A stretch of DNA of 64,000 nt from Escherichia coli (lineage in GTDB: Bacteria > Pseudomonadota > Gammaproteobacteria > Enterobacterales > Enterobacteriaceae), in NCBI RefSeq assembly GCF_024223415.1, contig NZ_CP100502.1. One strand, 5' to 3'. The translations under genes were made by a program, and so were the position numbers. The notes beneath the pieces are model-generated. The model searched no databases. It worked only from the letters and a program-made list of their open reading frames with translations, and had not been told where the DNA came from. Of the stretch, positions 1 to 64,000 are shown one piece after another. Positions within the stretch are counted from its first letter, which is position 1; each line of letters opens with the position of its first letter.

Positions 1-1077
1 GTGTATAAATACACGGCACAATCGCTCCGCCATAAGCGACAGCTTGTGGCAGGTCTGAAGAATACTCCATATAACGCAGTACACTGGAGTCAGTTAGCAC
101 CCGAAGAGCAGATCCGTTTCTGGGAAGACTATGAAGCGGGAAGGGCGACCACTTTCCTGGTTGAACCGGAAAGGAAGCGCACGAAGCGTCGTCGTGGTGA
201 GCACTCCACCAAACCCAAATGCGAAAATCCGTCCTGGTATCGTCCTGAGCGCTATAAGGCGCTGAGCGGGCAGCTCGGGCACGCCTACAACCGTCTGGTG
301 AAAAAGGACCCGGTGACCGGCGAGCAGAGCCTGCGCATGCACATGTCTCTGCATCCTTTTTACGTGCAGAAACGAACGTATGCCGGTCGCAAATATGCTT
401 TCCGTCCGGAAAAACAACGCCTCCTCGATGCCGTCTGGCCGGTTCTGGTCAGCTTCAGTGATGCGGGCACACATACCGTAGGCATGAGTGTTTCCCGTCT
501 GGCCAGAGAAATCAGCCCGAAAGACAGCAAGGGGAAGGTTATTCCGGAACTGGAAGTGACGGTCTCCCGCCTTTCCCGTTTGCTGGCCGAACAGGTACGT
601 TTTGGTGTGCTGGGTGTTTCAGATGAAACCCTGTGGGACCGTGAAACCCGCCAGCGTCTGCCACGCTACGTCTGGATAACACCGGCAGGCTGGCAGATGC
701 TGGGCGTCGACATGGTAAAACTTCACGAACAGCAGCAGAAACGACTGCGTGAAAGTGAAATCCGCCAGCAGCTCATTCGGGAAGGTGTTCTGCGTGAGGA
801 TGAAGATATCTCCGTACATGCGGCCAGAAAACGCTGGTATCTGCAGCGCAGTCAGGATGCGCTGAAACACCGTCGTGCGAAAGCAGCAGCCAGTAAGCGC
901 GCCAGACGCCTGAAGAAACTGCCTGCCGACCAGCAGATTCATGAGATGGCAGAGTATCTCAGGAAGCGTCTGCCTCCGGATGAAGCCTATTTTTGTTCCG
1001 ATGACCATCTGAAGCGAATGGCCATCAGGGAGTTGCGTCAGCTTGAACTGACGCTGGCTGCCCCGCCACCGCACTAA
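1..1077 (+). CDS. Replication initiation protein, RepA/RepZ family (I-complex/IncFII-like replicon); ORF runs from the window edge so the true 5' end is probably upstream
   Basis: 358-aa ORF opening at position 1 with GTG; Arg/Lys-rich C-terminal half typical of RepA1/RepZ initiators; followed by hairpin-rich non-coding DNA; neighbouring backbone (cib, nikAB, trbABC, pnd) is IncI1-like. Confidence 0.55.
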   Translation: MYKYTAQSLRHKRQLVAGLKNTPYNAVHWSQLAPEEQIRFWEDYEAGRATTFLVEPERKRTKRRRGEHSTKPKCENPSWYRPERYKALSGQLGHAYNRLVKKDPVTGEQSLRMHMSLHPFYVQKRTYAGRKYAFRPEKQRLLDAVWPVLVSFSDAGTHTVGMSVSRLAREISPKDSKGKVIPELEVTVSRLSRLLAEQVRFGVLGVSDETLWDRETRQRLPRYVWITPAGWQMLGVDMVKLHEQQQKRLRESEIRQQLIREGVLREDEDISVHAARKRWYLQRSQDALKHRRAKAAASKRARRLKKLPADQQIHEMAEYLRKRLPPDEAYFCSDDHLKRMAIRELRQLELTLAAPPPH

Positions 1078-1650
1078 ACAGCACCATTCCCTCAGCACTG
1101 AATCATCACCAGCCCCTCCGGGGCTTTCGGCGCTGGTTCCGCTCAGCCCAAAATCCGCAGTAATCACCTTAAATCCCCTCAGAGGGGCATATCTGCCCAT
1201 AAAACCACGCATCAGTCATCAGAACATGGCCACGTTGTTTCAGTTATCCACATAAATCCGCAAACAAAGAACTTTAAGAAGCTGCAAACCTGAAACAGCA
1301 AACCTGCAATATAGTCTTAACCCCATTATTTAATCCCCTGCGTTGCTTCGCCGCAGGGAAAATCTTTATCTCTGAGACCACTGTGAACAAATACAAAGAG
1401 GCCTTCGCTTGCAGCGGCCAAGGCCGCGCCGCTCAGAATCTAAAAGCACCTCCCACGCTGACGCGCGGGCCCCGAACCTCACCGTTCTGAAACCACAACA
1501 AAAAAACATCAGGAATAAAAACACCACACAAACGCAGCACCGTGCCCACCCCTCATAACTGAAAAGCGAGGCCGCCCCCGCCCAAAGGGCGGGAACAACA
1601 TCGCTTTTAATTATGAATGTTGTAACTACATTTTCATCGCTGTCAGTCTT
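1078..1650. other. Non-coding hairpin-rich region downstream of rep gene (candidate CIS/origin region)
   Basis: No convincing ORF; GC-rich stem-loops at about 1336-1358 (ccctgcg...cgcaggg) and 1577-1593 (cccgccc aaa gggcggg); position matches where I-complex replicons carry CIS/ori. Confidence 0.3.
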
Positions 1651-2099
1651 CTGGCTGGATGTTCTCAGTACACGCTCGTAAGCGGCCCTGACGGCCCGCT
1701 AACGCGGAGATACGCCCCGACTTCGGGTAAACCCTCGTCGGGACCACTCCGACCGCGCACAGAAACTGTCTCATGGCTGAAAGCGGGTATGGCTTAGCAG
1801 GGCTGGGGATGGGTAAGGTGAAATCTATCAATCAGTACCGGCTGACGCCGGGCTTCGGCGGTTTTACTCCGGTATCACATGTAACCACAGCGTGCCGCCT
1901 TCCATGCCGCTGGCGCGGCATATCCTGGACGTATAGGAAATTGAAAAACCAGACGATACCGCTGTCCACGCCTTATGCCACGTGAGCCTTTCTGCTTTTC
2001 CCTCCACTCCGGTGGTTTCTCTCTCTGCATGGTCGATTTTTATACCGTAACAGGCTGTTTTTTATACCTGCACCGATTCCCGGGCACACTTAGCCTGTG

Positions 2100-2900
2100 T
2101 CAGGCCGGCATATACCTCAGCAGACTGATATCCCGCGCGTTTTTCTTCAGCCCTGATACATTCAGCCCCGCAATGGCCCGGCGGTATACCATCCGGCCGC
2201 CACACAGCACGCATTCGAACGGGTCACGACTCAGGAACTGTTTCACCATTTGTGCATAGCACACTTTCGCCACTGGTTCCGGCTTATCCATCCCCAGAGC
2301 ACGGTACACCTGCGGCAGCTTCTCTCCACACACCCGGTTGGCAAGGAACCCGAAGTATCTCACCATCTTAAAAAACTTCTCCGGGATGTGCTGTTTCAGC
2401 CTCGCGACCAGCTCCCGCTGTGTCAGCGTTTCCGTCGCCGTTTCTCCCGTTTTGTGGTCCAGGTAACGGAAGCTCAGACTCGCTCCTCCGTTGTAATGCG
2501 CCAGCCGGGAAGCCGCTATTGGTGGCTTCTTCAGATAACGACCCAGGTAGCGTGCCGTATTCCGCCCTCCGGCTGTCTTCTTCGACATGTACACATGCCA
2601 GTATTTTCCGCCGGCTTTCAGCACCAGGCTTCTCCACTGTGATTCCGTCGTGATATGTGACAACGATTCCGGCATCGCCAGACCTTCTGACCACGCTTTC
2701 AGAAGCAGCTGCCGCATATTCCACATCCACCGCGAACGCATCGCGTCTTTCAGGAAGCTCAGCTTTTTCCAGTGTCCGTGTTTATTCAGACCTCCGCAGG
2801 TCACTGACACATGCACATGCGGATGCCAGTTGAGACGACGGCCATACGTATGGATGGCGCAGAAGATACCGGGTTCCAGACCCCGTTTCCGGGCTGCATA
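2100..2900 (-). pseudogene. tnpA: IS91-family (rolling-circle, ISCR-like) transposase, C-terminal segment of a gene split by the Tn2-bounded insertion
   Basis: Reading frame continues upstream of the listed ORF to the insertion point; contains HTYGRRLNWHPHVH (HUH) and ARYLGRY (tyrosine) motifs; joins in frame with the 14248-14660 segment across the target duplication. Confidence 0.8.
2896..2900. repeat. 5-bp target site duplication GCATA (left copy)
   Basis: Identical pentamer directly flanks the outer ends of the two Tn2-type terminal inverted repeats (2896-2900 and 14248-14252). Confidence 0.8.
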
Positions 2901-2965
2901 GGGGTCTGACGCTCAGTGGAACGAAAACTCACGTTAAGGGATTTTGGTCATGAGATTATCAAAAA
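2901..2965. mobile_element. Tn2/Tn3 IRR-end fragment (38-bp inverted repeat at 2901-2938 plus 27 bp of adjacent Tn2 sequence)
   Basis: GGGGTCTGACGCTCAGTGGAACGAAAACTCACGTTAAG followed by GGATTTTGGTCATGAGATTATCAAAAAGG, identical to the bla-proximal end at 9298-9362. Confidence 0.85.
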
Positions 2966-3003
2966 GGGGAGCCCGCAGAATTCGGAAAAAATCGTACGCT
3001 AAG
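2966..3003. repeat. 38-bp terminal inverted repeat of a Tn21-subgroup transposon (Tn1721/Tn501-like, contains GAATTC)
   Basis: GGGGAGCCCGCAGAATTCGGAAAAAATCGTACGCTAAG overlapping the tnpA stop codon, as in Tn21-family elements. Confidence 0.7.
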
Positions 3004-5965
3004 GTTTTCCGGGCATCCGTAAGGGCCGAAACTTCCCGTCTTCCAGTCTGCGGCTCTGCCGCCAGACGTAATCGCCGGTTAGGTTGATGTGCTCCCAGCC
3101 CAGCGGCGACAGGAATTGCAGCAGCTCGCCGTCCACCGGCTTGCCGGCCTCGACCAACCCCTGGGTGGCGCGTTCCAGGTACACCGTGTTCCACAGCACG
3201 ATAGCCGCCGTCACCAGGTTGAGGCCGCTGGCCCGGTAGCGCTGCTGCTCGAAGCTCCGATCCCTGATTTCCCCAAGGCGGTTGAAGAACACCGCCCTGG
3301 CCAGCGAGTTGCGCGCCTCACCTTTGTTCAGGCCGGCATGCACGCGGCGGCGCAGTTCAACACTTTGCAGCCAGTCCAGGATGAACAGCGTGCGCTCGAT
3401 CCGGCCCAGCTCGCGCAGGGCCACGGCCAGTCCGTTCTGGCGCGGGTAGCTGCCGAGCTTGCGCAGCATCAGCGAGGCGGTGACGGTGCCCTGCTTGATC
3501 GAGCTGGCCAGGCGCAGGATGTCGTCCCAGTGGGCACGCACGTGCTTGATGTTCAGGGTGCCGCCGATCAGCGGGCGCAACGTCGGGTAGGCTTGCACGC
3601 CCTGCGGCACGTACAGCTTGGTTTCGCCGAGGTCGCGGATGCGCGGCGCGAAGCGGAAGCCTAGCAGGTGCATCAGGGCAAAGACGTGATCGGTGAAGCC
3701 GGCCGTGTCGGTGTAGTGCTCCTCGATCCGCAGGTCGGACTCGTGGTACAGCAGGCCGTCGAGCACATAGGTGGAATCGCGGACGCCGACATTCACCACG
3801 CGGGTGCTGAACGGCGCGTACTGGTCGGAGATATGGGTATAGAACAGCCGTCCCGGCTCGCTACCGTACTTCGGGTTGACGTGCCCGGTGCTCTCGCCCC
3901 GGCCACCCGCGCGGAAGCGCTGGCCATCGGAGGATGAGGTCGTGCCGTCGCCCCAGTGGGCGGCAAAGGCGTGGCGATACTGGTGGTTGACCAGCTCGGC
4001 CAAGGCCGCCGAATAGGTTTCGTCGCGGATGTGCCAGGCTTGCAGCCAGGACAGCTTGGCGTAGGTCAGGCCGGGGCTCGACTCGGCCATCTTGGTCAGC
4101 CCGAGGTTGATCGCATCACCGAGGATTGCGGACAGCAGCAACGTCCTGTCTTTGGCCTCGGCCCCGTCCTTCAAGTGGGTGAAGTGGCGGCTGAAGCCCG
4201 TCCAGTCGTCCACGTCCATCAGCAGTTCGGTGATCTTGATGCGCGGCAGTAACTGGCTGGTTTGGTCGATCAGCGCCTGCGCCCGATCCGGCACCGCCGC
4301 ATCCAGCGGGGTGATTTTCAGCCCTGACTCGGTGAGGATGGCATCGGGCAGCTCGTTGTCCTTGGCCAGGCGGGTGACGGTGGCCAACTGCTCGTCCAGC
4401 AGCTGCAAACGCTCTTCCAGGTACTGGTCGCTGTTCGGGTTGATCGCCAGGGGCAGGGCCTGCTCGCGCTTGAGTGCGGCGAACTTCTCGGCCGGCAGCA
4501 GGTAGTCGTCGAAGTCGCGGAACTGCCGCGAGCCCTTGACCCAGATGTCGCCGGAGCGCAGGGCGTTCTTCAGCTCGGACAGGGCGCAGATTTCGTAGAA
4601 TTTCCGGTCGAGGCCTTCCGGGGTGATCACCAGCGGCTTCCAGCGCGGCTTGATGAAGGCCGTGGGTGCATCGGCCGGCACCTTGCGCAGGTTGTCGGCG
4701 TTCATCTCACGCAGGGTCTGCACGGCTGCCAGCACGCCTTGCGCGGCCGGCGCGGCGCGCAGTTCCAGCACCTCCAGCAAGGCCGGCGTGTAACGGCGCA
4801 GGGTGGCGAAGTTCTCGCCGACCAGGTGCAGGTGGTCGAAGCCTTCCGGCCGGGCCAGCAGCTCGGCCTCGCTGACGCTCTCGGTGAACTCGTCCCAGGG
4901 AATCACCGCCTCGATGGCGGCATAGGGGTCGCTGCCGCTTTCCTTCGCTTCCAGCAGCGCCTGGCCGATCCTGGAGTACAGGCGCACCTTGTCGTTGATC
5001 GCCTTGCCCTGCTTCTGGAACTGCTGCTGATGCTTGTGCTTCGCGCCGCTGAACAGCTTGACCAGGATGCGGTCATGCAGATCGACCAGCTCATCGATCA
5101 CGGTCGCGGTGCTCTCCAGCACCACGGCGGCCAGGGTCGCGTAGCGGCGCTGCGGCTCGAACTTACCGAGGTCTTTGGGCGTCATCTGCCCACCCTCGCG
5201 GGCCAGCTTGAGCAGGCGGTTCTGGTGGATGTGCCGGCCCAGGCCTTCGGGCAAGTCCACCAACTGAAATGTCTTCAGCCGCTCGATGTGTTCCAGCATG
5301 TGCCGAGAGTTGGGTTTCAGCGGTGCCTGGCGCAGCCAGGTCAACCAGGTGATGCTGCTGCCGGCCTTGAGCTTCAACAGCTCGTCCAGCTTGGCCCGAT
5401 GCGAGTCCGTGAGTGGTTCGACCAGGGCGCGGTAGACCCGCCGATTGGCTCGCGCAATGGCTTCCGAGCAGGCCCGGTCAATCACGCTCAGCGCCGGCAG
5501 GATGCGTCGTTTCTGCCGTAGGCTCTCCAGGGCCTGACCGGCCAGCAGCAAGCCTTTGTCGGTCTGCTGGGCCAGCTCGGTTAGCTCGCGCACCAGGGCG
5601 CGGAAGTCGGACAGGCCGAACGGGGCCAGTTGCAGGTAGGTGCGCAGTTCCTGGGCATGCTCGCGACGGGTCACGTCGCGCTCGCCGTACTTTGCCCAGC
5701 TCGCCGGCTCGGCCTGGACTTGCTTCGCCACCCACAGGATGACCGGCTCGGGCAGCTCGCTGTCGGTTCCCAGCGCGTAACCGGGGTAGCGCAGCAGGCA
5801 GAGCTGCACGGCGAAGCCGAGGCGGTTGGCGTCGCCGCGTCGCTGGCGGATCAGCGACAGGTCGGAGTCGTTGAAGGTGTAGTAGCGGATCAGGTCATCC
5901 TGGCTTTCCGGCAGCGCAAGCAGGGTGTCCCGCTCCGTGGCCGAGAGGATCAAGCGACGCGGCAT
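2999..5965 (-). CDS. tnpA: Tn3-family transposase, Tn21 subgroup
   Basis: 988-aa ORF, recognised as Tn21/Tn1721-type TnpA by recall; immediately upstream of tnpR and res. Confidence 0.9.
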
Positions 5966-5968
5966 GTG

Positions 5969-6529
5969 TCAGTCGTCCGTGCGGAGGTACTGGTAGAGGG
6001 TTTCCCGGCTGATGTTGAACTCGCGGGCAAGCTGCGCCTTGGGCTCGCCGGCCGTCGCTCGCTGCCGCAGGGTAGCAGCCTGCTCATCGGACAGGGCTTT
6101 CTTGCGGCCCCGGTACGCGCCACGCTGCTTGGCCAAGGCGATGCCCTCACGCTGCCGCTCGCGGATCAGGGCGCGCTCGAACTCAGCGAAGGCCCCCATC
6201 ACCGACAGCATCAGGTTGGCCATCGGCGAGTCCTCGCCAGTGAACACCAGGCCCTCCTTCAGGAACTCGATGCGCACGCCGCGCTGAGTCAGCTTCTGTA
6301 CCAAGCGACGCAGGTCATCGAGGTTGCGGGCCAGCCGATCCATGCTGTGCACCACCACTGTATCGCCTTCGCGGACGAAGCTCAGCAGCGCTTCGAGCTG
6401 GGGGCGCTGGGTGTCCTTGCCCGATGCCTTGTCGGTGAACACCTTGCTCACCTGGGTTTGTTCCAGCTGGCGTTCCGGGTTCTGGTCAAAGCTGCTGACC
6501 CGGACGTAGCCGATGCGGTGCCCCTGCAC
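5969..6529 (-). CDS. tnpR: Serine resolvase of Tn21-subgroup transposon
   Basis: 186-aa ORF beginning MQGHRIGYVRVSS with catalytic serine motif and C-terminal HTH. Confidence 0.9.
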   Translation of the reverse strand: MQGHRIGYVRVSSFDQNPERQLEQTQVSKVFTDKASGKDTQRPQLEALLSFVREGDTVVVHSMDRLARNLDDLRRLVQKLTQRGVRIEFLKEGLVFTGEDSPMANLMLSVMGAFAEFERALIRERQREGIALAKQRGAYRGRKKALSDEQAATLRQRATAGEPKAQLAREFNISRETLYQYLRTDD

Positions 6530-6704
6530 GATGTCTCCTTGGTTGAAGGCGGCTTAAGTGCACTTTCTGTTCCGTTGTGCCTCAAAGCCCATTTCTGTCA
6601 GGCTGAAATCTATAACCTTCGCGGGCATGTGTCAAAAAATGGGAAAGCAGACTCTATTCTGACGAAGCGGCGCGGCCCTGCCTGACATCAAGTTAGGGTA
6701 TGCC
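6530..6704. promoter_or_regulatory. res (resolution) site region of the Tn21-like transposon
   Basis: Position between tnpR start and tnpM, as in Tn21; subsites not mapped. Confidence 0.5.
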
Positions 6705-7055
6705 TCAACCTGACGGCGGCGAATCACAAGCGTCCGGTTTGACGCTGGTTTCGGTCGCAGTGCTGGCCCGCGCCTGGAAGCGCTGATAGCACTCCAGCCC
6801 GCAGAAATGCTCCACGTACTCGGCCCCTTCCGGCGTGAAGGCGGCATCGAGCGGGATTTCCTTGCAGCACACGCAGCAACTGGTGCTCGGTTCATTGGCG
6901 TTCATGGTGGTGTTCCTCCATTGGTTGACGAAGCCGACGAAGGCCGCCGCCGGCATCGGCCTGGCGAACAGGAAACCCTGCACCGTGTCGCAACCCGCCT
7001 GCCGCAACCACGCAAGGCAGTCGGGTGTTTCCACACCCTCGGCTACCACCTCCAT
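6705..7055 (-). CDS. tnpM: TnpM (urf2M) of Tn21, start codon abutting integron IRi
   Basis: 116-aa C-terminal part of listed ORF beginning [21 protein letters not shown]; start lies directly against IRi at 7056. Confidence 0.6.
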
Positions 7056-7080
7056 TGTCGTTTTCAGAAGACGGCTGCAC
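7056..7080. repeat. IRi, 25-bp inverted repeat marking the intI1 end of a class 1 integron
   Basis: TGTCGTTTTCAGAAGACGGCTGCAC. Confidence 0.8.
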
Positions 7081-7257
7081 TGAACGTCAGAAGCCGACTG
7101 CACTATAGCAGCGGAGGGGTTGGATCCATCAGGCAACGACGGGCTGCTGCCGGCCATCAGCGGACGCAGGGAGGACTTTCCGCAACCGGCCGTTCGATGC
7201 GGCACCGATGGCCTTCGCGCAGGGGTAGTGAATCCGCCAGGATTGACTTGCGCTGCC

Positions 7258-8271
7258 CTACCTCTCACTAGTGAGGGGCGGCAGCGCATCAAGCGGTGAG
7301 CGCACTCCGGCACCGCCAACTTTCAGCACATGCGTGTAAATCATCGTCGTAGAGACGTCGGAATGGCCGAGCAGATCCTGCACGGTTCGAATGTCGTAAC
7401 CGCTGCGGAGCAAGGCCGTCGCGAACGAGTGGCGGAGGGTGTGCGGTGTGGCGGGCTTCGTGATGCCTGCTTGTTCTACGGCACGTTTGAAGGCGCGCTG
7501 AAAGGTCTGGTCATACATGTGATGGCGACGCACGACACCGCTCCGTGGATCGGTCGAATGCGTGTGCTGCGCAAAAACCCAGAACCACGGCCAGGAATGC
7601 CCGGCGCGCGGATACTTCCGCTCAAGGGCGTCGGGAAGCGCAACGCCGCTGCGGCCCTCGGCCTGGTCCTTCAGCCACCATGCCCGTGCACGCGACAGCT
7701 GCTCGCGCAGGCTGGGTGCCAAGCTCTCGGGTAACATCAAGGCCCGATCCTTGGAGCCCTTGCCCTCCCGCACGATGATCGTGCCGTGATCGAAATCCAG
7801 ATCCTTGACCCGCAGTTGCAAACCCTCACTGATCCGCATGCCCGTTCCATACAGAAGCTGGGCGAACAAACGATGCTCGCCTTCCAGAAAACCGAGGATG
7901 CGAACCACTTCATCCGGGGTCAGCACCACCGGCAAGCGCCGCGACGGCCGAGGTCTTCCGATCTCCTGAAGCCAGGGCAGATCCGTGCACAGCACCTTGC
8001 CGTAGAAGAACAGCAAGGCCGCCAATGCCTGACGATGCGTGGAGACCGAAACCTTGCGCTCGTTCGCCAGCCAGGACAGAAATGCCTCGACTTCGCTGCT
8101 GCCCAAGGTTGCCGGGTGACGCACACCGTGGAAACGGATGAAGGCACGAACCCAGTGGACATAAGCCTGTTCGGTTCGTAAGCTGTAATGCAAGTAGCGT
8201 ATGCGCTCACGCAACTGGTCCAGAACCTTGACCGAACGCAGCGGTGGTAACGGCGCAGTGGCGGTTTTCAT
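7258..8271 (-). CDS. intI1: Class 1 integron integrase
   Basis: 337-aa ORF beginning [49 protein letters not shown]. Confidence 0.95.
8156..8184 (+). promoter_or_regulatory. Integron cassette promoter Pc, weak variant (-35 TGGACA, 17-bp spacer, -10 TAAGCT); P2 inactive (14-bp spacer between TTGTTA and TACAGT)
   Basis: Hexamers read directly inside the intI1 coding region; no GGG insertion between TTGTTA and TACAGT near 8290. Confidence 0.7.
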
Positions 8272-8289
8272 GGCTTGTTATGACTGTTT

Positions 8290-8410
8290 TTTTGTACAGT
8301 CTATGCCTCGGGCATCCAAGCAGCAAGCGCGTTACGCCGTGGGTCGATGTTTGATGTTATGGAGCAGCAACGATGTTACGCAGCAGGGCAGTCGCCCTAA
8401 AACAAAGTTA
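8290..8410. other. attI1 recombination site region
   Basis: Sequence ending CCCTAAAACAAAGTTA at the cassette boundary upstream of dfrA1. Confidence 0.6.
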
Positions 8411-8427
8411 ACCTCTGAGGAAGAATT

Positions 8428-8901
8428 GTGAAACTATCACTAATGGTAGCTATATCGAAGAATGGAGTTATCGGGAATGGCCCTGATATTCCATGGAGTG
8501 CCAAAGGTGAACAGCTCCTGTTTAAAGCTATTACCTATAACCAATGGCTGTTGGTTGGACGCAAGACTTTTGAATCAATGGGAGCATTACCCAACCGAAA
8601 GTATGCGGTCGTAACACGTTCAAGTTTTACATCTGACAATGAGAACGTAGTGATCTTTCCATCAATTAAAGATGCTTTAACCAACCTAAAGAAAATAACG
8701 GATCATGTCATTGTTTCAGGTGGTGGGGAGATATACAAAAGCCTGATCGATCAAGTAGATACACTACATATATCTACAATAGACATCGAGCCGGAAGGTG
8801 ATGTTTACTTTCCTGAAATCCCCAGCAATTTTAGGCCAGTTTTTACCCAAGACTTCGCCTCTAACATAAATTATAGTTACCAAATCTGGCAAAAGGGTTA
8901 A
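8428..8901 (+). CDS. dfrA1: Trimethoprim-resistant dihydrofolate reductase DfrA1 (gene cassette)
   Basis: 157-aa ORF with GTG start, [52 protein letters not shown]. Confidence 0.9.
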
Positions 8902-8993
8902 CAAGTGGCAGCAACGGATTCGCAAACCTGTCACGCCTTTTGTACCAAAAGCCGCGCCAGGTTTGCGATCCGCTGTGCCAGGCGTTAAACATC
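8902..8993. other. attC (59-be) of the dfrA1 cassette
   Basis: Between dfrA1 stop and aadA1 start, ending GTTAAAC core. Confidence 0.5.
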
Positions 8994-9297
8994 ATGAGGG
9001 AAGCGGTGATCGCCGAAGTATCGACTCAACTATCAGAGGTAGTTGGCGTCATCGAGCGCCATCTCGAACCGACGTTGCTGGCCGTACATTTGTACGGCTC
9101 CGCAGTGGATGGCGGCCTGAAGCCACACAGTGATATTGATTTGCTGGTTACGGTGACCGTAAGGCTTGATGAAACAACGCGGCGAGCTTTGATCAACGAC
9201 CTTTTGGAAACTTCGGCTTCCCCTGGAGAGAGCGAGATTCTCCGCGCTGTAGAAGTCACCATTGTTGTGCACGACGACATCATTCCGTGGCGTTATC
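8994..9297 (+). pseudogene. aadA1: aadA1 streptomycin/spectinomycin adenylyltransferase, 3'-truncated (about 101 of 263 codons) by Tn2 IRR
   Basis: Begins MREAVIAEVSTQLSEVVGVIERHLEPTLLAVHLYGSAVDGGLKPHSDIDLL; reading frame runs straight into the Tn2 inverted repeat at 9298. Confidence 0.85.
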
Positions 9298-9335
9298 GGG
9301 GTCTGACGCTCAGTGGAACGAAAACTCACGTTAAG
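9298..9335. repeat. Tn2/Tn3 38-bp terminal inverted repeat (IRR, bla end)
   Basis: GGGGTCTGACGCTCAGTGGAACGAAAACTCACGTTAAG. Confidence 0.9.
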
Positions 9336-9444
9336 GGATTTTGGTCATGAGATTATCAAAAAGGATCTTCACCTAGATCCTTTTAAATTAAAAATGAAGT
9401 TTTAAATCAATCTAAAGTATATATGAGTAAACTTGGTCTGACAG

Positions 9445-10317
<873 letters not shown>

Positions 10318-10487
10318 TCAATATTATTGAAGCATTTACCAGGGTTATTGTCTCATGAGCGGATACATATTTGAATGTATTTAGAAAAATAAACAAATAG
10401 GGGTTCCGCGCACATTTCCCCGAAAAGTGCCACCTGACGTCTAAGAAACCATTATTATCATGACATTAACCTATAAAAATAGGCGTA

Positions 10488-11208
<721 letters not shown>

Positions 11209-14200
11209 ATGCCCGTTGACTTTCTGACCACTGAGCAGACTGAAAGCTATGGCAGATTCACCGGTGAACCGGATGAGCTTCAGCTGGCACGATATTTTCA
11301 CCTTGATGAAGCAGACAAGGAATTTATCGGAAAAAGCAGAGGTGATCACAACCGTCTGGGCATTGCCCTGCAAATTGGATGTGTCCGTTTTCTGGGCACC
11401 TTCCTCACCGATATGAATCATATTCCTTCCGGCGTCCGGCATTTTACCGCCAGACAGCTCGGGATTCGTGATATCACCGTTCTTGCAGAATACGGTCAGA
11501 GGGAAAATACCCGCCGTGAGCATGCAGCGCTGATACGTCAGCACTATCAGTATCGTGAATTTGCCTGGCCCTGGACATTTCGCCTTACCCGTCTTTTATA
11601 TACCCGGAGCTGGATAAGCAACGAACGTCCTGGCCTGCTTTTCGATCTGGCGACAGGGTGGCTTATGCAACATCGTATTATTCTCCCCGGAGCCACTACG
11701 CTGACCCGGTTGATTTCAGAGGTAAGGGAAAAGGCGACGTTGCGCCTGTGGAACAAACTGGCACTGATACCGTCAGCCGAACAGCGTTCACAGCTGGAGA
11801 TGCTGCTGGGGCCAACTGATTGCAGCCGCCTGTCTTTACTGGAATCACTGAAAAAGGGCCCTGTGACCATCAGTGGTCCGGCGTTTAATGAAGCAATTGA
11901 ACGCTGGAAAACTCTGAACGATTTTGGCCTGCATGCTGAAAACCTGAGTACACTCCCGGCTGTGCGCCTGAAAAATCTCGCACGTTATGCTGGTATGACT
12001 TCGGTGTTCAATATTGCCAGGATGTCACCGCAGAAAAGGATGGCGGTTCTGGTTGCCTTTGTCCTTGCATGGGAAACGCTGGCGCTGGATGATGCATTGG
12101 ACGTTCTGGACGCCATGCTGGCCGTTATCATCCGTGACGCCAGAAAGATTGGGCAGAAAAAACGGCTCCGCTCGCTGAAGGATCTGGATAAATCTGCATT
12201 GGCGCTCGCCAGCGCATGTTCGTACCTGCTGAAAGAAGAAACACCGGACGAATCGATTCGTGCTGAGGTGTTCAGCTACATCCCAAGGCAAAAGCTGGCT
12301 GAAATCATCACGCTTGTCCGTGAAATTGCCCGGCCCTCAGACGATAATTTTCATGAAGAAATGGTGGAGCAGTACGGGCGCGTTCGTCGTTTCCTGCCCC
12401 ATCTGCTGAATACCGTTAAATTTTCATCCGCACCTGCCGGGGTTACCACTCTGAATGCCTGTGACTACCTCAGCCGGGAGTTCAGCTCACGGCGGCAGTT
12501 TTTTGACGACGCACCAACGGAAATTATCAGTCGGTCATGGAAACGGCTGGTGATTAACAAGGAAAAACATATCACCCGCAGGGGATACACGCTCTGCTTT
12601 CTCAGTAAACTGCAGGATAGTCTGAGGCGGAGGGATGTCTACGTTACCGGCAGTAACCGGTGGGGAGATCCTCGTGCAAGATTACTACAGGGTGCTGACT
12701 GGCAGGCAAACCGGATTAAGGTTTATCGTTCTTTGGGGCACCCGACAGACCCGCAGGAAGCAATAAAATCTCTGGGTCATCAGCTTGATAGTCGTTACAG
12801 ACAGGTTGCTGCACGTCTTTGCGAAAATGAGGCTGTCGAACTCGATGTTTCTGGCCCGAAGCCCCGGTTGACAATTTCTCCCCTCGCCAGTCTTGATGAG
12901 CCGGACAGTCTGAAACGACTGAGCAAAATGATCAGTGATCTACTCCCTCCGGTGGATTTAACGGAGTTGCTGCTCGAAATTAACGCCCATACCGGATTTG
13001 CTGATGAGTTTTTCCATGCTAGTGAAGCCAGTGCCAGAGTTGATGATCTGCCCGTCAGCATCAGCGCCGTGCTGATGGCTGAAGCCTGCAATATCGGTCT
13101 GGAACCACTGATCAGATCAAATGTTCCTGCACTGACCCGACACCGGCTGAACTGGACAAAAGCGAACTATCTGCGGGCTGAAACTATCACCAGCGCTAAT
13201 GCCAGACTGGTTGATTTTCAGGCAACGCTGCCACTGGCACAGATATGGGGTGGAGGAGAAGTGGCATCTGCAGATGGAATGCGCTTTGTTACGCCAGTCA
13301 GAACAATCAATGCCGGACCGAACCGCAAATACTTTGGTAATAACAGAGGGATCACCTGGTACAACTTTGTGTCCGATCAGTATTCCGGCTTTCATGGCAT
13401 CGTTATACCGGGGACGCTGAGGGACTCTATCTTTGTGCTGGAAGGTCTTCTGGAACAGGAGACCGGGCTGAATCCAACCGAAATTATGACCGATACAGCA
13501 GGTGCCAGCGAACTTGTCTTTGGCCTTTTCTGGCTGCTGGGATACCAGTTTTCTCCACGCCTGGCTGATGCCGGTGCTTCGGTTTTCTGGCGAATGGACC
13601 ATGATGCCGACTATGGCGTGCTGAATGATATTGCCAGAGGGCAATCAGATCCCCGAAAAATAGTCCTTCAGTGGGACGAAATGATCCGGACCGCTGGCTC
13701 CCTGAAGCTGGGCAAAGTACAGGTTTCAGTGCTGGTCCGTTCATTGCTGAAAAGTGAACGTCCTTCCGGACTGACTCAGGCAATCATTGAAGTGGGGCGC
13801 ATCAACAAAACGCTGTATCTGCTTAATTATATTGATGATGAAGATTACCGCCGGCGCATTCTGACCCAGCTTAATCGGGGAGAAAGTCGCCATGCCGTTG
13901 CCAGAGCCATCTGTCACGGTCAAAAAGGTGAGATAAGAAAACGATATACCGACGGTCAGGAAGATCAACTGGGCACACTGGGGCTGGTCACTAACGCCGT
14001 CGTGTTATGGAACACTATTTATATGCAGGCAGCCCTGGATCATCTCCGGGCGCAGGGTGAAACACTGAATGATGAAGATATCGCACGCCTCTCCCCGCTT
14101 TGCCACGGACATATCAATATGCTCGGCCATTATTCCTTCACGCTGGCAGAACTGGTGACCAAAGGACATCTGAGACCATTAAAAGAGGCGTCAGAGGCAG

Positions 14201-14214
14201 AAAACGTTGCTTAA
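11209..14214 (+). CDS. tnpA: Tn2/Tn3 transposase
   Basis: About 1001 aa from MPVDFLTTEQTESYGRFTGEPDEL; stop codon lies inside the terminal repeat. Confidence 0.95.
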   Translation: MPVDFLTTEQTESYGRFTGEPDELQLARYFHLDEADKEFIGKSRGDHNRLGIALQIGCVRFLGTFLTDMNHIPSGVRHFTARQLGIRDITVLAEYGQRENTRREHAALIRQHYQYREFAWPWTFRLTRLLYTRSWISNERPGLLFDLATGWLMQHRIILPGATTLTRLISEVREKATLRLWNKLALIPSAEQRSQLEMLLGPTDCSRLSLLESLKKGPVTISGPAFNEAIERWKTLNDFGLHAENLSTLPAVRLKNLARYAGMTSVFNIARMSPQKRMAVLVAFVLAWETLALDDALDVLDAMLAVIIRDARKIGQKKRLRSLKDLDKSALALASACSYLLKEETPDESIRAEVFSYIPRQKLAEIITLVREIARPSDDNFHEEMVEQYGRVRRFLPHLLNTVKFSSAPAGVTTLNACDYLSREFSSRRQFFDDAPTEIISRSWKRLVINKEKHITRRGYTLCFLSKLQDSLRRRDVYVTGSNRWGDPRARLLQGADWQANRIKVYRSLGHPTDPQEAIKSLGHQLDSRYRQVAARLCENEAVELDVSGPKPRLTISPLASLDEPDSLKRLSKMISDLLPPVDLTELLLEINAHTGFADEFFHASEASARVDDLPVSISAVLMAEACNIGLEPLIRSNVPALTRHRLNWTKANYLRAETITSANARLVDFQATLPLAQIWGGGEVASADGMRFVTPVRTINAGPNRKYFGNNRGITWYNFVSDQYSGFHGIVIPGTLRDSIFVLEGLLEQETGLNPTEIMTDTAGASELVFGLFWLLGYQFSPRLADAGASVFWRMDHDADYGVLNDIARGQSDPRKIVLQWDEMIRTAGSLKLGKVQVSVLVRSLLKSERPSGLTQAIIEVGRINKTLYLLNYIDDEDYRRRILTQLNRGESRHAVARAICHGQKGEIRKRYTDGQEDQLGTLGLVTNAVVLWNTIYMQAALDHLRAQGETLNDEDIARLSPLCHGHINMLGHYSFTLAELVTKGHLRPLKEASEAENVA

Positions 14215-14247
14215 CGTGAGTTTTCGTTCCACTGAGCGTCAGACCCC
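14210..14247. repeat. Tn2/Tn3 38-bp terminal inverted repeat (IRL, tnpA end)
   Basis: CTTAACGTGAGTTTTCGTTCCACTGAGCGTCAGACCCC. Confidence 0.9.
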
Positions 14248-14252
14248 GCATA
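14248..14252. repeat. 5-bp target site duplication GCATA (right copy)
   Basis: Matches 2896-2900. Confidence 0.8.
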
Positions 14253-14660
14253 CAGCAGATTCTCCACCGCCAGACGGCACACGTCATTCAGCAGCCAGCG
14301 GTTGCTTTCGAACACCGGCCACAGCGTGTCCGGCAGGGTGAAGACCAGGTGCACCCAGTCGCAGTCAGGAAGACGATTCAGCTGTGTCGCTATCCACAGG
14401 TCTGTGGCCTTTTTTCCGCAGGACGGGCAGGCACGGCTGCCACATGAGTTAGTGACGTATCTGACGTGGGGGCACTCAGGTTTATCGCAGTTGTATTCCT
14501 TCACACCCAGTATCCGCGTGCCGCAGGCCAGCATTTTTGTGACAGCCTCAACCTCGATATCGCGCAGGCCGCCCGCATCCAGGAAGGATGTCCAGCACTG
14601 GTTGGCTGTGAACAGGCGTTTCAGCGGTCGGGGCTGAAAATCACCACCACTTCGGGTCAT
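14248..14660 (-). pseudogene. tnpA: IS91-family transposase, N-terminal zinc-binding segment of the gene split by the Tn2-bounded insertion
   Basis: CPHVRYVTNSCGSRACPSCGKK zinc-ribbon-like motif; frame joins 2100-2900 across the target duplication. Confidence 0.75.
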
Positions 14661-14913
14661 CCGCCTTCATCTCCGCTTCAGTTTCGTATAAATCAAAACG
14701 ACGGCAGGTATGGCAGAACGTGACGTATTCGTACGGTGAATCCGGGTACATTTTGTGGAAGGTTTCCCAGAAACAGACCGTACAGGAGGGATGACCGGCG
14801 ATAAAGTCTGTAAATACAGACTGATAAGGGTGATTATTGGCCCTGGCGACGGCTTTCAGAACCTCTTTCACCATTCTGGTGTGGACTTTCTGGTGCTCCA
14901 GGTTGTGTGACAT
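14641..14913 (-). CDS. Cys/His-rich ORF upstream of and overlapping the IS91-family tnpA start in another frame (upstream accessory ORF or frameshifted N-terminus)
   Basis: 90-aa ORF with HPSCTVCFWETFHKMY...CHTCRRF; overlaps tnpA by 20 nt in a different frame. Confidence 0.35.
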   Translation of the reverse strand: MSHNLEHQKVHTRMVKEVLKAVARANNHPYQSVFTDFIAGHPSCTVCFWETFHKMYPDSPYEYVTFCHTCRRFDLYETEAEMKADDPKWW

Positions 14914-15127
14914 GGGAACTCATTCTGGATGGTTACTCTGAAAGCTCATATTCTGCCACACCACGATTTGCAGCCGCCAGGCTGCCGTGGTTCATGGTTA
15001 GGTTTTGCGATAGTATATTTACGAGCTGATTAAGGTTTGGCATAGTGTGGTTCGTAAGAAAAATTACTATTATGCCTTGTCCTTAGTCAGCTTTTTTGTT
15101 TTTTGTCGTGTACAGAGAGAAGCCCCC

Positions 15128-15943
15128 ATGAATAAATCGCTCATCATTTTCGGCATCGTCAACATAACCTCGGACAGTTTCTCCGATGGAGGCCGGTATC
15201 TGGCGCCAGACGCAGCCATTGCGCAGGCGCGTAAGCTGATGGCCGAGGGGGCAGATGTGATCGACCTCGGTCCGGCATCCAGCAATCCCGACGCCGCGCC
15301 TGTTTCGTCCGACACAGAAATCGCGCGTATCGCGCCGGTGCTGGACGCGCTCAAGGCAGATGGCATTCCCGTCTCGCTCGACAGTTATCAACCCGCGACG
15401 CAAGCCTATGCCTTGTCGCGTGGTGTGGCCTATCTCAATGATATTCGCGGTTTTCCAGACGCTGCGTTCTATCCGCAATTGGCGAAATCATCTGCCAAAC
15501 TCGTCGTTATGCATTCGGTGCAAGACGGGCAGGCAGATCGGCGCGAGGCACCCGCTGGCGACATCATGGATCACATTGCGGCGTTCTTTGACGCGCGCAT
15601 CGCGGCGCTGACGGGTGCCGGTATCAAACGCAACCGCCTTGTCCTTGATCCCGGCATGGGGTTTTTTCTGGGGGCTGCTCCCGAAACCTCGCTCTCGGTG
15701 CTGGCGCGGTTCGATGAATTGCGGCTGCGCTTCGATTTGCCGGTGCTTCTGTCTGTTTCGCGCAAATCCTTTCTGCGCGCGCTCACAGGCCGTGGTCCGG
15801 GGGATGTCGGGGCCGCGACACTCGCTGCAGAGCTTGCCGCCGCCGCAGGTGGAGCTGACTTCATCCGCACACACGAGCCGCGCCCCTTGCGCGACGGGCT
15901 GGCGGTATTGGCGGCGCTGAAAGAAACCGCAAGAATTCGTTAA
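15128..15943 (+). CDS. sul2: Sulfonamide-resistant dihydropteroate synthase Sul2
   Basis: 271 aa from MNKSLIIFGIVNITSDSFSDGGRYLAPDAAIAQARKLMAEGADVIDLG. Confidence 0.95.
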   Translation: MNKSLIIFGIVNITSDSFSDGGRYLAPDAAIAQARKLMAEGADVIDLGPASSNPDAAPVSSDTEIARIAPVLDALKADGIPVSLDSYQPATQAYALSRGVAYLNDIRGFPDAAFYPQLAKSSAKLVVMHSVQDGQADRREAPAGDIMDHIAAFFDARIAALTGAGIKRNRLVLDPGMGFFLGAAPETSLSVLARFDELRLRFDLPVLLSVSRKSFLRALTGRGPGDVGAATLAAELAAAAGGADFIRTHEPRPLRDGLAVLAALKETARIR

Positions 15944-16029
15944 CTGCACATTCGGGATATTTCTCTATATTCGCGGTTCAGCAGGCATGTCCCCTTTGAG
16001 GGCGACCCGACGACAGGATAATCGACCTT

Positions 16030-16275
16030 ATGGTGCGCAAATATTTCGGCACAGACGGTATTCGTGGCAAAGCCAACGAAGGCGCGATGACGGCGGAAAC
16101 CGCCTTGCGCGTCGGCATGGCGGCTGGCCGTGTCTTTCGTCGCGGTGACCACCGCCATCGTGTCGTGATCGGCAAGGATACGCGCCTGTCGGGCTATATG
16201 CTTGAACCCGCGCTCACAGCCGGTTTCACCTCGATGGGCATGGACGTATTCCTTTTTGGCCCGCTGCCGACAACG
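16030..16275 (+). pseudogene. glmM: Truncated phosphoglucosamine mutase fragment, the usual sul2-associated relic
   Basis: [36 protein letters not shown]... then loss of similarity. Confidence 0.8.
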
Positions 16276-16507
16276 TATAGGAAGAATAAACGCCCTTTTC
16301 ACCCAAGTCCAACAGCTTTGGACCGCAGTTGACTCTTTCGACACCCCTGCGATGCAACCCAATCCGGCTGACGGGGAGCCAGCAACGCTGAAAATTTACC
16401 CTCCTCTTTCCCACTAGCGGCTCCTTTTCCGACAACCAGCACGGCGGATCCCTGCCGCGGCGCTGTGAACGCAGCATTTTGATTGGTATCGTTGGCCTTC
16501 AGGCTCG

Positions 16508-17644
16508 TCAGTCAAACAGACCCAGGAGCAGCTCAGCCGGTGGCGCCCGGCTTTCGGGTAACGCCCTGGTCCCGCTGGTTTCGGCTTTGTGCTTCAGGTG
16601 ATCAAGGATCTGCTTGATCACTATAGGGTCTTCAATGCAGGCGATGACTTTCATGGCGCCGCCGCAGCCGCTGCAGGTCTCGATGTCGATATTGAAAACA
16701 CGCTTGAGCCGTTGCGCCCATGTCATCGACGCTCGCCGTTGTGCTGGTGTTGCCGGTTCATCAGCCACCCTGACCTTGTTGCCCCTGCCCCGTTTTGCCG
16801 GCGTGACCAACGCCCGGTGCCGACTGTTGGGTGCGAACACCCCGTGGAAGCGGGTTAGGTTGACTCTGGGCTTCGGTACCAGGGCGGCCAGCCTTGCAAT
16901 GAAATCCAATGGTTCGAAAATGACGTGCGTGGTGCCGTCCCGGTACGGCGTCTTGAGCTGGTAGCGCACGTTGCCGCCTCGTGTTAACGACAGCCGCTTC
17001 TCGGATACCGCCGGGCGGCTGATGTACCGGCACAGCCGTTCGAGCTTCTTGCGTTCATCGGCCCTGGCCGCCACGCCGGCGTGCAGGCTGGACCCGGCTA
17101 CCTTGCCAATCCCGTCACCGAACGGATCACCACTGGTCGGCAGAGTTTGCAAAGTGAACACCTTTCGCCCCGCCTGTGAACCGACAGCGATACGGTAAGT
17201 GATCGAGTGCCCCAGCAGGGGTGTCATCGGGTCGTCATCCACCGCATCCGAGGCCAGATAGCTGTTTTCGACATCCCGTTCCAGCAGGCCTTGCCGTTCC
17301 AGATAGCGACCCACCCGGTGGGCGATGGTGTGCGTCAGCTGGGTGAGCTCTGGGGTGGTCGGCGCCTTGACCCAGCGGAAACGCGCTGAGCCGTGGGATT
17401 GCTCGACATACACACCGTCGAGAAACAGCATGTGGAAGTGAACATTCAGATTGAGCGCCGATCCAAAACGCTGGATCAGGGTGACCGCGCCCGTCTTGGC
17501 CACTTGGTGGGTATGGCCCGCTTTCTTGACCAGGTGCGTGGCAATGACGCGGTAAACGATGCCCAGCACCCACCCCATGATCTCGGGCCGGCTGGCAAAC
17601 AGGAAACGCAGCTGAAACGGGAAGCTCAACACCCACTGACGCAT
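16508..17644 (-). CDS. IS91-family ISCR2-like transposase, probably lacking the N-terminal zinc-binding region
   Basis: 378-aa ORF with HFH (HUH) and YxxxY motifs and ISCR-type C-terminus IDIETCSGCGGAMKVIACIEDPIVIKQILDHL; adjacent to sul2 and truncated glmM. Confidence 0.7.
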   Translation of the reverse strand: MRQWVLSFPFQLRFLFASRPEIMGWVLGIVYRVIATHLVKKAGHTHQVAKTGAVTLIQRFGSALNLNVHFHMLFLDGVYVEQSHGSARFRWVKAPTTPELTQLTHTIAHRVGRYLERQGLLERDVENSYLASDAVDDDPMTPLLGHSITYRIAVGSQAGRKVFTLQTLPTSGDPFGDGIGKVAGSSLHAGVAARADERKKLERLCRYISRPAVSEKRLSLTRGGNVRYQLKTPYRDGTTHVIFEPLDFIARLAALVPKPRVNLTRFHGVFAPNSRHRALVTPAKRGRGNKVRVADEPATPAQRRASMTWAQRLKRVFNIDIETCSGCGGAMKVIACIEDPIVIKQILDHLKHKAETSGTRALPESRAPPAELLLGLFD

Positions 17645-17971
17645 GGGTTGTTCGTCCTGGACGGCGAACCCGGCAAAGCTCCTGTAACATTGCTTCTTCC
17701 TGTTTTGTTAGCGTGACTGTCACGCTAGCGCCTTCCTCTTTGAGTCGCGCGCGGCGCCGGGCCTGGCGAATACGGGCTTGTTCACGCTGTCGGTCATTCA
17801 TATTTTTCCTCCACGTGACTGTCACGTTGAATTAAACTGGGCATTACCCCTGCGGGGCCGTTCTGCCGTGCTGCGCATCGAGCCGCTACGCGTCTCGCCC
17901 CTTCGGGCGGCGGCCACTAATGCCTCCGGCCTGCGGCCTCCGCGCTTCGCTTGTGACGATATCTGAATCGT

Positions 17972-17988
17972 TATATACTGTGTATATA
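17972..17988. promoter_or_regulatory. Palindromic operator-like site TATATAC-N3-GTATATA upstream of the toxin-antitoxin operon
   Basis: Perfect 7-bp inverted arms about 25 bp upstream of the antitoxin start. Confidence 0.4.
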
Positions 17989-18010
17989 CGTAGTAATGAC
18001 GAGGTGATAA

Positions 18011-18280
18011 ATGGCACAGGTTAATATGAGTTTAAGAATCGACGCTGAACTGAAGGATGCTTTTATGGCCGCTGCAAAAAGCATGGACCGTAATGGCTCT
18101 CAGTTAATTCGGGATTTTATGCGCCAGACCGTTGAACGGCAGCATAATACCTGGTTCCGTGACCAGGTTGAGGCAGGACGTCAGCAACTCGAGCGCGGCG
18201 ATGTGCTTCCCCATGACATGGTCGAATCTTCCGCTGCTGCATGGCGGGATGAAATGAGCAGGAAGGTTGCCGGTAAATGA
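18011..18280 (+). CDS. Antitoxin, ParD/RelB-like (YacA-like of IncI plasmids)
   Basis: 89-aa ORF with ribbon-helix-helix-like N-terminus; 4-nt overlap with downstream toxin gene. Confidence 0.7.
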   Translation: MAQVNMSLRIDAELKDAFMAAAKSMDRNGSQLIRDFMRQTVERQHNTWFRDQVEAGRQQLERGDVLPHDMVESSAAAWRDEMSRKVAGK

Positions 18281-18558
18281 TGGAGATATTCTGGACCATG
18301 CTGGCCAGCCAGGACAGGAAGCGCATTCGTAAGTACATTGCGGAGCAGAACCTGATGGCCGCCATTGAACTGGACGAACGGATTGGTTATTCAGCCAGCA
18401 GCCTGGCCGGGCAGCCGTATAAAGGCCGCAACGGTCGTGTGGAAGGTACCCGGGAACTGGTTATTCACCCGCATTTTGTTCTGGTTTATGAGGTCGACAG
18501 CCAGTGGGGAAAAGTGTATATCCTGCGCGTGTTGCATACTGCACAGAAGTGGCCATAG
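18277..18558 (+). CDS. Toxin, RelE/ParE superfamily (YacB-like)
   Basis: 93-aa ORF translationally coupled to the antitoxin; typical RelE/ParE size and composition. Confidence 0.7.
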   Translation: MMEIFWTMLASQDRKRIRKYIAEQNLMAAIELDERIGYSASSLAGQPYKGRNGRVEGTRELVIHPHFVLVYEVDSQWGKVYILRVLHTAQKWP

Positions 18559-18597
18559 AGGGGCTGTCCGGATATAAGGAAAGGAGATGCAATAACC

Positions 18598-19446
18598 ATG
18601 AATAATGATGAGCTGGCCACCAGACGTGCGCAGGCGATTGCCGAAGACAGGTGTTTCTCGAAAGGACGTTTGCGCGATGAATTCAGAATGAAACCAGCCC
18701 CCGGTGCTGAGCCGGTTAAGTGGTATAAAAATAGTTATGGTGGCAGGTTCGCTGTATACCGAATTGCAGACTGTGTTCCGATGCGTGAGAAACGCCCTCT
18801 GACGAGTAAACAACAGCTGGCTGGCCAGCGGCTTTCCGTTTTATCCCGACTAAACAGCACCAGTGGCCGGATGGCACGGCAGGCATATGACTGGCTGAGT
18901 CTGGCACCACTCTTTCTGGATACTGAAACGACAGGACTGGATAATACCGCGGAAGCCCTGGAAATCGGCCTGACCGATGCGGCCGGTCAGGTGGTATTTG
19001 AAACCAGGCTGAAGCCCACGGTCGCCATCGGGGCGCAGGCCGCCGCCGTGCATGGTATCAGTGAGCAGGCTCTCTGCGGCGCACCATCATGGACAGATGT
19101 GGCGCGGCAACTGCGTCATGCAATCGGGGACCGACCAGTAATTATCTTTAATGCCCGGTTCGACATCCGCATTCTGAAACAGACTGCTGCCGCACATAGC
19201 GATCCGGCTGACTGGCTGGAAGAACTGACGGTATATTGTGCGATGGAGCTGGCTGCAGGATATTATGGGGCCACCAACCGCTATGGCACGATTTCACTGG
19301 CCTGTGCTGCCAGTCAGGCCGGACTGACCTGGGAAGGGCAGGCACACTCAGCGATCGCCGACGCACGGATGACGGCAGGGGTGGTAAACGCTATTGCTGC
19401 ATATCATCTGGAACTGCTGCAGGAACAGGCACGGCTGAAAATCTGA
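18598..19446 (+). CDS. DEDD-family 3'-5' exonuclease (DnaQ-like) with N-terminal extension
   Basis: Exo I motif FLDTETTGL; 282 aa; strong SD AAGGAGA. Confidence 0.75.
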   Translation: MNNDELATRRAQAIAEDRCFSKGRLRDEFRMKPAPGAEPVKWYKNSYGGRFAVYRIADCVPMREKRPLTSKQQLAGQRLSVLSRLNSTSGRMARQAYDWLSLAPLFLDTETTGLDNTAEALEIGLTDAAGQVVFETRLKPTVAIGAQAAAVHGISEQALCGAPSWTDVARQLRHAIGDRPVIIFNARFDIRILKQTAAAHSDPADWLEELTVYCAMELAAGYYGATNRYGTISLACAASQAGLTWEGQAHSAIADARMTAGVVNAIAAYHLELLQEQARLKI

Positions 19447-19517
19447 CCGCCTGGCCTGTATACCGCAATCATTTACGTTATCCAGACGTAAATCCGCCGC
19501 TTGTTGCTGTCAGCATG

Positions 19518-19549
19518 TTAATGCTAATGTATGTGTACATTAGCATTAA
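19518..19549. repeat. 32-bp perfect palindrome TTAATGCTAATGTAT-GTG-TACATTAGCATTAA (copy 1)
   Basis: Read directly; near-identical copy at 20069-20108. Confidence 0.8.
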
Positions 19550-19562
19550 TGAGGGATGATAT

Positions 19563-20036
19563 GTGAGAGACAAAACCAGGGAGGCCATGCGGCTTTTTTT
19601 AGGCGGCAGGTGCTACACGGCTGAAAAACTTGAAAAGGATTATCTGGCTGAAGTGGCTAATTACAGTAACGACCGCTGGGAAGCACCGCAACGTGCCTCA
19701 CGCCTGGCTGCCAGCGTAAAGCGTTACAAGACATCAGAAATGCTGCGCTTTATTTTTGCTACCATTGCCTACGATCCCGATCCAGATTTAACCCCGCTAA
19801 CTGTGAGACGTTTGTGCAAGGCATTGTTCGGCAGAACCGGAAGCCAGTGGCTGGTTGTTGAAGTTTTTGGGGAGAAGGGGCGTCAGCACCGCAGCGCGGA
19901 CAGCAATCCGGAGATGGTGGAAAAAATGGCTGCCAGATATCGTCATGCCGCCGAACTACACTGGTCCGCAACGCTGGCAGAAATTGAACGGGTAAAGCGG
20001 CTTTATCAGACGAAAATTAAGAAATCCAAAAAATAA
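19563..20036 (+). CDS. Hypothetical protein bracketed by two copies of a long palindrome
   Basis: 157-aa ORF (GTG, or ATG at 19587); no recognisable domain. Confidence 0.5.
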   Translation: MRDKTREAMRLFLGGRCYTAEKLEKDYLAEVANYSNDRWEAPQRASRLAASVKRYKTSEMLRFIFATIAYDPDPDLTPLTVRRLCKALFGRTGSQWLVVEVFGEKGRQHRSADSNPEMVEKMAARYRHAAELHWSATLAEIERVKRLYQTKIKKSKK

Positions 20037-20068
20037 GTGGGTTGACTGCCATTGTTGTTCTTCTCCTT

Positions 20069-20108
20069 CATCATTAATGTTAATGTATGCATACATTAGC
20101 ATTAATGA
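20069..20108. repeat. Near-perfect palindrome (copy 2) downstream of the 19563-20036 ORF
   Basis: TCATTAATGTTAATGTATGCATACATTAGCATTAATGATG. Confidence 0.8.
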
Positions 20109-20170
20109 TGGTGCGTTAAAGTATCACTGGTATAATCTGGTAAAGAACATATTGAGAATGAGAACTTATC

Positions 20171-20404
20171 ATGTCGTCACGCAACTCTGTACATGATTTT
20201 ATAATGCTGCTCCCGGCGCTGCTGTTGGTTGGGTGGTTAGTTTTGGTGATAATTCTCATGTTTAGGGATGATAAATGTGACAAAACTTACCGTGAAGGTT
20301 CGTTTCCCGAATTTATTTGTCTCCATTCTGATCGCTCGTCACTTCGAGAAACCGATTCTGAGAGACTCATTGTCAAATATACAGAAATAAAATCACAAAA
20401 ATAG
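20171..20404 (+). CDS. Small predicted membrane protein (uncertain)
   Basis: 77-aa ORF with hydrophobic N-terminal helix; AT-rich; weak SD. Confidence 0.3.
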   Translation: MSSRNSVHDFIMLLPALLLVGWLVLVIILMFRDDKCDKTYREGSFPEFICLHSDRSSLRETDSERLIVKYTEIKSQK

Positions 20405-20778
20405 GTAAAACCAATAATACTATAGCTAAAAAATAGTTACTTTTCTGTATCACCCTGTCTCTCTCTGCTTTTTCATGGCTACTGTCATATTTATGTCTGT
20501 TGCGCGGTTTTGTTACTTTTTCATGACCGAACCCGAAATTTTGCGCGTCAATAAGAGACGTTGTGTAAACTCAGTCCTTTTATCTGGCAGGTTAACCCCT
20601 ATCAATCTTAGGATGAAACCACGCCATCCTCTGTTTGCCTGGTTATTAATTTCATAAAGACGATTGTTTTCCTCTCGTAGTTTTGTCCACTCTAAACAAA
20701 GTGTTATATCATCCAGTTCTGTGATGTGTTTCACTTTTCCATTGACAGTTACAGTGTTTATTCCATTTCCTGTGAGCA

Positions 20779-21312
20779 TCATCTTATGCCTTTTTTATCT
20801 TCATTTGGGACCGTGCTTTTCTTCGGAGTATCACTATTCGTTAACTGCTGTTTATCAATAAAATTCCTGATGTTATCAAGTGCTTCCTTTGTTTTTAGAA
20901 TGCGCTTGATATCCATTTCATCCCGCCCGGTCATTCTTTTTCCGGACAAAAGACGCTCAAGAAGCTCCTGTTTCGCATCAGGAGAATCTTTGGCGAGATC
21001 CATCAGGTTAAGCAAATCTTCACGATCGAGAGGAAAGAAGTATTTTACAAAATACTTGAAAAGCGAAAGAAAGTAGTATGCTGTCCATGCAATACAGAAA
21101 CCGATTCTGAGAAACTCATTGTCAACTATACAGAAATACAGGTATACAATCAGGAGAATAGGTAAAATCCATAATACTATAGCTAAAAAAATATATACGG
21201 GGATCAGGCGTCTGTATGCCCGTTCATGTTTATTCAGGATGAATAAAATCTTCTCCGCTTCTGAATCACACATAACATTCTCTTCCCATTTTTTCTGATA
21301 CGTAATGTCCAC
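20779..21312 (-). CDS. Predicted two-helix membrane protein
   Basis: 177-aa AT-rich ORF; hydrophobic stretch LIPVYIFLAIVLWILPILLIVYLYFCIV; contains one copy of a roughly 90-bp direct repeat. Confidence 0.5.
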   Translation of the reverse strand: MDITYQKKWEENVMCDSEAEKILFILNKHERAYRRLIPVYIFLAIVLWILPILLIVYLYFCIVDNEFLRIGFCIAWTAYYFLSLFKYFVKYFFPLDREDLLNLMDLAKDSPDAKQELLERLLSGKRMTGRDEMDIKRILKTKEALDNIRNFIDKQQLTNSDTPKKSTVPNEDKKGIR

Positions 21313-21328
21313 CTGTTATCAGGAGTGT

Positions 21329-21931
21329 TTATTGCCCAGAAATATTCTCCTGCTGTGCCTGCGTCCTGAGCCACTTTTGTTCTAATGTCGCCAGTCTGCG
21401 ACCGGCACTCTGTGCTTCAGAGTCTGAGACCTGCCCTTTGGGGTGACCATCCAGGCCATAACGTGGGACGCCGGCGACAGCTGTCCGCTGCAGATATACG
21501 CGGCGGGATGTGATGCAGGACACTGCACAGAGCCATTCGTCCATGGTCAGTTCTGTCTCCGGGTGTTCTGCCAGAAATGCCGAAATATCATTGCTTATGC
21601 CAATTTTCAGGGGAATAAATCCACCACCTTCAGCACGAAGATGAGGAAACAGGGCCTTTATTTTTTCCACGCACTCGTGAGTATACTCACGGGTCCAGTG
21701 GGAGGGACGTGGAAAACGGTGTCTTTTCTTTTTCTTCTTCCTGGCTGGCGCTTCGGGGATATGTGTTTCGACGGCAGATGAATTTATTCCGGCGGGGGCT
21801 GATTCTGCCGTCTGTTCAGTAAATACAGGTGCGATAATATCTGTTTTTTCGGATAAGGACGGTGGCGAAAAAGTACGACGTTTTTTCACCACAATGACGG
21901 GAGTTTTCCTTTCTTCCTGATTTTTTCCCAT
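21329..21931 (-). CDS. FinO/ProQ-domain RNA-binding protein (FopA-like)
   Basis: 200-aa ORF; basic N-terminus; C-terminal region resembling the FinO fold (KIKALFPHLRAEGGGFIPLKIGISNDISAFLAEHPE). Confidence 0.55.
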   Translation of the reverse strand: MGKNQEERKTPVIVVKKRRTFSPPSLSEKTDIIAPVFTEQTAESAPAGINSSAVETHIPEAPARKKKKKRHRFPRPSHWTREYTHECVEKIKALFPHLRAEGGGFIPLKIGISNDISAFLAEHPETELTMDEWLCAVSCITSRRVYLQRTAVAGVPRYGLDGHPKGQVSDSEAQSAGRRLATLEQKWLRTQAQQENISGQ

Positions 21932-22287
21932 AAATACCTCGGCTGGCTGGTTTTACTCTTTAATAATATCACAATCCATAAATTAGTAAATTTCCCATCA
22001 GGTGATTTTTCATGGCTAATAAGTCCATTCTCTGAATATTTATACTCGAGGTAGTTACAGTTATGGCGTGACAGTCGAATTGATATTCTACTGAACCCTG
22101 ACAGAAACATGGTTGATATATTCTATCACTTTAATGTTGTCATGATATAAATAAAAACAATTCATTTGAAAGGATATCAGAAGAAGATATCGGGGCGCAC
22201 AGTTCATCTCTGCCTTTGTTTCATGGGGGGTTCTTTGTATATTTTACTTACTGTTTAAGCATGTACATAAGGAGTGCTTTCATTATG

Positions 22288-23631
22288 CCAATGATACTTG
22301 TAAAGAAGAATCCCCGGGGCAAAGTGATTCGGGAGCTTAGCAGTGAGGAAGAGACTGCAGTAAAGACGGTCTGTGGACTGAAAAGGCCAGCAACCATGGC
22401 ACAACATAACCTGGCCAATGATCTTCTCCGGGAAATGCGTGAGTATGATGCATGGTTACAGTGTGACTGTATTCCGGGAGATTCGCCGGCCATGAATTTT
22501 GCTGCTCTTAAAAACAATACGGGTACTCTTTATCTGTCCAGTTTTAATCATGAGCATGCACCTGAATGCCCCATGTATCGTCAGTTATCCGGAAATGAAG
22601 AGGAAACATCCTTCGGAGCAAGCCGGCATCCCGTTAGCACCCGTATAAATTACAGAAACTTTTTACCACCTGATGACAGTAATTCTGTTATCAGACTGCA
22701 GGCCCGCTCTGCTTACCATAATGGTGAGCGCTCCTCCGTTCGCAAGAAACGTCCGCGCCTTGGCCGTTTACTCCTGTCGCTTATTGAAGATGCAGGGCTG
22801 AATAAACTGGATTCCCTGGCTAATCCCCGTATCCGGACTAATTATCGTGAGTGTCTTGATGCCATACGGCAGGTTACACTACAGCAGGAGTATATTCGGG
22901 GAAGAGCCTTATCTGAAATTATCCATTTCCGGCCAGGAATGTCTGAAAGGTCTCAGGAGCGGTTAATGGAAACGCTGGAGAATTCAGAACGACACTGGCC
23001 TGCCAGAAGAAAGCATATGTTCTTTCAGATTTTTATGGCGCAGCACATCTGTCGTGATGCTGTGGAAATTCACTGGGCGAACGGTAATATTCAGGTCATC
23101 AGACCTGTGCGGGGGATCAGTATTAATGGTGAAGCGCAGGGCGGAATACGTCCCCCTTACTGGGTTATTCTTGCTTTTTGCCGGAGTGCCGATGGCAGAA
23201 TCATCTGCAGTGAAGGGTATGCTCATGCTCTTTATCAACTGACATGTCCGGTGCCTGTGGACAGCAAACTGGAACGAAACACGCTCACTGCTCTTCTGAA
23301 TGTGGCCAGCTGGCTTAAAAGAAAGCCAGGTACGCCGGAATTAAGTCTGGAAAGGCCCCTGTTTGATACAGAAGTTTATGTTAATGGTGAAAAGAAATAT
23401 GTACTGCCGGATTTCATTGTCACAGCAAGGGCTCCTGACGGAAAGACGGCCAGAGTGGTCATCGAAACGATGGGATATGAAGACAGTGATTACTGCGCGA
23501 GAAAATCCAGGCAGCATACCGGCATGAAGCAGATTGGTGTTCTGCATACCGATCCACCGAAATGGCTGGATAACGATCATCCCCCTTTTAAGAAACATAT
23601 GTACGGTGTTTTTATGCATCTCAGGTACTGA
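22288..23631 (+). CDS. Hypothetical 447-aa protein, Cys/His-rich N-terminus and possible PD-(D/E)xK-like C-terminal motif
   Basis: Start MPMILVKKNPRG with SD; CDCIPG...HEHAPEC; C-terminal LPDFIV...VVIETMGYEDSDYCARK. Confidence 0.6.
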   Translation, partial: PMILVKKNPRGKVIRELSSEEETAVKTVCGLKRPATMAQHNLANDLLREMREYDAWLQCDCIPGDSPAMNFAALKNNTGTLYLSSFNHEHAPECPMYRQLSGNEEETSFGASRHPVSTRINYRNFLPPDDSNSVIRLQARSAYHNGERSSVRKKRPRLGRLLLSLIEDAGLNKLDSLANPRIRTNYRECLDAIRQVTLQQEYIRGRALSEIIHFRPGMSERSQERLMETLENSERHWPARRKHMFFQIFMAQHICRDAVEIHWANGNIQVIRPVRGISINGEAQGGIRPPYWVILAFCRSADGRIICSEGYAHALYQLTCPVPVDSKLERNTLTALLNVASWLKRKPGTPELSLERPLFDTEVYVNGEKKYVLPDFIVTARAPDGKTARVVIETMGYEDSDYCARKSRQHTGMKQIGVLHTDPPKWLDNDHPPFKKHMYGVFMHLRY

Positions 23632-23807
23632 GATATTTTGTGGCTCAGTTCTGTAACTTTTCCCGTAACATTGTCTGTTGTTACGGGAAAGTCCGGTTTT
23701 TGTATTGCACCAGAGAATACCCAGACTGTGATGCTGCCACAGTGTCAGCAGGCTTTCTGAACGGTATAACACCACTTCATGTTAATGATAATTACTATCA
23801 TTAAATC

Positions 23808-23868
23808 TTGACATGCCATTTTCTCCTTAATAAATTAGTACTGTATATGTATCCATATACGTAAGCAG
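23808..23868 (+). promoter_or_regulatory. Colicin promoter (-35 TTGACA) with overlapping LexA/SOS operator
   Basis: TTGACA at 23808-23813; TACTGTATATGTATCCATATACGTAAGCAGT at 23838-23868. Confidence 0.6.
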
Positions 23869-23909
23869 TTAATTCATTTGTTTTCCTCAGAGGATGAAGG
23901 AGATACCGA

Positions 23910-25790
23910 ATGTCTGACCCTGTACGTATTACAAATCCCGGTGCAGAATCGCTGGGATATGATTCAGATGGCCATGAAATTATGGCCGTTGATATTTATG
24001 TAAACCCTCCACGTGTCGATGTCTTTCATGGTACCCCGCCTGCATGGAGTTCCTTCGGGAACAAAACCATCTGGGGTGGAAACGAGTGGGTCGATGATTC
24101 CCCAACCCGAAGTGATATCGAAAAAAGGGACAAGGAAATCACAGCGTACAAAAACACGCTCAGCGCGCAGCAGAAAGAGAATGAGAATAAGCGTACTGAA
24201 GCTGGAAAACGCCTTTCTGCGGCAATTGCTGCAAGGGAAAAAGATGAAAACACACTGAAAACACTCCGTGCCGGAAACGCAGATGCCGCTGATATTACAC
24301 GACAGGAGTTCAGACTCCTGCAGGCAGAGCTGAGAGAATACGGATTCCGTACTGAAATCGCCGGATATGATGCCCTCCGGCTGCATACAGAGAGCCGGAT
24401 GCTGTTTGCTGATGCTGATTCTCTTCGTATATCTCCCCGCGAGGCCAGGTCGTTAATCGAACAGGCTGAAAAACGGCAGAAGGATGCGCAGAACGCAGAC
24501 AAGAAGGCCGCTGATATGCTTGCTGAATACGAGCGCAGAAAAGGTATTCTGGACACGCGGTTGTCAGAGCTGGAAAAAAATGGCGGGGCAGCCCTTGCCG
24601 TTCTTGATGCACAACAGGCCCGTCTGCTCGGGCAGCAGACACGGAATGACAGGGCCATTTCAGAGGCCCGGAATAAACTCAGTTCGGTGACGGAATCGCT
24701 TAAGACGGCCCGTAATGCATTAACCAGAGCTGAACAACAGCTGACGCAACAGAAAAACACGCCTGACGGCAAAACGATAGTTTCCCCTGAAAAATTCCCG
24801 GGGCGTTCATCAACAAATCATTCTATTGTTGTGAGTGGTGATCCGAGGTTTGCCGGTACGATAAAAATCACAACCAGCGCGGTCATCGATAACCGTGCAA
24901 ACCTGAATTATCTTCTGACCCATTCCGGTCTGGACTATAAACGCAATATTCTGAATGACCGGAATCCGGTGGTGACAGAGGATGTGGAAGGTGACAAGAA
25001 AATTTATAATGCTGAAGTTGCTGAATGGGATAAGTTACGGCAACGATTGCTTGATGCCAGAAATAAAATCACCTCTGCTGAATCTGCGATAAATTCGGCG
25101 AGAAATAACGTCAGTGCCAGAACAAATGAACAAAAGCATGCAAATGACGCTCTTAATGCCCTGTTGAAGGAAAAAGAGAATATCCGTAGCCAGCTTGCTG
25201 ACATCAATCAGAAAATAGCTGAAGAGAAAAGAAAAAGGGATGAAATAAATATGGTAAAGGATGCCATAAAACTCACCTCTGATTTCTACAGAACGATATA
25301 TGATGAGTTCGGTAAACAAGCATCCGAACTTGCTAAGGAGCTGGCTTCTGTATCTCAAGGGAAACAGATTAAGAGTGTGGATGATGCACTGAACGCTTTT
25401 GATAAATTCCGTAATAATCTGAACAAGAAATATAACATACAAGATCGCATGGCCATTTCTAAAGCCCTGGAAGCTATTAATCAGGTCCATATGGCGGAGA
25501 ATTTTAAGCTGTTCAGTAAGGCATTTGGTTTTACCGGAAAAGTTATTGATCGTTATGATGTTGCTGTGGAGTTACAAAAGGCTGTAAAAACGGACAACTG
25601 GCGTCCATTTTTTGTAAAACTTGAATCACTGGCAGCAGGAAGAGCTGCTTCAGCAGTTACAGCATGGGCGTTTTCCGTCATGCTGGGAACCCCTGTAGGT
25701 ATTCTGGGTTTTGCAATTATTATGGCGGCTGTGAGTGCGCTTGTTAATGATAAGTTTATTGAGCAGGTCAATAAACTTATTGGTATCTGA
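23910..25790 (+). CDS. cib: Pore-forming colicin of the Ia/Ib group (immunity partner favours Ib)
   Basis: 626-aa ORF MSDPVRITNPGAESLGYDSDGHEIMAVDIYVNPPRVDVFHG...; hydrophobic channel domain at C-terminus. Confidence 0.9.
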   Translation: MSDPVRITNPGAESLGYDSDGHEIMAVDIYVNPPRVDVFHGTPPAWSSFGNKTIWGGNEWVDDSPTRSDIEKRDKEITAYKNTLSAQQKENENKRTEAGKRLSAAIAAREKDENTLKTLRAGNADAADITRQEFRLLQAELREYGFRTEIAGYDALRLHTESRMLFADADSLRISPREARSLIEQAEKRQKDAQNADKKAADMLAEYERRKGILDTRLSELEKNGGAALAVLDAQQARLLGQQTRNDRAISEARNKLSSVTESLKTARNALTRAEQQLTQQKNTPDGKTIVSPEKFPGRSSTNHSIVVSGDPRFAGTIKITTSAVIDNRANLNYLLTHSGLDYKRNILNDRNPVVTEDVEGDKKIYNAEVAEWDKLRQRLLDARNKITSAESAINSARNNVSARTNEQKHANDALNALLKEKENIRSQLADINQKIAEEKRKRDEINMVKDAIKLTSDFYRTIYDEFGKQASELAKELASVSQGKQIKSVDDALNAFDKFRNNLNKKYNIQDRMAISKALEAINQVHMAENFKLFSKAFGFTGKVIDRYDVAVELQKAVKTDNWRPFFVKLESLAAGRAASAVTAWAFSVMLGTPVGILGFAIIMAAVSALVNDKFIEQVNKLIGI

Positions 25791-25807
25791 CACATAATGA
25801 TGCCCTT

Positions 25808-26155
25808 TCATTTTCCTGAAAGGGCTTTGCAGAGTATAAAAATTAAGTAAATGGCAACCACAGGAACTGATATAACGAAACAGAATAATTCAAATATTGC
25901 AGTTAAGCTTCCGCCAACTGGATTTGTAAAGAAGTCTTTTTGCCAGAATTCTTTCCCTGTAAACCTTATTACCATTTTCTGTATTATCCTCATTGAAAAA
26001 GGAAAAGTAATGGCACTGATAATGCATCCGATGAACGCATAAAACATTCTTGCATTTTCCTGGTTATCTTTCCATCCCAGATAAAAAACTGTAAGAATAA
26101 TGAGGATTGGTATCAGGCTTTTCAGTAAATACTTTACAGATATATCCAGTTTCAT
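25808..26155 (-). CDS. imm: Colicin Ib-type immunity protein (inner membrane)
   Basis: 115-aa hydrophobic ORF convergent with the colicin gene. Confidence 0.8.
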   Translation of the reverse strand: MKLDISVKYLLKSLIPILIILTVFYLGWKDNQENARMFYAFIGCIISAITFPFSMRIIQKMVIRFTGKEFWQKDFFTNPVGGSLTAIFELFCFVISVPVVAIYLIFILCKALSGK

Positions 26156-26273
26156 CTGGTTTCTCCTTTATTGTTATCGTGTACCGGTGCGTGATAACAT
26201 AATCACAGCATGATAATAATAATCAATAACAATAAGCTGTGTCACGTTTACATCATGGAACGGAGGTGCTCCT

Positions 26274-26594
26274 GTGACCTTTGAGCAGAAAAAAGCTCGG
26301 GCCATTGCCCTGATGGACAGCAAAAAGATGTGGCGGAGCAATTATGCCCCTCCTCTTCTGCGTATTCTCTGGCGGCTGGGTATCCGGCTTCCGCCATTAC
26401 CCTTTATGCCGTTCTGGCAGGTCACGGTGCTGACGGGGGGCTTATGGGGCATTTCCTGGGGATGTGCAATGTGGTTTATCTACTGGGGGCCGTCAGGAAT
26501 GGTGGCAGGTGAGGCCATTATTATAAGTATCACGGGGGGGGGTTTTGTCCGGACTGTGCATGGCCTCTTTCCACTGGTGGCGCAGGAAAGTTAA
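26274..26594 (+). CDS. Small predicted membrane protein
   Basis: 106-aa ORF with two Trp-rich hydrophobic segments. Confidence 0.45.
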   Translation: MTFEQKKARAIALMDSKKMWRSNYAPPLLRILWRLGIRLPPLPFMPFWQVTVLTGGLWGISWGCAMWFIYWGPSGMVAGEAIIISITGGGFVRTVHGLFPLVAQES

Positions 26595-26641
26595 CCGGCT
26601 GCCACCATGGGATGATGTGTAAACCGTGCACAGGCGTGTTC

Positions 26642-27232
26642 TTACGGAGCGGCACTTTCATTTATCTGTACGCGAACCTCCATTCCTGCATCGTGACAGG
26701 CCTGCAGCCACTGCGCCACTTCCAGCGGATCGCCCTCCCGGCGTACCACCCTGCCTTCTTTATTCCATAACTGCAGACAGGTGCTGCCGTCTAGACGCAC
26801 CACAAAATCCCCACGGCAGGCCTGATACGTTATGCCGTTCAGTTGCACCGCCAGATCAGTGGCAGAAGTGCCATCTGCGGGCAGACCTGCTGCCGGGACC
26901 AGCGGCAGTACGACGACTTCTGCCGCACGCTGTTCTGCCCGGAGGCGGTCCTGTTCTGCCAGCAGCAGAGGCTGTGCCACGGCCCGGCCGGCGTCCGTCA
27001 GCTCTACTGCCAGCTGCAGGTTCGGAGCGCGCAGGGTACGCAGCCAGCCGGCATCCTCCAGACGACGGCAGGAGGCGCGCAGGTTTGGCCCGTAGACCGG
27101 GGCTTCCCCGCTTCGCTCCAGCACCCGTTCTATGTCCCGCGTCAGCACGGGTCCTGGCCGTTTTTCATCAAGGGCAGCCAGCACAATCAGCACTCTCCGC
27201 TGCAGTGGCGACGGTCGGCGGCTCTGGGTCAT
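26642..27232 (-). CDS. Hypothetical protein with winged-helix-like N-terminus; markedly GC-rich gene
   Basis: 196-aa ORF; noticeably more GC-rich than flanking DNA; start overlaps stop of upstream ORF. Confidence 0.55.
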   Translation of the reverse strand: MTQSRRPSPLQRRVLIVLAALDEKRPGPVLTRDIERVLERSGEAPVYGPNLRASCRRLEDAGWLRTLRAPNLQLAVELTDAGRAVAQPLLLAEQDRLRAEQRAAEVVVLPLVPAAGLPADGTSATDLAVQLNGITYQACRGDFVVRLDGSTCLQLWNKEGRVVRREGDPLEVAQWLQACHDAGMEVRVQINESAAP

Positions 27233-27489
27233 TACCTGTCATCCTCCGGCCAGATGAGGTTTCTGAGGCGCTGAAAGTCGGCGTCAATGAGCTCCTGTCT
27301 CTTTATGGCATTCATTGAGGCATAGCCATTTATGGCCAGTTCATGCCAGAAGATCAGCACGGCTCCGGCTTTGGCTGACTCGCAGAGATAAATCGCGCCC
27401 TGGCTGTCCAGATTGCATTCCCGGATGCGTCGTTCCGCAAACCGGGTCAGTTGTTCATAGCTGAGTGAAAACGTCATTTCCTGATCCAT
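27232..27489 (-). CDS. Hypothetical small protein, first gene of a two-gene operon
   Basis: 85-aa ORF translationally coupled to the downstream gene. Confidence 0.5.
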   Translation of the reverse strand: MDQEMTFSLSYEQLTRFAERRIRECNLDSQGAIYLCESAKAGAVLIFWHELAINGYASMNAIKRQELIDADFQRLRNLIWPEDDR

Positions 27490-27839
27490 CCTGCACGCTC
27501 CATCTGATAATATTCTGACAGGTAATAATCATATCCTGAATGATTTGTGTGCTCCTGATTTCTGATAATATCAGATATGGTTTTATCATCAATGATGAAA
27601 ATCATATCTGATATGATTTTATGTGTATTTTTTATTATCATATCATTTGCGTCTTTTCTGCCGCGCAGATCCGGTTTCCGGCGGTTCCGGAGATTTAAAT
27701 TCCATCGGTACTGACAGGGCGTTAAACACAGGTATTATCGAACGGTTCTGTTTTCTAATGCTAAGCTTCAAACCAGCTGCCCATGCCGTCAATACAGATG
27801 CACCGATGCGCTTGCGTGGCTTTTCAGGGAGATAAAGTT

Positions 27840-28841
27840 ATGGCCGATCCATTCAATCTGCAGACCGATGTGGTCAGGCAGCATACGGTTCCCCGTTTTT
27901 TACTGAAGCATTTCAGTACGCCGGGAAAGGGTAAGCGGCAGCGCTTATACGCCTTTGACAAGGCTGCCGGGCGCGCCTATGCCACCACGCCGGATGACGC
28001 GACCGTCCGCAACACGTTCTACAACCTCGATAATCACCCGGACCGTCTGAGTCTTGAACCACTGCTGGGGATTTACGAGCACCACGCGGCACCGGTAATT
28101 GCAGCCCTGCTGGCGCACAGGGATATTCGCAGGCTGACAGATGATGAACGCTACAGGCTGGCCGTGTTTGTTGCCGTGCAGCGCGCACGAACCTTCGGTG
28201 AACTGGAGCGTATCTCAGGCATGATTTCGGTGCTTACCGATAAGATGGAGGCCATCGGCTCGACTAAAGAGCAGGCCATGGAAACCCTGGGCCTGTCGTC
28301 CGGGGGCGATACCAAGGATATTTTTCTGCGGCAGCTCGTCCAGCAGGTGTCACATATTGATCTCCTGCTGAAAAAGGACTGGTACCTTCTGGAAACCAGG
28401 CCAGAACGTCCGTTTTACGTATCAGACAATCCCGTAGTGCTTAAGAACAGCAATGACTTCGGTCCGTACGGTAATCTTGGTCTGGCCGTTCGCGGGATAC
28501 AGATTTACCTCCCCCTGTCATCGACGCTGATGCTGGCCATGTATTGCCCCTCCATCCGTGAACAGATGGTTCGTCAAAAGCAGCATCTTCAACATCTGCT
28601 CGCCAGGGCGCCGCATCTTATCCCCCGTCACATTCGGCCTTTTGAAAGACTGGAACATATCCGGAGGTATACGGACTATCTTCTTATGCCGCTTACCCCG
28701 GAGCATGTCACGCATTACAATTCCCTGCAGGTGGAGTTCGCGGAGCAGTACGTGTTCTGCGGTGAAAAGGATTTCTCTCTGGTTGAGAGAATGCTGGCCG
28801 ATAGTGAACGCTACCGGACTGGCCCGCGGTTTACGTTTTAG
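27840..28841 (+). CDS. DUF4238-family protein, candidate single-gene anti-phage defence
   Basis: N-terminal HTVPRFLLKHF matching the DUF4238 signature; 333 aa from MADPFNLQT with SD GGGAG. Confidence 0.65.
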   Translation: MADPFNLQTDVVRQHTVPRFLLKHFSTPGKGKRQRLYAFDKAAGRAYATTPDDATVRNTFYNLDNHPDRLSLEPLLGIYEHHAAPVIAALLAHRDIRRLTDDERYRLAVFVAVQRARTFGELERISGMISVLTDKMEAIGSTKEQAMETLGLSSGGDTKDIFLRQLVQQVSHIDLLLKKDWYLLETRPERPFYVSDNPVVLKNSNDFGPYGNLGLAVRGIQIYLPLSSTLMLAMYCPSIREQMVRQKQHLQHLLARAPHLIPRHIRPFERLEHIRRYTDYLLMPLTPEHVTHYNSLQVEFAEQYVFCGEKDFSLVERMLADSERYRTGPRFTF

Positions 28842-29016
28842 TCCGAATTCCGGCCTCACCTGTGCCGGAAAATGACGGCGGGAGCCCCTGTTGTACAGAG
28901 GAGTTTTGCCGTGTTGCACCCACGCGAAAGCGGCAGTGGTCACAGGGACCACCGCCGTAAGGAGATGGTGAGTATCTGTTGACATTCACCATCAGTTCGT
29001 GTAGCGTTGCGGCTAC

Positions 29017-29361
29017 TTACTTTAGCAGAGTAAATCTTCGGCAAGTGGCGGTAACCACTTTACCGATACCCCAGAGTAGTCCGCGCTTTACTGGCGTGAC
29101 CCATAGTGCCGAAACCGCAAATTTCGACACTATAAAGGCCTTCAGCCAGGGCACTACAAACCAGACCACCGCAGCACAGAGACCCACATAGGCCATAAGA
29201 AGCAAAATACAGAGACAGGCGCTCCAGTATTGCTTCTGGCAAATATGGTCCCTGGTTCCGATAACCAGGCGTTTAACGGTGGAGAAAATCGTCCAAATAA
29301 AATGGATTTCAGTCTGGAATGGGAATAGAACCGTTCCCTCGGTGTCTAACAAGTTTTTCAT
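29017..29361 (-). CDS. Predicted small membrane protein
   Basis: 114-aa ORF with SD GGGAGG 7 nt upstream; two hydrophobic helices. Confidence 0.4.
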   Translation of the reverse strand: MKNLLDTEGTVLFPFQTEIHFIWTIFSTVKRLVIGTRDHICQKQYWSACLCILLLMAYVGLCAAVVWFVVPWLKAFIVSKFAVSALWVTPVKRGLLWGIGKVVTATCRRFTLLK

Positions 29362-29859
29362 AGAACCCTCCCGGGTAAGTATTTACAAAAGTAACTGTCT
29401 TGATTTTGGTCATCTCAATAACCTCGTTTTTAAGTCAAAAGGCACCCGGCGCCTCACACACGTGAACGCTGTTAATGCCGTACAGAATGTTTTATCTTTC
29501 AGCTCTGTTATGATGTGTTCATTCGCATCCTCCTGTTTGTCATACCGATTTTAAGCTCGTTCCGGGGGCTCCCCGGAAAAAAATCCAAAAAAATCCGGGC
29601 CGGAATGGTGATAACCAGTCTGGCGGGAAATAAACGGATCTTGTTGGGGTGGAGCGGGACGGAACAATACTATGAGAGTAATGTTAACAGAAATCACCGC
29701 CTTTGTCAAGGCGCACTTATCCATTAAAGCAACTATAGCATAGTAATACTGATGTCAATTTAGCAAAAAGTGCTATCCGTCGTTCTGCTGTATGTCTATT
29801 TTCCTTCACCTCCGGGCAACCTGGCGAATACATTTTTACTTTTTTTGCCCCCTGCCCCC

Positions 29860-30114
29860 TCAGAGTACCGAGACGAAGAGATGTGTGGCCACGCCCTGCC
29901 GGCGTCCGGTAAACGGCCCCTGCGCCGTACCCGCTGACAGCCGGCATTTTCGCCCGGAACGGGTGAAGGCTGACTTGAGCGATTTGGAGGCCTCCCGCAG
30001 CGCATCCTCAAGACCGGTGTTCAGACAGAGCCTCACCACCGCCCCTGAAGGGAGACGGGCAATCTCCGCGAAACTCTCTCCGCCGGTAACATAGCGGCTC
30101 TGTCGTCCTTTCAT
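29860..30114 (-). CDS. Small GC-rich ORF downstream of the 308-aa gene
   Basis: 84-aa ORF with SD AGGAGG. Confidence 0.35.
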   Translation of the reverse strand: MKGRQSRYVTGGESFAEIARLPSGAVVRLCLNTGLEDALREASKSLKSAFTRSGRKCRLSAGTAQGPFTGRRQGVATHLFVSVL

Positions 30115-30158
30115 TGTATCCTCCTGATGATGCAGTTGTGCCCGCAGATCCGGGTCCG

Positions 30159-31085
30159 TTACAGCAGGTTTTCTTCCACCACGTTGATCAGCGCCTGAGC
30201 GACATCCCCGAGCGGGGTGGGATTGTGATCTTCTTCCACACCGTTGGTGTAAAGGTGAAGCTCACACACCCCGTCCACAAAACGGAAGGCCTTGTCCCAC
30301 CTGTCGGGTTCGGCGCTGATCAGGGCGCTGTAGCCCGGATCGGCGGTAAAGAGGCGGTATTCAAGCTCCGGGAACGGGATGTTCCACATCTGGGTGGCGT
30401 AATTTTCCGGGAGGCTCAGTGTAACGCGCCATGCGCCGCGGGCGTAATTTTCCGGGCGGTAGATACGCACCGTGATGCCATCCCGCGTCCAGCTGTCGCC
30501 GGTGAGGGCAGGCAGTTTTTTCAGGGCGCGGATGGCCTCGATATCTTGGTAAAAGCGGTGTTTTTTTTCCCTCAGTTGCGAGTAGAAGATATTTTTCCAG
30601 GCCTGGTCGATGGTTTCCCTGTCCCGGCCGGCGATCTCGGCAAACAGGGAGAAGGTCAGGGAGATCCCGCGCGGGATATTTTTCCACCCCTTAAGCACCT
30701 GGTCGGCACGGACCTGCAGGAAGGGGGTGTTGTTCAGTACCAACCGGCGGAGCTCCTCTTCCGTCGAGATCCCCAGCAGCTTCTGGTATTCCTGATTCCA
30801 GCGGGTGATAAAATGGCTCTGGTAGCGCTGCTCCATGACCTTAGCGTCCAGATAACTGGCCAGCTCCTCATCCAGGGAGGCGATGAGCGGGTTCTTCAGG
30901 GCAAAGCTGTCGATGACGTCGCGGAAGCTGTCTTCCAGGAACTCACGCAGAAACGTCGCCTTTGGCTTACGGGCGTGGCTTGCCAGGTCGGTGATCACCC
31001 GGTCGGTGTCAGCGGGGATGTTCCGCAGGGTATACGTTACGCTCTCTCCACCGTCGTTTGTCATGTCATGTTCTTTTTCACTCAT
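30159..31085 (-). CDS. Hypothetical protein with ribbon-helix-helix-like N-terminus and uncharacterised C-terminal domain
   Basis: 308-aa ORF; N-terminal VTYTLRNIPADTDRVITDLASHARKPKATFLREFL. Confidence 0.55.
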   Translation of the reverse strand: MSEKEHDMTNDGGESVTYTLRNIPADTDRVITDLASHARKPKATFLREFLEDSFRDVIDSFALKNPLIASLDEELASYLDAKVMEQRYQSHFITRWNQEYQKLLGISTEEELRRLVLNNTPFLQVRADQVLKGWKNIPRGISLTFSLFAEIAGRDRETIDQAWKNIFYSQLREKKHRFYQDIEAIRALKKLPALTGDSWTRDGITVRIYRPENYARGAWRVTLSLPENYATQMWNIPFPELEYRLFTADPGYSALISAEPDRWDKAFRFVDGVCELHLYTNGVEEDHNPTPLGDVAQALINVVEENLL

Positions 31086-31616
31086 CCCGCGTACCTTTTC
31101 ATGTGAGGGGGCATTGCTGCAATACTTATACTCTATCCTGGTTTTGAGTGTCTTTAAATACTGCGAAGCATACGTTTTTATAATTCGTATGCTTCGCTGT
31201 CTGTTTTCTGTTCACTTCCTTTTCTGAGATCCGAAAACCCCAGGTCACGGATCTTCCTCTCCCCCCACACAACGCCACCTCCTGTAAGCACAATATGTAG
31301 TGCTGCATTCAGCTGCTGATGACACTATATGTTGTGTTATTTCCCTTGCCTGTGATGCGCCGTGCAGGGGCGGAAAACAGCGATATGATTATTTCCTCAT
31401 CGTGGTACACTTCCGGAAAGTTGTGATATTCCGGAAAGTCGGATCTGACGGAAACGGCTCTCCGGTAATTTAACTGCGTGGTTATATGGATGCTTGTTAT
31501 CATGGTGATGATGATAACGGCATGATGTTATCAGACGGCGTGACGGTAAGGGCAGTGATGATGGATGACGTTATCGCATGACCGTCCCTGCCCGGAAAAG
31601 AAAAAAGGAGTCACCC

Positions 31617-32030
31617 ATGTTTTTTATTGAGAATGAAGGTCAGGCTGTCGCCAGAACGGATTACTGGCAGTCTGTACAGGCGCAGGCCGGATATGTCTAC
31701 CTCAGCTGGAATGCCGGCGCAGCCAGGCTGCTTGTCCCGGATGCGGCAAAACATTTACTCAGGGAGATGCGGGGAGCTGAGTACGTCATCATCAGTAAGG
31801 GAACGCTCCATGGCCGCGATGCGCTGGAACTGGTATTTGAAGACGGCAGCGATGCGCCGTTCGTGATCCACATGCTGAGTGAGCAGTGCGATCGCCTGCT
31901 CCCCGAAAACAACCAGGGAGGGGGTTTTGTTGTCACCGTCTGGACGCGTGGCGGTAACCAGCTCCGTTATCCGGGAAAATACCGGGTTGTGGAAAACCTG
32001 CCCGACGTTTCCCCGTGGAGTGAACACTGA
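31617..32030 (+). CDS. Hypothetical protein co-transcribed with tyrosine recombinase
   Basis: 137 aa from MFFIENEGQ with SD AAGGAG; stop overlaps recombinase start. Confidence 0.5.
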   Translation: MFFIENEGQAVARTDYWQSVQAQAGYVYLSWNAGAARLLVPDAAKHLLREMRGAEYVIISKGTLHGRDALELVFEDGSDAPFVIHMLSEQCDRLLPENNQGGGFVVTVWTRGGNQLRYPGKYRVVENLPDVSPWSEH

Positions 32031-32031
32031 T

Positions 32032-32811
32032 ATGCAGCACCTGCCGGCACCGATCCACCATGCCCGGGATGCCGCTCAGCTTCCTGTTGCCATCGATTAT
32101 CCGGCAGCGCTGGCACTCCGCCAGATGTCGATGGTTCATGATGAACTGCCCAAATACCTGCTGGCCCCTGAAGTGAGCGCCCTGCTCCATTACGTCCCGG
32201 ATCTGCGCCGCAAGATGCTGCTGGCCACACTGTGGAACACCGGTGCGCGCATTAATGAAGCACTGGCGCTGACGCGGGGGGATTTTTCGCTCACGCCTCC
32301 GTATCCGTTTGTGCAGCTTGCGACCCTGAAACAACGGACCGAAAAAGCCGCCAGGACGGCAGGAAGAACGCCCGCCGGGCAGCAGACTCACCGGCTGGTT
32401 CCGCTCTCCGACTCCTGGTACGTCAGCCAGCTGCAGACGATGGTGGCCACACTGAAAATCCCCATGGAACGGCGTAATAAACGAACAGGCAGGACAGAGA
32501 AAGCGCGGATCTGGGAAGTGACGGACAGAACGGTCAGGACCTGGATTGGGGAGGCGGTTGCCGCCGCTGCCGCTGATGGAGTGACGTTCTCTGTCCCGGT
32601 CACGCCACATACGTTCCGCCATTCCTATGCGATGCATATGCTGTATGCCGGTATACCGCTGAAGGTCCTGCAGAGTCTGATGGGGCATAAGTCCATCAGC
32701 TCAACGGAGGTCTACACGAAGGTGTTTGCACTGGATGTGGCTGCACGGCACCGGGTGCAGTTTTCGATGCCTGAGTCCGATGCGGTGTCTATGCTCAAAA
32801 GAATTCCATAA
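32032..32811 (+). CDS. Tyrosine site-specific recombinase (XerC/D-like; probable multimer-resolution enzyme)
   Basis: 259 aa; C-terminal HTFRHSYAMHMLYAGIPLKVLQSLMGHKSISSTEVYTKV (R-H-R-Y motif region). Confidence 0.8.
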   Translation: MQHLPAPIHHARDAAQLPVAIDYPAALALRQMSMVHDELPKYLLAPEVSALLHYVPDLRRKMLLATLWNTGARINEALALTRGDFSLTPPYPFVQLATLKQRTEKAARTAGRTPAGQQTHRLVPLSDSWYVSQLQTMVATLKIPMERRNKRTGRTEKARIWEVTDRTVRTWIGEAVAAAAADGVTFSVPVTPHTFRHSYAMHMLYAGIPLKVLQSLMGHKSISSTEVYTKVFALDVAARHRVQFSMPESDAVSMLKRIP

Positions 32812-32990
32812 GCTCTGACTTTTTTAAATCCCTTTCGGATATCTCATGGATATATTATCGGTATTTCATATTCTGTTGACATGCAGGACCGGTATAGAGT
32901 AAAAAAACATCTATTGAGTACCTCTTGGATATCCGAAAGGTGTCTTATGGGGTCTTTATGGGTATTACATGTGGATTCTGGAGATACACT

Positions 32991-33635
32991 ATGCCTGTTA
33001 TTGCTAATACGCATCCCAAAGGTGGTGTGGGTAAGACAACTTCATCCGTAAACATTGTTGGTGAAATGAAGTCTGATACAGTTGATCTGGATACTCATAC
33101 CGGGCTTTCTATCATTCTGGGGCTGAGACCTGAAGGAAAAGAAATTTCCGTGAAAGTACCCAAAACAGTGGATGAGTTAATCGAAATTATGACTCCCTAC
33201 AAGAACAGCGATAAGACGTTACTTATTGACTGTGGGGGATTTGACTCAGATCTTACCCGTACTGCGATTGCCTTTGCAGACTGCGTTATTGTTCCTTCAA
33301 AAGACTCCCTGACTGAACGTATTGGTTTGATGCATTTTGATGGAGTACTGGACGAAATCAGCTCTATCATGGGGACCGATATAACTGCTCACCTGTATCT
33401 CTGTAAAGTTAATCCTAACAAGAAGAAATTCCCTAAGCTTGATGCAATCCTGCCATCGTTCAAACATCTGAAGCTGATGAAGAGCCGCATTTCTGCTCGT
33501 GCAGAATTTGAGGATGTCATTGAGACTGGGATGGGAATCACTGAGTCTGTTCATGGGCGCTATTCGGCAGGAGGTAAGGAAGTTATTGCCCTGATCGAAG
33601 AAATCAATCATCTGATTGAAAATAACAAACAGTAA
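32991..33635 (+). CDS. ParA/ParF-like partition ATPase (small type Ib ParA)
   Basis: Deviant Walker A KGGVGKTT; 214 aa. Confidence 0.8.
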   Translation: MPVIANTHPKGGVGKTTSSVNIVGEMKSDTVDLDTHTGLSIILGLRPEGKEISVKVPKTVDELIEIMTPYKNSDKTLLIDCGGFDSDLTRTAIAFADCVIVPSKDSLTERIGLMHFDGVLDEISSIMGTDITAHLYLCKVNPNKKKFPKLDAILPSFKHLKLMKSRISARAEFEDVIETGMGITESVHGRYSAGGKEVIALIEEINHLIENNKQ

Positions 33636-33721
33636 GGTGTGTCTATTGGGTATCCATATAGTATCCTTTGGGCTTTTAATGGATATCTTTTAAGTATCTA
33701 ACAAACATCCTGGGTTATCTC

Positions 33722-34030
33722 ATGAGCAAAGCGAAATTTAGTGCACAGGCTGAAAAACTGAAAAACCTGGTGGATTCTGCCAGATTACAAACTTCTTCTT
33801 CTGCCGTAACAGCAACAGCCCCGTCTCAGCCAAATGAAGGTGCAGAGGAAGTTTCAGGTCGTCCCGTGGCTGCCAGGACGAAGGCTAAGAATCTTAAGGC
33901 CATACCGCTGTCGTATTTTGAAGCTCATGCGGAACTTAAAGCGACCAGTAAAACATCTCTGGATTTTAGCTCATATATTATTGAGGCTATAAGAGAGAAG
34001 CTTGAACGTGATGGTGCAATAGGTCAATAA
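33722..34030 (+). CDS. ParG/ParB-like small centromere-binding protein
   Basis: 102-aa ORF downstream of ParA; flanked by GGATATC/GGTATC-type repeats. Confidence 0.55.
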   Translation: MSKAKFSAQAEKLKNLVDSARLQTSSSAVTATAPSQPNEGAEEVSGRPVAARTKAKNLKAIPLSYFEAHAELKATSKTSLDFSSYIIEAIREKLERDGAIGQ

Positions 34031-34139
34031 ACTATCGGATACCTTAAGGGTATCTGATGTGTGTCTTTTAAATGCGTTATGGGGATTCTTCACGTACCTA
34101 AAGAGTCCCCATTAGACATCTTTCTGTTTATGGTGACAT

Positions 34140-34440
34140 GATTCGTCACCGCTTTCCTTTCCTCTCAGTTTCACCATTTCATTCCTTTTCCCTTAACCTG
34201 AACCATGATGTCCACGATGTTTTTATATTGCATTTATGTATCACATATAACCTTCATAATGTTTTTGTATCTATGATTTCCTCTGGTCTTAAAGTTGTGT
34301 GTACAATGTACATGCAATTTATCGTGTTTTTATGTTACATTTGTCCTTTCAAAAAGACCGTTTTTTCATTATAATTGAATATACATTGCATGTATGAAGC
34401 ATGTTTGTTTTTTCTATTTGTTTATGAGCAACGGAGACTG
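34140..34440. promoter_or_regulatory. parC-like centromere/promoter region upstream of parM
   Basis: AT-rich with reiterated short motifs. Confidence 0.4.
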
Positions 34441-34443
34441 GTT

Positions 34444-35424
34444 ATGAAAATCTTTATTGATGATGGTTCTACCAACATTAAACTTGCCTGGTTGGAGGAT
34501 GGTGACGTGAAAACGTTAATCAGCCCTAACAGCTTTAAACCGGAATGGTCTTTTAGTTTACTGGATGATGCTGCTCCGGCTAATTACGAGATCGACGGCG
34601 AGAAGTTTTCATTTGATCCATTAAGTGCTGATGCTGTCGTAACGACTGAAACACGCTATCAGTACAGTGATGTGAATGTTGTGGCCATTCAGCATGCGCT
34701 ACAGCAGACCGGCCTGAAAGCGCAGCCTGTTGATGTCATCGTCACATTGCCGATCTCTGAATACCTTGACGCCAACAATCAGAAAAATAAGCAAAACATT
34801 GAAAGAAAGAAAAAAAATGTGATGCGTGAAGTACGGGTGCAGGGGAGTGATGCATTTGTTATTCGCAGTGTTTCCGTTCTTCCTGAAAGTATTCCCGCTG
34901 GTTTCAGTGTTCTTGCGGGGCTTGAGGATGATGAATCCCTTTTGATCGTAGATCTCGGTGGTACAACTCTTGATGTGTCGCATGTTCGTAGCAAAATGAC
35001 AGGGATTACAAAAACCTGGTGTGATCCGAATATCGGCGTGTCCCTGATTACATCCGGGGTTAAGGAACAGATGGCTGTACATGCTAATACAAGAGTGAGC
35101 TCATTCCAGGCTGACAATATCATTGTGCACCGTAATGAACCTGACTACCTTTCCCGTCGCATTTATAATGCTGAACAGCGTGAGTCTATCATTAATGTTA
35201 TCAATGAACGGCAGAAGTTGCTTATTAAACGAGTTAATGATGTCATCAGCCGTTTCACCGACTATACACATGTAATGTGTGTTGGTGGTGGGGCTGAAAT
35301 TGTGGCCGAGGCTGTGAAGAACCTGACTAAGGTTCCTGATGAGCGCTTTTATCTGAGCTCATCCCCGCAGTTTGATTTAGTCATGGGAATGATAAAAATG
35401 AAAGGTGGTGTGACTAATGAGTGA
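34444..35424 (+). CDS. parM: ParM/StbA actin-like segregation ATPase
   Basis: MKIFIDDGSTNIKLAW...DLGGTTLDV, close similarity to R1 ParM. Confidence 0.9.
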   Translation: MKIFIDDGSTNIKLAWLEDGDVKTLISPNSFKPEWSFSLLDDAAPANYEIDGEKFSFDPLSADAVVTTETRYQYSDVNVVAIQHALQQTGLKAQPVDVIVTLPISEYLDANNQKNKQNIERKKKNVMREVRVQGSDAFVIRSVSVLPESIPAGFSVLAGLEDDESLLIVDLGGTTLDVSHVRSKMTGITKTWCDPNIGVSLITSGVKEQMAVHANTRVSSFQADNIIVHRNEPDYLSRRIYNAEQRESIINVINERQKLLIKRVNDVISRFTDYTHVMCVGGGAEIVAEAVKNLTKVPDERFYLSSSPQFDLVMGMIKMKGGVTNE

Positions 35425-35833
35425 TGAAAATAAATCCAGACGCTGCTCATTTGAACTTTTCCCGGATGAACGGACAGGAGATAAGATAGCAGATGAGCTC
35501 ATTGCAAATGAAAAACTGAAGGAGCGGGGACGTTTCATGCGCGCGATGTTAGTTACTGGTGCGGCGTTTGCAGCTATAGATAAACGTCTTCCTTTGCTGA
35601 TATCGGAGTTACTGACAGAAAATACGACTCTGGATGATATTAATAAGGTGATTTCCAGCGTAATACCAGGTGCTTTTTCGGTTGAAAAGAAATTGCTTGA
35701 ATTACTGGAAAAACAATCTGGTCTCCATACGTCTGTGGATTGCAGTACTCCTCTTACAGAGCAGAGTCTGTCGAGAAATGACGGTGAAGACCAGACCAGA
35801 AGAAACGCTGAAAATATGTTCGGAGATGACTGA
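35417..35833 (+). CDS. parR: ParR/StbB centromere-binding adaptor
   Basis: 138-aa ORF overlapping parM stop; resembles R1 ParR. Confidence 0.8.
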   Translation: MSDENKSRRCSFELFPDERTGDKIADELIANEKLKERGRFMRAMLVTGAAFAAIDKRLPLLISELLTENTTLDDINKVISSVIPGAFSVEKKLLELLEKQSGLHTSVDCSTPLTEQSLSRNDGEDQTRRNAENMFGDD

Positions 35834-35834
35834 A

Positions 35835-37109
35835 CTAACCCAGCCTGGCCAGGGGAATATCTCGCCATTTAGTTGTATAACACTGACTCAACATTTCCCG
35901 TTTCATTTGCCATTCAGGGGCGGTTCCTCGCCCCGCAAACCACACTTTCCCTTTTCCCGACTGGTTCAGTTCATCGAGTGTTTTCATTAACTTTTCACTG
36001 TTTTTACGGGGCTGGATTTCATCAAATAATCCCGGCTGCGCTATACCCGATGGTGTGAAATCAGCCAGCATGACACCTGCCTTCATATAGCGGTACCCTT
36101 CACGCCAGACATGGTTTAAGGCTCTGCATGCGGCGGCAATAATGTCCCGGCTGTCCTGTGTGGGCAATGGAAGCTTTTCCACAGCGGCATTGCTGTAACA
36201 GGGTTCTTTTACTGCAAAGGGTGATGTCCGTACAAATGTCGTCACCTGCCGGCAATACTGACGCTCCCCACGTAGTTTCTCTGCGGCCCGCTCTGCATAC
36301 TGAACAACAGCCTGGTGCATGGCATCTTTGTCTGTGATTCGTTCACCAAAACTGCGACTACAGACAATCTGCTGTTTTGCCGGTGGTGCTTCTTCCAGGG
36401 ATATGCAGGACTCGCCGTTGAGTTCGCGTACCGTACGCTCAAGAATGACGCTGAAGTTTTTCCGGATGAATGCCGTGTTAGCCTGCGCCAGCTGCAGTGC
36501 TGTGTTAATACCCAGCGCATTCAGCTTTTCCGTCAGTCTGTGTCCTACTCCCCAGACCTCACCAACTGGCTGCAGCCCCAGTAGCTTCAAGATCCGATTA
36601 CGGTTTTCTGCCGTCAGCGCGACCACTCCGGAAAACTGTGGCCATTGCTTTGTTGCCCACTGTGCACTTTTAGCCAGCGTTTTTGTAGGCGCAATGCCCA
36701 CCCCCATGGTGAGTCCTGTCCAGCTCTTTACCTGTTTCCTGAGCTGATGACCAAAAAACTCCGGAGAGATGCAATGATTTATCCCCCGCAAATCAATGAA
36801 CATTTCATCAATTGAGTAGGGCTCAACTGCGGGAGAAAGCGACTCCAGAACAGCCATAACCCGTTGGCTCATGCTGTGGTACAGCGCATAATTGCTGGAA
36901 AATACATGTATTTTCTTCTCCAGGCGCATTTGTCTCACCTGAAACCAGGGCTGCCCCATTCTGATGCCAAGGGCTTTTGCCTCCGGGCTGCGCGCGATCA
37001 CACAGCCATCGTTATTGCTGAGTACGATGACCGGTTCGTTGCGAAGGTCCGGGCGGAAAACTTTTTCACATGAGGCGTAGAAACTGTTGATATCAGCCAG
37101 TGCAAACAT
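35835..37109 (-). CDS. impB: Error-prone polymerase subunit, UmuC homologue
   Basis: 424-aa Y-family polymerase ORF (MFALADINSFYASCE). Confidence 0.9.
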   Translation of the reverse strand: MFALADINSFYASCEKVFRPDLRNEPVIVLSNNDGCVIARSPEAKALGIRMGQPWFQVRQMRLEKKIHVFSSNYALYHSMSQRVMAVLESLSPAVEPYSIDEMFIDLRGINHCISPEFFGHQLRKQVKSWTGLTMGVGIAPTKTLAKSAQWATKQWPQFSGVVALTAENRNRILKLLGLQPVGEVWGVGHRLTEKLNALGINTALQLAQANTAFIRKNFSVILERTVRELNGESCISLEEAPPAKQQIVCSRSFGERITDKDAMHQAVVQYAERAAEKLRGERQYCRQVTTFVRTSPFAVKEPCYSNAAVEKLPLPTQDSRDIIAAACRALNHVWREGYRYMKAGVMLADFTPSGIAQPGLFDEIQPRKNSEKLMKTLDELNQSGKGKVWFAGRGTAPEWQMKREMLSQCYTTKWRDIPLARLG

Positions 37110-37546
37110 CAGCGTAACTCCCGCGTCCTGTGTATCACGTGAGTGACAACACCAAAAATACAGATGTTTTCCGGATACAGTGTGCGGAACTCCGGGCTGT
37201 CTGAAACCGGCTCCAGTGCCGGGCGTGGGCGCAACAGCAGTCGTTTGACGGTGAACTCACCGTCGATCTCAGCGATAACGATGTCCCCGTGTTGTGGTTT
37301 TTCGGCCCTGTCCACTACCAGCAGATCACCATTCTGCACGCCAGCCTGGTTCATCGATTCACCGCTGGCGCGCAGAAAGAAGGTGGCTGCAGGTCTGCTG
37401 ATGCAATAGCTGTTCAGATCCAGTTCCTGCTCAGCATAATCAGTGGCAGGCGAAGGAAAACCGGCCTGGCAACGATCGGCAAACAACGGTCGCACGTAAC
37501 TGTCATCGCCTGAAGGGTCAGCCGGACGGTGATAAACGGTACTCAT
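37109..37546 (-). CDS. impA: UmuD homologue
   Basis: 145-aa ORF with LexA-like self-cleavage domain. Confidence 0.85.
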   Translation of the reverse strand: MSTVYHRPADPSGDDSYVRPLFADRCQAGFPSPATDYAEQELDLNSYCISRPAATFFLRASGESMNQAGVQNGDLLVVDRAEKPQHGDIVIAEIDGEFTVKRLLLRPRPALEPVSDSPEFRTLYPENICIFGVVTHVIHRTRELR

Positions 37547-37791
37547 GCTGCAGGCAGCCAGCTGTCGTCCTGCCAGATTTCTTCCAGCAGAGACAGGATA
37601 CGTTCTTTATCCTTGTCGTTGCGGGCTCCTGTGACAGATACAGACGGGGCGCTGCCCTGGTCTATACGCAGCCAGATTTCCGGGTAGTGTGGTTTCAGAC
37701 GTTGTTCGATTTCATTCTGTAGCGCCTGAAGTGTGCCTGATTTGAGGTTTTTTGTGCTCTGGCGGTCGAAAAGAATTTCAATGCGGATCAT
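37543..37791 (-). CDS. impC: ImpC, small first gene of the impCAB operon
   Basis: 82-aa ORF upstream of and overlapping impA. Confidence 0.75.
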   Translation of the reverse strand: MIRIEILFDRQSTKNLKSGTLQALQNEIEQRLKPHYPEIWLRIDQGSAPSVSVTGARNDKDKERILSLLEEIWQDDSWLPAA

Positions 37792-37814
37792 GTTCTCATC
37801 TCCCTTTTCTTTTG

Positions 37815-37830
37815 CTGTATGTATATACAG
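37815..37830. promoter_or_regulatory. LexA box (CTGT-N8-ACAG) in the impCAB promoter
   Basis: CTGTATGTATATACAG just upstream of impC. Confidence 0.8.
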
Positions 37831-38184
37831 TATTCTAATAACTGAATCCGCACACAGTCAAATGTCATTGTTGTGACTAAAAAACGCTCAATTCTCTGAG
37901 TGTGTGGCTGTATGCCTGCTGTGGGCTGCTGTGTCCAGCTTATCCACAGCATTTTGTGCACGGTTCTGTGGACAAAATACCTGGTTACCCAGGCCGTGCC
38001 GGCACGTTAACCGGGCTGCATCCGATGCAAGTGTGTCGCTGTCGCCGGCCTCCTCACCCGGTCACGTTTCGTCGTTCCTCCTCCACGCGCTGCGGCTTCG
38101 GGGCCGCACCTGCATTCGTATGCGGTCGCCCGGTAACAGGTGCGGCACGGCCTGATGGAGGCCGCATGTGAGAGGAGAATTCCC

Positions 38185-39111
38185 ATGCCAAACTGGTGCT
38201 CGAATCGTATGTATTTTTCTGGTGAACCGGCACAGATCGCTGAGATTAAACGACTGGCCAGCGGTGCAGTTACACCGCTTTATCGCCGCGCCACAAATGA
38301 AGGTATTCAGCTGTTTCTGGCCGGAAGTGCCGGACTTCTGCAGATCACTGAAAATATCCGCTCTGAACAGTGCCCCGGAGTGACGGCTGCCGGACGTGGT
38401 GCTGTATCGACGGAAAATATCGCGTTCACCCGCTGGCTGACACACCTGCAGAACGGTGTACTGCTGGATGAGCAAAACTGCCTGATGCTGCATGAACTCT
38501 GGCTGCAGAGCGGTACTGGACAGCGTCGCTGGGAAGGATTACCGGATGATGTCAGGGAAACCATCACTGTGCATTTCACCGCAAAAAGAGGTGACTGGTG
38601 TGACATCTGGGGTAGCGAGGATGTATCGGTGTGGTGGAACCGTCTGTGTGACAACGTAGTGCCGGAAAAAACCATGCCGTTTGACCTGCTGACGGTTCTG
38701 CCGACCCGCCTGGATGTTGAAGTGAATGGCTTTAATGGTGGTGTTCTGAACGGTGTTCCTTCTGCATATCACTGGTATACAGAACGGTATGGCGTGAAGT
38801 GGCCTTGTGGGTATGACCTGAATATCAGTAGTCAGGGAGACAACTGCATTCAGGTGGATTTCGACACGCCGTGGTGTCAGCCGGAAAGCGACGTTGTTGC
38901 AGCATTAAGCCGCCGTTTCGGCTGCACGCTGGAGCACTGGTACGCCGAACAGGGCTGCAATTTCTGTGGCTGGCAGTTGTATGAGCGCGGAGAGCTCGTT
39001 GATGTGCTCTGGGGGGAACTGGAATGGTCTTCCCCGACAGATGACGATGAGCTGCCGGAAGTCACCGGACCTGCGTGGATAGTCGACAAGGTGGCGCATT
39101 ACGGGGGATGA
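38185..39111 (+). CDS. Hypothetical leading-region protein
   Basis: 308 aa from MPNWCSNRMYF with SD GAGGAG. Confidence 0.55.
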   Translation: MPNWCSNRMYFSGEPAQIAEIKRLASGAVTPLYRRATNEGIQLFLAGSAGLLQITENIRSEQCPGVTAAGRGAVSTENIAFTRWLTHLQNGVLLDEQNCLMLHELWLQSGTGQRRWEGLPDDVRETITVHFTAKRGDWCDIWGSEDVSVWWNRLCDNVVPEKTMPFDLLTVLPTRLDVEVNGFNGGVLNGVPSAYHWYTERYGVKWPCGYDLNISSQGDNCIQVDFDTPWCQPESDVVAALSRRFGCTLEHWYAEQGCNFCGWQLYERGELVDVLWGELEWSSPTDDDELPEVTGPAWIVDKVAHYGG

Positions 39112-39495
39112 AGTATGACGGAGACGGGCGGGCAACCGCCCGTTTCTTTTCCGACAAAGGATGTCGCCGTGCTCCTCTGTTTACTGCGCCGGCTGATGCG
39201 GCGCGGCATAAACGCTGCCTGTGGTCAGTGTCCCGCGTCCGGCGGGCACGGGACGGGCGCTTTTACCGCTCCCGGCTGGCGTCGGTGACAGTGTACGCCA
39301 GCCTGTCGCCCTTTTCTGATGAACGCCCTTCAAGCCGCTTTCGCGGCATATTCTCGCCGTCAAAAAGACGACGGCTGCGATATTCCACGGTCGGCCTGAC
39401 CCGTTACCGGACGCGGTGAACAGCCCACAGGCAGCGGGGAACGGGCACCACAGGGGTGCCCTCCCGGTGCCCTCTGAGAAAGAAGGAGTGTTGTT

Positions 39496-40179
39496 ATGTC
39501 CCGTTTTGTCCTCGGTAACTGCATTGATGTTATGGCGCGTATTCCTGATAACGGCATTGATTTCATACTGACTGACCCGCCATACCTCGTCGGTTTTCGT
39601 GACCGACAGGGGCGTACCATCGCCGGCGATAAAACCGATGAATGGCTGCAACCAGCCTGTAATGAAATGTATCGCGTACTCAAAAAAGATGCGCTGATGG
39701 TCAGCTTCTACGGCTGGAACCGCGTCGATCGCTTTATGGCCGCCTGGAAAAATGCGGGATTCAGTGTGGTTGGGCACCTGGTCTTCACCAAAAACTACAC
39801 ATCGAAGGCCGCATATGTGGGTTATCGCCACGAATGCGCCTACGTTCTGGCAAAAGGCCGTCCGGCGCTGCCTCAGAAGCCATTACCCGACGTGCTGGGC
39901 TGGAAATATTCAGGCAATCGTCATCACCCGACGGAAAAGCCTGTTACCAGCCTGCAACCACTGATTGAGAGCTTCACACATCCGAACGCGATTGTGCTGG
40001 ACCCGTTTGCAGGCAGCGGCTCAACCTGCGTGGCTGCCCTTCAGTCCGGACGCCGGTATATCGGTATCGAGCTGCTTGAGCAGTATCACCGTGCCGGACA
40101 GCAACGTCTGGCTGCCGTACAGCGGGCCATGCAGCAGGGGGCCGCAAATGATGACTGGTTTATGCCGGAGGCTGCGTAA
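39496..40179 (+). CDS. Orphan DNA methyltransferase (N6-adenine/N4-cytosine type, DPPY motif)
   Basis: 227-aa ORF; DPPY motif and FAGSGST AdoMet-binding motif. Confidence 0.85.
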   Translation: MSRFVLGNCIDVMARIPDNGIDFILTDPPYLVGFRDRQGRTIAGDKTDEWLQPACNEMYRVLKKDALMVSFYGWNRVDRFMAAWKNAGFSVVGHLVFTKNYTSKAAYVGYRHECAYVLAKGRPALPQKPLPDVLGWKYSGNRHHPTEKPVTSLQPLIESFTHPNAIVLDPFAGSGSTCVAALQSGRRYIGIELLEQYHRAGQQRLAAVQRAMQQGAANDDWFMPEAA

Positions 40180-40401
40180 ATGAACTATGCCGGACATGAA
40201 AAACTTCGCGCCGAAGTGGCGGAGGTGGCCAATGCCATGTGCGACCTGCGTACAACCATGAATGAGATGGAGCGGCGGTACAGCTTTAATGCTGACACCC
40301 TGCCGGAACGTCTGGTGCGTCAGACGTTGTTTCGCGCAAACCGCCTCCTGATGGAGGCATATACCGAAATTCTGGAACTGGATTCCTGCTTCAAAGATTG
40401 A
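40180..40401 (+). CDS. Hypothetical small protein
   Basis: 73-aa ORF starting at the methylase stop. Confidence 0.45.
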   Translation: MNYAGHEKLRAEVAEVANAMCDLRTTMNEMERRYSFNADTLPERLVRQTLFRANRLLMEAYTEILELDSCFKD

Positions 40402-40412
40402 GGGGAGAGAGT

Positions 40413-40847
40413 ATGTACGGAACATGCGAAATACTCTGCCGGGAGCTGGCAGCAAAGTATCCGGCAGACACGCCACTGATGCTGGTTGTCTGGTCCCCTG
40501 AAGAGATTCAGGCCCTCGCTGACGGAATGGATATTTCCCTGTCCGATCATGAAATCAGGACCGTCCTGGCGCGCCTGGAGGACATCCCGGAAGACCAGCG
40601 GATTGAGTCCGGTATTTCTTCCGGCGTGGCGATGGAGATTATCAGCAACGTGAGAGAAAACCGCCAGGTGACCGTCCCTGCTGAACTGCTGGCGTCCCTG
40701 ATTCAGACCGCTGAACAGGCACTGTGGAAACGTGAATGGGCCGCCCGTGATAACGGCCTTGCCGTCCCGGAATGTGTTACCCGCCGTCAGGCAGTGATTA
40801 ATCAGGCCCGCACCCTGCTGAAAAACAACACACACGAAAACAACTGA
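40413..40847 (+). CDS. Hypothetical leading-region protein
   Basis: 144 aa from MYGTCEIL with SD. Confidence 0.5.
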
Positions 40848-40897
40848 TGTTATCGCCGCCTGCCCTGCGGGCGGCGATACAGGGAGAACGCTTAATC

Positions 40898-41668
40898 ATG
40901 AACAAAACGCTGAATGCACTGGTTTGTCGTCACGCCCGTAACCTGCTGCTGGCGCAGGGCTGGCCGGAAGAGACGGATGTTGACCAGCGAAATCCGAACT
41001 ATCCGGGCTGGATCAGCATTTACGTGCGGCTGGATGCGCCCCGGCTGGCGACGTTACTTATCAACCGTCACGGCGGCGTACTGCCGCCGCTCCTGGCCTC
41101 CGCCATTCAGAGACTGACCGGAACCGGGGCGGAACTGGTACTGTCCGGCAGTCAGTGGCAGTCGCTGCCGGTACTTCCGGCAGACGGAACGCAGGTGTCT
41201 TTCCCGTATGCCGGAGAATGGCTGACCGAAGACGAAATCAGGGCTGTTCTTGATGCGGTGCACGATGCGGTACGAAGCATCTGTTACCAGGTGGCAGAAG
41301 ATGCGCGGCGTATCCGTGCGGCGCTGACCACCACCGGTCAGACGTTGCTGACCCGCCAGACGCGCCGCTTTCGCCTGGTCGTGAAGGAAAGCGATCACCC
41401 CTGCTGGCTCGATGAAGATGACGAAAACCTGCCCGTGGTGCTCGATGCCATCGTGAACCGGGGAGCACGTTTTTCGTCGGTGGAAATGTACCTGGTCAGC
41501 GATTGTATTGAGCATATCCTGTCCTGTGGGCTGGCCTGCGATGTGCTGCGTATACCCGATGAACCGCCCCGCCGCTGGTTTGACCGTGGTGTTCTGCGGG
41601 AGGTGGTCCGGGAAGCCCGGACCGAAATCCGCAGCATGGCGGATGCCCTGGCAAAAATCCGGAAATGA
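40898..41668 (+). CDS. Hypothetical leading-region protein
   Basis: 256 aa from [10 protein letters not shown] with SD AGGGAGAA. Confidence 0.5.
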
Positions 41669-41726
41669 TGACACTGGCGGGGTAAATCCCCGCCTTTTTC
41701 CTGCCGGTCCCCGGACAGAGCACAAA

Positions 41727-42058
41727 GGAAGTCGCCGCCGGCTCCGCTTTACCCGGCCATGCGGGGCATGGCCTTGTGGGTTTTCAGTTATGTGGCCACC
41801 GTGTCGTGTGCGGGCTGTGCCGTGCCTCCATCTTAGCCGGGCTGGCAGGGATGCAAGGGTACGCTTCGCCGCTGCGGTCACCCGGTCCCTCCTTCCCGTC
41901 TGCCGTGATTTTCCGGTCGTTCACCCGCTCAGATTTCGCGGTCTCACCCTCCAACTCCCGCCAGCCGTGTGCGTCAGGCTGCGGCTTCCCTTGCGCCCTG
42001 TGCATCCCCGCCTTATCGCCCGGCTTTTATGGAGGCACGGCACCGCCCGGTGTCGCGG
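41727..42058. repeat. Leading-region GC-rich repeat, family B copy 1 (Frpo/ssi-like single-strand promoter candidate)
   Basis: About 330 bp nearly identical to 48711-49040; directly upstream of klcA/ardB-like gene. Confidence 0.7.
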
Positions 42059-42085
42059 AATATGTGAACAACGGAGGAATACATC

Positions 42086-42511
42086 ATGCAATATGCGAAA
42101 CCTGTCACTCTGAATGTTGAAGAGTGCGACCGTCTGTTTTTTCTGCCTTACCTGTTTGGCCAGGATTTTCTGTATGTCGAAGCGTCTGTGTACGCGCTGG
42201 CGAAAAAAATGATGCCGGAATATGAAGGCGGATTCTGGCACTTCATCCGCCTGCCGGACGGTGGCGGCTACATGATGCCGGATGGCGACCGTTTCCACAT
42301 AGTGAACGGTGCAAACTGGTTTGACCGTACCGTGAGTGCTGATGCCTGCGGCATCATTCTGACTTCCCTTGTGATTAACCGCCAGTTGTGGCTGTACCAC
42401 GACAGCGGTGATGCAGGACTGACCCAGCTTTACCGGATGCGCGATGCGCAGTTGTGGCGTCACATCGAATTTCACCCTGAATGCAACGCGATTTACGCGG
42501 CTCTGGACTGA
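42086..42511 (+). CDS. klcA: Antirestriction protein, KlcA/ArdB family
   Basis: 141 aa; [17 protein letters not shown] and C-terminal NAIYAALD motifs recalled from KlcA. Confidence 0.75.
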
Positions 42512-42557
42512 TTAACGGACGGGGCGGCAATGCCGCCCCTGTAAAGGAGACGAGAAA

Positions 42558-42980
42558 ATGTACTGTACTGTTAAAGAAATTATCCGCGAAGTGCTGGATA
42601 CAGACGTGCCGGACAGTGAATGCGTTTTTGCCGTGGTGCTGACCCGTGGGGATGTGCGTCACATAGCCCAGGACTGGAACCTGTCAGACGATGAGCTGGA
42701 AACCGTCATGCAGCGGCTGGACGATGCCTTTGAGCATGGTGCGGATGTCAGCGTTGTTCACGACGTTGTTCGTGAACTGATGGAAGAAAAGCGCGCCAGC
42801 CGTCATGTGACAGTCCCGGCGATGATGCTGGAAAAAGTGATGGCGCTGGCAGGCAGTGAAATGAAGCGCCTGTATGCCGTCGGAAGTGAGAACGGGGGCG
42901 ACGGTGACGCATTCGTCAGGGAGGAACGCGAAGCAATGGACGTTGTGTTACAGGCGCTGGACGGGGAGACGATGTCATGA
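42558..42980 (+). CDS. Hypothetical acidic leading-region protein
   Basis: 140-aa ORF with SD AAGGAGA. Confidence 0.5.
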   Translation: MYCTVKEIIREVLDTDVPDSECVFAVVLTRGDVRHIAQDWNLSDDELETVMQRLDDAFEHGADVSVVHDVVRELMEEKRASRHVTVPAMMLEKVMALAGSEMKRLYAVGSENGGDGDAFVREEREAMDVVLQALDGETMS

Positions 42981-43168
42981 ATATCAGCACAGAAACCCGC
43001 GAAATTCTGCGTAATTACAGGGCCGTGATTAATGCGCGGCGTCGTGAAATGGGGCAGAAACCGCTCACCACCGCGCAGATTGTTGATGAAATCTGCGATT
43101 TTGTGGCGAATCAGCAGGCGGTTTTCCTGGGCGGTCACTACATCTTACAGGGCAGCAGAAACAGGTGA
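42977..43168 (+). CDS. Hypothetical small protein
   Basis: 63-aa ORF overlapping upstream stop. Confidence 0.4.
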   Translation: MNISTETREILRNYRAVINARRREMGQKPLTTAQIVDEICDFVANQQAVFLGGHYILQGSRNR

Positions 43169-43404
43169 TACAGGGGCAGGCGGTGGAGGCCGCCTGTCAG
43201 CCCGCGCGAAAACCCCTGGCAGGCTGACGCCTGCCGGAAGGGAAGCGGGCCACGCTGGCGCGTCGCCCGTTACCCTTCCCGTCTGTGATGTGTCTGACTC
43301 AGGAGTGTTTCTTTCTTATGTTATGGAACTGTTCCTGATGTTGTTGTTCCTTTATCTGCTGCTCTGATTCTGACTACTGCAGTGTTGTTCTGTCTGCCGG
43401 GCGC

Positions 43405-43920
43405 ACCTTCGGCTCCCGGCTGCCTGGCGGCATCCGGTCGTCAGGCCCGACTCCGACAGGCAGCTGCTGGCGCACCCGCCAGTCTCCGCCGAACCCGCTG
43501 GCGCGGTTTCGGGCTGTCGCTACGGTCCGATGCGTGAAAACCCGGGCTTGCAGCGACCGTTCCGGTCGCGCCGCCTCTGTCGCGCCGTGACCTGCGCTCC
43601 CTGCACACCTGACGGTGTGTGAGGAAACTGCGCCTGATGGCGCAGCAGTCCTCCCTCCTGCCGCCACCTCTGCGGCCTGTTTCCCGCTGTGGACTTTCCG
43701 GGGGGCAGACGTAACCCCCTCCCGTTCCATCTGTCCAGGGTGAGATGCACCGGCCACAAAATTTTTAGCCATGAACCCGGCAAAAAATTTTGCGTCCGCC
43801 CCCGGACAGCTGTCCCGTGAGGCGGTAAACGGGCCCCCATCGGAAAGGTCCACTGCGGGGAGAAACCCCTGTGAAGTGGACGGCAGGAGGAGCTTTCGCT
43901 CCTCTGAAGGGGCACATGAA
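43405..43920. repeat. Leading-region GC-rich repeat, family A copy 1 (Frpo/ssi-like)
   Basis: About 515 bp highly similar to 49739-50255 and, in part, 52815-53150; directly upstream of ssb. Confidence 0.7.
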
Positions 43921-43973
43921 CGTCCCGTCTCCGGTATCCGGTTTATCTCACATCTTTCAGTCAGGAGGTTCTT

Positions 43974-44501
43974 ATGAGTGCACGTGGTATCAACAAGGTC
44001 ATCCTCGTCGGGCGTCTGGGCAATGATCCGGAGGTCCGTTACATCCCCAACGGTGGCGCAGTGGCAAACCTGCAGGTGGCCACGTCAGAAAGCTGGCGCG
44101 ACAAACAGACGGGGGAGATGCGGGAGCAGACGGAATGGCACCGTGTTGTGCTGTTCGGCAAGCTCGCGGAAGTGGCAGGTGAATATCTGCGCAAGGGCGC
44201 GCAGGTCTACATCGAGGGGCAACTCCGTACCCGTAGCTGGGACGACAACGGCATCACCCGCTACATCACTGAAATTCTTGTTAAGACCACGGGCACCATG
44301 CAGATGCTGGGGAGTGCACCACAGCAGAACGCTCAGGCGCAACCGAAGCCTCAGCAGAATGGGCAGCCACAGAGTGCTGACGCGACGAAAAAAGGTGGCG
44401 CGAAAACGAAAGGCCGTGGACGTAAGGCCGCGCAGCCCGAGCCTCAGCCGCAAACGCCGGAGGGGGAGGATTACGGGTTTTCAGACGACATCCCGTTCTG
44501 A
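43974..44501 (+). CDS. ssb: Plasmid single-stranded DNA-binding protein
   Basis: 175 aa; OB-fold N-terminus, Gln/Pro-rich linker, acidic tail DDIPF. Confidence 0.95.
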
Positions 44502-44516
44502 TCGGGCTGACTGTGA

Positions 44517-44792
<276 letters not shown>

Positions 44793-44850
44793 GAGAGGTG
44801 CCGGACGCGCGAACGTCCGGCAGGACATAAGCAATTATAAGGGGATGATT

Positions 44851-46809
44851 ATGCCTGTAACGAAGTGTGAACCAGAAACCACCCGCAAAGCAAGCCGTAA
44901 ATCTGCAAAAACGCAGGAAACTGCCCTGTCTGCCCTGCTGGCGCAGACGGAGGAAGTGAGCGTGCCGCTGGCCTCACTGATTAAATCACCGCTGAATGTG
45001 CGCACGGTGCCGTATTCTGTGGAGTCCGTCAGCGAACTGGCTGGGTCCATTAAGGGCGTTGGCCTGTTGCAGAATCTGGTCGTGCATACCCTGCCTGGTG
45101 ACCGTTACGGTGTCGCCGCAGGTGGTCGCCGACTGGCTGCACTCAACATGCTGGCAGAGCGCAACATCCTTCCGGCTGACTGGCCTGTCCGTGTGAAGGT
45201 CATCCCGCAGGAACTGGCGACTGCCGCATCGATGACCGAGAACGGTCATCGTCGGGATATGCACCCTGCCGAACAGATTGCCGGATTCCGCGCATTGGCG
45301 CAGGAAGGCAAAACACCTGCACAGACTGGCGACCTGCTGGGCTATTCACCCCGCCACGTTCAGCGAATGCTGAAACTGGCAGACCTTGCGCCTGTCATCC
45401 TCGATGCGCTGGCAGAGGACCGCATCACCACCGAGCACTGTCAGGCGCTGGCGCTGGAGAGCGACACCGCGCGTCAGGTGCAGGTGTTTGAAGCGGCCTG
45501 CCAGTCAGGATGGGGCGGTAAACCGGATGTGCGGGTTATCCGCAACCTGATTACGGAAAGTGAAGTGGCAGTGAAGGACAACACTAAATTCCGCTTTGTG
45601 GGGGCTGATGCCTTCTCGCCAGACGAATTGCGCACCGATTTGTTCAGCGATGACGGGGACGGTTATGTCGACCGCGTGGCGCTCGATGCCGCCCTGCTGG
45701 AAAAACTCCAGGCTGTTGCAGAGTTCCTTCGGGAAGCCGAAGGCTGGGAATGGTGCGCCGGGCGCATGGAGCCTGTCGGTGAGTGCCGTGAGGATGCCGG
45801 AACATACCGCTGTCTGCCGGAGCCGGAAGCGGTGCTGACGGAGGCGGAAGACGAACGCCTGAACGAACTGATGACGCGTTACGACGCGCTGGAAAACCAG
45901 TGTGAGGAATCCGACCTGCTGGAAGCAGAAATGAAGCTGATGCGCTGCATGGCGAAGGTCAGAGCGTGGACGCCGGAGATACGTGCCGGAAGCGGTGTGG
46001 TGGTGTCCTGGCGTTATGGCAACGTATGTGTCCAGCGTGGTGTGCAGTTGCGCAGTGAAGATGACGCGACTGACGACGCTGACCGCACGGAACAGGTGCA
46101 GGAGAAAGCGTCAGTGGAGGAAATCAGCCTGCCGTTGCTGACGAAAATGTCCTCAGAGCGCACGCTGGCAGTCCAGGCGGCACTCATGCAGCAGCCGGAC
46201 AAATCTCTGGCACTGCTGGCATGGACGCTCTGCCTGAATGTGTTTGGCAGCGGGGCGTACAGTAAACCAGCACAAATCAGCCTGGAATGTGAACATTATT
46301 CGCTGACCAGCGATGCGCCATCGGGGAAGGAAGGTGCCGCATTCATGGCGCTGATGGCAGAAAAATCCCGTCTTGCAGCCCTGCTGCCGGAGGGATGGTC
46401 ACGGGACATGACGACATTCCTGTCCCTCAGTCAGGAGGTGCTGTTATCCCTGCTCAGTTTCTGCACCGCATGCAGCCTTAACGGTGTCCAGACCCGTGAG
46501 TGTGGTCACACGTCACGCAGTCCGCTTGACTCGCTGGAAAGCGCTATCGGATTCCACATGCGCGACTGGTGGCAGCCGACAAAAGCAAACTTCTTCGGAC
46601 ACCTGAAAAAGCCGCAGATTATCGCAGCCCTGAATGAGGCCGGACTGTCCGGTGCCGCACGGGACGCGGAGAAGATGAAGAAAGGTGATGCGGCTGAACA
46701 TGCAGAGCACCATATGAAAGACAACCGCTGGGTTCCAGGCTGGATGTGTGCACCACATCCACAGACAGATGCCACTGAACGCACCGATAACCTGGCTGAT
46801 GCCGCCTGA
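44851..46809 (+). CDS. ParB-like nuclease-domain protein of the leading region
   Basis: 652 aa from MPVTKCEP; N-terminal ParB/Srx-like region. Confidence 0.75.
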   Translation: MPVTKCEPETTRKASRKSAKTQETALSALLAQTEEVSVPLASLIKSPLNVRTVPYSVESVSELAGSIKGVGLLQNLVVHTLPGDRYGVAAGGRRLAALNMLAERNILPADWPVRVKVIPQELATAASMTENGHRRDMHPAEQIAGFRALAQEGKTPAQTGDLLGYSPRHVQRMLKLADLAPVILDALAEDRITTEHCQALALESDTARQVQVFEAACQSGWGGKPDVRVIRNLITESEVAVKDNTKFRFVGADAFSPDELRTDLFSDDGDGYVDRVALDAALLEKLQAVAEFLREAEGWEWCAGRMEPVGECREDAGTYRCLPEPEAVLTEAEDERLNELMTRYDALENQCEESDLLEAEMKLMRCMAKVRAWTPEIRAGSGVVVSWRYGNVCVQRGVQLRSEDDATDDADRTEQVQEKASVEEISLPLLTKMSSERTLAVQAALMQQPDKSLALLAWTLCLNVFGSGAYSKPAQISLECEHYSLTSDAPSGKEGAAFMALMAEKSRLAALLPEGWSRDMTTFLSLSQEVLLSLLSFCTACSLNGVQTRECGHTSRSPLDSLESAIGFHMRDWWQPTKANFFGHLKKPQIIAALNEAGLSGAARDAEKMKKGDAAEHAEHHMKDNRWVPGWMCAPHPQTDATERTDNLADAA

Positions 46810-46863
46810 TGAACAACCACACCGCCCCGCCGGAGACGGGGCGGCAGCAAGGGAGATACCGTG

Positions 46864-47298
46864 ATGAAAACTGAACTGACCCTGAATGCCCTGCAGTCCA
46901 TGAACGCACAGGAATATGAAGATATCCGTGCTGCGGGAAGCGATATGCGCCGTAATCTCACTCACGAGGTGATGCGTGAAGTGGACGCACCGGCTAACTG
47001 GATGATGAATGGCGAGTATGGCAGTGAGTTCGGGGGCTTTTTCCCCGTCCAGGTTCGTTTCACGCCAGCCCACGAACGTTTCCACCTGGCATTATGTTCG
47101 CCGGGAGACGTCTCTCAGCTCTGGATGCTGGTTCTGGTGAATTGTGGTGGACAGCCTTTCGCCGTCGTTCAGGTGCAACATATCTTCACGCCTGTCGCTA
47201 TCAGTCACACGCTGGCGCTTGCCGCGACACTTGATGCGCAGGGGTACAGTGTTAACGACATCATCCATATCCTGATGGCAGAAGGAGGTCAGGCATGA
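46864..47298 (+). CDS. psiB: Plasmid SOS inhibition protein PsiB
   Basis: 144 aa [32 protein letters not shown]. Confidence 0.9.
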
Positions 47299-48014
47299 GC
47301 GCACGTTCACGGGCACTGATCCCCCTCAGCGCAGAGCAACAGGCCGCCATGCAGGCTGTGGCTGTCACCGAACAACGTCGTCGTCAGGGACGCACACTTT
47401 CAGCATGGCCTTATGCCAGCGCTTTCTTTCGCTGCCTGAATGGCAGTCGCCGGATTTCGCTGACCGATCTCCGCTTTTTTGCTCCTGCGCTGACGAAGGA
47501 GGAATTTCATGGCAACCGTCTCCTGTGGCTGGCTGCCGTGGATAAACTGATTGAAAGTTTTGGTGAAGTCTGTGTTCTTCCCCTGCCATCCGATGCGGGG
47601 CATCGTCTGTTCCCGTCCGTTCCTTTTCGTGAAGGTGAGCGGCGTCGTCAGAAAACCACGCTGACAGAGCAGAAATACAGCCGCCAGCGGGAACGTGAGG
47701 CAGAACGACGGGAACTGGAATACCAGACATGTTTTGCTCAGGCGCAGATTGACCTTGCGTTTCATACTCCCGCCACGGTCGGAAGCTGGTTGTCCCGCTG
47801 GTCTGGTGTTGTTGAGGAGCATGATCTGGAAACGATTTTCTGGGGGTGGTGCGGGCGTTTTCCATCACTGTCATCATTTGACCGGTTTTTCTGGCAGGAG
47901 GAACCACTCTGGCGGCTGATTTTTGAAGCCGGTGAGGCCGGTCGTGGTGCACCGGTACAGGTACGTGCACTTGAGCAGTGGATGATCCCGAACAAGCTGG
48001 AGAACGCAATATGA
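47295..48014 (+). CDS. psiA: PsiA
   Basis: 239-aa ORF overlapping psiB stop. Confidence 0.85.
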
Positions 48015-48607
48015 TGAAATCAGACGAACAATATCAGGTTCCCGTGTGGATGCGACCTCTGTTGCCGTTGCTCTGCAATACCGGTGGTAATGATCCGGAG
48101 GAACTGCTGAATGATACAGAAACCACCGCCAGTGCGAATATTGTCCGTTATGTACTGATAGTTGCAGTGCGGTCGCAGATTGATCTGCTGCAGCTACTGT
48201 ACAGGAAAGGACTGTTGCGCACAGAGATACCAGGTGGCTTTTCACCGGAAGAAGCGCAGGAACTCCTGGATAATCTGGTGCGCAGCCATATCAGCAAGGC
48301 GTTGTCGGGTGAGCGAATGGCAGCCCGTGACAGAAATGCCGATCTGACCTGGATTCGCCAGCAACTGGTCGATGCCGCCTGGTTTGTCCGTGCCACACTG
48401 GAAGCGCATGGGATGGGCGTCGGAAATGAGAGTCCCTCTGCTCCGCCGGAGACAATGCCGGACATACAGACACGGGAACTGGTTATGTTGATCAAGCGAC
48501 TGGCATCATCGCTGAAAGCGGTGAAACCCGACAGTAGCGTGGTGCGTGAAGCGCAGGACTGGCTGTGCGACAGAAAACTTGTGGATATCACAGATATTCT
48601 CCGGTGA
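48011..48607 (+). CDS. Hypothetical leading-region protein
   Basis: 198-aa ORF overlapping psiA stop. Confidence 0.5.
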   Translation: MMKSDEQYQVPVWMRPLLPLLCNTGGNDPEELLNDTETTASANIVRYVLIVAVRSQIDLLQLLYRKGLLRTEIPGGFSPEEAQELLDNLVRSHISKALSGERMAARDRNADLTWIRQQLVDAAWFVRATLEAHGMGVGNESPSAPPETMPDIQTRELVMLIKRLASSLKAVKPDSSVVREAQDWLCDRKLVDITDILR

Positions 48608-48710
48608 ACCAGACATGTATATTTTACGCAGGGACACGCCGATCATGATCGTTTCATATCAGGGGTGGTCTGGAGGTCATGCGGCGTGTCCTCTGCACTC
48701 GCCGGAATAA

Positions 48711-49040
48711 GGAAGTCGCCGGCGGCTCCGCTTTTACCCGGCCATGCGGGGCATGGCCTTGTGGGTTTTCAGCTCTGTGGCCTCAGCGTCGTGTGCGGGC
48801 TGTGCCGTGCCTCCATCTTAGCCGGGCTGGCAGGGATGCAAGGGTACGCTTCGCCGCTGCGGTCACCCGGTCCCTCCTTCCCGTCTGCCGTGATTTTCCG
48901 GTCGTTCACCCGCTCAGATTTCGCGGTCTCACCCTCCAACTCCCGCCAGCCGTGTGCGTCAGGCTGCGGCTTCCCTTGCGCCCTGTGCATCCCCGCCTTA
49001 TCGCCCGGCTTTTATGGAGGCACGGCACCGCCCGGTGTCG
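48711..49040. repeat. Leading-region repeat, family B copy 2 (Frpo/ssi-like)
   Basis: Nearly identical to 41727-42058; directly upstream of ardA. Confidence 0.7.
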
Positions 49041-49069
49041 CAGAACATGTGACTATGGAGGATTCGGGA

Positions 49070-49570
49070 ATGTCTGTTGTTGCACCTGCTGTATACGTTG
49101 GAACCTGGCACAAATACAACTGTGGAAGCATCGCTGGCCGCTGGTTTGACCTGGCCACGTTTGATGATGAACGCGACTTTTTCGCCGCCTGCCGCTCTCT
49201 TCACCAGGATGAAGCCGATCCTGAACTGATGTTTCAGGATTATGAGGGATTCCCGGGGAATATGGCCTCAGAATGCCATATCAACTGGGCCTATGTTGAA
49301 GGCTTCCGCCAGGCGCGGGATGAAGGCTGCGAAGAGGCTTATCGTCTCTGGGTGGATGATACCGGTGAGACGGATTTTGACACCTTCCGCGATGCCTGGT
49401 GGGGCGAGGCTGACAGTGAGGAGGCTTTTGCGGTTGAGTTCGCCAGTGATACCGGCCTGCTGGCTGACGTGCCGGAGACGGTGGCGCTCTATTTTGACTA
49501 TGAGGCGTATGCGCGGGATTTATTCCTGGACTCCTTCACCTTTATTGACGGTCATGTGTTCCGTCGGTGA
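49070..49570 (+). CDS. ardA: Antirestriction protein ArdA (DNA mimic)
   Basis: 166-aa highly acidic protein [28 protein letters not shown]. Confidence 0.9.
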
Positions 49571-49738
49571 TTTACTCCCCCGCTCCGGCGGGGGTATGGC
49601 CTGCCAGGCCGCCGGAAAACCCTGGCAGGCTTACGCCTGCCTGAAATGCAGGAGGGCCGCGCCTGCGGCGCTGCCCTTCCTGCCCGTCATGGTGTGAGGC
49701 ATTTTTCTGTTATGTCGTTTCTGTTGTTCTGATTTCCG

Positions 49739-50255
49739 GAGGCGGGGACACCTTCGGCTCCCGGCTGCCTGGCGGCATCCGGTCGTCAGGCCCGACTCCG
49801 ACAGGCAGCTGCTGGCGCACCCGCCAGTCTCCGCCGAACCCGCTGGCGCGGTTTCGGGCTGCCGCTACGGTCCGATGTCTGAAAAACCAGGCTTGCAGCG
49901 ACCGTTCCGGTCGCGCCGCCCCTGTCGCGCCGGAAACGGCGCTCCCTGCACACCTTACGGTGTGTAAGGCAACTGCGCCTGATGGCGCAGTCAACCCTTC
50001 CGCCGCCACCCCTGCGGCCTGTTTCCCGCTGTGGACTTTCCGGGGGCTGGAGTAACCACATCCCGTTTCAGCAGTCCAGGGGAAGATATACCGTCCACAA
50101 AATTTTTAGCCATAAACCCGGCAAAAAATTTTGCGTCCGCCCCCGGACAGCTGCCCCGTGACGTGGTGACGGACGCCCCATCGGAAAGGTCCACTGCGGG
50201 GAGAAACCCCGAAGAAGTGGACGGCAGAAGGGGCTTTCGCCCCTCCGGGGAGCAA
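49739..50255. repeat. Leading-region repeat, family A copy 2 (Frpo/ssi-like)
   Basis: Highly similar to 43405-43920. Confidence 0.7.
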
Positions 50256-50298
50256 CCGGTCGGCCCGGCGACCTGATTCAGCAGAAGGAGATGTTTTC

Positions 50299-50733
50299 AT
50301 GACAGTCAGCAGCACGATTTCCGTTTTTTGCCGCGACGGGGTGTTCCGTACCGTTTACTGCCACCTGCACGGGGAGCCGACCTGGAACGGTCGCATCCTG
50401 CATACTCACTATGCCACCGGTCAGCAGGCCGAAGCCCTGGTTGAACACGGTGATATCCGTTGCCTCGGTCCCCGTTGTGACAAACCCGCCGGGCATACGC
50501 TTCAGAACCCGGTGGACGGTGTGACGGCTTATTACGGACGTGACAGTGGTTTCCGGATGGACAGTGAGGCGCGTGAGTACCGTTCTTTCAGGGAGGCTAT
50601 TGCCACTGAAAGCACTGAAGAGGTGCGCTTCCATTATGTGTTCATCGACGGCTACTGGAAGGTGATGTACCGCACGCCGGAAGGCTGGAAGATGAAAGCG
50701 CTCGCGCTGGCACTGCGTCGCTGTCCGAAATGA
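50299..50733 (+). CDS. Hypothetical protein directly downstream of a family A repeat
   Basis: 144-aa ORF with SD AGGAGA. Confidence 0.55.
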   Translation: MTVSSTISVFCRDGVFRTVYCHLHGEPTWNGRILHTHYATGQQAEALVEHGDIRCLGPRCDKPAGHTLQNPVDGVTAYYGRDSGFRMDSEAREYRSFREAIATESTEEVRFHYVFIDGYWKVMYRTPEGWKMKALALALRRCPK

Positions 50734-50824
50734 AAAAAAGGCAGGGCGATAAACCCTGCCTCTCTCCGCCGTTACTTCCCCGCCAGGAAGAGCGGCAGTC
50801 ATCAACAACATAAGGAGTAATATT

Positions 50825-51091
50825 GTGAGACCATCAATTATCTTCGCAACCGCCGAGTATGTAAAGCGTCTGCGTGAAGAGTGCCTGCGGGAGAATAAAC
50901 CCCTGCACCGCCATACCCGCTTCAGACGTCAGGAGCTGGCACAGGATGAGATTAACCCGGACGTCCTGGCGATGAGCGGCCATATCGCCAGACGCTGCAG
51001 TGAGCAGAAGCGGGTGCGTATCCCCGCTATGAAAGTCAGCGAATGGGGCCACCTGCTCCGCGCGCTTGAAATTGAGCGGGTCTGCCACTGA
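50825..51091 (+). CDS. Hypothetical small basic protein
   Basis: 88-aa ORF, GTG start, SD AAGGAG. Confidence 0.45.
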   Translation: MRPSIIFATAEYVKRLREECLRENKPLHRHTRFRRQELAQDEINPDVLAMSGHIARRCSEQKRVRIPAMKVSEWGHLLRALEIERVCH

Positions 51092-51155
51092 TTAACCCTT
51101 GCCGTCTGCCTGTGCAGGCGGCAGGATACGTTCAGACATCTCACCAGGAGGAACC

Positions 51156-52097
51156 GTGAGTAAGAAGAAAAACACCACAACGCCCACGCCGCATGATGCC
51201 GCGTTCCGGTCGTTCCTGGCGAATCCCGACGTCGCCAGAGATTTTCTGGAACTGCATCTTCCTGCGGAGTACCGGCAGTTGTGCGACCTGTCCACGCTGA
51301 AGCTGGAACCCGCCACCTTTGTTGAGCCGGACCTGCATCAGTACGCCAGCGATATCCTCTGGAGCGTGAAAACCACCGGGGGTGAAGATGGTTATGTTTA
51401 TACGCTCATCGAGCACCAGAGCACCGAAAATCTGTACATGCCTTTTCGCATGTTACGCTACAGTGTGGCGGCGATGCAGAGACATCTGGAGCAGCACAAA
51501 ACGTTGCCACTGGTCATTCCGGTGCTGTTCTATCACGGTGAGCGCAGCCCGTACCCGTACAGCATGAACTGGCTGGACTGTTTTGAGAATCCGGCGCTTG
51601 CGGCTAAAATATACACAAAGCCGTTTCCGCTGGTTGATATCACTGTCGTTGATGACAATGAAATCATGAACCATCGCCGGATGGCCGCACTGACGCTGCT
51701 GATGAAGCATATCCGTCAGCGGGATATGCTGATGTGTCTGGACAACCTGGTCAGAGCACTGCAGGACATCCAGGATGAAGAGCAGATTACAGTTCTTTTC
51801 AACTATCTGCTTAATGGCAGCGAACATGTAACGGTTGAATTTTTGCAGACGCTGGCGCAGCGACTGCCGCAGCACGAGGACAGCATTATGACACTGGCAG
51901 AACGTCTTAAGCAGGAAGGTATCCAGCAAGGTATCCAGCAGGGTATCCAGCAGGGTATCCAGCAGGGAGTTCAGCAGGGGGCGCTTCAAAAAGCACGGGA
52001 AATCGCCCGGGAGCTCCGGAACGCGGGAATGCCGGCAGCACAAATCTGTCAGCTGACCGGACTTTCTGAAGCTGAACTGAAGAACATCACTCACTGA
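51156..52097 (+). CDS. Rpn-family (YhgA-like) recombination-promoting nuclease
   Basis: 313 aa from GTG; PD-(D/E)xK-type N-terminal region, C-terminal QQGIQQG repeat. Confidence 0.75.
   Translation: MSKKKNTTTPTPHDAAFRSFLANPDVARDFLELHLPAEYRQLCDLSTLKLEPATFVEPDLHQYASDILWSVKTTGGEDGYVYTLIEHQSTENLYMPFRMLRYSVAAMQRHLEQHKTLPLVIPVLFYHGERSPYPYSMNWLDCFENPALAAKIYTKPFPLVDITVVDDNEIMNHRRMAALTLLMKHIRQRDMLMCLDNLVRALQDIQDEEQITVLFNYLLNGSEHVTVEFLQTLAQRLPQHEDSIMTLAERLKQEGIQQGIQQGIQQGIQQGVQQGALQKAREIARELRNAGMPAAQICQLTGLSEAELKNITH
51918..51977 (+). repeat. Five tandem 12-bp repeats (GGTATCCAGCAG-like) encoding (QQGI)n within the Rpn gene
   Basis: Read directly. Confidence 0.85.
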
Positions 52098-52158
52098 TGA
52101 GAGCCAAAAGGCCCGGCAAAATGCCGGGCCTTTTGCCAGCAGGAGCAGAGAAAACAGT

Positions 52159-52329
52159 ATGACGATTGCAGAACGTCTTATACAGAAAGGTTTTGAAAAA
52201 GGTGCTCTTGAAGTGGCGCGGGAAATAGCCTGCCGGCTTCGGGATATGGGCTGGACGCCGGAACGGATTCAGGAGGCCACGGGACTTTCCGGTGAAGAAC
52301 TGAAAAAACTGTTTCCTGATGAGCAGTAG
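52159..52329 (+). CDS. Small ORF resembling the C-terminal domain of the adjacent Rpn protein (RpnS-like)
   Basis: 56-aa MTIAERLIQKGFEKGALEVAREIACRLRDMGWTPERIQEATGLSGEELKKLFPDEQ; parallels Rpn C-terminus; SD AGGAGCAGAG. Confidence 0.5.
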   Translation: MTIAERLIQKGFEKGALEVAREIACRLRDMGWTPERIQEATGLSGEELKKLFPDEQ

Positions 52330-52359
52330 CCTGGCATTCTGCCAGGCTGTGAACCACGC

Positions 52360-52611
52360 TCACACATCCTCTGCCGTTTCCCCCAGTTCATTTTCCAGAC
52401 GCCTGATGATATCTGCCTTGCGCATCCCCTGCATGTGAGGCAGCAGGTCACGGACTGAAAGTGCCTGGGTGGTCCTCCAGACGGTGACATCCACCTGTTC
52501 CGCATTTTCCCAGGCGTGCCATGTTCTCTGTGTCACGCCAAATTCTCTGGCCGCTTTTTCGCGTGACCAGAGCATGCTTTTTCGCCAGATTCGCAGTTCC
52601 CAGCCGGTCAT
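52360..52611 (-). CDS. Small helix-turn-helix regulator (XRE-like)
   Basis: 83-aa ORF with HTH-like segment. Confidence 0.5.
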   Translation of the reverse strand: MTGWELRIWRKSMLWSREKAAREFGVTQRTWHAWENAEQVDVTVWRTTQALSVRDLLPHMQGMRKADIIRRLENELGETAEDV

Positions 52612-52814
52612 AAAACACCTTTGAAAAAGTGAAAAAACTTCACTTTATTTTATCACCATAACCACCAAATCAGCGCGAAAAATAAGTGTGAAAAAGTGAA
52701 GGAATTTCACTTTTTTTGATTGTAGGTGTCGTGCTGTTTTCTCTGTTTTCACCTGTGCGGGAGTGGTGTGCCAGTGACCACCACATGCCATTGTTGCGCC
52801 GTCGTTTTTCTTCA

Positions 52815-53150
52815 GTCGCGCCGGATGCGGCGCTCCCTGCACACCTTACGGTGTGTAAGGCCACTGCGCCTGATGGCGCAGCTGTCTCTGCCTGTCTGCC
52901 GCCGCACTGCGGCCTGTTCTCCGCAGATGGACTTTCCGGGGGTACATACACGACCACATCCCGTTTCAGTCGTCCAGGGGAGAGATGTACCAGCCACAAA
53001 ACTTTTTGCCGCAGGCGTCAAAAACTTTTGCGTCTGCCCCCGGACAACTGCCCCGTGACGTGGTGAGCGTCCCCCGTCGGAAAGGTCCACTGCGGGGAAA
53101 TCCCCGAAGACCCGGACGGCAGAAGGAGCTTCGCTCCTCCGGGAAATGAC
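52815..53150. repeat. Leading-region repeat, family A copy 3 (partial)
   Basis: Aligns with the distal two-thirds of the family A repeats. Confidence 0.65.
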
Positions 53151-53187
53151 CTGGCTGACCCGGCAGTCGTGACGATGAGGAGACAAT

Positions 53188-54039
53188 GTGATGAATCAGA
53201 CTTTACCCACTGCTGACCTGAATACTGCCGGCACGACAGATGTTATTCCGTCTGTGGCCATCGACCGCATCATCGCGCAGCGTAACGAAGGTATTGCACT
53301 GTTCATGCAGGCGATGGAATGCCTGGCGACAGCGCGCAGGATTCTGCTTGATGCGTCAGGTGATATTTTTCTTTACGGTTTTGAAGACTGCGTGACCGAC
53401 TCCGTTCGGTGCATGGATAAACCGGAAGAAGCGAAAAGGAATATCACCCGTCTTGCCGACCGGAAAATCTGGGACCGCCTGATGACGGATACGGGGATGT
53501 ACACCTTCATGAGTTCATGTCAGCGTGATGAGTGGAACAGCCAGCTGATGAGCGACACCTGTCCTGAAATCACCCTGGACAATGTACTGGCAACTTTTCG
53601 CCATCTGAATGCCAGTAAGATGCAGACATTTGAACAGGGACTGATTGATGTCTACCGGAAATTGTCATGGGATTACAGAACCAATAATCCCTGCCGTCTG
53701 GGCAAGAGAATCATTATTGAAAACCTGCTGTACCGCTGGAGTAACGGGCGTGTTACGCTGGACTGCAGCGGACGGGAGGCACTGGATGACCTGGTACGTC
53801 CGTTTTATCTGCTGGAGGGGCGCAACGTTCCTGACTTCCGGAGCAGCATCGGGGCGCAGTACGGTGAATTTATCGGGAACGGCGACAATGTCGGTAAGCT
53901 GTTAGAAGGGGAATATTTTACGGTGCGTGGCTACCAGAAAGGGACCGTACACATTGTCTTTAAGCGTCCTGACCTTGTTGAAAAACTGAATGATATTATT
54001 GCACGGCATTATCCTGGTTCATTGCCGCCACGAGTCTGA
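53188..54039 (+). CDS. Hypothetical protein directly downstream of the partial family A repeat
   Basis: 283-aa ORF with SD GAGGAG. Confidence 0.55.
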   Translation: MMNQTLPTADLNTAGTTDVIPSVAIDRIIAQRNEGIALFMQAMECLATARRILLDASGDIFLYGFEDCVTDSVRCMDKPEEAKRNITRLADRKIWDRLMTDTGMYTFMSSCQRDEWNSQLMSDTCPEITLDNVLATFRHLNASKMQTFEQGLIDVYRKLSWDYRTNNPCRLGKRIIIENLLYRWSNGRVTLDCSGREALDDLVRPFYLLEGRNVPDFRSSIGAQYGEFIGNGDNVGKLLEGEYFTVRGYQKGTVHIVFKRPDLVEKLNDIIARHYPGSLPPRV

Positions 54040-54123
54040 TTAAACAGAAAAGCCCTGGTATTTATGCCGGGGCTTTTTTTCTGTAATCATCATAATATCA
54101 GAACATGATGTGACATTGTCACA

Positions 54124-54465
54124 TCAATTGTTGTTCATATCGATGCCATCTTTCCTGGCTGAATCTGTCTTTTTAGATGCTGTTTTAGAGGAAGAACGGC
54201 GGGATGGCTTTTTCGATTCTGCTTCCCGAATAATGTCACGAAGTGCCTTCTCTCCTACTTCATACCCTGCATTTTTGAGCGTATCACGAACATCTGCCAG
54301 TGTATAACCCTTTGTCCTTACCAGAACAATAATGTCATCACGAATGGCATCAAGAAAATCACGCAATGTTTTCCGTTGAGCGGTGAGATCTGGCAATTCC
54401 GATAAAGCAGCTTTTGCCAGCTGGATGTCATCATCTGAGTAAAATTTTTTAGAAGCCATTGGCAC
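54124..54465 (-). CDS. Hypothetical protein transcribed divergently from nikA next to oriT
   Basis: 113-aa ORF with Lys/Ser-rich C-terminal tail. Confidence 0.45.
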   Translation of the reverse strand: MPMASKKFYSDDDIQLAKAALSELPDLTAQRKTLRDFLDAIRDDIIVLVRTKGYTLADVRDTLKNAGYEVGEKALRDIIREAESKKPSRRSSSKTASKKTDSARKDGIDMNNN

Positions 54466-54559
54466 TTTCTCTCCGTTTCATGTTGAAGTCTGATTTTATC
54501 ATCAAAAACTGACTCCTGGCAGGGCTGCGCCCTGCCTCTGCCGTCTGCATAAGACTATG

Positions 54560-54692
54560 ATGCACAAAAATAACAGGCTATAATGGCCTGAAAAACGGGA
54601 CAGGATGTGCAATTGTAATACCGTCACACGCGACGCTATTACAATTGCCATCTGGTCAGGGCTTCGCCCCGACACCCCGTAAGGAGCCTGAA
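54560..54692. other. Putative origin of transfer (oriT)
   Basis: Immediately upstream of nikA; inverted repeat GCAATTGTAATAC ... TATTACAATTGC around 54609-54658. Confidence 0.5.
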
Positions 54693-55025
54693 GTGAGTGA
54701 TAGTGCGGTAAGAAAGAAAAGTGAGGTACGGCAAAAGACAGTTGTCAGGACACTCAGATTCTCTCCTGTTGAGGATGAAACCATCAGGAAAAAAGCTGAA
54801 GATTCCGGACTTACTGTATCTGCTTACATCCGAAATGCAGCACTGAATAAGCGAATTAACTCCCGTACAGATGATGCTTTTCTGAAGGAGTTAATGAGAC
54901 TGGGAAGGATGCAGAAGCATCTGTTTGTTCAGGGAAAAAGAACCGGTGACAAGGAATACGCAGAAGTGCTTGTTGCCATAACCGAACTTACAAATACATT
55001 GCGTAAACAGTTAATGGAAGGTTGA
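54693..55025 (+). CDS. nikA: Relaxosome accessory protein NikA (ribbon-helix-helix)
   Basis: 110 aa from GTG, MSDSAVRKKSEVRQKTVVRTLRFSPVEDETIRKK. Confidence 0.85.
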   Translation: MSDSAVRKKSEVRQKTVVRTLRFSPVEDETIRKKAEDSGLTVSAYIRNAALNKRINSRTDDAFLKELMRLGRMQKHLFVQGKRTGDKEYAEVLVAITELTNTLRKQLMEG

Positions 55026-55035
55026 GGATTCTCCG

Positions 55036-57735
55036 GTGAATGCAGTCATTCCGAAAAAGAGAAGGGACGGCAAGTCTTCGTTCGAAGACCTGGTATCCTA
55101 CGTCTCTGTCCGGGATGACATGACCGATGAGGAACTGGATTTATCTTCTTCTTCGCAGGCTGAACAACCGCACCGAAGCCGTTTCAGTCGCCTTGTTGAT
55201 TATGCGACACGTCTTCGAAATGAGTCATTCGTGGCGCTGGTTGATGTCATGAAGGACGGCTGCGAATGGGTCAACTTTTATGGTGTCACCTGCTTTCATA
55301 ACTGTACTTCTCTTGAAACTGCCGCTGCAGATATGGAGTACATTGCCCGGCAGGCACACTATGCAAAAGATGACACTGATCCTGTTTTTCACTACATCCT
55401 TTCCTGGCAGTCACATGAAAGCCCGCGTCCGGAACAGATTTATGACAGTGTACGTCATACGCTGAAATCACTCGGCCTTGCCGACCATCAGTATGTCTCT
55501 GCCGTGCATACTGATACAGATAATCTGCACGTCCATGTGGCTGTTAACCGGGTACACCCTGAAACGGGTTATCTGAACCGGTTATCCTGGAGTCAGGAAA
55601 AACTCAGTCGTGCCTGCCGTGAGCTTGAACTGAAGCATGGTTTTGCTCCGGATAACGGTTGCTGGGTCCATGCACCGGGAAATCGTATCGTTCGCAAAAC
55701 CGCCGTTGAACGTGATCGCCAGAACGCGTGGACACGCGGGAAAAAACAAACTTTTCGCGAGTATGTCGCGCAGACAGCGGTCGCTGGTTTACGCAGTGAA
55801 CCTGTAAATGACTGGTTATCCCTGCATCGTCGTCTTGCGGAAGATGGTCTGTACCTGTCTCAGATGGACGGAAAATTTCTGGTGATGGATGGCTGGGATC
55901 GCAACAGGGAAGGTGTACAGCTTGACTCGTTTGGTCCCTCCTGGTGTGCAGAAAAACTCATGAAAAAAATGGGTGACTACACGCCAGTACCAAAAGACAT
56001 TTTCAGCCAGGTGGAAGCACCAGGACGCTATAATCCGGACTTCATTGCCGCTGATGTTCGCCCGGAAAAAATCGCTGAAACAGAAAGTCTGCAGCAGTAT
56101 GCCTGTCGTCATCTTGGAGAACGTCTGCCGGAAATGGCACGGGAAGGACGGCTGGAAAACTGCCAGGCTATTCACCGCACACTGGCTGAAGCGGGATTAT
56201 GGATGCGTGTTCAGCATGGTCACCTGGTTATCTGTGACGGTTATGATCATAACCAGACTCCCGTTCGTGCTGACAGCGTATGGTCGCTGCTGACGCTCGA
56301 CAATGTGAATCAACTCGATGGTGGCTGGCAGCCTGTACCAACAGATATTTTCCGCCAGGTTACGCCAACAGAACGCTTCCGTGGTCGTCGTATGGAGAGC
56401 TGTCCTGCGACCGATAAAGAATGGCACCGTATGCGTACAGGCACGGGGCCGCAGGGGGCTATCAAACGCGAACTGTTTTCTGACAAAGAAAGTCTGTGGG
56501 GATACAGCATCAGCCATTGTAGCCCTCAGATTGAAGAAATGATCACACAGGGTGAGTTTACCTGGCAGCGTTGTCATGAGCTGTTTGCACAACAGGGACT
56601 GATGCTACAGAAACAACATCACGGGCTTGTTGTCGTTGATGCCTTTAATCATGAGCAAACGCCGGTGAAGGCCAGCAGCATTCATCCTGATCTGACACTG
56701 GGGCGTGCAGAGCCACAGGCCGGACCTTTTGTGAGTGCCCCAGCAGATTTGTTTGACAGGGTGCAACCTGAAAGTCGCTATAACCCGGAGCTGGCTGTCA
56801 GTGACAGGTACGGGGTCAGCAGTAAACGTGACCCAATGCTGCGCCGGCAGCGACGTGAAGCCAGAGCTGAGGCCCGTGCTGACCTGCGTGCCCGCTATCT
56901 GGCATGGCGTGAACAATGGCGTAAACCAGATCTGCGTTATGGGGAACGTTGTCGGGAAATTCATCAGGCATGCCGTCTGCGGAAGTCACACATTCGTGCG
57001 CAGTACGATGATCCGGCATTACGTAAGCTGCATTATCACATTGCAGAAGTTCAGCGAATGCAGGCATTGATCAGGCTGAAAGAAGACATCAGGGATGAGC
57101 GACAGAAACTTATTGCTGATGGGAAATGGTATCCACCCTCTTACCGTCAGTGGGTCGAAATTCAGGCTGCTCAGGGAGACAGGGCTGCTGTATCGCAGCT
57201 GAGAGGCTGGGATTATCGCGATCGCCGTAAAGACAGGTCACGCACAACGACGACAGACCGCTGTGTCGTGCTTTGTGAACCGGGCGGAACGCCGGTATAC
57301 GGTAATACCGGTGATCTCGAGGCCCGTCTGCAGAAGAACGGGAGTGTTCGTTTCCGTGACCGTCGGACGGGAGAGTTTGTCTGTACGGATTATGGTGACA
57401 GGGTTGTTTTCCGTAATCACCATGACCGCAATGCGCTGGCAGATAAACTGGATTTGATTGCACCGGTATTATTCGGGCGTGATCCACGCATGGGTTTTGA
57501 ACCAGAAGGAAACGACAAACAATTTAACCAGGTCTTTGCTGAAATGGTTGCCTGGCATAATGTGACAGGCCGTACCGGTCACGAAGACTACAGGATTACG
57601 CGACCGGACGTGGATCATCACCGTGAAGGAAGTGAACGCTACTACCGCGATTATATCGCGGCGAACAGCAACAATGACGCATCACTGCCTCCGCCGGAGC
57701 AGGATAAACGCTGGGAACCGCCTTCTCCAGGTTAA
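55036..57735 (+). CDS. nikB: Relaxase NikB
   Basis: 899-aa ORF with relaxase histidine motif HVHVAVNRVHPETG. Confidence 0.9.
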   Translation: MNAVIPKKRRDGKSSFEDLVSYVSVRDDMTDEELDLSSSSQAEQPHRSRFSRLVDYATRLRNESFVALVDVMKDGCEWVNFYGVTCFHNCTSLETAAADMEYIARQAHYAKDDTDPVFHYILSWQSHESPRPEQIYDSVRHTLKSLGLADHQYVSAVHTDTDNLHVHVAVNRVHPETGYLNRLSWSQEKLSRACRELELKHGFAPDNGCWVHAPGNRIVRKTAVERDRQNAWTRGKKQTFREYVAQTAVAGLRSEPVNDWLSLHRRLAEDGLYLSQMDGKFLVMDGWDRNREGVQLDSFGPSWCAEKLMKKMGDYTPVPKDIFSQVEAPGRYNPDFIAADVRPEKIAETESLQQYACRHLGERLPEMAREGRLENCQAIHRTLAEAGLWMRVQHGHLVICDGYDHNQTPVRADSVWSLLTLDNVNQLDGGWQPVPTDIFRQVTPTERFRGRRMESCPATDKEWHRMRTGTGPQGAIKRELFSDKESLWGYSISHCSPQIEEMITQGEFTWQRCHELFAQQGLMLQKQHHGLVVVDAFNHEQTPVKASSIHPDLTLGRAEPQAGPFVSAPADLFDRVQPESRYNPELAVSDRYGVSSKRDPMLRRQRREARAEARADLRARYLAWREQWRKPDLRYGERCREIHQACRLRKSHIRAQYDDPALRKLHYHIAEVQRMQALIRLKEDIRDERQKLIADGKWYPPSYRQWVEIQAAQGDRAAVSQLRGWDYRDRRKDRSRTTTTDRCVVLCEPGGTPVYGNTGDLEARLQKNGSVRFRDRRTGEFVCTDYGDRVVFRNHHDRNALADKLDLIAPVLFGRDPRMGFEPEGNDKQFNQVFAEMVAWHNVTGRTGHEDYRITRPDVDHHREGSERYYRDYIAANSNNDASLPPPEQDKRWEPPSPG

Positions 57736-57771
57736 AAAAAAGGCCGCGCCAGAATCCGGCGCGGCCACTGT

Positions 57772-60063
57772 TCAGTACATTCCGTCCCAGTCCGGACGGT
57801 TGGTTTTTTTATGATGAAACCCGTTTACAGGACGCCCTGTCGGGTGGTTATTGTCCTGTGGAAGCGTTAACAGGTTTATACCTGCTCTTTCTGCTCTCAC
57901 TGATATCTGATTTTCCTCTTTTGTTTCAGGTAGTTCTGGTCTGTTCAGCGTGATATAGCGAATTCGTCGCTCTTCCCGTGTGGTCGTTTTAAGCGTATTC
58001 ACCGCTGTTTCCCACAAGGCACTTTCACGTGCGTTGATATCTGTGTCGTACTCTTCCAGCATTGCCATAGCCGCCTGACGTCCTGCAATGCGTTGCTGGA
58101 ATGTATCCACGATCGTGTGCGGCTCTGTGCGAATTTTTCGTCTTTTTCTGGAGGGTTTTGCAGTCAGGACGCCAATGATGGCACTGACATTTTCCGGTGA
58201 CGGTATTCGACGTTGAGTAGTACGGGGAACAAGACGGCGGAGACGGTCCAGGCGTGGCGCATCCACGCTGATATACCTGTTTATAACAACGGGATCGCTG
58301 CTGCAGCTTTTCTCATCGTCAGGGATGAAGAATGATGCTGATGGTACGGTTTCTCCCCGGAAAATAGAAAAGAACTCGCCAGGATGAAGTTCAATCAACT
58401 CCTGAACATTTATCTTGCTTTCCATCAGGATGCTGATTTGTGGGCTGTCAATCCATGATTCACCAAATATGCCGTCCTGACGCTGCAGGTTGTTCATTCT
58501 CGCCCTGGCTTCTTCACCGGCGGCGCTTTTCAGCGTTCTGGCCGTACTACCCTCGCTGACAATCCTGCCGGCAAATTTTGTCCCCGTGTTCTGCATCAGT
58601 GTTGCAGTATTCGTGGCTGTTGTCTGTCCTTCTATACGTTCCTGGTCCTGTGCCATCAAAATCAGAGCAAAATCCAGTGAACGCACCTGAGTGGCTTCCA
58701 CAGCAATACGGTCCGTATAGTATGCCCCCACTTCATCAAGGAAACACAGATAAGGGAAACGCCCCTTATATTTTTTGACTTCCAGTGCATCGGAATCAGT
58801 TCCTTCGAGGCGGTAGCCCAAATCACGGGCGAGAATCATACTTTTCTGGGTGATAAACATTCGTCCAAGAGCAGACGTTGTATGCGCTGATGTATCCAGA
58901 GCGGGGATCATTACCATCAGAATCCTGTCGCTGTGAATGCTGTCACGGATATCGATATCACCGGAATCTTCAGCAAAAATATCCCCGAATGCTTCCGTGA
59001 ATGTGCTGAAAGTTTCAGAAAACTGCCCGGAGAGATAAGCATGTTGTTTTCTGGGTTCTTCCGTCCAGGCTGATGGTGTCCTGACCAGCGACAGGTCGAA
59101 ACCGGGAACGTCCTGAAGGTAGTTACGTAACGGTGCGATAGCTTCTTCCGGCCACTGATCATCGAGGCCACGACAGTAAAGTTTGGCCATCCCTTCGAGA
59201 GTCATATGTTCACGGAGCATCTGCAGCGACATTGTTTTGCCTTCGCGCACACACCAGAATTTAGTACCAAATACTAGTGCCTTATTCATGGCAATGGCCC
59301 GGGACTGCCACTCGCCCCCCTGGACGTTCTGGGGCAGCATTGACTGCATTGTCTCCGCTGTGAATGCCTCAGTGCTGTAACAGAAGGGATTCCAGGTATT
59401 TGACTGAGGACGCGTTTTTTCACCACTCAGAATGATTTCACTGCGGGATTTTCCTCCGTTCATGAAGTTAATGACTTCCACATCGTCTTCACGTCCAAAG
59501 CGTCTGGCCAGATACCAGATCGTTCTTGCCGTATCATTCTGTGCCTTGCCATCGACAAGGGTGAATCCTCTTGCCCAGCAAAGTGGGTTAATCGCCCAGG
59601 CAAAGATGGTTTCCGTTTTACCGCCACCGGTGGTGGCGAAAAACATTATATGGCGGGTCAGATCGTCCATACTCAGCCATAACTCCCTGCCAATATCCCT
59701 GACGCGTTGATAACCAACATAGAATATGCCGCTGGCCGGTGATTCCAGAATGACCTCATACTGGAACAGGGTTGGCCAGAAGCTGAAAAGACTTCTTTTA
59801 ATCATTCTGTCCTGTGACGGGTCAGCACATTCCAGCGTCATGGGCATACGAAGAGGGCAGCGCCATCGCTGCAGACTAAATACCAGCATTGTTATCAGTG
59901 TGAACAACAGACATGCCGGTAATGCAAGTGGCCAGATAAAACTGGCCACAAGACTTGCCACCAGGCAAAAGCCATAGATATTGAGACTCTGGAGTGCATT
60001 CCAGACAGGATTTCCCCAGGCTGTACGGTGTAAAAGCTCGGGGTTAACGCGATGTTCACTCAT
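57772..60063 (-). CDS. trbC: Conjugation protein TrbC (Walker A ATPase)
   Basis: 763-aa ORF; N-terminal membrane helices; FATTGGGKTE. Confidence 0.8.
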   Translation of the reverse strand: MSEHRVNPELLHRTAWGNPVWNALQSLNIYGFCLVASLVASFIWPLALPACLLFTLITMLVFSLQRWRCPLRMPMTLECADPSQDRMIKRSLFSFWPTLFQYEVILESPASGIFYVGYQRVRDIGRELWLSMDDLTRHIMFFATTGGGKTETIFAWAINPLCWARGFTLVDGKAQNDTARTIWYLARRFGREDDVEVINFMNGGKSRSEIILSGEKTRPQSNTWNPFCYSTEAFTAETMQSMLPQNVQGGEWQSRAIAMNKALVFGTKFWCVREGKTMSLQMLREHMTLEGMAKLYCRGLDDQWPEEAIAPLRNYLQDVPGFDLSLVRTPSAWTEEPRKQHAYLSGQFSETFSTFTEAFGDIFAEDSGDIDIRDSIHSDRILMVMIPALDTSAHTTSALGRMFITQKSMILARDLGYRLEGTDSDALEVKKYKGRFPYLCFLDEVGAYYTDRIAVEATQVRSLDFALILMAQDQERIEGQTTATNTATLMQNTGTKFAGRIVSEGSTARTLKSAAGEEARARMNNLQRQDGIFGESWIDSPQISILMESKINVQELIELHPGEFFSIFRGETVPSASFFIPDDEKSCSSDPVVINRYISVDAPRLDRLRRLVPRTTQRRIPSPENVSAIIGVLTAKPSRKRRKIRTEPHTIVDTFQQRIAGRQAAMAMLEEYDTDINARESALWETAVNTLKTTTREERRIRYITLNRPELPETKEENQISVRAERAGINLLTLPQDNNHPTGRPVNGFHHKKTNRPDWDGMY

Positions 60064-61126
60064 GGCCAGACTCGCTGTCGGTGGTTTTCAGGAATAAATT
60101 AAGCGTGCCAGTTTCCTGCAGAATTCCTGTAGGCAGATGCCAGCCGGTGTCGGACAGCACCCATGGGGTACCGGCAAATCCGAACTTACGGAAGGCGACA
60201 TTGTTAACATCAATCGCAGCTCTGGCTGCTTTCAGGCATGTTTCATCTGCAGGCGTTGTTTCTTCTGATGGCGTCATCATTCCGTTATCTGCGGAATACA
60301 GTCGGTGCCAGCCGGCAGCACGTTTCTGAGCATCTTTTTCACACAGCAGTGGTGCCACACGGTCGGTGGATTCCTCTCCACCAATAACTGAAACCGGGTA
60401 GATAACGACATTGAAGTCGCTGGCCAGGCGTTTTAAGGCCGGCTCCAGAAGTCTGCAGTTAGGACAGGCAGGATCGAGAAATGCGAACAGGGTTCGTTCA
60501 TGACCGGATGACAGGTTGATGGTAAACATGCCCCGATCGGCGTTCCGCTTCAGAACAGTAGCCAGATTATGTCGCGCAGCTGCGGCTTCCGGATTTTTGC
60601 TTGTGATTGTTTTCTCCGGGACCTGGACGTCTTTTTTCGGGGGAACCGGGAGTTGAATGCCTTCATTTAATGGCACAGTGTGATTCAGGTGAGGGGGTAG
60701 CAGTCGTGGCTCACCTGCTGTCTGTACTGCTTCGGGCGTTGTATCATCCCAGAATACACGATCAACATAGCGGAACAGAGAGAAGCCAATCGTTGCCATT
60801 ACGAACAGCACAACGCTGGCGATTATGCCACGGAACAAAGGTGTTCTGCTGAAGCGGCGTTCCATCAGATATTCAAGGCGCAGGCAGGAATCAATAGCTG
60901 TAAGTATCTGGTCAGCGTTATGCTCCTGTTTATCAATCAGGACGGTTTCTCTGTTACGGGTGCCCATGGCGTCAAAGGCTATATGAATCAGTTGATTATT
61001 TCGTGTTACCAGCCCTGACAGGGCATCCCGTGGAAGGACGGCAATAATTTCTGTCCTGCCATCCGGCCAGATTGCCTGCACGGAAATATGTTTTGCAATG
61101 CGTGTTGCAAAGTACTCGATTGTCAT
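60056..61126 (-). CDS. trbB: Conjugation protein TrbB, thioredoxin-fold disulfide isomerase-like
   Basis: 356-aa ORF with CPNC motif. Confidence 0.8.
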   Translation of the reverse strand: MTIEYFATRIAKHISVQAIWPDGRTEIIAVLPRDALSGLVTRNNQLIHIAFDAMGTRNRETVLIDKQEHNADQILTAIDSCLRLEYLMERRFSRTPLFRGIIASVVLFVMATIGFSLFRYVDRVFWDDTTPEAVQTAGEPRLLPPHLNHTVPLNEGIQLPVPPKKDVQVPEKTITSKNPEAAAARHNLATVLKRNADRGMFTINLSSGHERTLFAFLDPACPNCRLLEPALKRLASDFNVVIYPVSVIGGEESTDRVAPLLCEKDAQKRAAGWHRLYSADNGMMTPSEETTPADETCLKAARAAIDVNNVAFRKFGFAGTPWVLSDTGWHLPTGILQETGTLNLFLKTTDSESGHE

Positions 61127-61144
61127 TTTCAGTTCTCCGGATAA

Positions 61145-62353
61145 TCAGAATTCGTTGTCTGTAGCAGGTGTGCGGGGCAGGATGTCGTCGGTGAGGGACC
61201 AGTTGGTCAGGATGCGGCGTTTCCGGTCGCGATCTGGTTGTGGTTCATCCCAGATAAGACCGAGACTGAGCATATCCCGCCGTAAGCCTTCCACCGCTTC
61301 ATCAACACAGGGTTCAGGGCAGGGAAGACCAAAACGCATGGCTTCGGCCTCTGCACGTGCAACGGCCACCACGCCAGCGCCTTCAATAAATCCTTTCGTG
61401 GTATTGGCGCGGTGTAATGCATAAAACAGCGTCCTGTCCACGCCTTTCAGCCAAATCCAGTTGGGTGGCGTAAGCCGCAGGTCATGTGCATACAGCCAGA
61501 CCAGCCCACTGCGGACGTAGCGATGTTGTTTCAGCCATTGCTGTGCTCCGTTGCTTTTAATCACTCTCTGGAAAGCTGATTTGGCCAGTGAATAAACAGG
61601 GGTACAGAATTTCCCACTGTCCCGTTTGCTTTTAATTCTGCATGAGAGGTTCAGTGTATCCATGAGCTTTAATGCTGCCTTACGATCATCCAGGAAATAC
61701 TGAAGACCAAATATGGCAAAGAGCGCTTTTTCATGTGGTGCCATGTCTTTCCAGGACGTTAAAGGTTTACCCAACTGGGCCATGAAACATCGTCTTGCAG
61801 CTGCAACATCGAGCTGCATATTGGTGATGAGAGTATGCTGCTCGACAAATGCTTCCGGGGTGAGAGCAACCCGCCGTTCAGGTCGTTTGCCACCATGAAA
61901 GAGTTTTTCCGGATCACCATCTGCCAGTACAGGGGCGATAGCAGGGGACAACGAAGCAAAGATGTGTGGCAGTCGGGTAATATCTACTGGTCTGCGGGTG
62001 AAACGACTTTGTCCCGGATGTTGATACCACTCCCACAAACACCAGAGTGTCACAGGTAAGAGGTACATCCACAGAATACCTATGGTCTGCTCCATGACAT
62101 TAACCCACTGGCTATAGCTTATGTTGGCGGCGTTGTTACCGGTCATGGCAAGCAGGTTGTATCGTGGTGCTGCATAGTTATGAAATGGTCCCCAGTCAAC
62201 CAGTCCCCATAAGGTATGAAGAATCAGGCAGCTGGCGTAAACCACTTCCGGCAAGAATAACCATATAACGAATAGCAGCAGGATAAGAAGGACACCAACA
62301 GCGCCCCATATCTGCATAGGATCTTCTGCGACAGGCTGTCGATTGTAAGACAT
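61145..62353 (-). CDS. trbA: Conjugation protein TrbA
   Basis: 402-aa ORF with N-terminal membrane segment. Confidence 0.75.
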   Translation of the reverse strand: MSYNRQPVAEDPMQIWGAVGVLLILLLFVIWLFLPEVVYASCLILHTLWGLVDWGPFHNYAAPRYNLLAMTGNNAANISYSQWVNVMEQTIGILWMYLLPVTLWCLWEWYQHPGQSRFTRRPVDITRLPHIFASLSPAIAPVLADGDPEKLFHGGKRPERRVALTPEAFVEQHTLITNMQLDVAAARRCFMAQLGKPLTSWKDMAPHEKALFAIFGLQYFLDDRKAALKLMDTLNLSCRIKSKRDSGKFCTPVYSLAKSAFQRVIKSNGAQQWLKQHRYVRSGLVWLYAHDLRLTPPNWIWLKGVDRTLFYALHRANTTKGFIEGAGVVAVARAEAEAMRFGLPCPEPCVDEAVEGLRRDMLSLGLIWDEPQPDRDRKRRILTNWSLTDDILPRTPATDNEF

Positions 62354-62644
62354 GACAAAGTCTCCATTTCTGGAATTTAAATCAAACGGAAAGGTTAAAA
62401 ATTTATTTGCAGGCGATAAGAGCTAACCAGAGGAATTAGCCGTGCGATAAAAGGATTGTTGCAGATACGAAAGTCGTTAGAATAGCTGCGGGCGCTTGAG
62501 GCTGTATGCCGAAAGCGTTTTGTGGACGGTATACAGCAGAAAGCCCCTGGAGATTTTTTTATCAATCAACCAAGGGCTCTACTGTAATGCCTAGACAACA
62601 TTATAGTAGCCCGATAACCGCCGTAAGGCAATGGAGGGGCTATG

Positions 62645-62797
62645 ATGCCACAGCGAACGTTTTTAATGATGTTAATCGTCATCTGTGTGACGATTCTGTG
62701 TTTTGTCTGGATGGTGAGGGATTCGCTTTGCGGACTCCGGCTCCAGCAGGGAAACACAGTGCTTGTGGCAACGTTAGCCTACGAAGTTAAACGTTAA
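62645..62797 (+). CDS. pndA: Hok-family toxin PndA (type I toxin-antitoxin); overlapping pndC-like frame and antisense RNA expected upstream
   Basis: 50-aa MPQRTFLMMLIVICVTILCFVWMVRDSLCGLRLQQGNTVLVATLAYEVKR; below the size cutoff of the ORF track. Confidence 0.85.
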   Translation: MPQRTFLMMLIVICVTILCFVWMVRDSLCGLRLQQGNTVLVATLAYEVKR

Positions 62798-62868
62798 CGG
62801 GCAACACGGCGGCAGGTTTTCTGCCGCCGCTTTGTTGCGAAGGCTGACCTCATTGCGCCCTTTCTTCT

Positions 62869-63120
62869 TCAATGAAGCGTATCCGGTATTGTTTCATTTT
62901 CCCTGAAGCCGATTAGCTCCAGCCGAATGCCTTTGCCATCGGGGGCCACGTTCTGCATTTCGCAGATACCACGTCGGGTCATGAGTGTGAAGGCTGTCAT
63001 TGCCAGCATGGCTAACGCGTTTTCCTCGCTTCCGCTGCGTTTCTCGAGAGCATCGGCAATTTCTTCTATGCTCCCCACCTGAAAGCAAGAGTCGAATTCT
63101 TTACTCCACTTTTCTGACAT
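62869..63120 (-). CDS. Hypothetical small protein
   Basis: 83-aa ORF. Confidence 0.4.
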   Translation of the reverse strand: MSEKWSKEFDSCFQVGSIEEIADALEKRSGSEENALAMLAMTAFTLMTRRGICEMQNVAPDGKGIRLELIGFRENETIPDTLH

Positions 63121-63606
63121 CGGATTTTCTCTCTGTATTTATGGGTAGTTATCGAACTGAATGTGCCAGTTTTTTCAGGAGACGGCAAAGTTGAGATGAT
63201 TGGTTCTGATTCAGAGCATGAGTTTCCTCGGTGTGACGGGCATGTCGGGCGGATTTTGAGAAACAACAGATGTAAAAAAACCGACTGGTGAGGTCGGTTT
63301 TTTTACTGTTCCGTTACAGAGTGGGTGGCCCTGACCGGAGGAAATCTCTTTTCAACTAACGTTCTTATAATAGCGAGCTGTTCATTTGATAGCAACCATC
63401 CTTATAATCCGCAGGTTAGCTCTGTCTGGCGACACTTCTGCCGTGATATCCATCGGGACTATGGATGCAAGATTTTAAGTCCTGGCTGAACAAACAGGTG
63501 GTGCTGTGTTCAGTGCTCTGGCAGGAGGAAGTCTCTTTTCAACTAACACTGAAAGTGCCGTTGTGACAGGCAATGTAAGAGTAAGCAACGGTGATTTCCT
63601 CCAGTG

Positions 63607-63714
63607 ATGGAGAAGCGGATGATTAATCTGTTAATCATCGTTCTCAGGGCAGTAGTTGCCGTTGCAAACGCGCTGATTGCTGTTCTGGAACTGATCCGGG
63701 AACTTGTCGACTGA
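63607..63714 (+). CDS. Candidate small hydrophobic peptide
   Basis: MEKRMINLLIIVLRAVVAVANALIAVLELIRELVD; followed by a hairpin at about 63735-63762; not in ORF track (<60 aa). Confidence 0.3.
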   Translation: MEKRMINLLIIVLRAVVAVANALIAVLELIRELVD

Positions 63715-63778
63715 TAAGCCTGGAAACGTAACTAAGGGCAGGGAGTTACCGCTTCCTGCCCTTTAACAAAAAGAGATC

Positions 63779-63955
63779 TCACGTTAAAAATTTGTACCCT
63801 TCTTTAACTTCCAGTGCCTGCTCCTTTGACTCAAACATCAGTCTTGTTTTCCCGGGAACGCCCCATGAAATGTATTCAACATCTATCCACCATTTTCCAT
63901 ATTCTTTATATGGCCCGGATATTACTTTTTTGACAAAGGCGTCTACCAGATTCAT
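63779..63955 (-). CDS. Candidate small protein convergent with the hydrophobic peptide ORF
   Basis: 58-aa MNLVDAFVKKVISGPYKEYGKWWIDVEYISWGVPGKTRLMFESKEQALEVKEGYKFLT with SD AAGGA; not in ORF track. Confidence 0.3.
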   Translation of the reverse strand: MNLVDAFVKKVISGPYKEYGKWWIDVEYISWGVPGKTRLMFESKEQALEVKEGYKFLT

Positions 63956-64000
63956 TATTTTTTCCTTTTTGTGTTGAAAATAATTAATGCCAGAGCACAG

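Follow-up and report, generated by a model that had tools for sequence, protein, structure and literature searches.

The window considered here is the whole 64-kb stretch of DNA that was analysed, and it derives from an IncI-gamma/K1 (B/O/K/Z-type) conjugative plasmid. Its positions 2901-14247 (11,347 bp) consist of well-known transposons stacked one inside another, which occupy one Tn2 insertion site in IS1294. The features of the stack and of the interrupted insertion sequence are collected in Table 1.

Table 1. Features of the nested transposons and their IS1294 target (window positions).
Feature	Position	Strand	Basis
IS1294 (IS91 family), left part, interrupted by Tn2 insertion; left end approximate	1929-2900	-	continuity with pESBL-305
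GCATA, left copy of the 5-bp target-site duplication of the Tn2-ended element	2896-2900		adjoins 2901
Tn2 bp 1-65 (IRR 2901-2938 plus 27 bp), outer end of composite	2901-2965	+	identical to 9298-9362
Tn1721/Tn1722 38-bp terminal inverted repeat (IRR)	2966-3003	+	direct reading; identical to IRR of complete Tn1722 in pFORC_081_3
tnpA of Tn1721/Tn1722 (NCBI label: TnAs1 family)	2999-5965	-	annotation of pF1005-1, identical here
tnpR (resolvase) of Tn1721/Tn1722	5969-6529	-	annotation; only 77% identity to R1 Tn21-type tnpR
Hybrid res region; Tn1721-to-Tn21 crossover within GTTAGGGTAT at 6692-6701	6530-6704		three-way alignment
tnpM of Tn21, 116-codon remnant of EAL-domain gene, ends at integron boundary	6705-7055	-	ORF translation
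Class 1 integron 5' conserved segment	7056-8410	-	motif search and annotation
IRi	starts 7056		
intI1	7258-8271	-	
attI1	8356-8410		
dfrA1 cassette gene (trimethoprim resistance), intact	8428-8901	+	AMRFinder, 100% in identical plasmid
aadA1 stub, 101 codons plus 1 nt of 263 codons	8994-9297	+	translation; ATG at 8994
Complete Tn2, 4,950 bp; truncates aadA1 after codon 101	9298-14247	+	repeats, annotation
Tn2 IRR	9298-9335		
blaTEM-1b	9445-10305	-	
Tn2 tnpR	10488-11045	-	
Tn2 res	~11046-11208		
Tn2 tnpA	11209-14214	+	
Tn2 IRL	14210-14247		
IS1294, right part; starts with right GCATA copy (14248-14252)	14248-14998	-	pESBL-305, L005 3305-4055

The outer boundaries are set by the target. Positions 1-2900 are continuous with an intact IS91-family element of pESBL-305, homology to which stops at 14998 on the right; for the same IS sequence, the depositor of pUR5159 gives the label 'tnpA of IS1294'. 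The left end of the insertion sequence was inferred from the breakpoints in pEC345 (1922/1929) and pUR5159 (1925). The pentanucleotide GCATA immediately precedes 2901 and immediately follows 14247; where IS1294 is uninterrupted, in pESBL-305, it is present as a single copy, and 1-2900 and 14248-14998 overlap there by 5 bp (L005 3305-3309). Because it marks both outer ends within one IS1294, all 11,347 bp lie inside a single original Tn2 insertion, and both the 65 bp on the left and the right-hand end of the complete Tn2 stem from that one event.

In a preliminary description of the locus, two identical, directly oriented 65-bp segments of a Tn2 end were reported, and alignment shows no difference between them: in the self-comparison of the window, 2901-2965 and 9298-9362 agree at 65 of 65 bases. 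The first 38 bp of both copies are the terminal repeat of Tn2 on its bla side (IRR). The identity extends to 67 bases in total (2901-2967 and 9298-9364), only because the Tn1721 repeat (GGGGAGCCC...) opens with GG and in Tn2 a GG likewise comes after AAAAA (...AAAAAGGATC); leftward of the copies, no identity was found between the two flanks in the same comparison. An exact repeat of 65 bases within 64 kb cannot be of chance origin. Over the whole window, the 38-bp repeat of Tn2 is present twice in the same orientation (2901, 9298) and once inverted (14210-14247), and the Tn1721-type repeat once (2966-3003).

The left copy adjoins, without a gap, the complete 38-bp repeat GGGGAGCCCGCAGAATTCGGAAAAAATCGTACGCTAAG at 2966-3003, as expected from the earlier statement that it is fused to the terminal repeat of a Tn21-subgroup transposon. 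The 3' end of a Tn1721-type tnpA falls within this repeat, and tnpR and res follow. A Tn21-type origin of tnpR was rejected; identity of the gene to its counterpart in the Tn21-type transposon of R1 is just 77%, and it is therefore Tn1721-type. In comparison with pFORC_081_3, which carries a complete Tn1722, one mismatch and one gap were found over 1-6705. The second end (IRL), mcp/orfI and the tet(A) module of Tn1721 are missing. With a single Tn1721-type repeat and with Tn1722 homology ending at about 6701-6705, the element is therefore partial and not a complete member of its group.

In the three-way alignment, the window equals Tn1722 through 6701 and Tn21 (R1) from 6692 on, with BLAST breakpoints at 6705 against Tn1722 and at 6682 against Tn21. 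The crossover thus falls at the centre of res site I, the signature of resolvase-mediated exchange. Over 6682-8423, identity to R1 in its Tn21-type region is 99.5%, unbroken across tnpM and the IRi boundary. From the class 1 integron (In2 type), IRi abutting tnpM, intI1, attI1 and cassettes are retained, including dfrA1, which is annotated as a 474-nt CDS in pGF31-B; the 3' conserved segment (qacEdelta1-sul1) and IRt are lacking. As read from the sequence, the element that inserted into Tn2 was Tn1721/Tn1722, and the integron arm joined it later via a res site I crossover with a Tn21-type transposon.

Positions 8984-9297 are 100% identical to aadA1 of plasmid R1. Past codon 101 the sequence is that of Tn2, and the reading frame runs for 17 unrelated codons into the Tn2 repeat, in place of the 263 residues of full-length AadA1 (ANT(3'')-Ia); RGI calls 'aadA15' over 9006-9350. 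The 3' part of aadA1, qacEdelta1 and sul1 were not found in a motif search of the whole window, which agrees with the previously noted loss of the 3' conserved segment and survival of a 101-codon stub. Downstream of sul2, the ORFs encode nothing beyond fragments of glmM and of an ISCR2 (ISVsa3)-type transposase, and no streptomycin/spectinomycin resistance gene is called in the near-identical pF1005-1, which covers the window except for about 160 bp. For this window, absence of streptomycin/spectinomycin resistance is a sound prediction from the genotype. The ampicillin, trimethoprim and sulfonamide resistance genes are kept and most of aadA1 is removed; blaTEM-1b, dfrA1 and the adjoining sul2 are intact genes in the product, and aadA1 is dead.

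The repeat arms of the element at 9298-14247 are 100% complementary and enclose, within about 4.95 kb, tnpA, res, tnpR and bla, all annotated as intact; the bla product is TEM-1. The framework is that of blaTEM-1b (175G, 226T, 436T and 604T versus A, C, C and G in Tn3 of R1), in a position numbering that is said to originate from Goussard and Courvalin in 1999. Overall identity to Tn3 of R1 is 97.3%, with most differences clustered at Tn coordinates 1377-2115, around res, the 5' portion of tnpR and the beginning of tnpA. Tn2 has been defined by its divergence from Tn3 in short regions flanking res, and the blaTEM-1b framework goes with Tn2, 1a with Tn3, and blaTEM-2 with Tn1 (PMC4611040). Based on its repeats, its framework and its divergence from Tn3 beside res, the element can be assigned to Tn2. 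It shows no differences from Tn2 of pFORC_081_3 (bp 66-4950) or of pEC345. A 5-bp duplication does not surround it; TTATC precedes it and GCATA follows it, and the GCATA duplication fits the outer pair of ends alone (2901 and 14247). This mismatch is evidence for recombination. Derivation of the uninterrupted Tn2 at 9298 from the interrupted copy was rejected, since the latter cannot give an intact sequence; a second, intact Tn2 sequence is therefore required. To this extent the second Tn2 postulated in aadA1 stands, while its arrival by simple insertion is an inference, the reciprocal junction not having been found in the records named below. That recombination or deletion joined the Tn2 copies, as had also been proposed, is upheld, there being no other way to join them.

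Several intermediates are represented among relatives. In pFORC_081_3 and 14 other plasmids, Tn2 bp 65 and 66 are separated by a Tn1722 or Tn1721 that has both its ends and an AAAAA duplication, confirming the earlier view that a Tn21-subgroup transposon had entered Tn2 65 bp from its end. Tn2 bp 65 adjoins the Tn1721 IRR in about 116 plasmids, and IRL-AAAAA adjoins Tn2 bp 66 in 15. The layout of pFORC_081_3 is IS1294L-GCATA-Tn2(1-65)-Tn1722 (5,640 bp, with mcp and IRL)-AAAAA-Tn2(66-4950). A 10.6-kb Tn2::Tn1722 composite flanked by AACAA is found in the chromosome of E. coli FCI56; the composite keeps both Tn2 ends and moves as a unit. Flank exchange is frequent, the flank pairs being GCATA/GATAA in pFORC_081_3, GATAA/GTCAA in pWP5-W18-ESBL-11_1 and TTTTA/GCATA in pEC345. 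The junction of the aadA1 stub with Tn2 occurs in ten PLSDB records, four of which also have the IS1294L-Tn2(65)-Tn1721 junction.

In the most probable course of events, Tn2::Tn1722 in IS1294 became a hybrid at res site I and would then have recombined with an intact Tn2 beside aadA1. Initially, Tn1722 or Tn1721 transposed between Tn2 bp 65 and 66 with duplication of AAAAA, as seen in the relatives, and a Tn2-ended element is seated in IS1294, where GCATA is duplicated. The mcp side of Tn1722 was swapped, as the sequence shows, for the tnpM-integron side of a Tn21-type transposon, centred on res site I, by which intI1-dfrA1-aadA1 was gained. Subsequently, an intact Tn2 in the same orientation would have placed its IRR against aadA1 at TTATC and recombined with the resident interrupted Tn2, most plausibly at the res sites via the Tn2 resolvase, otherwise via RecA, on one molecule or during cointegrate resolution. 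This would remove aadA1 codons 102-263, the 3' conserved segment, the remaining Tn21-type arm and the DNA from Tn2 bp 66 to the crossover, leaving one scar-free Tn2 and, in all, two IRR and one IRL. As the two Tn2 parents have no sequence differences, the crossover point cannot be located. The reciprocal junction, Tn2 IRL-TTATC-aadA1 3' part, is absent from PLSDB and 5,426 complete E. coli genomes as well as from 100,044 species-representative genomes and JGI metagenome contigs; no record has the pre-deletion form with two Tn2 copies, and none has Tn2 bp 66 next to a Tn21 mer-end repeat. Transposition immunity in the Tn3 family also counts against this course, since a plasmid with Tn2 repeats should largely resist a second Tn2.

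A rather unlikely alternative would dispense with simple insertion of a second Tn2 into aadA1 and start from an adjacent deletion in a sister lineage, with homologous exchange as the second stage. In that lineage, a Tn2 lying intact in IS1294 would have undergone intramolecular replicative transposition into aadA1 on its left with a deletion outcome, giving aadA1(101 codons)-TTATC-Tn2-GCATA-IS1294R at the cost of IS1294L, the 3' conserved segment and the aadA1 3' part. Such an arrangement is seen in pGF31-B and six Danish IncK2/Z plasmids, which carry aadA1stub-Tn2-GCATA-IS1294R-sul2 as in the window, lack the left 65-bp copy and the left part of IS1294, and have their Tn1721 IRR in an IS21-family istA. 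A homologous double crossover with a pFORC-like plasmid (IS1294L-Tn2(65)-Tn1722-Tn2), with one exchange in the Tn1721 tnpA/tnpR common to both and the other in Tn2 or in backbone sequence right of it, would then bring together 65-bp copies from two different parent plasmids. A recombinant would be expected to show the pattern observed, with only two differences from pGF31-B over 2966-20964 and only 98.2% identity over 1-1922, set against the near-identity of 1-6705 to pFORC_081_3. The absence of the reciprocal junction is predicted as well, and pEC345 offers another example in which this right flank is paired with a different left one. However, PLSDB contains no example of the ancestor needed, in which the IS1294 left flank would adjoin an uninterrupted Tn2, and all records there with IS1294L-GCATA-IRR have Tn1721 at bp 65; the pre-deletion sister-lineage plasmid was likewise not found, and the reverse order is equally possible, with the pGF31-B type derived from the window type by exchange within Tn1721.

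That repeated Tn2 sequence was collapsed or mis-joined in assembly is exceedingly improbable. Tn2 is multicopy and often breaks short-read assemblies, and nothing in the data suggests such an artefact here. The first 16 kb of the window recur at 100% in independently sequenced complete plasmids from hen E. coli (France), pig-faeces E. fergusonii and chicken E. coli, the last with an additional ISKpn19 insertion, and a plasmid from a human isolate (Ecuador) matches over 1-10,140 and diverges beyond. At both junctions, moreover, the boundaries are exact in biological terms: the 38-bp repeat is complete and the 5-bp duplications match.

Summarizing, the 65-bp duplication is a residue of ordinary shuffling among well-known resistance transposons on an E. 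coli plasmid; all parts and processes are already well known, and the first 16 kb are identical to a deposited plasmid. With Tn2, the commonest blaTEM-1 transposon of the Tn3 family, the window has in common the 38-bp repeats, the length of 4,950 bp, tnpA, res, tnpR and the blaTEM-1b framework; it differs in having an additional 65-bp IRR end beside one complete copy, and in that this copy is without a target duplication of its own, the 5-bp duplication being carried by the outer ends. The Tn2::Tn1722 and Tn2::Tn1721 composites (10.6 kb or ~16 kb), widespread in plasmids of E. coli, Salmonella and Klebsiella, have the same Tn2 bp 65/Tn1721 IRR junction and identical Tn1721-type tnpA and tnpR, and that of pFORC_081_3 also the IS1294 left flank. 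In contrast, the window lacks mcp, the Tn1722 IRL and the AAAAA-Tn2 bp 66 junction, and instead has tnpM-intI1-dfrA1-aadA1 stub and a fresh Tn2 end. Mobile Tn21/Tn1721 hybrids are documented, an example being Tn7714 (PMC11332342). Hybrids of this type likewise combine Tn1721 tnpA/tnpR with Tn21 tnpM and a class 1 integron, joined in res, whereas only the left arm is present in the window, without 3' conserved segment, tni genes, mer operon, Tn21 mer-end repeat and tet(A) module. Tn1331, a Tn3 derivative with integron cassettes, is likewise a mosaic of bla transposon and integron (PMC4611040). The classical nesting of a bla transposon and Tn21-type integron DNA is that of Tn4 of R1, a Tn21-type transposon with Tn3; there, Tn3 is a simple insertion in mer, whereas in the window Tn2 is the host of the Tn21-subgroup element, and a cassette is cut short by a second Tn2 end.

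Homology to an uninterrupted IS1294 is found on both sides of the 11,347-bp composite. In pESBL-305, window positions 1-2900 align to 410-3309 of the stretch fetched for comparison and positions 14248-14998 to 3305-4055, so that the five bases GCATA, and no others, are common to both alignments. The Tn2 repeats that start at 2901 and end at 14247 are thus the two termini of one Tn2-type insertion, with its 5-bp target duplication, and all DNA between 2901 and 14247 lies within that Tn2-ended element. The complete inner Tn2 is without a duplication of its own (flanks TTATC and GCATA), which shows that its left end reached aadA1 in some way other than by a simple insertion that has survived.

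Features of the composite and its surroundings (window coordinates)
Feature	Position	Strand	Remark
repA	46-1077		
IS1294, left part	~1929-2900		
GCATA, left duplication copy	2896-2900		
Tn2 bp 1-65	2901-2965		
Tn1721/Tn1722 IRR	2966-3003		
tnpA, Tn1721-type	2999-5965	-	
tnpR	5969-6529	-	
res region	6530-6704		
tnpM	6705-7055	-	
IRi (integron repeat)	starts 7056		
intI1	7258-8271	-	
attI1	8356-8410		
dfrA1	8428-8901		
aadA1 stub	8994-9297		
complete Tn2	9298-14247		
blaTEM-1 of complete Tn2	9445-10305		
tnpR of complete Tn2	10488-11045		
tnpA of complete Tn2	11209-14214		
GCATA, right duplication copy	14248-14252		
IS1294, right part	14248-14998		
sul2	15128-15940		followed by the next two features
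glmM fragment	~16030-16270		3' of sul2
ISCR2 (ISVsa3)-type IS91-family transposase gene	16508-17644	-	truncated

The two 65-bp segments, which the preliminary description had given as identical, agree at 65 of 65 positions in direct orientation (2901-2965 and 9298-9362), and the alignment shows no difference. The identity extends by two further bases (2901-2967 and 9298-9364), solely because the Tn1721 repeat begins GGGG and Tn2 goes on ...AAAAAGGATC; leftward of either copy there is zero identity. An exact 65-base match within 64 kb cannot be due to chance. Both copies open with the 38-bp terminal repeat of the bla end of Tn2 (IRR), which occurs in the window exactly twice in this orientation and once inverted, at 14210-14247. 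The complete 4,950-bp element is 97.3% identical to Tn3 of R1, the differences being grouped on either side of res, and its bla gene carries 175G/226T/436T/604T versus A/C/C/G in R1. These positions assign it to the blaTEM-1b framework (R1 has 1a), with the predicted TEM-1 protein unchanged. Divergence flanking res and the blaTEM-1b framework are criteria for Tn2, which is often mislabelled Tn3 (Partridge, PMC4611040); as judged from its sequence, the element is to be classed as Tn2 and not as Tn3. It shows no differences from the Tn2 copies of pFORC_081_3 and pEC345.

The proposed entry of a Tn21-subgroup element 65 bp inside a Tn2 is preserved in relatives. In pFORC_081_3, which shares with the window the replicon type and the IS1294 left flank with GCATA, Tn2 bp 1-65 are followed by a complete 5,640-bp Tn1722 (IRR, tnpA, tnpR, mcp, IRL), AAAAA, and Tn2 bp 66-4950. 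A 5-bp duplication, here AAAAA, is expected of the insertion of a Tn21-subgroup transposon. The junction of bp 65 with the Tn1721/Tn1722 IRR is present in approximately 116 PLSDB plasmids (coverage of at least 80%; a few split matches may be included), and the IRL-AAAAA-bp 66 junction in 15, with a spacing compatible with either Tn1722 or Tn1721. The resulting 10.6-kb Tn2::Tn1722 composite is common among complete E. coli genomes. On the chromosome of FCI56 (NZ_CM172715.1; 302-10895 of the stretch fetched) it disrupts a flavin reductase gene, with the 5-bp duplication AACAA on either side, which indicates that the composite transposes as a unit, using the same 65-bp end as the left copy of the window. 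The same composite also occupies one conserved site in many plasmids of approximately 158-162 kb from pigs, dogs, chickens, water, and humans. Two further plasmids considered as carriers of it at a new site, pPK8568-156kb (H21) and p24A16CRGN010_D (H186), turned out to be different mosaics, with IS26 and dfrA14 and with a Tn2 inside Tn1721 tnpA.

The arm between the two Tn2-derived sequences is a Tn1721/Tn21 hybrid. Homology to Tn1722 stops at approximately 6701-6705, while 6682-8423, which spans tnpM, IRi, intI1, and attI1, matches the Tn21-type transposon of R1 at 99.5% identity; tnpR of this arm, by contrast, has only 77% identity with its Tn21 counterpart. By three-way alignment, the switch falls within GTTAGGGTAT (6692-6701), at the middle of the palindromic res site I, which is where the resolvase of Tn3-family elements cuts. 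The position of the switch at res implies that the integron was not part of the element that first entered Tn2 and was added later at res. Hybrids of this composition are documented and mobile, an example being Tn7714 (PMC11332342).

Exchange of flanks through recombination between Tn2 sequences is common in this plasmid family. The left and right flanks are GCATA and GATAA in pFORC_081_3, GATAA and GTCAA in pWP5-W18-ESBL-11_1, and TTTTA (Tn7 DNA) and GCATA in pEC345. Since GATAA is common to the right flank of pFORC_081_3 (GATAAAGAG..., 16496-16510 of its stretch) and the left flank of the 158-kb family (...GTGGATAA, 287-301 of the stretch from pWP5-W18-ESBL-11_1), the pFORC_081_3 copy is itself a recombinant, derived from two copies of the composite that lay at different sites. 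A 254-kb plasmid of the same strain has both junction types, far apart. GATAA beside the Tn2 IRL of pFORC_081_3 is the reverse complement of TTATC and was considered as the partner of the aadA1 junction; this was ruled out, because its match to the left flank in the 158-kb family denotes flank exchange that has nothing to do with aadA1. In the sister plasmid pEC345 (NZ_CP094198.1; 5331-12378 of the stretch fetched), the right side reads Tn2-GCATA-IS1294-sul2 as in the window, and the Tn2 IRR adjoins Tn7/class 2 integron DNA downstream of dfrA1-sat2-aadA1, with no duplication. This plasmid shows the left flank replaced for a second time, in an independent event.

Because bp 65 and 66 are contiguous in the Tn2 at 9298, this Tn2 is not derivable from the interrupted copy; recombination between the resident Tn2 and an intact Tn2 sequence must have taken place. 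Self-transposition of the composite into its own aadA1 was rejected on similar reasoning, as Tn1721 would then recur after bp 65, yet the copy at 9298 is uninterrupted. Identical Tn2 sequences recombine without a scar. Most likely, two directly oriented Tn2 copies would have recombined at res by the action of the Tn2 resolvase, either after insertion of a Tn2 into aadA1 or directly in the course of resolving a cointegrate with three res sites. The reciprocal junction, Tn2 IRL-TTATC-aadA1 3' part (GAGCGTCAGACCCCTTATCCAGCTAAGCG, a synthetically built query), had no match in PLSDB, complete E. coli genomes, species-representative genomes, or metagenome contigs; the sole PLSDB row with full coverage is a two-piece match approximately 100 bp out of register, that is, a different insertion, in aadA23. 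No PLSDB record has the left flank of IS1294 next to an intact Tn2. The right end predicted for the hybrid inside Tn2, with the mer-end repeat of Tn21 adjoining AAAAA-Tn2 bp 66, gave only split, non-contiguous matches.

The data also permit a route by which an intact Tn2 in a sister lineage would have made a one-step adjacent deletion yielding the aadA1-stub/Tn2 junction, followed by homologous exchange with a pFORC-like plasmid. This junction is rare, being absent from species-representative genomes and present in 10 PLSDB records in two contexts, namely that of the window and that of pGF31-B and six Danish IncK2/Z plasmids. In the latter, the Tn1721 IRR lies within an IS21-family istA, and both the 65-bp copy and the left part of IS1294 are missing; an IS91-family fragment of pGF31-B has no nucleotide homology to that left part and was dismissed as its remnant. 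The identity pattern is recombinant-like: the left 6.7 kb of the window differ from pFORC_081_3 by one mismatch and one gap, and 2966-20964 differ from pGF31-B at only two positions, with 1-1922 only 98.2% identical. However, this pattern carries no information on the direction of events. Resolvase-mediated recombination at res is favoured, and both routes fall within the class envisaged in the preliminary description, which had correctly interpreted the locus in outline: recombination or deletion uniting two sequences derived from Tn2. A simple insertion of the second Tn2 into aadA1 stays putative, its reciprocal junction having been found in none of the collections.

As to resistance, aadA1 is reduced to 101 codons and one base, 100% identical to aadA1 of R1, after which the frame reads 17 unrelated codons of the Tn2 repeat. 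The loss of the 3' conserved segment was likewise recognized at the outset; the aadA1 3' part, qacEdelta1, and sul1 occur nowhere in the 64-kb window. In the near-identical plasmid pF1005-1, which covers all but approximately 160 bp of the window, no other aminoglycoside genes were called, and it has no resistance genes outside the stretch matching the window. The ORFs downstream of sul2 encode only a fragment of glmM and one of an ISCR2 (ISVsa3)-type transposase, and strA-strB is not present in the sul2 region (15047-17644). From the genotype, streptomycin/spectinomycin susceptibility is soundly predicted for this DNA. In an identical public record, RGI labels 9006-9350, comprising the stub and the Tn2 read-through, as "aadA15, 98.97% identity". 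This is likely a false-positive aminoglycoside resistance call, and a genotype-to-phenotype pipeline could wrongly predict streptomycin/spectinomycin resistance from the stub.

Positions 1-16000, which contain the entire structure, are identical to deposited plasmids: pF1005-1, an IncI-gamma/K1 conjugative plasmid from a French hen, and, at 100%, two more from chicken E. coli and pig E. fergusonii. Identity throughout to pF1005-1, the best database match, was ruled out, as the 64-kb window lacks the two IS21 copies of that plasmid (NZ_OY754354.1, 36500-38619 and 55277-57405, inversely oriented; empty window sites 36499 and 53177). At the site of one of these copies, the umuC-type polymerase gene is intact in pGF31-B. 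Compared with pGF31-B, 41285-51024 is approximately 1% diverged between flanks approximately 99.98% identical, which suggests a mosaic backbone. The approximately 120 bp that separate the end of IS1294 from the sul2 segment (14999-15117) are absent from pESBL-305. In the family branch of pESBL-305 (4047-4055 of its stretch) and pEco_M21816_111, the intact IS1294 right end adjoins a truncated Tn1721 tnpA (window-equivalent 3551), after which the same Tn1721/Tn21 hybrid is found with dfrA17-aadA5 and IS26; pESBL-305 would seem to have arisen from the M21816 form through deletion of the tet module. In the blaSHV-12 plasmid pUR5159 (OR790945.1; 3395-4751 of its stretch), the Tn1721 tnpA contains a second IS1294-like copy, which is diverged (91-96% identity) and lies just past the shared junction of the IS1294 left part, Tn2 bp 1-65, and Tn1721.

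It is doubtful, if conceivable, that the 11,347-bp structure (2901-14247) is itself an unnamed transposon derived from Tn2, active and able to use either of two IRR ends: its ends are intact, and transposition is evident for the sister 10.6-kb composite, but a second location of the 11.3-kb form was not found. If so, the Tn2 transposase could mobilize the 4.95-kb Tn2 by itself or the entire structure with dfrA1, the integron integrase and attI1, and a second, Tn1721-type transposase/resolvase set, thus providing a bla-linked vehicle for a cassette-capturing integron platform.

Summarizing, the value of the locus is practical rather than conceptual. Its signature junctions, IS1294-GCATA-Tn2(65)-Tn1721, aadA1(TTATC)-Tn2, and Tn2-GCATA-IS1294, can trace an IncB/O/K/Z-type plasmid family in poultry, pigs, meat, and humans in several countries. 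Literature searches found no description of the exact mosaic arrangement. Its parts (Tn2, Tn1721/Tn1722, a Tn21-type class 1 integron, and IS1294) are all known, as are the processes, and it is neither a new kind of element nor new biology; as a textbook case, it shows resistance regions being reshuffled, without scars, by the res sites of the Tn3 family and by repeated copies of transposons.

Follow-up and report, generated by a model that had tools for sequence, protein, structure and literature searches.

The closest described system is the class 1 integron that combines the promoter PcW with the integrase variant IntI1 R32_H39 (Jove 2010, PLoS Genet 6:e1000793; reference sequence U49101). 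The PcW, PcH1, PcS, and TGN-10 nomenclature and the promoter strengths used here are taken from that study, in which lacZ fusions carrying the same sequence as that found here gave PcW an activity ∼25-fold weaker than that of PcS, and in which TGN-10 changed promoter strength 15-fold. Of the 321 integrons surveyed there, 16.5% had plain PcW without P2. IntI1 R32_H39 was the most active form in attC × attC excision (51- to 336-fold), and in attI × attC reactions the IntI1 variants differed only ∼3- to 8-fold (Jove 2010). The roles of ORF-11 and of the LexA box, the control of intI1 by LexA, and transcription interference have been reviewed (PMC8876359). A dfrA1-aadA1 cassette array of this kind is known as In369 (INTEGRALL; pH2291-144/pH2332-166, PMC4285173), and the described counterparts of the surrounding elements are the transposons Tn2 and Tn21/Tn1721.

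The stretch of DNA analyzed here (the window) comprises 64,000 nt of Escherichia coli sequence from an IncI1 plasmid. It very probably carries a canonical class 1 integron 5'-CS in the commonest weak configuration for a dfrA1-aadA1 array. The promoter region is identical to that of the PcW and R32_H39 integron noted above, with which it shares the hexamers, the 17-nt spacer, the C upstream of the -10 element, the 14-nt P2 spacer, and R32/H39. The LexA box and the integrase promoter PintI1 are likewise as described for PcW class 1 integrons. The 5'-CS and its cassettes contain the following features.

7056-7080: exact match to TGTCGTTTTCAGAAGACGGCTGCAC, which we take to be IRi, the inner inverted repeat and left boundary of the class 1 integron 5'-CS
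7258-8271, minus strand: intI1, intact, 337 aa, variant R32_H39 (open reading frame plus NCBIfam integron integrase equivalog)
8156-8184, plus strand: Pc, plain PcW, with -35 TGGACA (8156-8161), a 17-nt spacer, and -10 TAAGCT (8179-8184)
8275-8300, plus strand: P2 hexamers TTGTTA/TACAGT with a 14-nt spacer, the inactive form without GGG insertion
8284-8299: predicted LexA box, CTGTACAAAAAAACAG as read on the minus strand, 16 nt, CTGT-N8-ACAG, intact
8298-8326, minus strand: PintI1, with -35 TTGCTG (8326-8321), a 17-nt spacer, and -10 TAGACT (8303-8298)
8356-8413, plus strand: attI1, ending in the core G/TTAACC, with the crossover between 8407 and 8408
8373-8411, plus strand: ORF-11 leader peptide, MLRSRAVALKQS, with Shine-Dalgarno (SD) sequence GGAG at 8361
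8408-8984, plus strand: dfrA1 gene cassette, 577 nt, with its coding sequence at 8428-8901 and attC at 8897-8990
8985-9297, plus strand: aadA1 cassette remnant without attC, ATG at 8994, 304 nt, 101 of 263 codons

When the whole 64-kb window was scanned, the pattern TGGACA-N17-TAAGCT gave a single match, at 8156-8184 on the plus strand (0.01 expected by chance). A first-pass annotation of this DNA had called this promoter PcW with a 17-nt spacer. Re-reading for the hexamers TTGACA/TAAACT found TGGACA/TAAGCT instead, and the call is exact to the coordinate. The same annotation had considered P2 inactive on account of its 14-nt spacer. This also holds, as TTGTTA-N14-TACAGT occurs once in the window, at 8275-8300, with the spacer TGACTGTTTTTTTG and no GGG insertion. 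Pc lies within intI1 codons 30-39 and P2 lies between intI1 and attI1, which is their placement in the class 1 integron 5'-CS. A reading of the sequence alone thus sufficed to type Pc correctly.

Typing of Pc also requires that the TGN-10 base be checked, a position that the first-pass annotation had left unchecked. Nucleotides 8176-8178, directly 5' of the Pc -10 element, are TCG, with C two bases upstream of the hexamer, and there is no TGN-10. The same base is part of IntI1 codon 32, such that a change there bears 15-fold on promoter strength and >300-fold on excision. By the published measurements, plain PcW lacking both TGN-10 and P2 is predicted to be the weakest common configuration. 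A generic sigma-70 consensus scan did not report PcW, whose TAAGCT matches 3/6 positions of TATAAT. This absence is no argument against Pc and reflects its weakness only.

The IntI1 protein scores 799.5 bits against the NCBIfam integron integrase equivalog (cut-off 435), and in an identical relative the product carries the accession WP_000845048.1. R32 is encoded by CGA at 8178-8176 and H39 by CAC at 8157-8155. The LexA box overlaps the PintI1 -10 element and, as there is no GGG insertion, is intact; the assignment of PintI1 follows the review cited above (PMC8876359). IntI1 would be made only after SOS induction, and the weak Pc would leave PintI1 undisturbed.

Next to intI1 lies attI1, where CCCTAAAACAAAG directly followed by TTAACC provides the GTTRRRY core at the first cassette boundary. 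This attI1 is 100% identical to that in the 5'-CS of complete arrays. The stop codon TAA of ORF-11 comes from the dfrA1 cassette and lies 16 nt before the dfrA1 start, a GTG preceded by its own SD sequence, GAGGAAG. The dfrA1 protein scores 305.5 bits against a DfrA1-like model (cut-off 250), and AMRFinder gives 100% identity to the DfrA1 reference for a plasmid that matches the window at 100% over 7000-9700. The bottom strand of attC(dfrA1) folds at -36.3 kcal/mol (z = -8.2) into an imperfect hairpin with bulged bases. A full-length intI1, an adjacent attI1, and a cassette with a folding attC are all present, and the element is a class 1 integron.

The PcW-dfrA1 integron is a known and well-described form, and surveys report the same pairing. 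Complete dfrA1-aadA1 arrays with 100% identity to positions 7000-9297 are present in Salmonella, Shigella, Enterobacter, Klebsiella, and E. coli. Within E. coli, Pc-dfrA1-aadA1 occurs in ∼113 of 5,426 complete genomes. An even-step sample contained 26 full-length dfrA1-aadA1 rows, of which 22 (∼85%) were 100.0% identical to the window. The remaining four arrays carry G8182A (PcH1; two arrays), C8177G (PcW-TGN-10), or the GGG insertion that gives active P2; the C8177G form is that of locus L005, and the 17-nt GGG form of P2 is that of locus L002. A pattern for all Pc variants followed by dfrA1 as first cassette, which matches the window, had no matches in genome_contigs or metagenome_contigs. 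These zeros are probably due to the use of one genome per species and to assemblies that break at repeats. For an IncI1 plasmid lineage associated with livestock and humans, the promoter call sets the dfrA1 expression class to be expected; beyond annotation, the finding matters little.

Functional statements about this plasmid are transferred from published work on identical sequences. The low-level dfrA1 expression proposed in the first-pass annotation agrees with the published PcW measurements (Jove 2010) and is likewise predicted here. Transcription from Pc would run rightward across attI1, dfrA1, and the aadA1 stub at a rate ∼1/25 that of PcS. It probably ends just inside the adjoining Tn2-type transposon, at the following hairpin.

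9359-9384: hairpin AAAAGGATCT...AGATCCTTTT, from RNA folding, with T-runs on both strands

This hairpin is the probable terminator of bla. Translation of dfrA1 would begin at its own SD sequence and GTG, and weak constitutive expression is expected to be enough for clinical trimethoprim resistance. In one survey, all 12 of 12 dfrA1-aadA1 integrons had PcW, and 11/12 strains were co-trimoxazole resistant. A comparison of trimethoprim MICs with those of strong-Pc integrons is likely to be insensitive because 11 of these 12 PcW strains were resistant.

A different result was obtained with E. coli from pigs, where dfrA1 integrons with PcW or PcH1 plus the 14-bp P2 yielded no dfrA1 transcript by RT-PCR (Mazurek 2015). 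Given these data, dfrA1 expression could be lower than assumed. If dfrA1 were effectively silent from plain PcW, as might also be argued from the poor match of this promoter in the generic sigma-70 scan, then any trimethoprim phenotype would have to come from elsewhere. We consider this very improbable. The strains of that study carried several dfrA genes and the assay was end-point RT-PCR, whereas the resistance frequency in the separate survey points to functional expression. Moreover, dfrA1 occupies the first cassette position, behind ORF-11, and is preceded by an SD sequence of its own. No other dfr was found among the open reading frames of the resistance region or in positions 1-35,000 and 64,001-112,380 of a near-identical plasmid.

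The first-pass annotation had also placed a truncation of aadA1 at 9297, and the junction is as described: The gene is cut after nt 304 and abuts a perfect 38-nt Tn2/Tn3 inverted repeat (IR) at 9298-9335. The remnant matches AadA1 profile positions 1-96 of 258. No aadA1 3' end, sul1, qacEdelta1, or IS26 was found in the window, where exact matches to the 5' ends of sul1 and qacEdelta1 were sought, and the annotation of the near-identical plasmid lists none of them in positions 1-35,000 or 64,001-112,380. The 3'-CS that characterizes clinical sul1-type class 1 integrons (qacEdelta1 plus sul1) is therefore missing. This loss leaves class 1 membership untouched because the class is defined by intI1. 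The sequence from the interior of intI1 to aadA1 nt 304 has 100% nucleotide identity to In369. It differs in that aadA1 ends at this point and its attC and the 3'-CS are replaced by a Tn2-type blaTEM-1 transposon.

From the truncation, the array had been described as frozen. This is accurate for the aadA1 stub, which has lost its attC and would be immobile, but it appears overstated for the integron, which on the evidence of its parts is hobbled rather than frozen. Excision by attC × attC recombination should be impossible because only one attC remains, and the array would consist of one mobile cassette and one dead stub. A similar distinction applies to the high integrase activity that had been proposed. 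The enzyme is the R32_H39 variant, but the LexA box would hold intI1 off. With a single attC, the excision advantage of this variant is moot, as its favored reaction lacks a substrate. At least two attC sites are needed for the "weak promoter, active integrase" trade-off to apply, and it is absent here.

Could the integron nevertheless be a functionally fixed dfrA1 expression unit? The single attC and the predicted repression of intI1 for most of the time by the LexA box are consistent with this view, as is the stability of the lineage. Ten PLSDB plasmids share the aadA1-IRR junction at 100% identity; they originate from the UK, Denmark, and other sources and were recovered from chickens, pigs, humans, and food. 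A truncated aadA1 also seems to be carried by at least two more E. coli plasmids, and no cassette gain or loss was seen in plasmids with this junction. However, stability over a dozen recent plasmids is expected either way on such a timescale. In addition, intI1, attI1, and attC(dfrA1) are undamaged and match their counterparts in active integrons exactly, these three components suffice for integration at attI1, and excision of a first cassette via attI × attC is documented in the literature, if less efficient. A fixed unit is thus unlikely. Capture of new cassettes by attI1 × attC recombination and loss of dfrA1 can, to judge from the intact sites, still occur.

The DNA on both sides of the integron is composed of parts of transposons, as listed below.

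2896-2900: GCATA, left-hand repeat of the 5-bp target site duplicated by the original Tn2 insertion
2901-2967, plus strand: Tn2 right-end stub (IRR plus 27-29 nt), a direct repeat of 9298-9364
2966-3003, minus strand: Tn1721/TnAs1-type IR, the end of the Tn21-family transposon that carries the integron (element span 2966-6529)
2999-5965, minus strand: tnpA of the Tn21-family transposon
5969-6529, minus strand: tnpR of the Tn21-family transposon
9298-14247: Tn2-type (Tn3-family) transposon, with IRR at 9298-9335 and IRL at 14210-14247
9445-10305, minus strand: blaTEM-1, within the Tn2-type transposon
10488-11045, minus strand: tnpR, within the Tn2-type transposon
11209-14214, plus strand: tnpA, within the Tn2-type transposon
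14248-14252: GCATA, right-hand repeat of the duplicated 5-bp target site

The Tn2-type element shares with Tn2 its perfect 38-nt IRs (100% complementary), its tnpA-tnpR-bla layout, and a 5-bp target duplication, and its transposase gives a Tn3-family profile match of 1157.6 bits. The silent sites of bla are TEM-1b-like in comparison with pBR322, and the element is provisionally assigned to Tn2 rather than to Tn1 or Tn3. The IR at 2966-3003 we take to be of Tn1721 type rather than Tn21 type. As in Tn21, the integron lies beside tnpR and an EAL-domain remnant. Unlike Tn2 and Tn21/Tn1721, the elements here are nested and partly deleted, leaving a 65- to 67-nt Tn2 stub and no mer end. Literature searches found no description of the aadA1-Tn2 junction on IncI1 plasmids.

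The clean transposon end at the 9297/9298 junction would fit a simple insertion of Tn2 into aadA1, with the rest of the gene and the 3'-CS lying beyond the transposon. However, GCATA and an IS91-family transposase gene, rather than TTATC and aadA1, lie beyond the IRL ending at 14247. The flanking 5-mers therefore differ (TTATC on the aadA1 side, GCATA on the other), and the window lacks the aadA1 3' end, qacEdelta1, and sul1. The sequence already refutes a simple insertion, to which we assign virtually no likelihood.

A history of nested transposons followed by deletion is favored because a 65- to 67-nt IRR stub is present at 2901 together with the GCATA duplication. The window holds three Tn2 IR copies, and the direct repeat 2901-2967/9298-9364 is 65-67 nt long. 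GCATA flanks the outer IR pair (2901, 14247), not the inner pair, and many plasmids carry the reconstructed empty site uninterrupted and at 100% identity, within a gene for an IS91-family transposase. From these junctions we infer two Tn2 copies and their subsequent resolution. Tn2 would first have entered the IS91-family transposase gene of the plasmid, duplicating GCATA. An integron-carrying Tn1721/Tn21-type transposon would then have entered the right end of this Tn2 at a point 65-67 nt inside it, and a second, intact Tn2 copy would have come to lie in aadA1. Recombination between the two direct Tn2 copies, most simply res × res by TnpR, would finally have removed the 3' end of aadA1 along with its attC, the 3'-CS (qacEdelta1-sul1), and the remainder of the Tn21-type element.

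Tn3-family transposons confer transposition immunity, which counts against direct entry of a second Tn2 into the same plasmid. For this reason, it is more likely that the integron-bearing transposon already carried aadA1::Tn2 on arrival. PLSDB yielded neither an intermediate with Tn2 in aadA1 and both junctions preserved nor the reciprocal junction (Tn2 IRL, TTATC, and the aadA1 3' end). Its sole two-piece match, NZ_OP242238.1, has ∼100 nt between the pieces and represents a different insertion. A one-step origin by intramolecular replicative transposition of Tn2 was also considered and was rejected because the uninterrupted sequence 9298-9364 cannot derive from a Tn2 split at nt 65-67.

The 11.35-kb segment 2901-14247 is bounded by inverted Tn2 IRs and GCATA and holds tnpA, tnpR, and res of Tn2 plus intI1, Pc, attI1, and dfrA1. 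It may be a transposition-competent Tn2 derivative that moves a working integron platform as a unit, although we regard this as quite unlikely. If it is true, then movement would require neither Tn402 tni genes nor Tn21 ends, and the 65- to 67-nt direct repeats (2901-2967, 9298-9364) would permit the integron to be lost precisely, with plain Tn2 restored.

The gene for sulfonamide resistance here is sul2, at 15128-15940, in place of sul1. Loss of sul1 through the proposed deletion would thus be compensated by the neighboring sul2, and the pair of dfrA1 and a sul gene for co-trimoxazole resistance is kept.

Pattern searches of the window returned single matches to TGGACA-N17-TAAGCT (8156–8184, + strand; 0.01 expected by chance) and to TTGTTA-N14-TACAGT (8275–8300). 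Both lie at the normal class 1 integron positions: the cassette promoter Pc is within the 5′ end of intI1, and P2 falls in the gap that separates the intI1 start codon from attI1. The coordinates and hexamers given by the first-pass annotation are exact, as re-reading yields TGGACA/TAAGCT, and the 14-nt spacer verifies its call of an inactive P2. It had left unchecked the triplet preceding the Pc −10, which reads T8176-C8177-G8178. Substituting G for C two positions before the −10 gives PcW-TGN-10, which is 15-fold stronger than PcW and as common as the plain form (Jove et al. 2010). Given this triplet, the promoter is plain PcW, and every sequence feature that defines plain PcW with an inactive P2 was found on testing. 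This pairing is the weakest among five common configurations and accounts for 16.5% of 321 integrons (Jove et al. 2010). The surrounding features are as follows.

7258–8271, − strand: intI1, 337 aa
8284–8299: perfect LexA box, CTGTACAAAAAAACAG, overlapping the PintI1 −10
8326–8298, − strand: PintI1, TTGCTG-17-TAGACT
8373–8411: ORF-11 leader, encoded by attI1, MLRSRAVALKQS
8407/8408: crossover point of attI1, which ends G/TTAACC
8408–8984: dfrA1 cassette
8994–9297: aadA1 remnant, 101 of 263 codons, matching AadA1 profile positions 1–96 of 258

This promoter configuration is already known and ordinary. At least 80% of window 8100–9297 is carried by 113 of 5,426 complete E. coli genomes. In a sample spaced evenly through the ranking of matching genomes, 22 of the 26 rows with a full-length dfrA1-aadA1 array matched the window at 100.0% identity, and the four others were fetched. 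Two carry G8182A (PcH1), one carries C8177G (PcW-TGN-10), and one has a GGG insertion after 8293 that gives an active P2. The promoter change is the sole difference in two of the four (L004 and L005), and the other two (L002 and L003) have one or more further changes within dfrA1. Since each variant is altered at a promoter-determining position, one dfrA1-aadA1 array is in circulation with cassette promoters of several strengths. PcW was reported in 12 of 12 dfrA1-aadA1 integrons from Portuguese coastal-water E. coli, and dfrA1 integrons of pig E. coli have PcW or PcH1, with a 14-bp P2 in every case (Mazurek 2015). Together, the sample and these surveys establish PcW with inactive P2 as the norm for the array, as already described. 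Complete dfrA1-aadA1 integrons on Salmonella, Shigella, Enterobacter, Klebsiella and E. coli plasmids are 100% identical to window 7000–9297. The window itself matches the opening 64 kb of plasmids of the IncI1 type, E. fergusonii pRHB41-C23_3 among them, with six mismatches across the first 35 kb and none in 7000–9700.

The low-level dfrA1 expression predicted from the promoter agrees with published lacZ fusions of an identical promoter, which imply low transcription; in such fusions PcS is 25-fold stronger than PcW (Jove et al. 2010). There is a small probability that dfrA1 is instead near-silent under plain PcW, as one report could not detect dfrA1 transcripts with PcW or PcH1 (Mazurek 2015), but 11 of the 12 PcW strains in the coastal-water survey were co-trimoxazole resistant. 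Because resistance is already present with PcW, a trimethoprim MIC comparison is unlikely to discriminate. The cassette supplies the ORF-11 stop codon 16 nt upstream of the dfrA1 GTG (8428), and dfrA1 has its own SD, GAGGAAG. Transcription from Pc would traverse dfrA1 and what is left of aadA1, enter Tn2 in the direction antisense to bla, and probably end at a hairpin at 9359–9384 (AAAAGGATCT...AGATCCTTTT). This structure, found by RNA folding just inside the Tn2 right inverted repeat (IRR), carries T-runs on each strand. It is the terminator of bla and would also end Pc read-through running antisense toward blaTEM-1. As a separate observation, the G at window position 8650, inside dfrA1, gives Val (NENVVIFPS). 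In L002 and L003 this base is T, and their annotated protein accession is WP_000777554.1 instead of WP_000777555.1; the name DfrA1 is applied to the two alleles alike.

Codon 39 of intI1 (8155–8157, CAC, His) overlaps the Pc −35, and codon 32 (8176–8178, CGA, Arg) is the TGN position, which identify the integrase as IntI1 R32_H39; its defining features were all found. The first-pass claim of high integrase activity holds in that R32_H39 is the most active variant and PintI1 is free of interference from a weak Pc (Jove et al. 2010; review PMC8876359). It needs qualifying as to synthesis, which is predicted to be LexA-repressed, and as to substrate. The superiority of R32_H39, 51- to 336-fold, was measured for attC × attC excision; for attI × attC integration the spread among variants is just about 3- to 8-fold (Jove et al. 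2010). With a single attC left in the array, the excision advantage is without substrate. The P2-activating GGG insertion would disrupt the LexA box and abolish LexA control (review PMC8876359); as the window has no such insertion, intI1 expression should stay SOS-dependent and LexA-repressed.

The aadA1 truncation is confirmed, with the cut after 9297 adjoining a perfect 38-nt Tn2/Tn3 inverted repeat (9298–9335). That this froze the array is partly right, but the decisive change is loss of attC(aadA1), not of aadA1 coding sequence. As expected, the bottom strand of attC(dfrA1) forms a bulged hairpin when folded (−36.3 kcal/mol, z = −8.2). The claim is also partly wrong: since none of intI1, attI1 and attC(dfrA1) is damaged, the array could still take up new cassettes, and it could still lose dfrA1 via attI × attC, the less efficient route according to the cited literature. 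All class 1 integron features were found except the 3′-CS, missing through deletion. The aadA1 3′ end, sul1, qacEΔ1 and IS26 were absent from the window by sequence search, and none is annotated in 1–35,000 or 64,001–112,380 of the near-identical plasmid; a sulfonamide resistance gene is supplied instead by sul2 (15128–15940).

The Tn2 inverted repeat occurs three times, at 2901, 9298 and 14210–14247, the last two bracketing blaTEM-1, tnpR and tnpA in inverted orientation. The copy at 2901 is a right-end stub of 65–67 nt (2901–2967), a direct repeat of 9298–9364. It adjoins a 38-nt repeat (2966–3003), which we take to be Tn1721-type, belonging to the tnpA-tnpR module that leads to the integron. 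GCATA lies immediately outside both the stub (2896–2900) and the left inverted repeat of Tn2, IRL (14248–14252), and TTATC lies left of 9298. Between the outer repeats, at 2901 and 14210–14247, is an 11.35-kb nested structure that interrupts an IS91-family transposase gene (2100–2900 and 14253 onwards); 2600–2900 joined to 14253–14552 gives a sequence that runs unbroken, at 100% identity, through that gene in many other plasmids.

The simplest explanation for these repeats, flanks and the reconstructed empty site is a nested insertion followed by deletion, in four steps. Tn2 would have entered the IS91-family gene, duplicating GCATA; an integron-carrying Tn1721/Tn21-type transposon would then have inserted 65–67 nt from its right end; a second, intact Tn2 would have come to lie in aadA1; and the two directly repeated copies of Tn2 would have recombined, most simply by TnpR at res, with loss of everything between. 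As the predicted intermediate (Tn2 in aadA1) was not found in PLSDB, this history is one that we infer. Such deletions are routine in resistance regions, and the aadA1-IRR junction, which is rare (10 of 72,556 PLSDB plasmids), defines a small plasmid lineage. It is doubtful that the 11.35-kb segment transposes as a unit carrying the integron platform; no second insertion site for it was found.

An IncK2/Z plasmid from Denmark (NZ_CP141237.1, 1–16701), compared with window 2965–16700, is 99.98% identical over the shared region, which covers the Tn1721-type repeat, integron, Tn2, IS91 remnant and sul2. Only the part from that repeat rightwards is common to IncK2/Z relatives, which have tetR(A)-tet(A)-EamA on the left and no Tn2 stub. 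The resistance block has therefore either moved from one plasmid type of the I complex to another or recombined across them. An EAL-domain remnant ORF (6705–7055) separates tnpR from the inner repeat IRi, an arrangement like that of the Tn21 tnpM/urf2 region; with the Tn1721-type repeat on the tnpA side, this suggests a Tn1721/Tn21 hybrid backbone. Downstream of sul2 come a fragment of the glmM 5′ end and a truncated transposase:

16508–17644, − strand: ISCR clade Ia transposase, profile positions 128–508 of 509

A sul2-ISCR2 remnant of this kind is typical; here it occupies window 15128–17644, flanked by the IS91-family gene and by yacA of the IncI1 backbone. The blaTEM-1 region (9445–10480) has a weak P3-type promoter (TTCAAA...GACAAT), T at gene positions 18, 228 and 396, and G in the leader (AACCCTGGTAAATGC). 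Judged against pBR322, this pattern is presumably TEM-1b/Tn2-like rather than Tn3-like.

Follow-up and report, generated by a model that had tools for sequence, protein, structure and literature searches.

Acquisition of sul2 by an IncI1 plasmid of Escherichia coli: a probable case of one-ended transposition by an IS1294-type element

To characterize the context of the sulfonamide resistance gene sul2, we analyzed a stretch of 64,000 nucleotides of Escherichia coli DNA (the window). On this IncI1 plasmid, sul2 lies in a block of 4,673 bp (positions 1929-17953 without the 11.3-kb transposon described below), which is very probably a single transposition unit in which sul2 was carried by one-ended rolling-circle transposition of an IS1294-type element. 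The one-ended mechanism itself is already known, with reported proportions of 1-14% for IS1294 and IS1294b and 1-10% for IS91 (PMC13181058). Comparison with the empty site showed that the block was inserted exactly into the IncI1 backbone between repZ and yacA, with neither duplication nor loss. The empty site CATATCCTGG/TGACGATATC was found in many IncI1 plasmids (100% identity over 797 nt), and the block fills exactly the point marked in the core CCTGG/TGACG of plasmids lacking it. It starts at the oriIS of the IS1294-type element and ends at a CTTG (17950-17953) within a 305-bp stretch of IncN backbone, whose 100% identity stops exactly at the block boundary; the IncI1 backbone picks up again at 17954. 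A start at oriIS and a far-end CTTG in IncN DNA, without target duplication, are the signature of one-ended rolling-circle transposition. The original prediction described two IS91-family genes on the minus strand flanking sul2 and a truncated glmM. Both genes are present as described, and what it missed is that the whole probably forms one such unit of the left element. The features are listed in Table 1.

Table 1. Features of the sul2 block and of its insertion site (window positions).
Feature	Position	Strand	Basis
IncI1 backbone tetranucleotide CTGG (insertion target)	1925-1928	+	Directly before the oriIS end; empty-site comparison
oriIS-proximal 972 bp of the IS1294-type element	1929-2900	-	Matches the intact copy in pESBL-283 at 100%
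oriIS, ACGTATAGGAAATTGAAAAAC	1929-1949	-	Same as published IS1294 oriIS (PMC7864471)
tnpA 3' part, codons 137-402 and stop	2100-2900	-	Identical to the pESBL-283 copy
GCATA, left copy (5-bp target duplication of the Tn2-bounded transposon)	2896-2900		Alignment with the uninterrupted locus overlaps by 5 bp
Tn2/Tn3-bounded transposon, 11,347 bp, 38-bp inverted repeats	2901-14247		Repeats read at 2901-2938 and 14210-14247; annotation of an identical record
GCATA, second copy	14248-14252		First bases of the tnpA 5' part
tnpA 5' part, codons 1-136, zinc-binding N-terminus	14248-14660	-	Pfam Zn_Tnp_IS91, E 3.6e-23; ORF reconstruction
orf90, conserved 90-aa accessory ORF	14641-14913	-	Shares 20 nt with the beginning of tnpA
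terIS, subterminal hairpin followed by cleavage tetranucleotide GTTC (14990-14993)	14960-14993	-	End of the element
IS4-family IS end remnant, 124 bp, directly upstream of sul2	14994-15117		98% identical to Psychrobacter pVan23-1
sul2, sulfonamide-resistant dihydropteroate synthase	15128-15943	+	Pterin_bind, E 7e-62
Truncated glmM, approximately first 80 codons	16030-16273	+	PGM_PMM_I profile positions 1-80 only
5'-truncated ISCR2 (ISVsa3)	16274-17653	-	oriIS tip ACGTATAGGAA at 16274; ends at internal GTTC (17650-17653)
ISCR2 transposase remnant, C-terminal 381 codons	16508-17653	-	Matches to Y2_Tnp and ISCR clade Ia
IncN backbone fragment, 305 bp, region upstream of stbC	17649-17953		100% identical to pSa1423TC-59K and many others

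The left element comprises 1,713 bp with oriIS, tnpA, the small upstream gene orf90 and terIS, and its tnpA product has 402 aa. The transposase scored 311.9 bits against the NCBIfam IS91 family model NF033538 (cut-off 125) and combines a Y2 HUH transposase with an N-terminal zinc-binding domain. Four independent copies, which also set the oriIS boundary, revealed distinct oriIS and terIS ends and no terminal inverted repeats, and IncI1 and IncX4 plasmids with an exact empty site confirmed insertion without target duplication, all as in the IS91 family. At terIS, all copies are alike through GTTC and diverge beyond it. This region forms a hairpin of -12.5 kcal/mol (z -4.7) and includes the published IS1294 terIS TTGCAGCCGCCAGGCTGCCGTG (comparison with PMC7864471). 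The oriIS and terIS are identical to those of IS1294 and IS1294b, known from IS1294-blaCMY-2-blc-sugE units, which likewise cause no target duplication, use GTTC/CTTG-type targets and mobilize adjacent DNA past terIS (PMC13181058; PMC7864471). In contrast to those units, the cargo in the window is sul2-truncated glmM-truncated ISCR2 and the IncI1 target is CTGG. A further difference lies in the ~330 bp between terIS and tnpA, which encode orf90 and bear no relation to the corresponding part of a common 1,688-bp IS1294-type copy. According to ISfinder practice, the same element requires at least about 95% nucleotide and 98% amino acid identity. The left element has the ends of published IS1294, but its tnpA, with 94.5% nucleotide and 96.7% amino acid identity (residues 8-402), lies below both values. 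Either this form or the 1,688-bp one may be the type IS1294.

The tnpA gene is split after codon 136 by the Tn2-bounded transposon, which carries TnAs1-family tnpA/tnpR, intI1, dfrA1, a truncated aadA, blaTEM-1, and Tn2 tnpR/tnpA. The 5' fragment of tnpA starts with the first base past the right inverted repeat, and the listed ORF 14211-14660 runs into this repeat for its last 12 codons. Joining the two halves and removing one GCATA copy yielded an intact 402-aa ORF. The zinc-binding N-terminus and the HPHVH motif that had been ascribed to the left gene were both found, the former as a Zn_Tnp_IS91 match and the latter at residues 162-166 (window 2811-2825), while the transposon inside the gene and the other half 11 kb away had been overlooked.

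The right gene belongs to ISCR2. The ORF 16508-17644 matched Y2_Tnp (E 4.2e-36) and the NCBIfam model for ISCR clade Ia (E 2.4e-149; 498 bits, under the cut-off of 925), and its DNA is 100% identical to ISVsa3 (= ISCR2) copies. Together with the truncated glmM-sul2 segment at its oriIS end, these matches identify it as ISCR2-like, and it carries an HFH motif, both as originally proposed; the proposal missed the 5' truncation. In a complete ISCR2, a 1,491-bp ORF lies between an upstream terIS end of ~120 bp and a downstream oriIS end of ~240 bp. Here, identity to ISVsa3 ends at 17653, leaving 1,146 bp of the ORF; the first 116 codons (348 bp) and the upstream terIS end are absent. The two flanking genes had been taken for different IS91-family members in the same orientation, a view to be abandoned if alignment proved them the same element. 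The alignment bore out the difference: the full-length proteins share 24% amino acid identity, the left one matches the IS91 equivalog model and the right one the ISCR clade Ia model, and at the DNA level only 10-11 bases of the oriIS tip are alike. The low protein identity and the lack of shared DNA also rule out a composite transposon built from the two genes. Since the Tn2-bounded transposon interrupts tnpA and ISCR2 is truncated, both IS91-family transposases are inactive in this plasmid. ISCR2 travels as truncated cargo, and sul2 can leave its place only if a transposase acts in trans.

The sul2 gene was identified by AMRFinder (100%) in a record matching the window with 100% identity across 14100-18100. 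The truncated glmM is cut by the oriIS end of ISCR2, an arrangement described previously (PMC2725981); we placed this boundary by means of a second ISCR2 copy in L013, a variant IncI1 plasmid. Typical sul2 contexts match the window only from 15118 onwards. In Psychrobacter pVan23-1, an IS4-family transposase gene begins at the same GTTCATGG and is followed by sul2. The Psychrobacter sequence reads GTTC/ATGG where the window has terIS-GTTC/ATGG, which allows the original insertion site to be reconstructed. A search of the IS4 remnant for a sigma-70 promoter of sul2 gave one weak match, no better than chance.

As in the CR2-sul2 unit of GIsul2, sul2, the truncated glmM and ISCR2 are arranged head-to-head with the truncated glmM at the oriIS end, and ~234 bp separate the oriIS tip from the stop codon. 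In contrast to that unit, neither of its bounding ends (304 bp before sul2 and 119 bp before rcr2, each with an att core site) is kept: the ISCR2 in the window lacks 348 bp of the gene plus the ~120-bp upstream end, and from 15117 leftwards the IS4-family remnant has taken the place of the conserved 304 bp that precede sul2 and end in attR (PMC9376610). An integrase-mediated route can be excluded. A mobilization of sul2 by rolling-circle read-through of ISCR2 itself, with the left element being incidental, would fit the classical link of ISCR2 to sul2 and truncated glmM (PMC2725981; PMC9376610), but is highly improbable: sul2 is located on the oriIS side, so that ISCR2 replication runs away from it (PMC2725981), the copy lacks its first 116 codons and terIS, and the block is bounded by the IS1294-type oriIS and the IncN CTTG rather than by ISCR2 ends.

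The same IS1294-type element is linked to sul2 in other plasmids. In the IncX4 plasmid pC214, both reside in a 6,940-bp block placed after CTTG and ending with GTTC, for which p1493-1 provides an exact empty site, and in an IncF plasmid they occur at a third site, after GTTC. One and the same terIS-sul2 junction is found at three unrelated sites, and in each case oriIS forms the block boundary. Plasmid pCFSAN027350 contains head-to-tail tandem copies in which the terIS GTTC abuts oriIS, as expected of a rolling-circle element. The genomic footprints of putative rolling-circle transposition by the left element are these tandem arrays, the three sites of insertion and the varying far ends. The tetranucleotides before oriIS in other copies are GTTC, GTTC, CTTG or GTAC; stand-alone copies have GTTC or GTAC at the oriIS side.

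Such stand-alone copies in other contexts and the abundance of IS1294-type elements on plasmids of this kind (at least 5,000 PLSDB records match the left transposase, at least 1,875 of them at ≥ 95% identity) would be compatible with independent arrivals, in which the sul2-truncated glmM-truncated ISCR2 module came first and the IS1294-type element inserted beside it later by two-ended transposition. We consider this very unlikely. In empty plasmids, the IncI1 backbone that adjoins oriIS runs straight on into the sequence that follows the module's far end, and a later insertion would have left the remainder of the IS4-family element next to oriIS. Furthermore, independent arrivals do not account for one terIS-sul2 junction at three unrelated sites with oriIS at every boundary.

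For one-ended transposition of the IS1294-type element, the junctions suggest the following order of events. The element would first have entered a GTTC in the IS4-family element just upstream of sul2, which at that time would already have been part of a sul2-truncated glmM-ISCR2 array. Each copy begins at the fixed oriIS, which lies beside the target tetranucleotide. If terIS does not stop the process, copying would continue through sul2, the truncated glmM and ISCR2 to a later GTTC or CTTG, and the over-run stretch would be inserted whole at the new site without target duplication. An earlier event may have stopped at the ISCR2-internal GTTC and entered an IncN plasmid at a GTTC; we infer this IncN intermediate because the ISCR2/IncN junction suggests an earlier one-ended event. 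In a second event, 300 bp more of IncN DNA would have been read up to the CTTG, and landing at the IncI1 CTGG would have created the 4,673-bp block between repZ and yacA. The Tn2-bounded transposon would have entered tnpA later. The targets of the five insertions in this proposed history are GTTC (three), CTTG and CTGG; the last of these, the target in the window, is non-canonical and lies outside the published GTTC, CTTG and GTCC.

All three variable far ends (the GTTC in ISCR2, the IncN CTTG and the GTTC of pC214) coincide with GTTC or CTTG, for which the chance is ~2/256 each. However, 14 GTTC and 22 CTTG sites between terIS and the block end were passed over, ruling out the tetranucleotide alone as stop signal. 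None of the substitute termination sites has a significant hairpin (z -0.8 to +0.5 compared to -4.7 at terIS).

The two-step model expects the left junction GGAATAGGCTGTTC/ACGTATAGG in an IncN plasmid. The predicted intermediate was absent from PLSDB and from complete E. coli genomes when searched with a chimeric right-junction query, and from JGI metagenome contigs when searched with the exact left-junction pattern. These negative results and the 5-bp microhomology TGTTC, by which the IncN fragment and ISCR2 overlap, speak for a single-step origin, in which the ISCR2/IncN junction arose by deletion or recombination at the shared TGTTC and only the transfer from IncN to IncI1 was one-ended. 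We regard this as unlikely, since GTTC is present on both partners at the junction, exactly as expected if a unit that had stopped at a substitute GTTC was inserted after a target GTTC; even a single-step origin still needs the final one-ended event. L013 harbors a longer form in which two ISCR2 copies enclose floR, and the short form could have arisen from it by later deletion rather than being the original product.

For the N-terminus of the left gene, which appeared split between two overlapping frames (14641-14913 and 14248-14660), either a frameshift or an upstream accessory ORF had been proposed. The overlap of 20 nt is real, and the accessory ORF is correct: the IS1294-type element possesses a genuine accessory gene, orf90. 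The tnpA gene lies in the +1 frame relative to orf90, and many independent plasmids carry the same annotation of both. Relatives with 71% and 61% identity in the small ORF keep the layout with separate ORFs, own stop and start codons and the same relative frame; this conservation rules out a frameshift or assembly error at 14641-14660. The dN/dS of ~0.13 indicates that orf90 is under purifying selection. Fused orf121-tnpA isoforms are known for IS91, and with the two overlapping frames one might think of an artefact or a programmed frameshift in one longer transposase gene. This is scarcely credible in view of the identical two-ORF annotation across independent assemblies and the separate ORFs of the relatives. 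In addition, tnpA has its own ATG, with the zinc domain beginning at residue 19 of its product, free-standing orf90 relatives exist (see below), and no fused orf90-transposase protein was found among the 78 homologues detected with HMMER. All but one of these small proteins have 39-174 aa, almost all of them 40-110. orf90 is probably co-translated with tnpA.

Searches of Pfam, NCBIfam and PHROGs with Orf90 gave no family match, and orf90 is the only part of the block that is new to annotation libraries, the other parts being well known. Its AlphaFold model is confident (pLDDT 87.5) and predicts three helices and a β-hairpin. The family signature is FW...P..Y.V..CxxC.KF.L, in which C67xxC70 is conserved; the first CxxC (C43, C46) is not. 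IS91 likewise carries a small ORF, orf121, directly upstream of and overlapping its HUH-Y2 transposase gene; orf121 reduces transposition but enhances the recognition of terIS (Fauconnier et al., 2026, PMC13181058). The orf121-tnpA overlap is 1 nt compared to 20 nt for orf90-tnpA, and the TnpA proteins are ~34% identical. Orf90 showed no significant similarity to Orf121 (BLASTP E 0.025, 25% over 48 residues), and no Orf121-like protein was among the 78 HMMER matches. By analogy to IS91 Orf121, Orf90 may modulate transposition or termination. Members of the family are also encoded by free-standing genes beside Rep_1 rolling-circle plasmid initiators. Overall, orf90-family genes adjoin two unrelated HUH families, IS91-family TnpA and Rep_1. 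It is possible, although we propose it only tentatively, that Orf90 represents an undescribed family of ~80 aa serving as accessory factors of HUH rolling-circle enzymes generally, which may control initiation or termination at hairpin ends like the unrelated Orf121. If this is true, orf90 would affect the frequency of terIS over-run and thereby the capture of sul2 and blaCMY-2.

The block accounts for sul2 at the repZ-yacA site of a widespread IncI1 blaCTX-M-1 lineage and also in IncX4 and IncF plasmids. Three ORFs of 1,209, 1,137 and 273 bp called "fragmented IS91" pieces (PMC12868207) can now be corrected to an intact-length IS1294-type tnpA, the truncated ISCR2 gene and the accessory ORF. 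IS91 was stated to be the sole family member with such an upstream ORF (PMC13181058), a claim contradicted by the IS1294-type elements with their conserved upstream gene, and the orf90 relatives beside Rep_1 offer a testable candidate regulator of rolling-circle termination. In summary, sul2 is very probably cargo of the IS1294-type element and not moved via ISCR2 or GIsul2, and the IncN fragment and the GTTC/CTTG junctions would be the record of successive one-ended events.

The truncated ISCR2 (ISVsa3) gene and the IS1294-type gene to its left enclose sul2 and a truncated glmM, both transposase genes lying on the minus strand. The original prediction had described this arrangement of two IS91-family genes from the sequence alone; Pfam and NCBIfam domains and DNA identity bore it out, and the finding is real and was correctly read. 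The two transposases also proved to be different family members, as proposed, since the full-length proteins are just 24% identical and DNA similarity does not extend beyond a 10-11-base oriIS tip. The 11-base tip ACGTATAGGAA is common to the IS1294-type element (1929-1939) and ISCR2 (16274-16284). The DNA of the right gene is 100% identical to copies annotated as ISVsa3 (= ISCR2), and because this homology stops at 17653, the gene has lost 116 codons from its 5' end and with them the zinc-binding region. A 196-aa ORF at 17235-17825 (minus strand) is a chimera, whose first ~50 codons derive from an IncN hypothetical gene upstream of stbC; the remainder crosses the ISCR2 remnant in the wrong frame, so the ORF does not represent a true gene.

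Features of the sul2 region (window positions)
Feature	Coordinates	Strand	Evidence or remarks
Block	1929-17953		left to right: IS1294-type element, IS4-family remnant, sul2, truncated glmM, truncated ISCR2, IncN fragment
Transposon, 11,347 bp	2901-14247		inside left tnpA after codon 136; Tn2 inverted repeats; GCATA 5-bp duplication
Zinc-binding N-terminus of IS91-family transposase	14248-14660	minus	Pfam domain match
orf90	14641-14913	minus	overlaps tnpA start (14660) by 20 nt
IS4-family remnant, 124 bp	14994-15117		directly upstream of sul2
sul2	15128-15943		Pterin_bind, E 7e-62
Truncated glmM, first ~80 codons	16030-16273		domain match
ISCR2 transposase remnant ORF	16508-17644	minus	Y2_Tnp / ISCR clade Ia
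End of truncated ISCR2	17650-17653		internal GTTC
IncN fragment, 305 bp	ends 17950-17953		ends with CTTG; 100% identical to IncN backbone upstream of stbC

That the left gene is interrupted was demonstrated by alignment to pESBL-283 (NC_024978). In this and related plasmids the match begins at 14248 and the gene is uninterrupted; in pESBL-283 the window segments 1-2900 and 14248-18521 are contiguous with a 5-bp overlap. Removal of the inserted transposon restored a 402-aa ORF with HPHVH at residues 162-166. The start coordinate given in the original prediction, 14248, is the first base past the 38-bp Tn2/Tn3 inverted repeat (14210-14247). The transposon carries TnAs1-family tnpA/tnpR, intI1, dfrA1, truncated aadA, blaTEM-1 and Tn2 tnpR/tnpA. 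Within it, 66 bp in from the right end of Tn2, sits a TnAs1-family transposon with a class 1 integron (intI1-dfrA1-aadA). The truncated aadA (listed as aadA15, 9006-9350) is fused directly to Tn2 sequence downstream of blaTEM-1, and thus the 3' segment of the integron and the other TnAs1-type end are missing. The stretch 14100-18100 occurs with 100% identity and at the same coordinates in the IncI1 plasmid pRHB41-C23_3 of Escherichia fergusonii and in several E. coli IncI1 plasmids. Directly to the right of the block, the IncI1 backbone encodes the toxin-antitoxin pair yacA/yacB (RelB/ParE-type; 18011-18558); the ISEcp1-blaCTX-M-1 insertion found just beyond it in pESBL-283 is absent from the window.

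The ends of the left element were set by comparing four independent copies, two in tandem in pCFSAN027350, a third from a virulence plasmid of Shigella and an IS1294-type copy from an IncI1 plasmid. Its oriIS begins with ACGTATAGGAAATTG at 1929 and its terIS finishes with ...GCTGCCGTGGTTC, the last base being 14993, which gives a length of 1,713 bp (1929-2900 plus 14253-14993). A strong hairpin immediately precedes the GTTC of terIS (z -4.7). Both ends correspond to the published oriIS and terIS of IS1294 (PMC7864471), and the transposase shares 96.7% identity with its counterpart in the common 1,688-bp IS1294-type element. The latter, however, lacks orf90; the ~330-bp stretch separating terIS from tnpA is unrelated in the two elements and encodes orf90 only in the left one. 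We therefore use the label IS1294-type and no ISfinder name. The two copies in pCFSAN027350 (locus L007, 788-4213) are arranged head to tail, the terIS GTTC of one abutting the oriIS of the next.

The IncI1 backbone is uninterrupted, as ...CATATCCTGG directly followed by TGACGATATC..., in R64 and many closer IncI1 plasmids, and the reconstructed empty site showed 100% identity over 797 nt. The segment 1929-17953 (4,673 bp without the transposon) was inserted at this point with neither duplication nor loss. Since the block starts at oriIS, lacks a target duplication and ends at a GTTC/CTTG-type site beyond terIS, we regard it as a product of one-ended rolling-circle transposition, a process reported at 1-14% for IS1294 and IS1294b (PMC13181058). 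The IS1294-type element cannot have inserted later beside a resident sul2 module, since the backbone sequence adjoining its oriIS end is continuous with that past the far end of the block. Mobilization of sul2 by ISCR2 is likewise excluded: sul2 lies on the oriIS side of ISCR2, which is the wrong orientation (PMC2725981), and the ISCR2 copy is truncated. The GIsul2 integrase route cannot apply, as the CR2-sul2 unit has lost its two att-bearing ends. None of the published targets is CTGG, the tetranucleotide used in IncI1. The block includes 14 GTTC and 22 CTTG sites beyond terIS at which it did not end, and a folding test revealed no significant hairpin at the substitute ends, so that the model does not account for the stopping point.

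The terIS-sul2 junction was present in about 70 PLSDB records. The IncX4 mcr-1 plasmid pC214 carries the same element and sul2 followed by complete ISCR2, lysR and floR; this 6,940-bp block is placed after CTTG, its far end is GTTC, and the exact empty site is found in p1493-1. A third site is found in an IncF plasmid, where GTTC precedes the oriIS end and IS26 has cut the far end. An IncI1 variant from Taiwan (NZ_CP083487, locus L013, 4861-13817) has a longer block at the insertion site seen in the window, in the order element-sul2-ISCR2(complete)-lysR-floR-DUF3363 gene-truncated ISCR2-IncN fragment. The short form of the window may have arisen by deletion from such a long form, or the long form by insertion into the short one. 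The parts and the mechanism are known, the unit is identical in dozens of sequenced plasmids, and both transposases are inactive in this plasmid.

Upstream of sul2, the end of an IS4-family element (14994-15117) takes the place of the usual 304-bp region. The Psychrobacter plasmid pVan23-1 (water, China; locus L017, 3451-3661) has this IS4-sul2 junction as well, together with a macrolide phosphotransferase gene of the mph(E)/mph(G) type; related IS4-family ends with 77-83% identity are found in Moraxella and Acinetobacter plasmids. In pVan23-1 the IS4-family element beside sul2 is intact, and GTTC is directly followed by ATGG exactly where the window has ATGG after the GTTC of terIS. In a first step, an IS1294-type element would have inserted at this GTTC, pVan23-1 showing the expected footprint. 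The ISCR2/IncN junction lies at a TGTTC common to both partners. An earlier one-ended event may have stopped at the ISCR2-internal GTTC and inserted behind a GTTC of an IncN plasmid, which would agree with this junction; we infer a two-step history via IncN. The left junction of such an intermediate would be GGAATAGGCTGTTC joined to ACGTATAGGAAATTG; searches of PLSDB, complete E. coli genomes and JGI metagenomes did not turn up the intermediate.

For the split N-terminus of the left gene, the original prediction had offered a frameshift or an upstream accessory ORF, and the latter held. The orf90-tnpA pair is annotated alike in many independent plasmids. The same layout and relative frame recur in relatives with small ORFs of 71% and 61% identity, where the separate small ORF overlaps a ~406-aa Zn_Tnp_IS91 + Y2_Tnp gene by 17-20 nt. 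Comparison of orf90 with the 71% relative gave a dN/dS of about 0.13; with the 61% relative, synonymous sites were saturated (pS 0.82, pN 0.26). None of the orf90 homologues is a fused long protein. Layout, dN/dS and lack of fusion rule out the frameshift, and orf90 is an accessory gene. It matched no family in Pfam, NCBIfam or PHROG. A HMMER scan of 1.8 billion representatives yielded 78 family matches, almost all of 40-110 aa, and defined a family of ~80 aa with nearly invariant F48, W49, C67xxC70 and F73. Genomic context was sampled for 11 divergent homologues of these 78: three were located directly upstream of IS91-family transposases, four, on contigs of 2-3 kb, adjoined or overlapped genes for Rep_1 (PF01446) initiators of rolling-circle plasmids, one had a phage-like context and three were uninformative. 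The Rep_1 and IS91-family contexts are those of loci L020, L021 and L026-L029. The gene order of L026 is a permutation of that of L027, suggesting a circular replicon of ~2.2 kb. A role of orf90 in rolling-circle initiation or termination is plausible. Orf121 of IS91 occupies the same position but is not homologous. Fauconnier et al. (PMC13181058) stated that no member of the family other than IS91 has an ORF of this kind; this does not hold for the IS1294-type group carrying orf90.

A 2026 survey of IncI1 blaCTX-M-1 plasmids (PMC12868207) called this region "fragmented IS91", with pieces of 1,209, 1,137 and 273 bp, all below the 1,830 bp of IS91. These lengths are exactly those of the IS1294-type tnpA, the truncated ISCR2 ORF and orf90. 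No piece comes from IS91 itself; the IS91 transposase and the left one share only ~34% identity. Within an incomplete coverage of the literature, no paper came up in which the block is interpreted as a one-ended unit of IS1294 type. The value of the region lies in a clean reconstruction of successive one-ended events spreading sul2, and in the unannotated orf90 family.

Follow-up and report, generated by a model that had tools for sequence, protein, structure and literature searches.

Does the sul2 module of an IncI1 plasmid carry its own small regulator? The question is raised by a short open reading frame (ORF) on the minus strand of a 64,000-nucleotide stretch of Escherichia coli DNA (NZ_CP100502.1; hereafter, the window), located next to an ISCR2-like transposase gene. 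A first, sequence-only reading had described the ORF as a ribbon-helix-helix (RHH)-like protein of about 59 residues, accompanied by a Shine-Dalgarno (SD) sequence and by two copies of a GTGAC-N-GTCAC palindrome, one upstream of the ORF and one within it, and had proposed an autoregulated DNA-binding protein at the edge of the sul2 module. The window corresponds to the IncI1-type plasmid pF1005-1 (NZ_OY754354.1), to which it is 100% identical at the same coordinates over the 16.9 kb compared. Here, we follow the ORF to its parent gene, its junctions, and the probable role of its palindromes.

Results

The small ORF is the front end of an IncN gene

The palindromes, the SD, and the peptide are present in the sequence as originally described. 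On the minus strand of 17840-17640, a 15-nt palindrome (ACGTGACaGTCACGT) is followed by the SD (GGAGG, 17812-17808), an ATG at 17801, and the coding sequence MNDRQREQARIRQARRRARLKEEGASVTVTLTKQEEAMLQELCRVRRPGRTT..., which encodes MNDRQREQARIRQARRRARLKEEGASVTVTLTKQEEAMLQEL... (from direct reading of the sequence and the ORF listing). The proposed length of about 59 aa did not hold: we found no stop codon near 17645, and the frame runs on from the ATG to 17235, giving 188 codons, or 196 when counted from an upstream GTG. We also found no ISCR2 copy natively matching 17654-17953 upstream of codon 117. This chimeric ORF (17235-17801, minus strand) consists of codons 1-51 of orfD, a gene of IncN plasmids, and 137 codons of out-of-frame ISCR2 sequence. 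The orfD stub was left unannotated by PGAP, and the chimera has already been called by some pipelines as a protein of 188-189 aa (P0035, P0036).

The IncN-derived fragment spans 305 bp (17649-17953, minus strand) and comprises the DNA that follows the stbC terminator, the 5' region of orfD, and orfD codons 1-51. All 305 nt, including the 51 codons, are identical to positions 2948-3252 of the IncN plasmid R46 (L002), and the last five of them (GAACA) are also common to ISCR2. The match begins directly past the stbC terminator of R46 and enters the gene for a 114-aa hypothetical protein (OrfD; WP_000999874.1), which is uninterrupted there. Using OrfD as a tblastn query, residues 1-55 were aligned to 17801-17637 at 93%, and no second OrfD copy was detected in the window. 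A 251-bp query from the region matched 838 PLSDB records; among the matches listed, many are IncN-type plasmids, in which an annotated 'hypothetical protein', called OrfD in one record, overlaps the match, and the IncI-type matches carry no annotation at that spot.

The gene order stbA-stbB-stbC-orfD is kept in the IncN-like loci L002, L007, L009, L013, and L018, and this unit has been named the 'stbABC-orfD operon', with no function given (PMC5371602). Beyond the operon name, our literature search found no functional data on IncN orfD/stbC or on ArdR/ArdK. Relative to orfD of R46 and pKM101, the window shares 305 bp at 100% nucleotide identity, from the DNA upstream of the gene through the SD and both palindromes to codon 51, but here the gene breaks off after 51 of its 114 codons, continues out of frame into ISCR2, and has been detached from stbABC. 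Neither stbABC nor a full-length orfD (about 114 aa) is present in the window, and the neighbours of the stub are IncI1 yacA and the truncated ISCR2. The region is an uninterrupted part of a longer known gene in IncN plasmids, namely its first 51 codons and the DNA upstream, which is the outcome that the sequence-only reading had itself named as a refutation, and the small ORF is the front end of IncN orfD that was moved onto an IncI1 resistance plasmid and persists as a junction relic.

The GC-rich part of the IncN fragment (17830-17953) has an 85%-identical, 66-nt copy elsewhere in the leading region of R46; the two copies lie at L002 3000-3065 and 4716-4781, the latter between ccgAI and ardA. 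A structured ssDNA or RNA element at 17826-17956 was considered and dropped, given that the ssDNA fold of either strand was no better than that of shuffled sequence. Searching 17500-18100 against Rfam returned a single sub-threshold chance match.

orfD is joined out of frame to a 5'-truncated ISCR2

When the window was aligned with both R46 and an ISCR2 copy whose 5' end is intact (L004), the orfD::ISCR2 junction fell at the shared pentanucleotide GAACA (17649-17653, minus strand), which includes the IS91-family tetranucleotide GAAC. Identity to ISCR2 begins at 17653, corresponding to codon 117 of the transposase gene, and upstream of this point L004 differs completely. Since the junction lies 348 nt inside the transposase gene of L004, the ISCR2 copy of the window lacks codons 1-116 and everything upstream. 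What remains of the gene (codons 117-497; 16508-17653, minus strand) matches the Pfam model Y2_Tnp (E 4e-36) and is annotated by PGAP as 'ISCR2/ISVsa3 family transposase, missing N-terminus', the Zn-binding N-terminal part being absent.

These alignments also bear on how the ORF and the transposase had been related to each other. The Met at 17644, where the ISCR2-like transposase had been taken to begin and from which the annotated 378-aa 'transposase' is read, is an internal one, at about codon 120 of the truncated gene. The frames of orfD and the transposase differ, as their starts are separated by a distance that is no multiple of three (17801-17644 = 157). Whether the region is native ISCR2 sequence or a junction relic had been posed as a question for comparison with ISCR2 copies; the complete difference of the upstream sequence identifies it as a junction relic. 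Likewise, a regulator belonging to the sul2 module finds no support, given that the sequence is IncN orfD and is absent from ISCR2 with an intact 5' end. More than 4,500 PLSDB records contain ISCR2 sequence, and only 157 of these records carry the orfD::ISCR2 junction.

A 58-bp piece of ISCR2, corresponding to window 17596-17653, occurs alone at 100% identity in many E. coli records, where it is annotated as partial IS91-family or zinc-binding-domain fragments. These lone pieces point to a second common ISCR2 breakpoint near 17596.

The ends of the accessory region suggest one-ended transposition

On its far side, upstream of yacA, the IncN fragment meets the IncI1 backbone. This junction was located at 17950-17953 (minus strand) by aligning the window with R46 and with an IncI plasmid that is uninterrupted here: the IncI backbone ...ATATCGTCAC is followed by R46-derived AAGCGAAG..., whereas the uninterrupted plasmid continues ...GTCACCAGGATATG. 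The fragment starts with CAAG, which we propose to be the surrogate termination site of an IS91-family transposition unit. The complete arrangement of yacA, IncN fragment, and truncated ISCR2 is found in 157 PLSDB records.

The fragment forms one edge of a 16,025-bp accessory region (1929-17953), which is a precise insertion into a contiguous IncI backbone that resumes at 1928. The backbone reads GTCA^CCAGG at the insertion point, which holds the 16,025-bp insert plus one extra C. The region contains TnAs1, a class 1 integron with dfrA1, Tn2 with blaTEM-1, sul2, a glmM remnant, and the truncated ISCR2. At its other end (1929-2100, minus strand) lies the oriIS-like terminus of an IS91-family element, ...TTTCCTATACGT; the low-coordinate end itself reads ...GGTTTTTCAATTTCCTATACGT on the minus strand, followed by CCAG. 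The sequence TTCCTATACGT is common to this terminus and to the oriIS end of ISCR2 at about 16273 in the window. The transposase gene of the IS91-family element is split on the minus strand into a C-terminal part (2100-2900) and an N-terminal part (14247-14660), and it is the TnAs1/integron/Tn2 block that splits it. The junction between backbone and oriIS was recovered from 351 PLSDB records. A 90-aa ORF (14641-14913), for which no NCBIfam model matched, overlaps the start of the split transposase gene, in a position comparable to that of orf121 of IS91.

IS91-family elements insert next to GTTC/CTTG (equivalent to GAAC/CAAG) and rarely CTGG, do not duplicate their target, and carry DNA beyond terIS when transposition is one-ended (PMC13181058). 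As in one-ended units of IS91, IS1294, and ISCR elements, an oriIS-like end abuts the target in the window, the target is not duplicated, the distal end falls on a CAAG/GAAC tetranucleotide (here CAAG, from R46-derived DNA), and adjacent resistance genes are co-mobilised; unlike in such units, the transposase gene is split by TnAs1/integron/Tn2 and the event is reconstructed. The ends of the accessory region thus suggest one-ended IS91-family transposition from an unsampled IncN donor. In the IncN plasmid CP101668.1 (L020 3149-3160), an IS91-family element 91-93% identical to that of the window is located in orfD at the GAAC (codons R50-T51) that forms the orfD::ISCR2 junction here, which supports this origin independently, and this orfD site appears to have been used at least twice by IS91-family elements.

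Transposition may have proceeded in two steps. In the first, the IS91-family element, together with sul2, the glmM remnant, and a truncated ISCR2, would have formed a unit whose end was a GAAC within ISCR2, and this unit would have inserted into orfD at orfD's own GAAC. In the second, another read-through would have ended at the CAAG after the stbC terminator, and the resulting unit would have inserted into the IncI1 backbone; this one-ended, rolling-circle move would have brought sul2, the glmM remnant, the truncated ISCR2, and the orfD stub from the IncN donor. A synthetic stbC-orfD::ISCR2 query retrieved no donor with stbC and orfD::ISCR2 from PLSDB. The left flank of sul2 differs among the relic-bearing plasmids, and the transposition history is therefore a reconstruction.

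OrfD is predicted to form a ribbon-helix-helix dimer

No Pfam or NCBIfam model matches intact OrfD, and neither collection yielded anything usable for the window ORF. The close OrfD family comprises about 55 clusters, all called hypothetical, and a profile search extended the family to 99 cluster representatives, in which an alternating hydrophobic/polar strand pattern precedes an L-S/T-x-x-E cap. All 47 aligned members have a basic N-terminus with invariant R12 and R17, a strand in which hydrophobic residues alternate with variable ones, the L-S/T-x-x-E helix cap, a PY...E(Y/F)..LI helix, and a C-terminal CxxCG...C...CW motif. C80, C83, and C103 are invariant in these 47 sequences, and C92 is invariant in the close family.

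Intact R46 OrfD matches phrog_536, a 'transcriptional regulator' family annotated from remote homology and not from experiment, over positions 2-112 of 115 (E 6e-19). Together with four remote homologues, OrfD gives full-length matches with E values of 6e-19 to 1e-34, whereas the window ORF covers profile positions 2-50 only (E 6e-5). Remote homologues sit in phage-like gene neighbourhoods. Known RHH models (RHH_1, RHH_10, NikA-like, and RepB-RCR_reg) were each reached by one or two of the 47 members, at E values of 0.03-0.07.

To model a dimer, AF2 was given OrfD residues 1-78 twice, connected by a Gly-Ser linker, with 38 homologues treated likewise. The resulting model (pLDDT 79, pTM 0.67) contains strands at 25-31 and 123-129 and two helices per copy. 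The predicted dimer adopts a beta-alpha-alpha fold with an intermolecular two-stranded sheet, as is required of an RHH protein, and the model favours an RHH dimer for OrfD. CopG and Arc recognise a short palindromic site close to promoter and SD. With the CopG, Arc, and MetJ repressors, and with the single-chain proteins TraY and AvtR, OrfD would have in common the beta-alpha-alpha fold, a strand that is paired in the dimer, the alternation of hydrophobic and polar residues in this strand, and a short palindrome close to promoter or SD. It differs from them by matching no RHH model of Pfam, by an additional basic helix at the N-terminus and a C-terminal Cys4 domain, and by DNA binding that is putative.

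What the window encodes is a different matter. Its copy of orfD keeps 148 bp upstream of the ATG, both palindromes, the basic helix, the strand, and helix A, and lacks helix B (the dimer core) and the Cys4 domain; 28 of the 48 columns invariant across the close family fall in these missing regions. The original description as RHH-like is apt for the OrfD protein family. As it has neither helix B nor the Cys4 domain and reads into out-of-frame ISCR2, this copy is unlikely to bind DNA, and a working DNA-binding protein is an unlikely interpretation of the window ORF. Judged by its sequence, the window copy is most likely an inert, non-functional relic.

The OrfD family profile has a weak match to the zinc-finger region of YbiI/TraR among PDB sequences (E about 0.02, below significance). 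The TraR/YbiI-like (DksA-type) part corresponds to OrfD residues 57-113, a helix followed by CxxCG...GC...CW, and is missing in the window. The resemblance to the C4 zinc fingers of F-plasmid TraR and E. coli YbiI is confined to this helix and the CxxC...C arrangement, whereas the N-terminus of OrfD is basic, the Cys spacing is different, and OrfD has no Pfam match. ArdR was considered as a paralogue of OrfD and rejected when its sequence was read by eye.

Palindromes at orfD and ardR are candidate operators

The 11-mer GTGACNGTCAC occurs exactly twice in the 64-kb window, at 17713-17723 and 17815-17825. About 0.06 matches are expected from shuffled sequences, and one of 100 shuffles reached two. 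Both sites are longer than first reported, with centres 102 bp apart: site 1 (ACGTGACaGTCACGT, 17813-17827) lies immediately 5' of the orfD SD, and site 2 (TAGCGTGACaGTCACGCTA, 17709-17727) is inside orfD, where it covers the codons for S-V-T-V-T-L of the predicted beta-strand. No further perfect site is present in the window. In the 50 kb of R46, the perfect 13-mer CGTGACaGTCACG is found three times, twice at orfD and once just 5' of the ardR SD. This third copy (L012 (R46) 27311-27323; L018 15898-15908) is located between the ardB stop/hairpin and the ardR SD; it displays the same succession of palindrome, SD, and ATG as orfD and is kept in an 86%-identical IncN variant, which suggests that ardR belongs to the same regulon.

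The two orfD sites have been retained across considerable divergence. A copy of site 1, exact or with one mismatch, lies just upstream of orfD in L009, L011, L013, L007, and L018. L009, L011, and L013, with OrfD proteins 52-64% identical to that of R46, carry both sites, and their intergenic DNA around the kept sites does not align; L007 has one mismatch in each site. The sequence CGTGAC-N-GTCACG, upstream of and inside orfD, is conserved in most diverged IncN-like lineages examined. To compare codon usage with R46, only positions with an identical residue were counted. The SVTVTL codons were identical at six of six positions in L018 and L009 (rest of the gene: 72% and 51%, respectively) and at five of six in L013 (rest of the gene: 42%), where the sole change affects the central N. 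The internal palindrome extends to a perfect inverted repeat of 27 nt in L009 (2583-2609) and of 23 nt in L013 (3085-3107), which exceeds the need of a single RHH dimer site.

An OrfD homologue from an unrelated element (P0061 of L015; 35% identity) carries the strand S-L-T-L-T-L in place of S-V-T-V-T-L, with the same variable residues; no other protein of L015 has a relative in R46. The two-gene operon of P0061 has a near-consensus promoter (TTGACA-17-TATCAT); copies of GTGACNGTCAC are located just upstream of its -35 and in its spacer, and a one-mismatch copy is found just before the SD. Homologues with other strand residues (L014, L016, and L017) have no such site. Strand residues and palindrome therefore appear to covary as expected if the beta-strand reads the palindrome, with L015 as the one independent lineage.

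Taken at the level of sequence conservation, the palindromes are probably functional operators of the intact parent gene. Autoregulation through the palindromes, as suggested by the sequence-only reading, is accordingly plausible for the parent, in which the sites show conserved, operator-like behaviour, and does not extend to the window copy. Within the window fragment, the minus strand upstream of orfD showed no sigma-70-like promoter, a result that counts against the operator model. A full-text literature search for the palindrome sequence retrieved no plasmid-related paper. Site 2 and an adjoining T-rich run (17706-17730, plus strand) score as an intrinsic-terminator-like hairpin antisense to orfD, which is a pattern match only.

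Discussion

The ORF at the edge of the sul2 module is best explained by four elements taken together: it is a relic of IncN orfD, its parent gene encodes a palindrome-binding RHH regulator, the copy in the window is inert, and the relic arrived by one-ended transposition of an IS91-family element. We regard this joint account as likely. At the level of mechanism, OrfD would be a dimeric RHH regulator of the phrog_536 family with a basic helix at its N-terminus and a Cys4 (zinc-ribbon-like) domain at its C-terminus, and the beta-strand residues S26, T28, and T30 would mediate its binding to CGTGAC-N-GTCACG. IncN plasmids have such sites just 5' of the orfD SD, some 10 helical turns further down within orfD, and just 5' of the ardR SD, an arrangement that could provide for autorepression of OrfD as well as control of ardR.

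The original proposal, a complete RHH autoregulator of about 59 aa that serves the ISCR2/sul2 module and acts via both palindromes, draws on a good SD and ATG, an RHH-like strand-helix pattern, and palindromes both upstream and inside. It is already largely refuted, and we consider it the least credible of the alternatives: the frame passes the point at which a 59-aa protein would stop and extends over 188 codons into out-of-frame ISCR2; the sequence is 100% that of IncN orfD, which encodes 114 aa when intact and does not occur in an ISCR2 whose 5' end is complete; 28 of the 48 columns invariant across the close family are lost along with helix B and the Cys4 domain; and the junction occurs in 157 PLSDB records, compared to more than 4,500 with ISCR2. 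The relic might instead be active, its operators or the 51-residue stub titrating or interfering with the OrfD of a co-resident IncN plasmid, or the fragment altering the yacA promoter. Both sites are intact and 100% identical to R46, the -35 of the predicted yacA promoter (TTGTGA) lies across the junction and approaches the consensus more closely than the native TGGTGA does, and the arrangement persists in 157 plasmids. However, two sites make a weak decoy when their plasmid is present in few copies, and the persistence is explained by IncI1/ST3-type plasmids spreading clonally under selection for sul2 and blaCTX-M (PMC4179741). We consider activity of the relic very improbable.

Two further alternatives concern the palindromes themselves. 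They could be cis elements other than OrfD operators, either pairing as RNA around the SD and AUG or being bound by ArdR, ArdK, or KorA. Indeed, sites 1 and 2 pair with each other and enclose the start codon in the MFE fold of 17700-17835, the internal palindrome of L009 and L013 is longer than a single RHH dimer would need, and the third site lies upstream of ardR, itself annotated as a regulator. The fold, however, is no better than that of shuffled sequence (z -1.0), a 6-bp stem with a 1-nt loop makes a poor hairpin, and two of the three L015 sites are in or upstream of the promoter and would not be transcribed; as to other binding proteins, L015 is without ArdR, ArdK, and KorA and has only the OrfD homologue in common with R46. 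We judge this explanation unlikely, albeit the most serious of the alternatives. A coding by-product combined with chance would require GTG-ACN-GTC-ACN to have arisen because it encodes V-T-V-T, with a fortuitous upstream copy. Such cases do exist: GTGACNGTCAC or a one-mismatch version encodes V-T-V-T in unrelated genes, among them a 68-aa gene next to ardA in L007 (3628-3638) and a 220-aa gene in L015 (1480-1490). Yet the upstream site is non-coding and is kept amid otherwise non-aligning intergenic DNA, and the codons of the internal site are more conserved than the rest of the gene, including the Leu codon CTA. CTA is a rare Leu codon in E. coli. In addition, three perfect 13-mers in the 50 kb of R46 compare with far less than one expected for 12 specified bases, and three sites are clustered on one L015 promoter. 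Coincidence of this kind is extremely improbable, and we retain the reading of the palindromes as operators of intact OrfD.

For annotation, the consequence is that the ORF is a relic of an IncN gene and not a sul2/ISCR2 regulator, and no gene should be called here. Relic and IS91-family ends together suggest that the sul2 region of the widespread IncI1/ST3-type blaCTX-M-1 plasmids was assembled by way of an unsampled IncN intermediate, and they identify the GAAC of orfD as a repeatedly used insertion point of IS91-family elements. IncN orfD, in turn, gains a candidate and testable function, in which it would encode an RHH repressor acting on a defined 13-bp operator at both orfD and ardR; OrfD would be an uncharacterised member of a well-known type of system, an RHH repressor with its palindromic operator, encountered here as a relic. 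A bolder proposal, which we put forward tentatively as a serious possibility that falls just short of being probable, is that OrfD/phrog_536 constitutes an uncharacterised class of RHH and Cys4 repressors, whose IncN member controls its own gene and ardR via CGTGAC-N-GTCACG, with one of the operators written into the codons of the S-V-T-V-T strand, and whose window copy is a dead, operator-bearing stub that could still bind the OrfD of a co-resident IncN plasmid. If true, an operator would be encoded in the same codons as the beta-strand that reads it, and control would reach ardR, an anti-restriction regulator of the plasmid leading region.

The genomic context of orfD differs from that of type II antitoxin operons, as a toxin gene directly downstream of orfD is absent in the IncN loci and in the window. 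In the IncN loci, the genes after orfD are convergent (ccgAII/ccgAI or small genes on the opposite strand), and in the window ISCR2 follows. The true toxin-antitoxin pair here is yacA/yacB (18011-18558), which is located on the opposite strand and belongs to the IncI1 backbone. The sole sigma-70-like promoter nearby (TTGTGA-17-TATACT; 17951-17979, plus strand) presumably serves yacA. Its predicted -35 hexamer (17951-17956) spans the IncI/IncN junction, at which the native TGGTGA became TTGTGA, one match closer to consensus.
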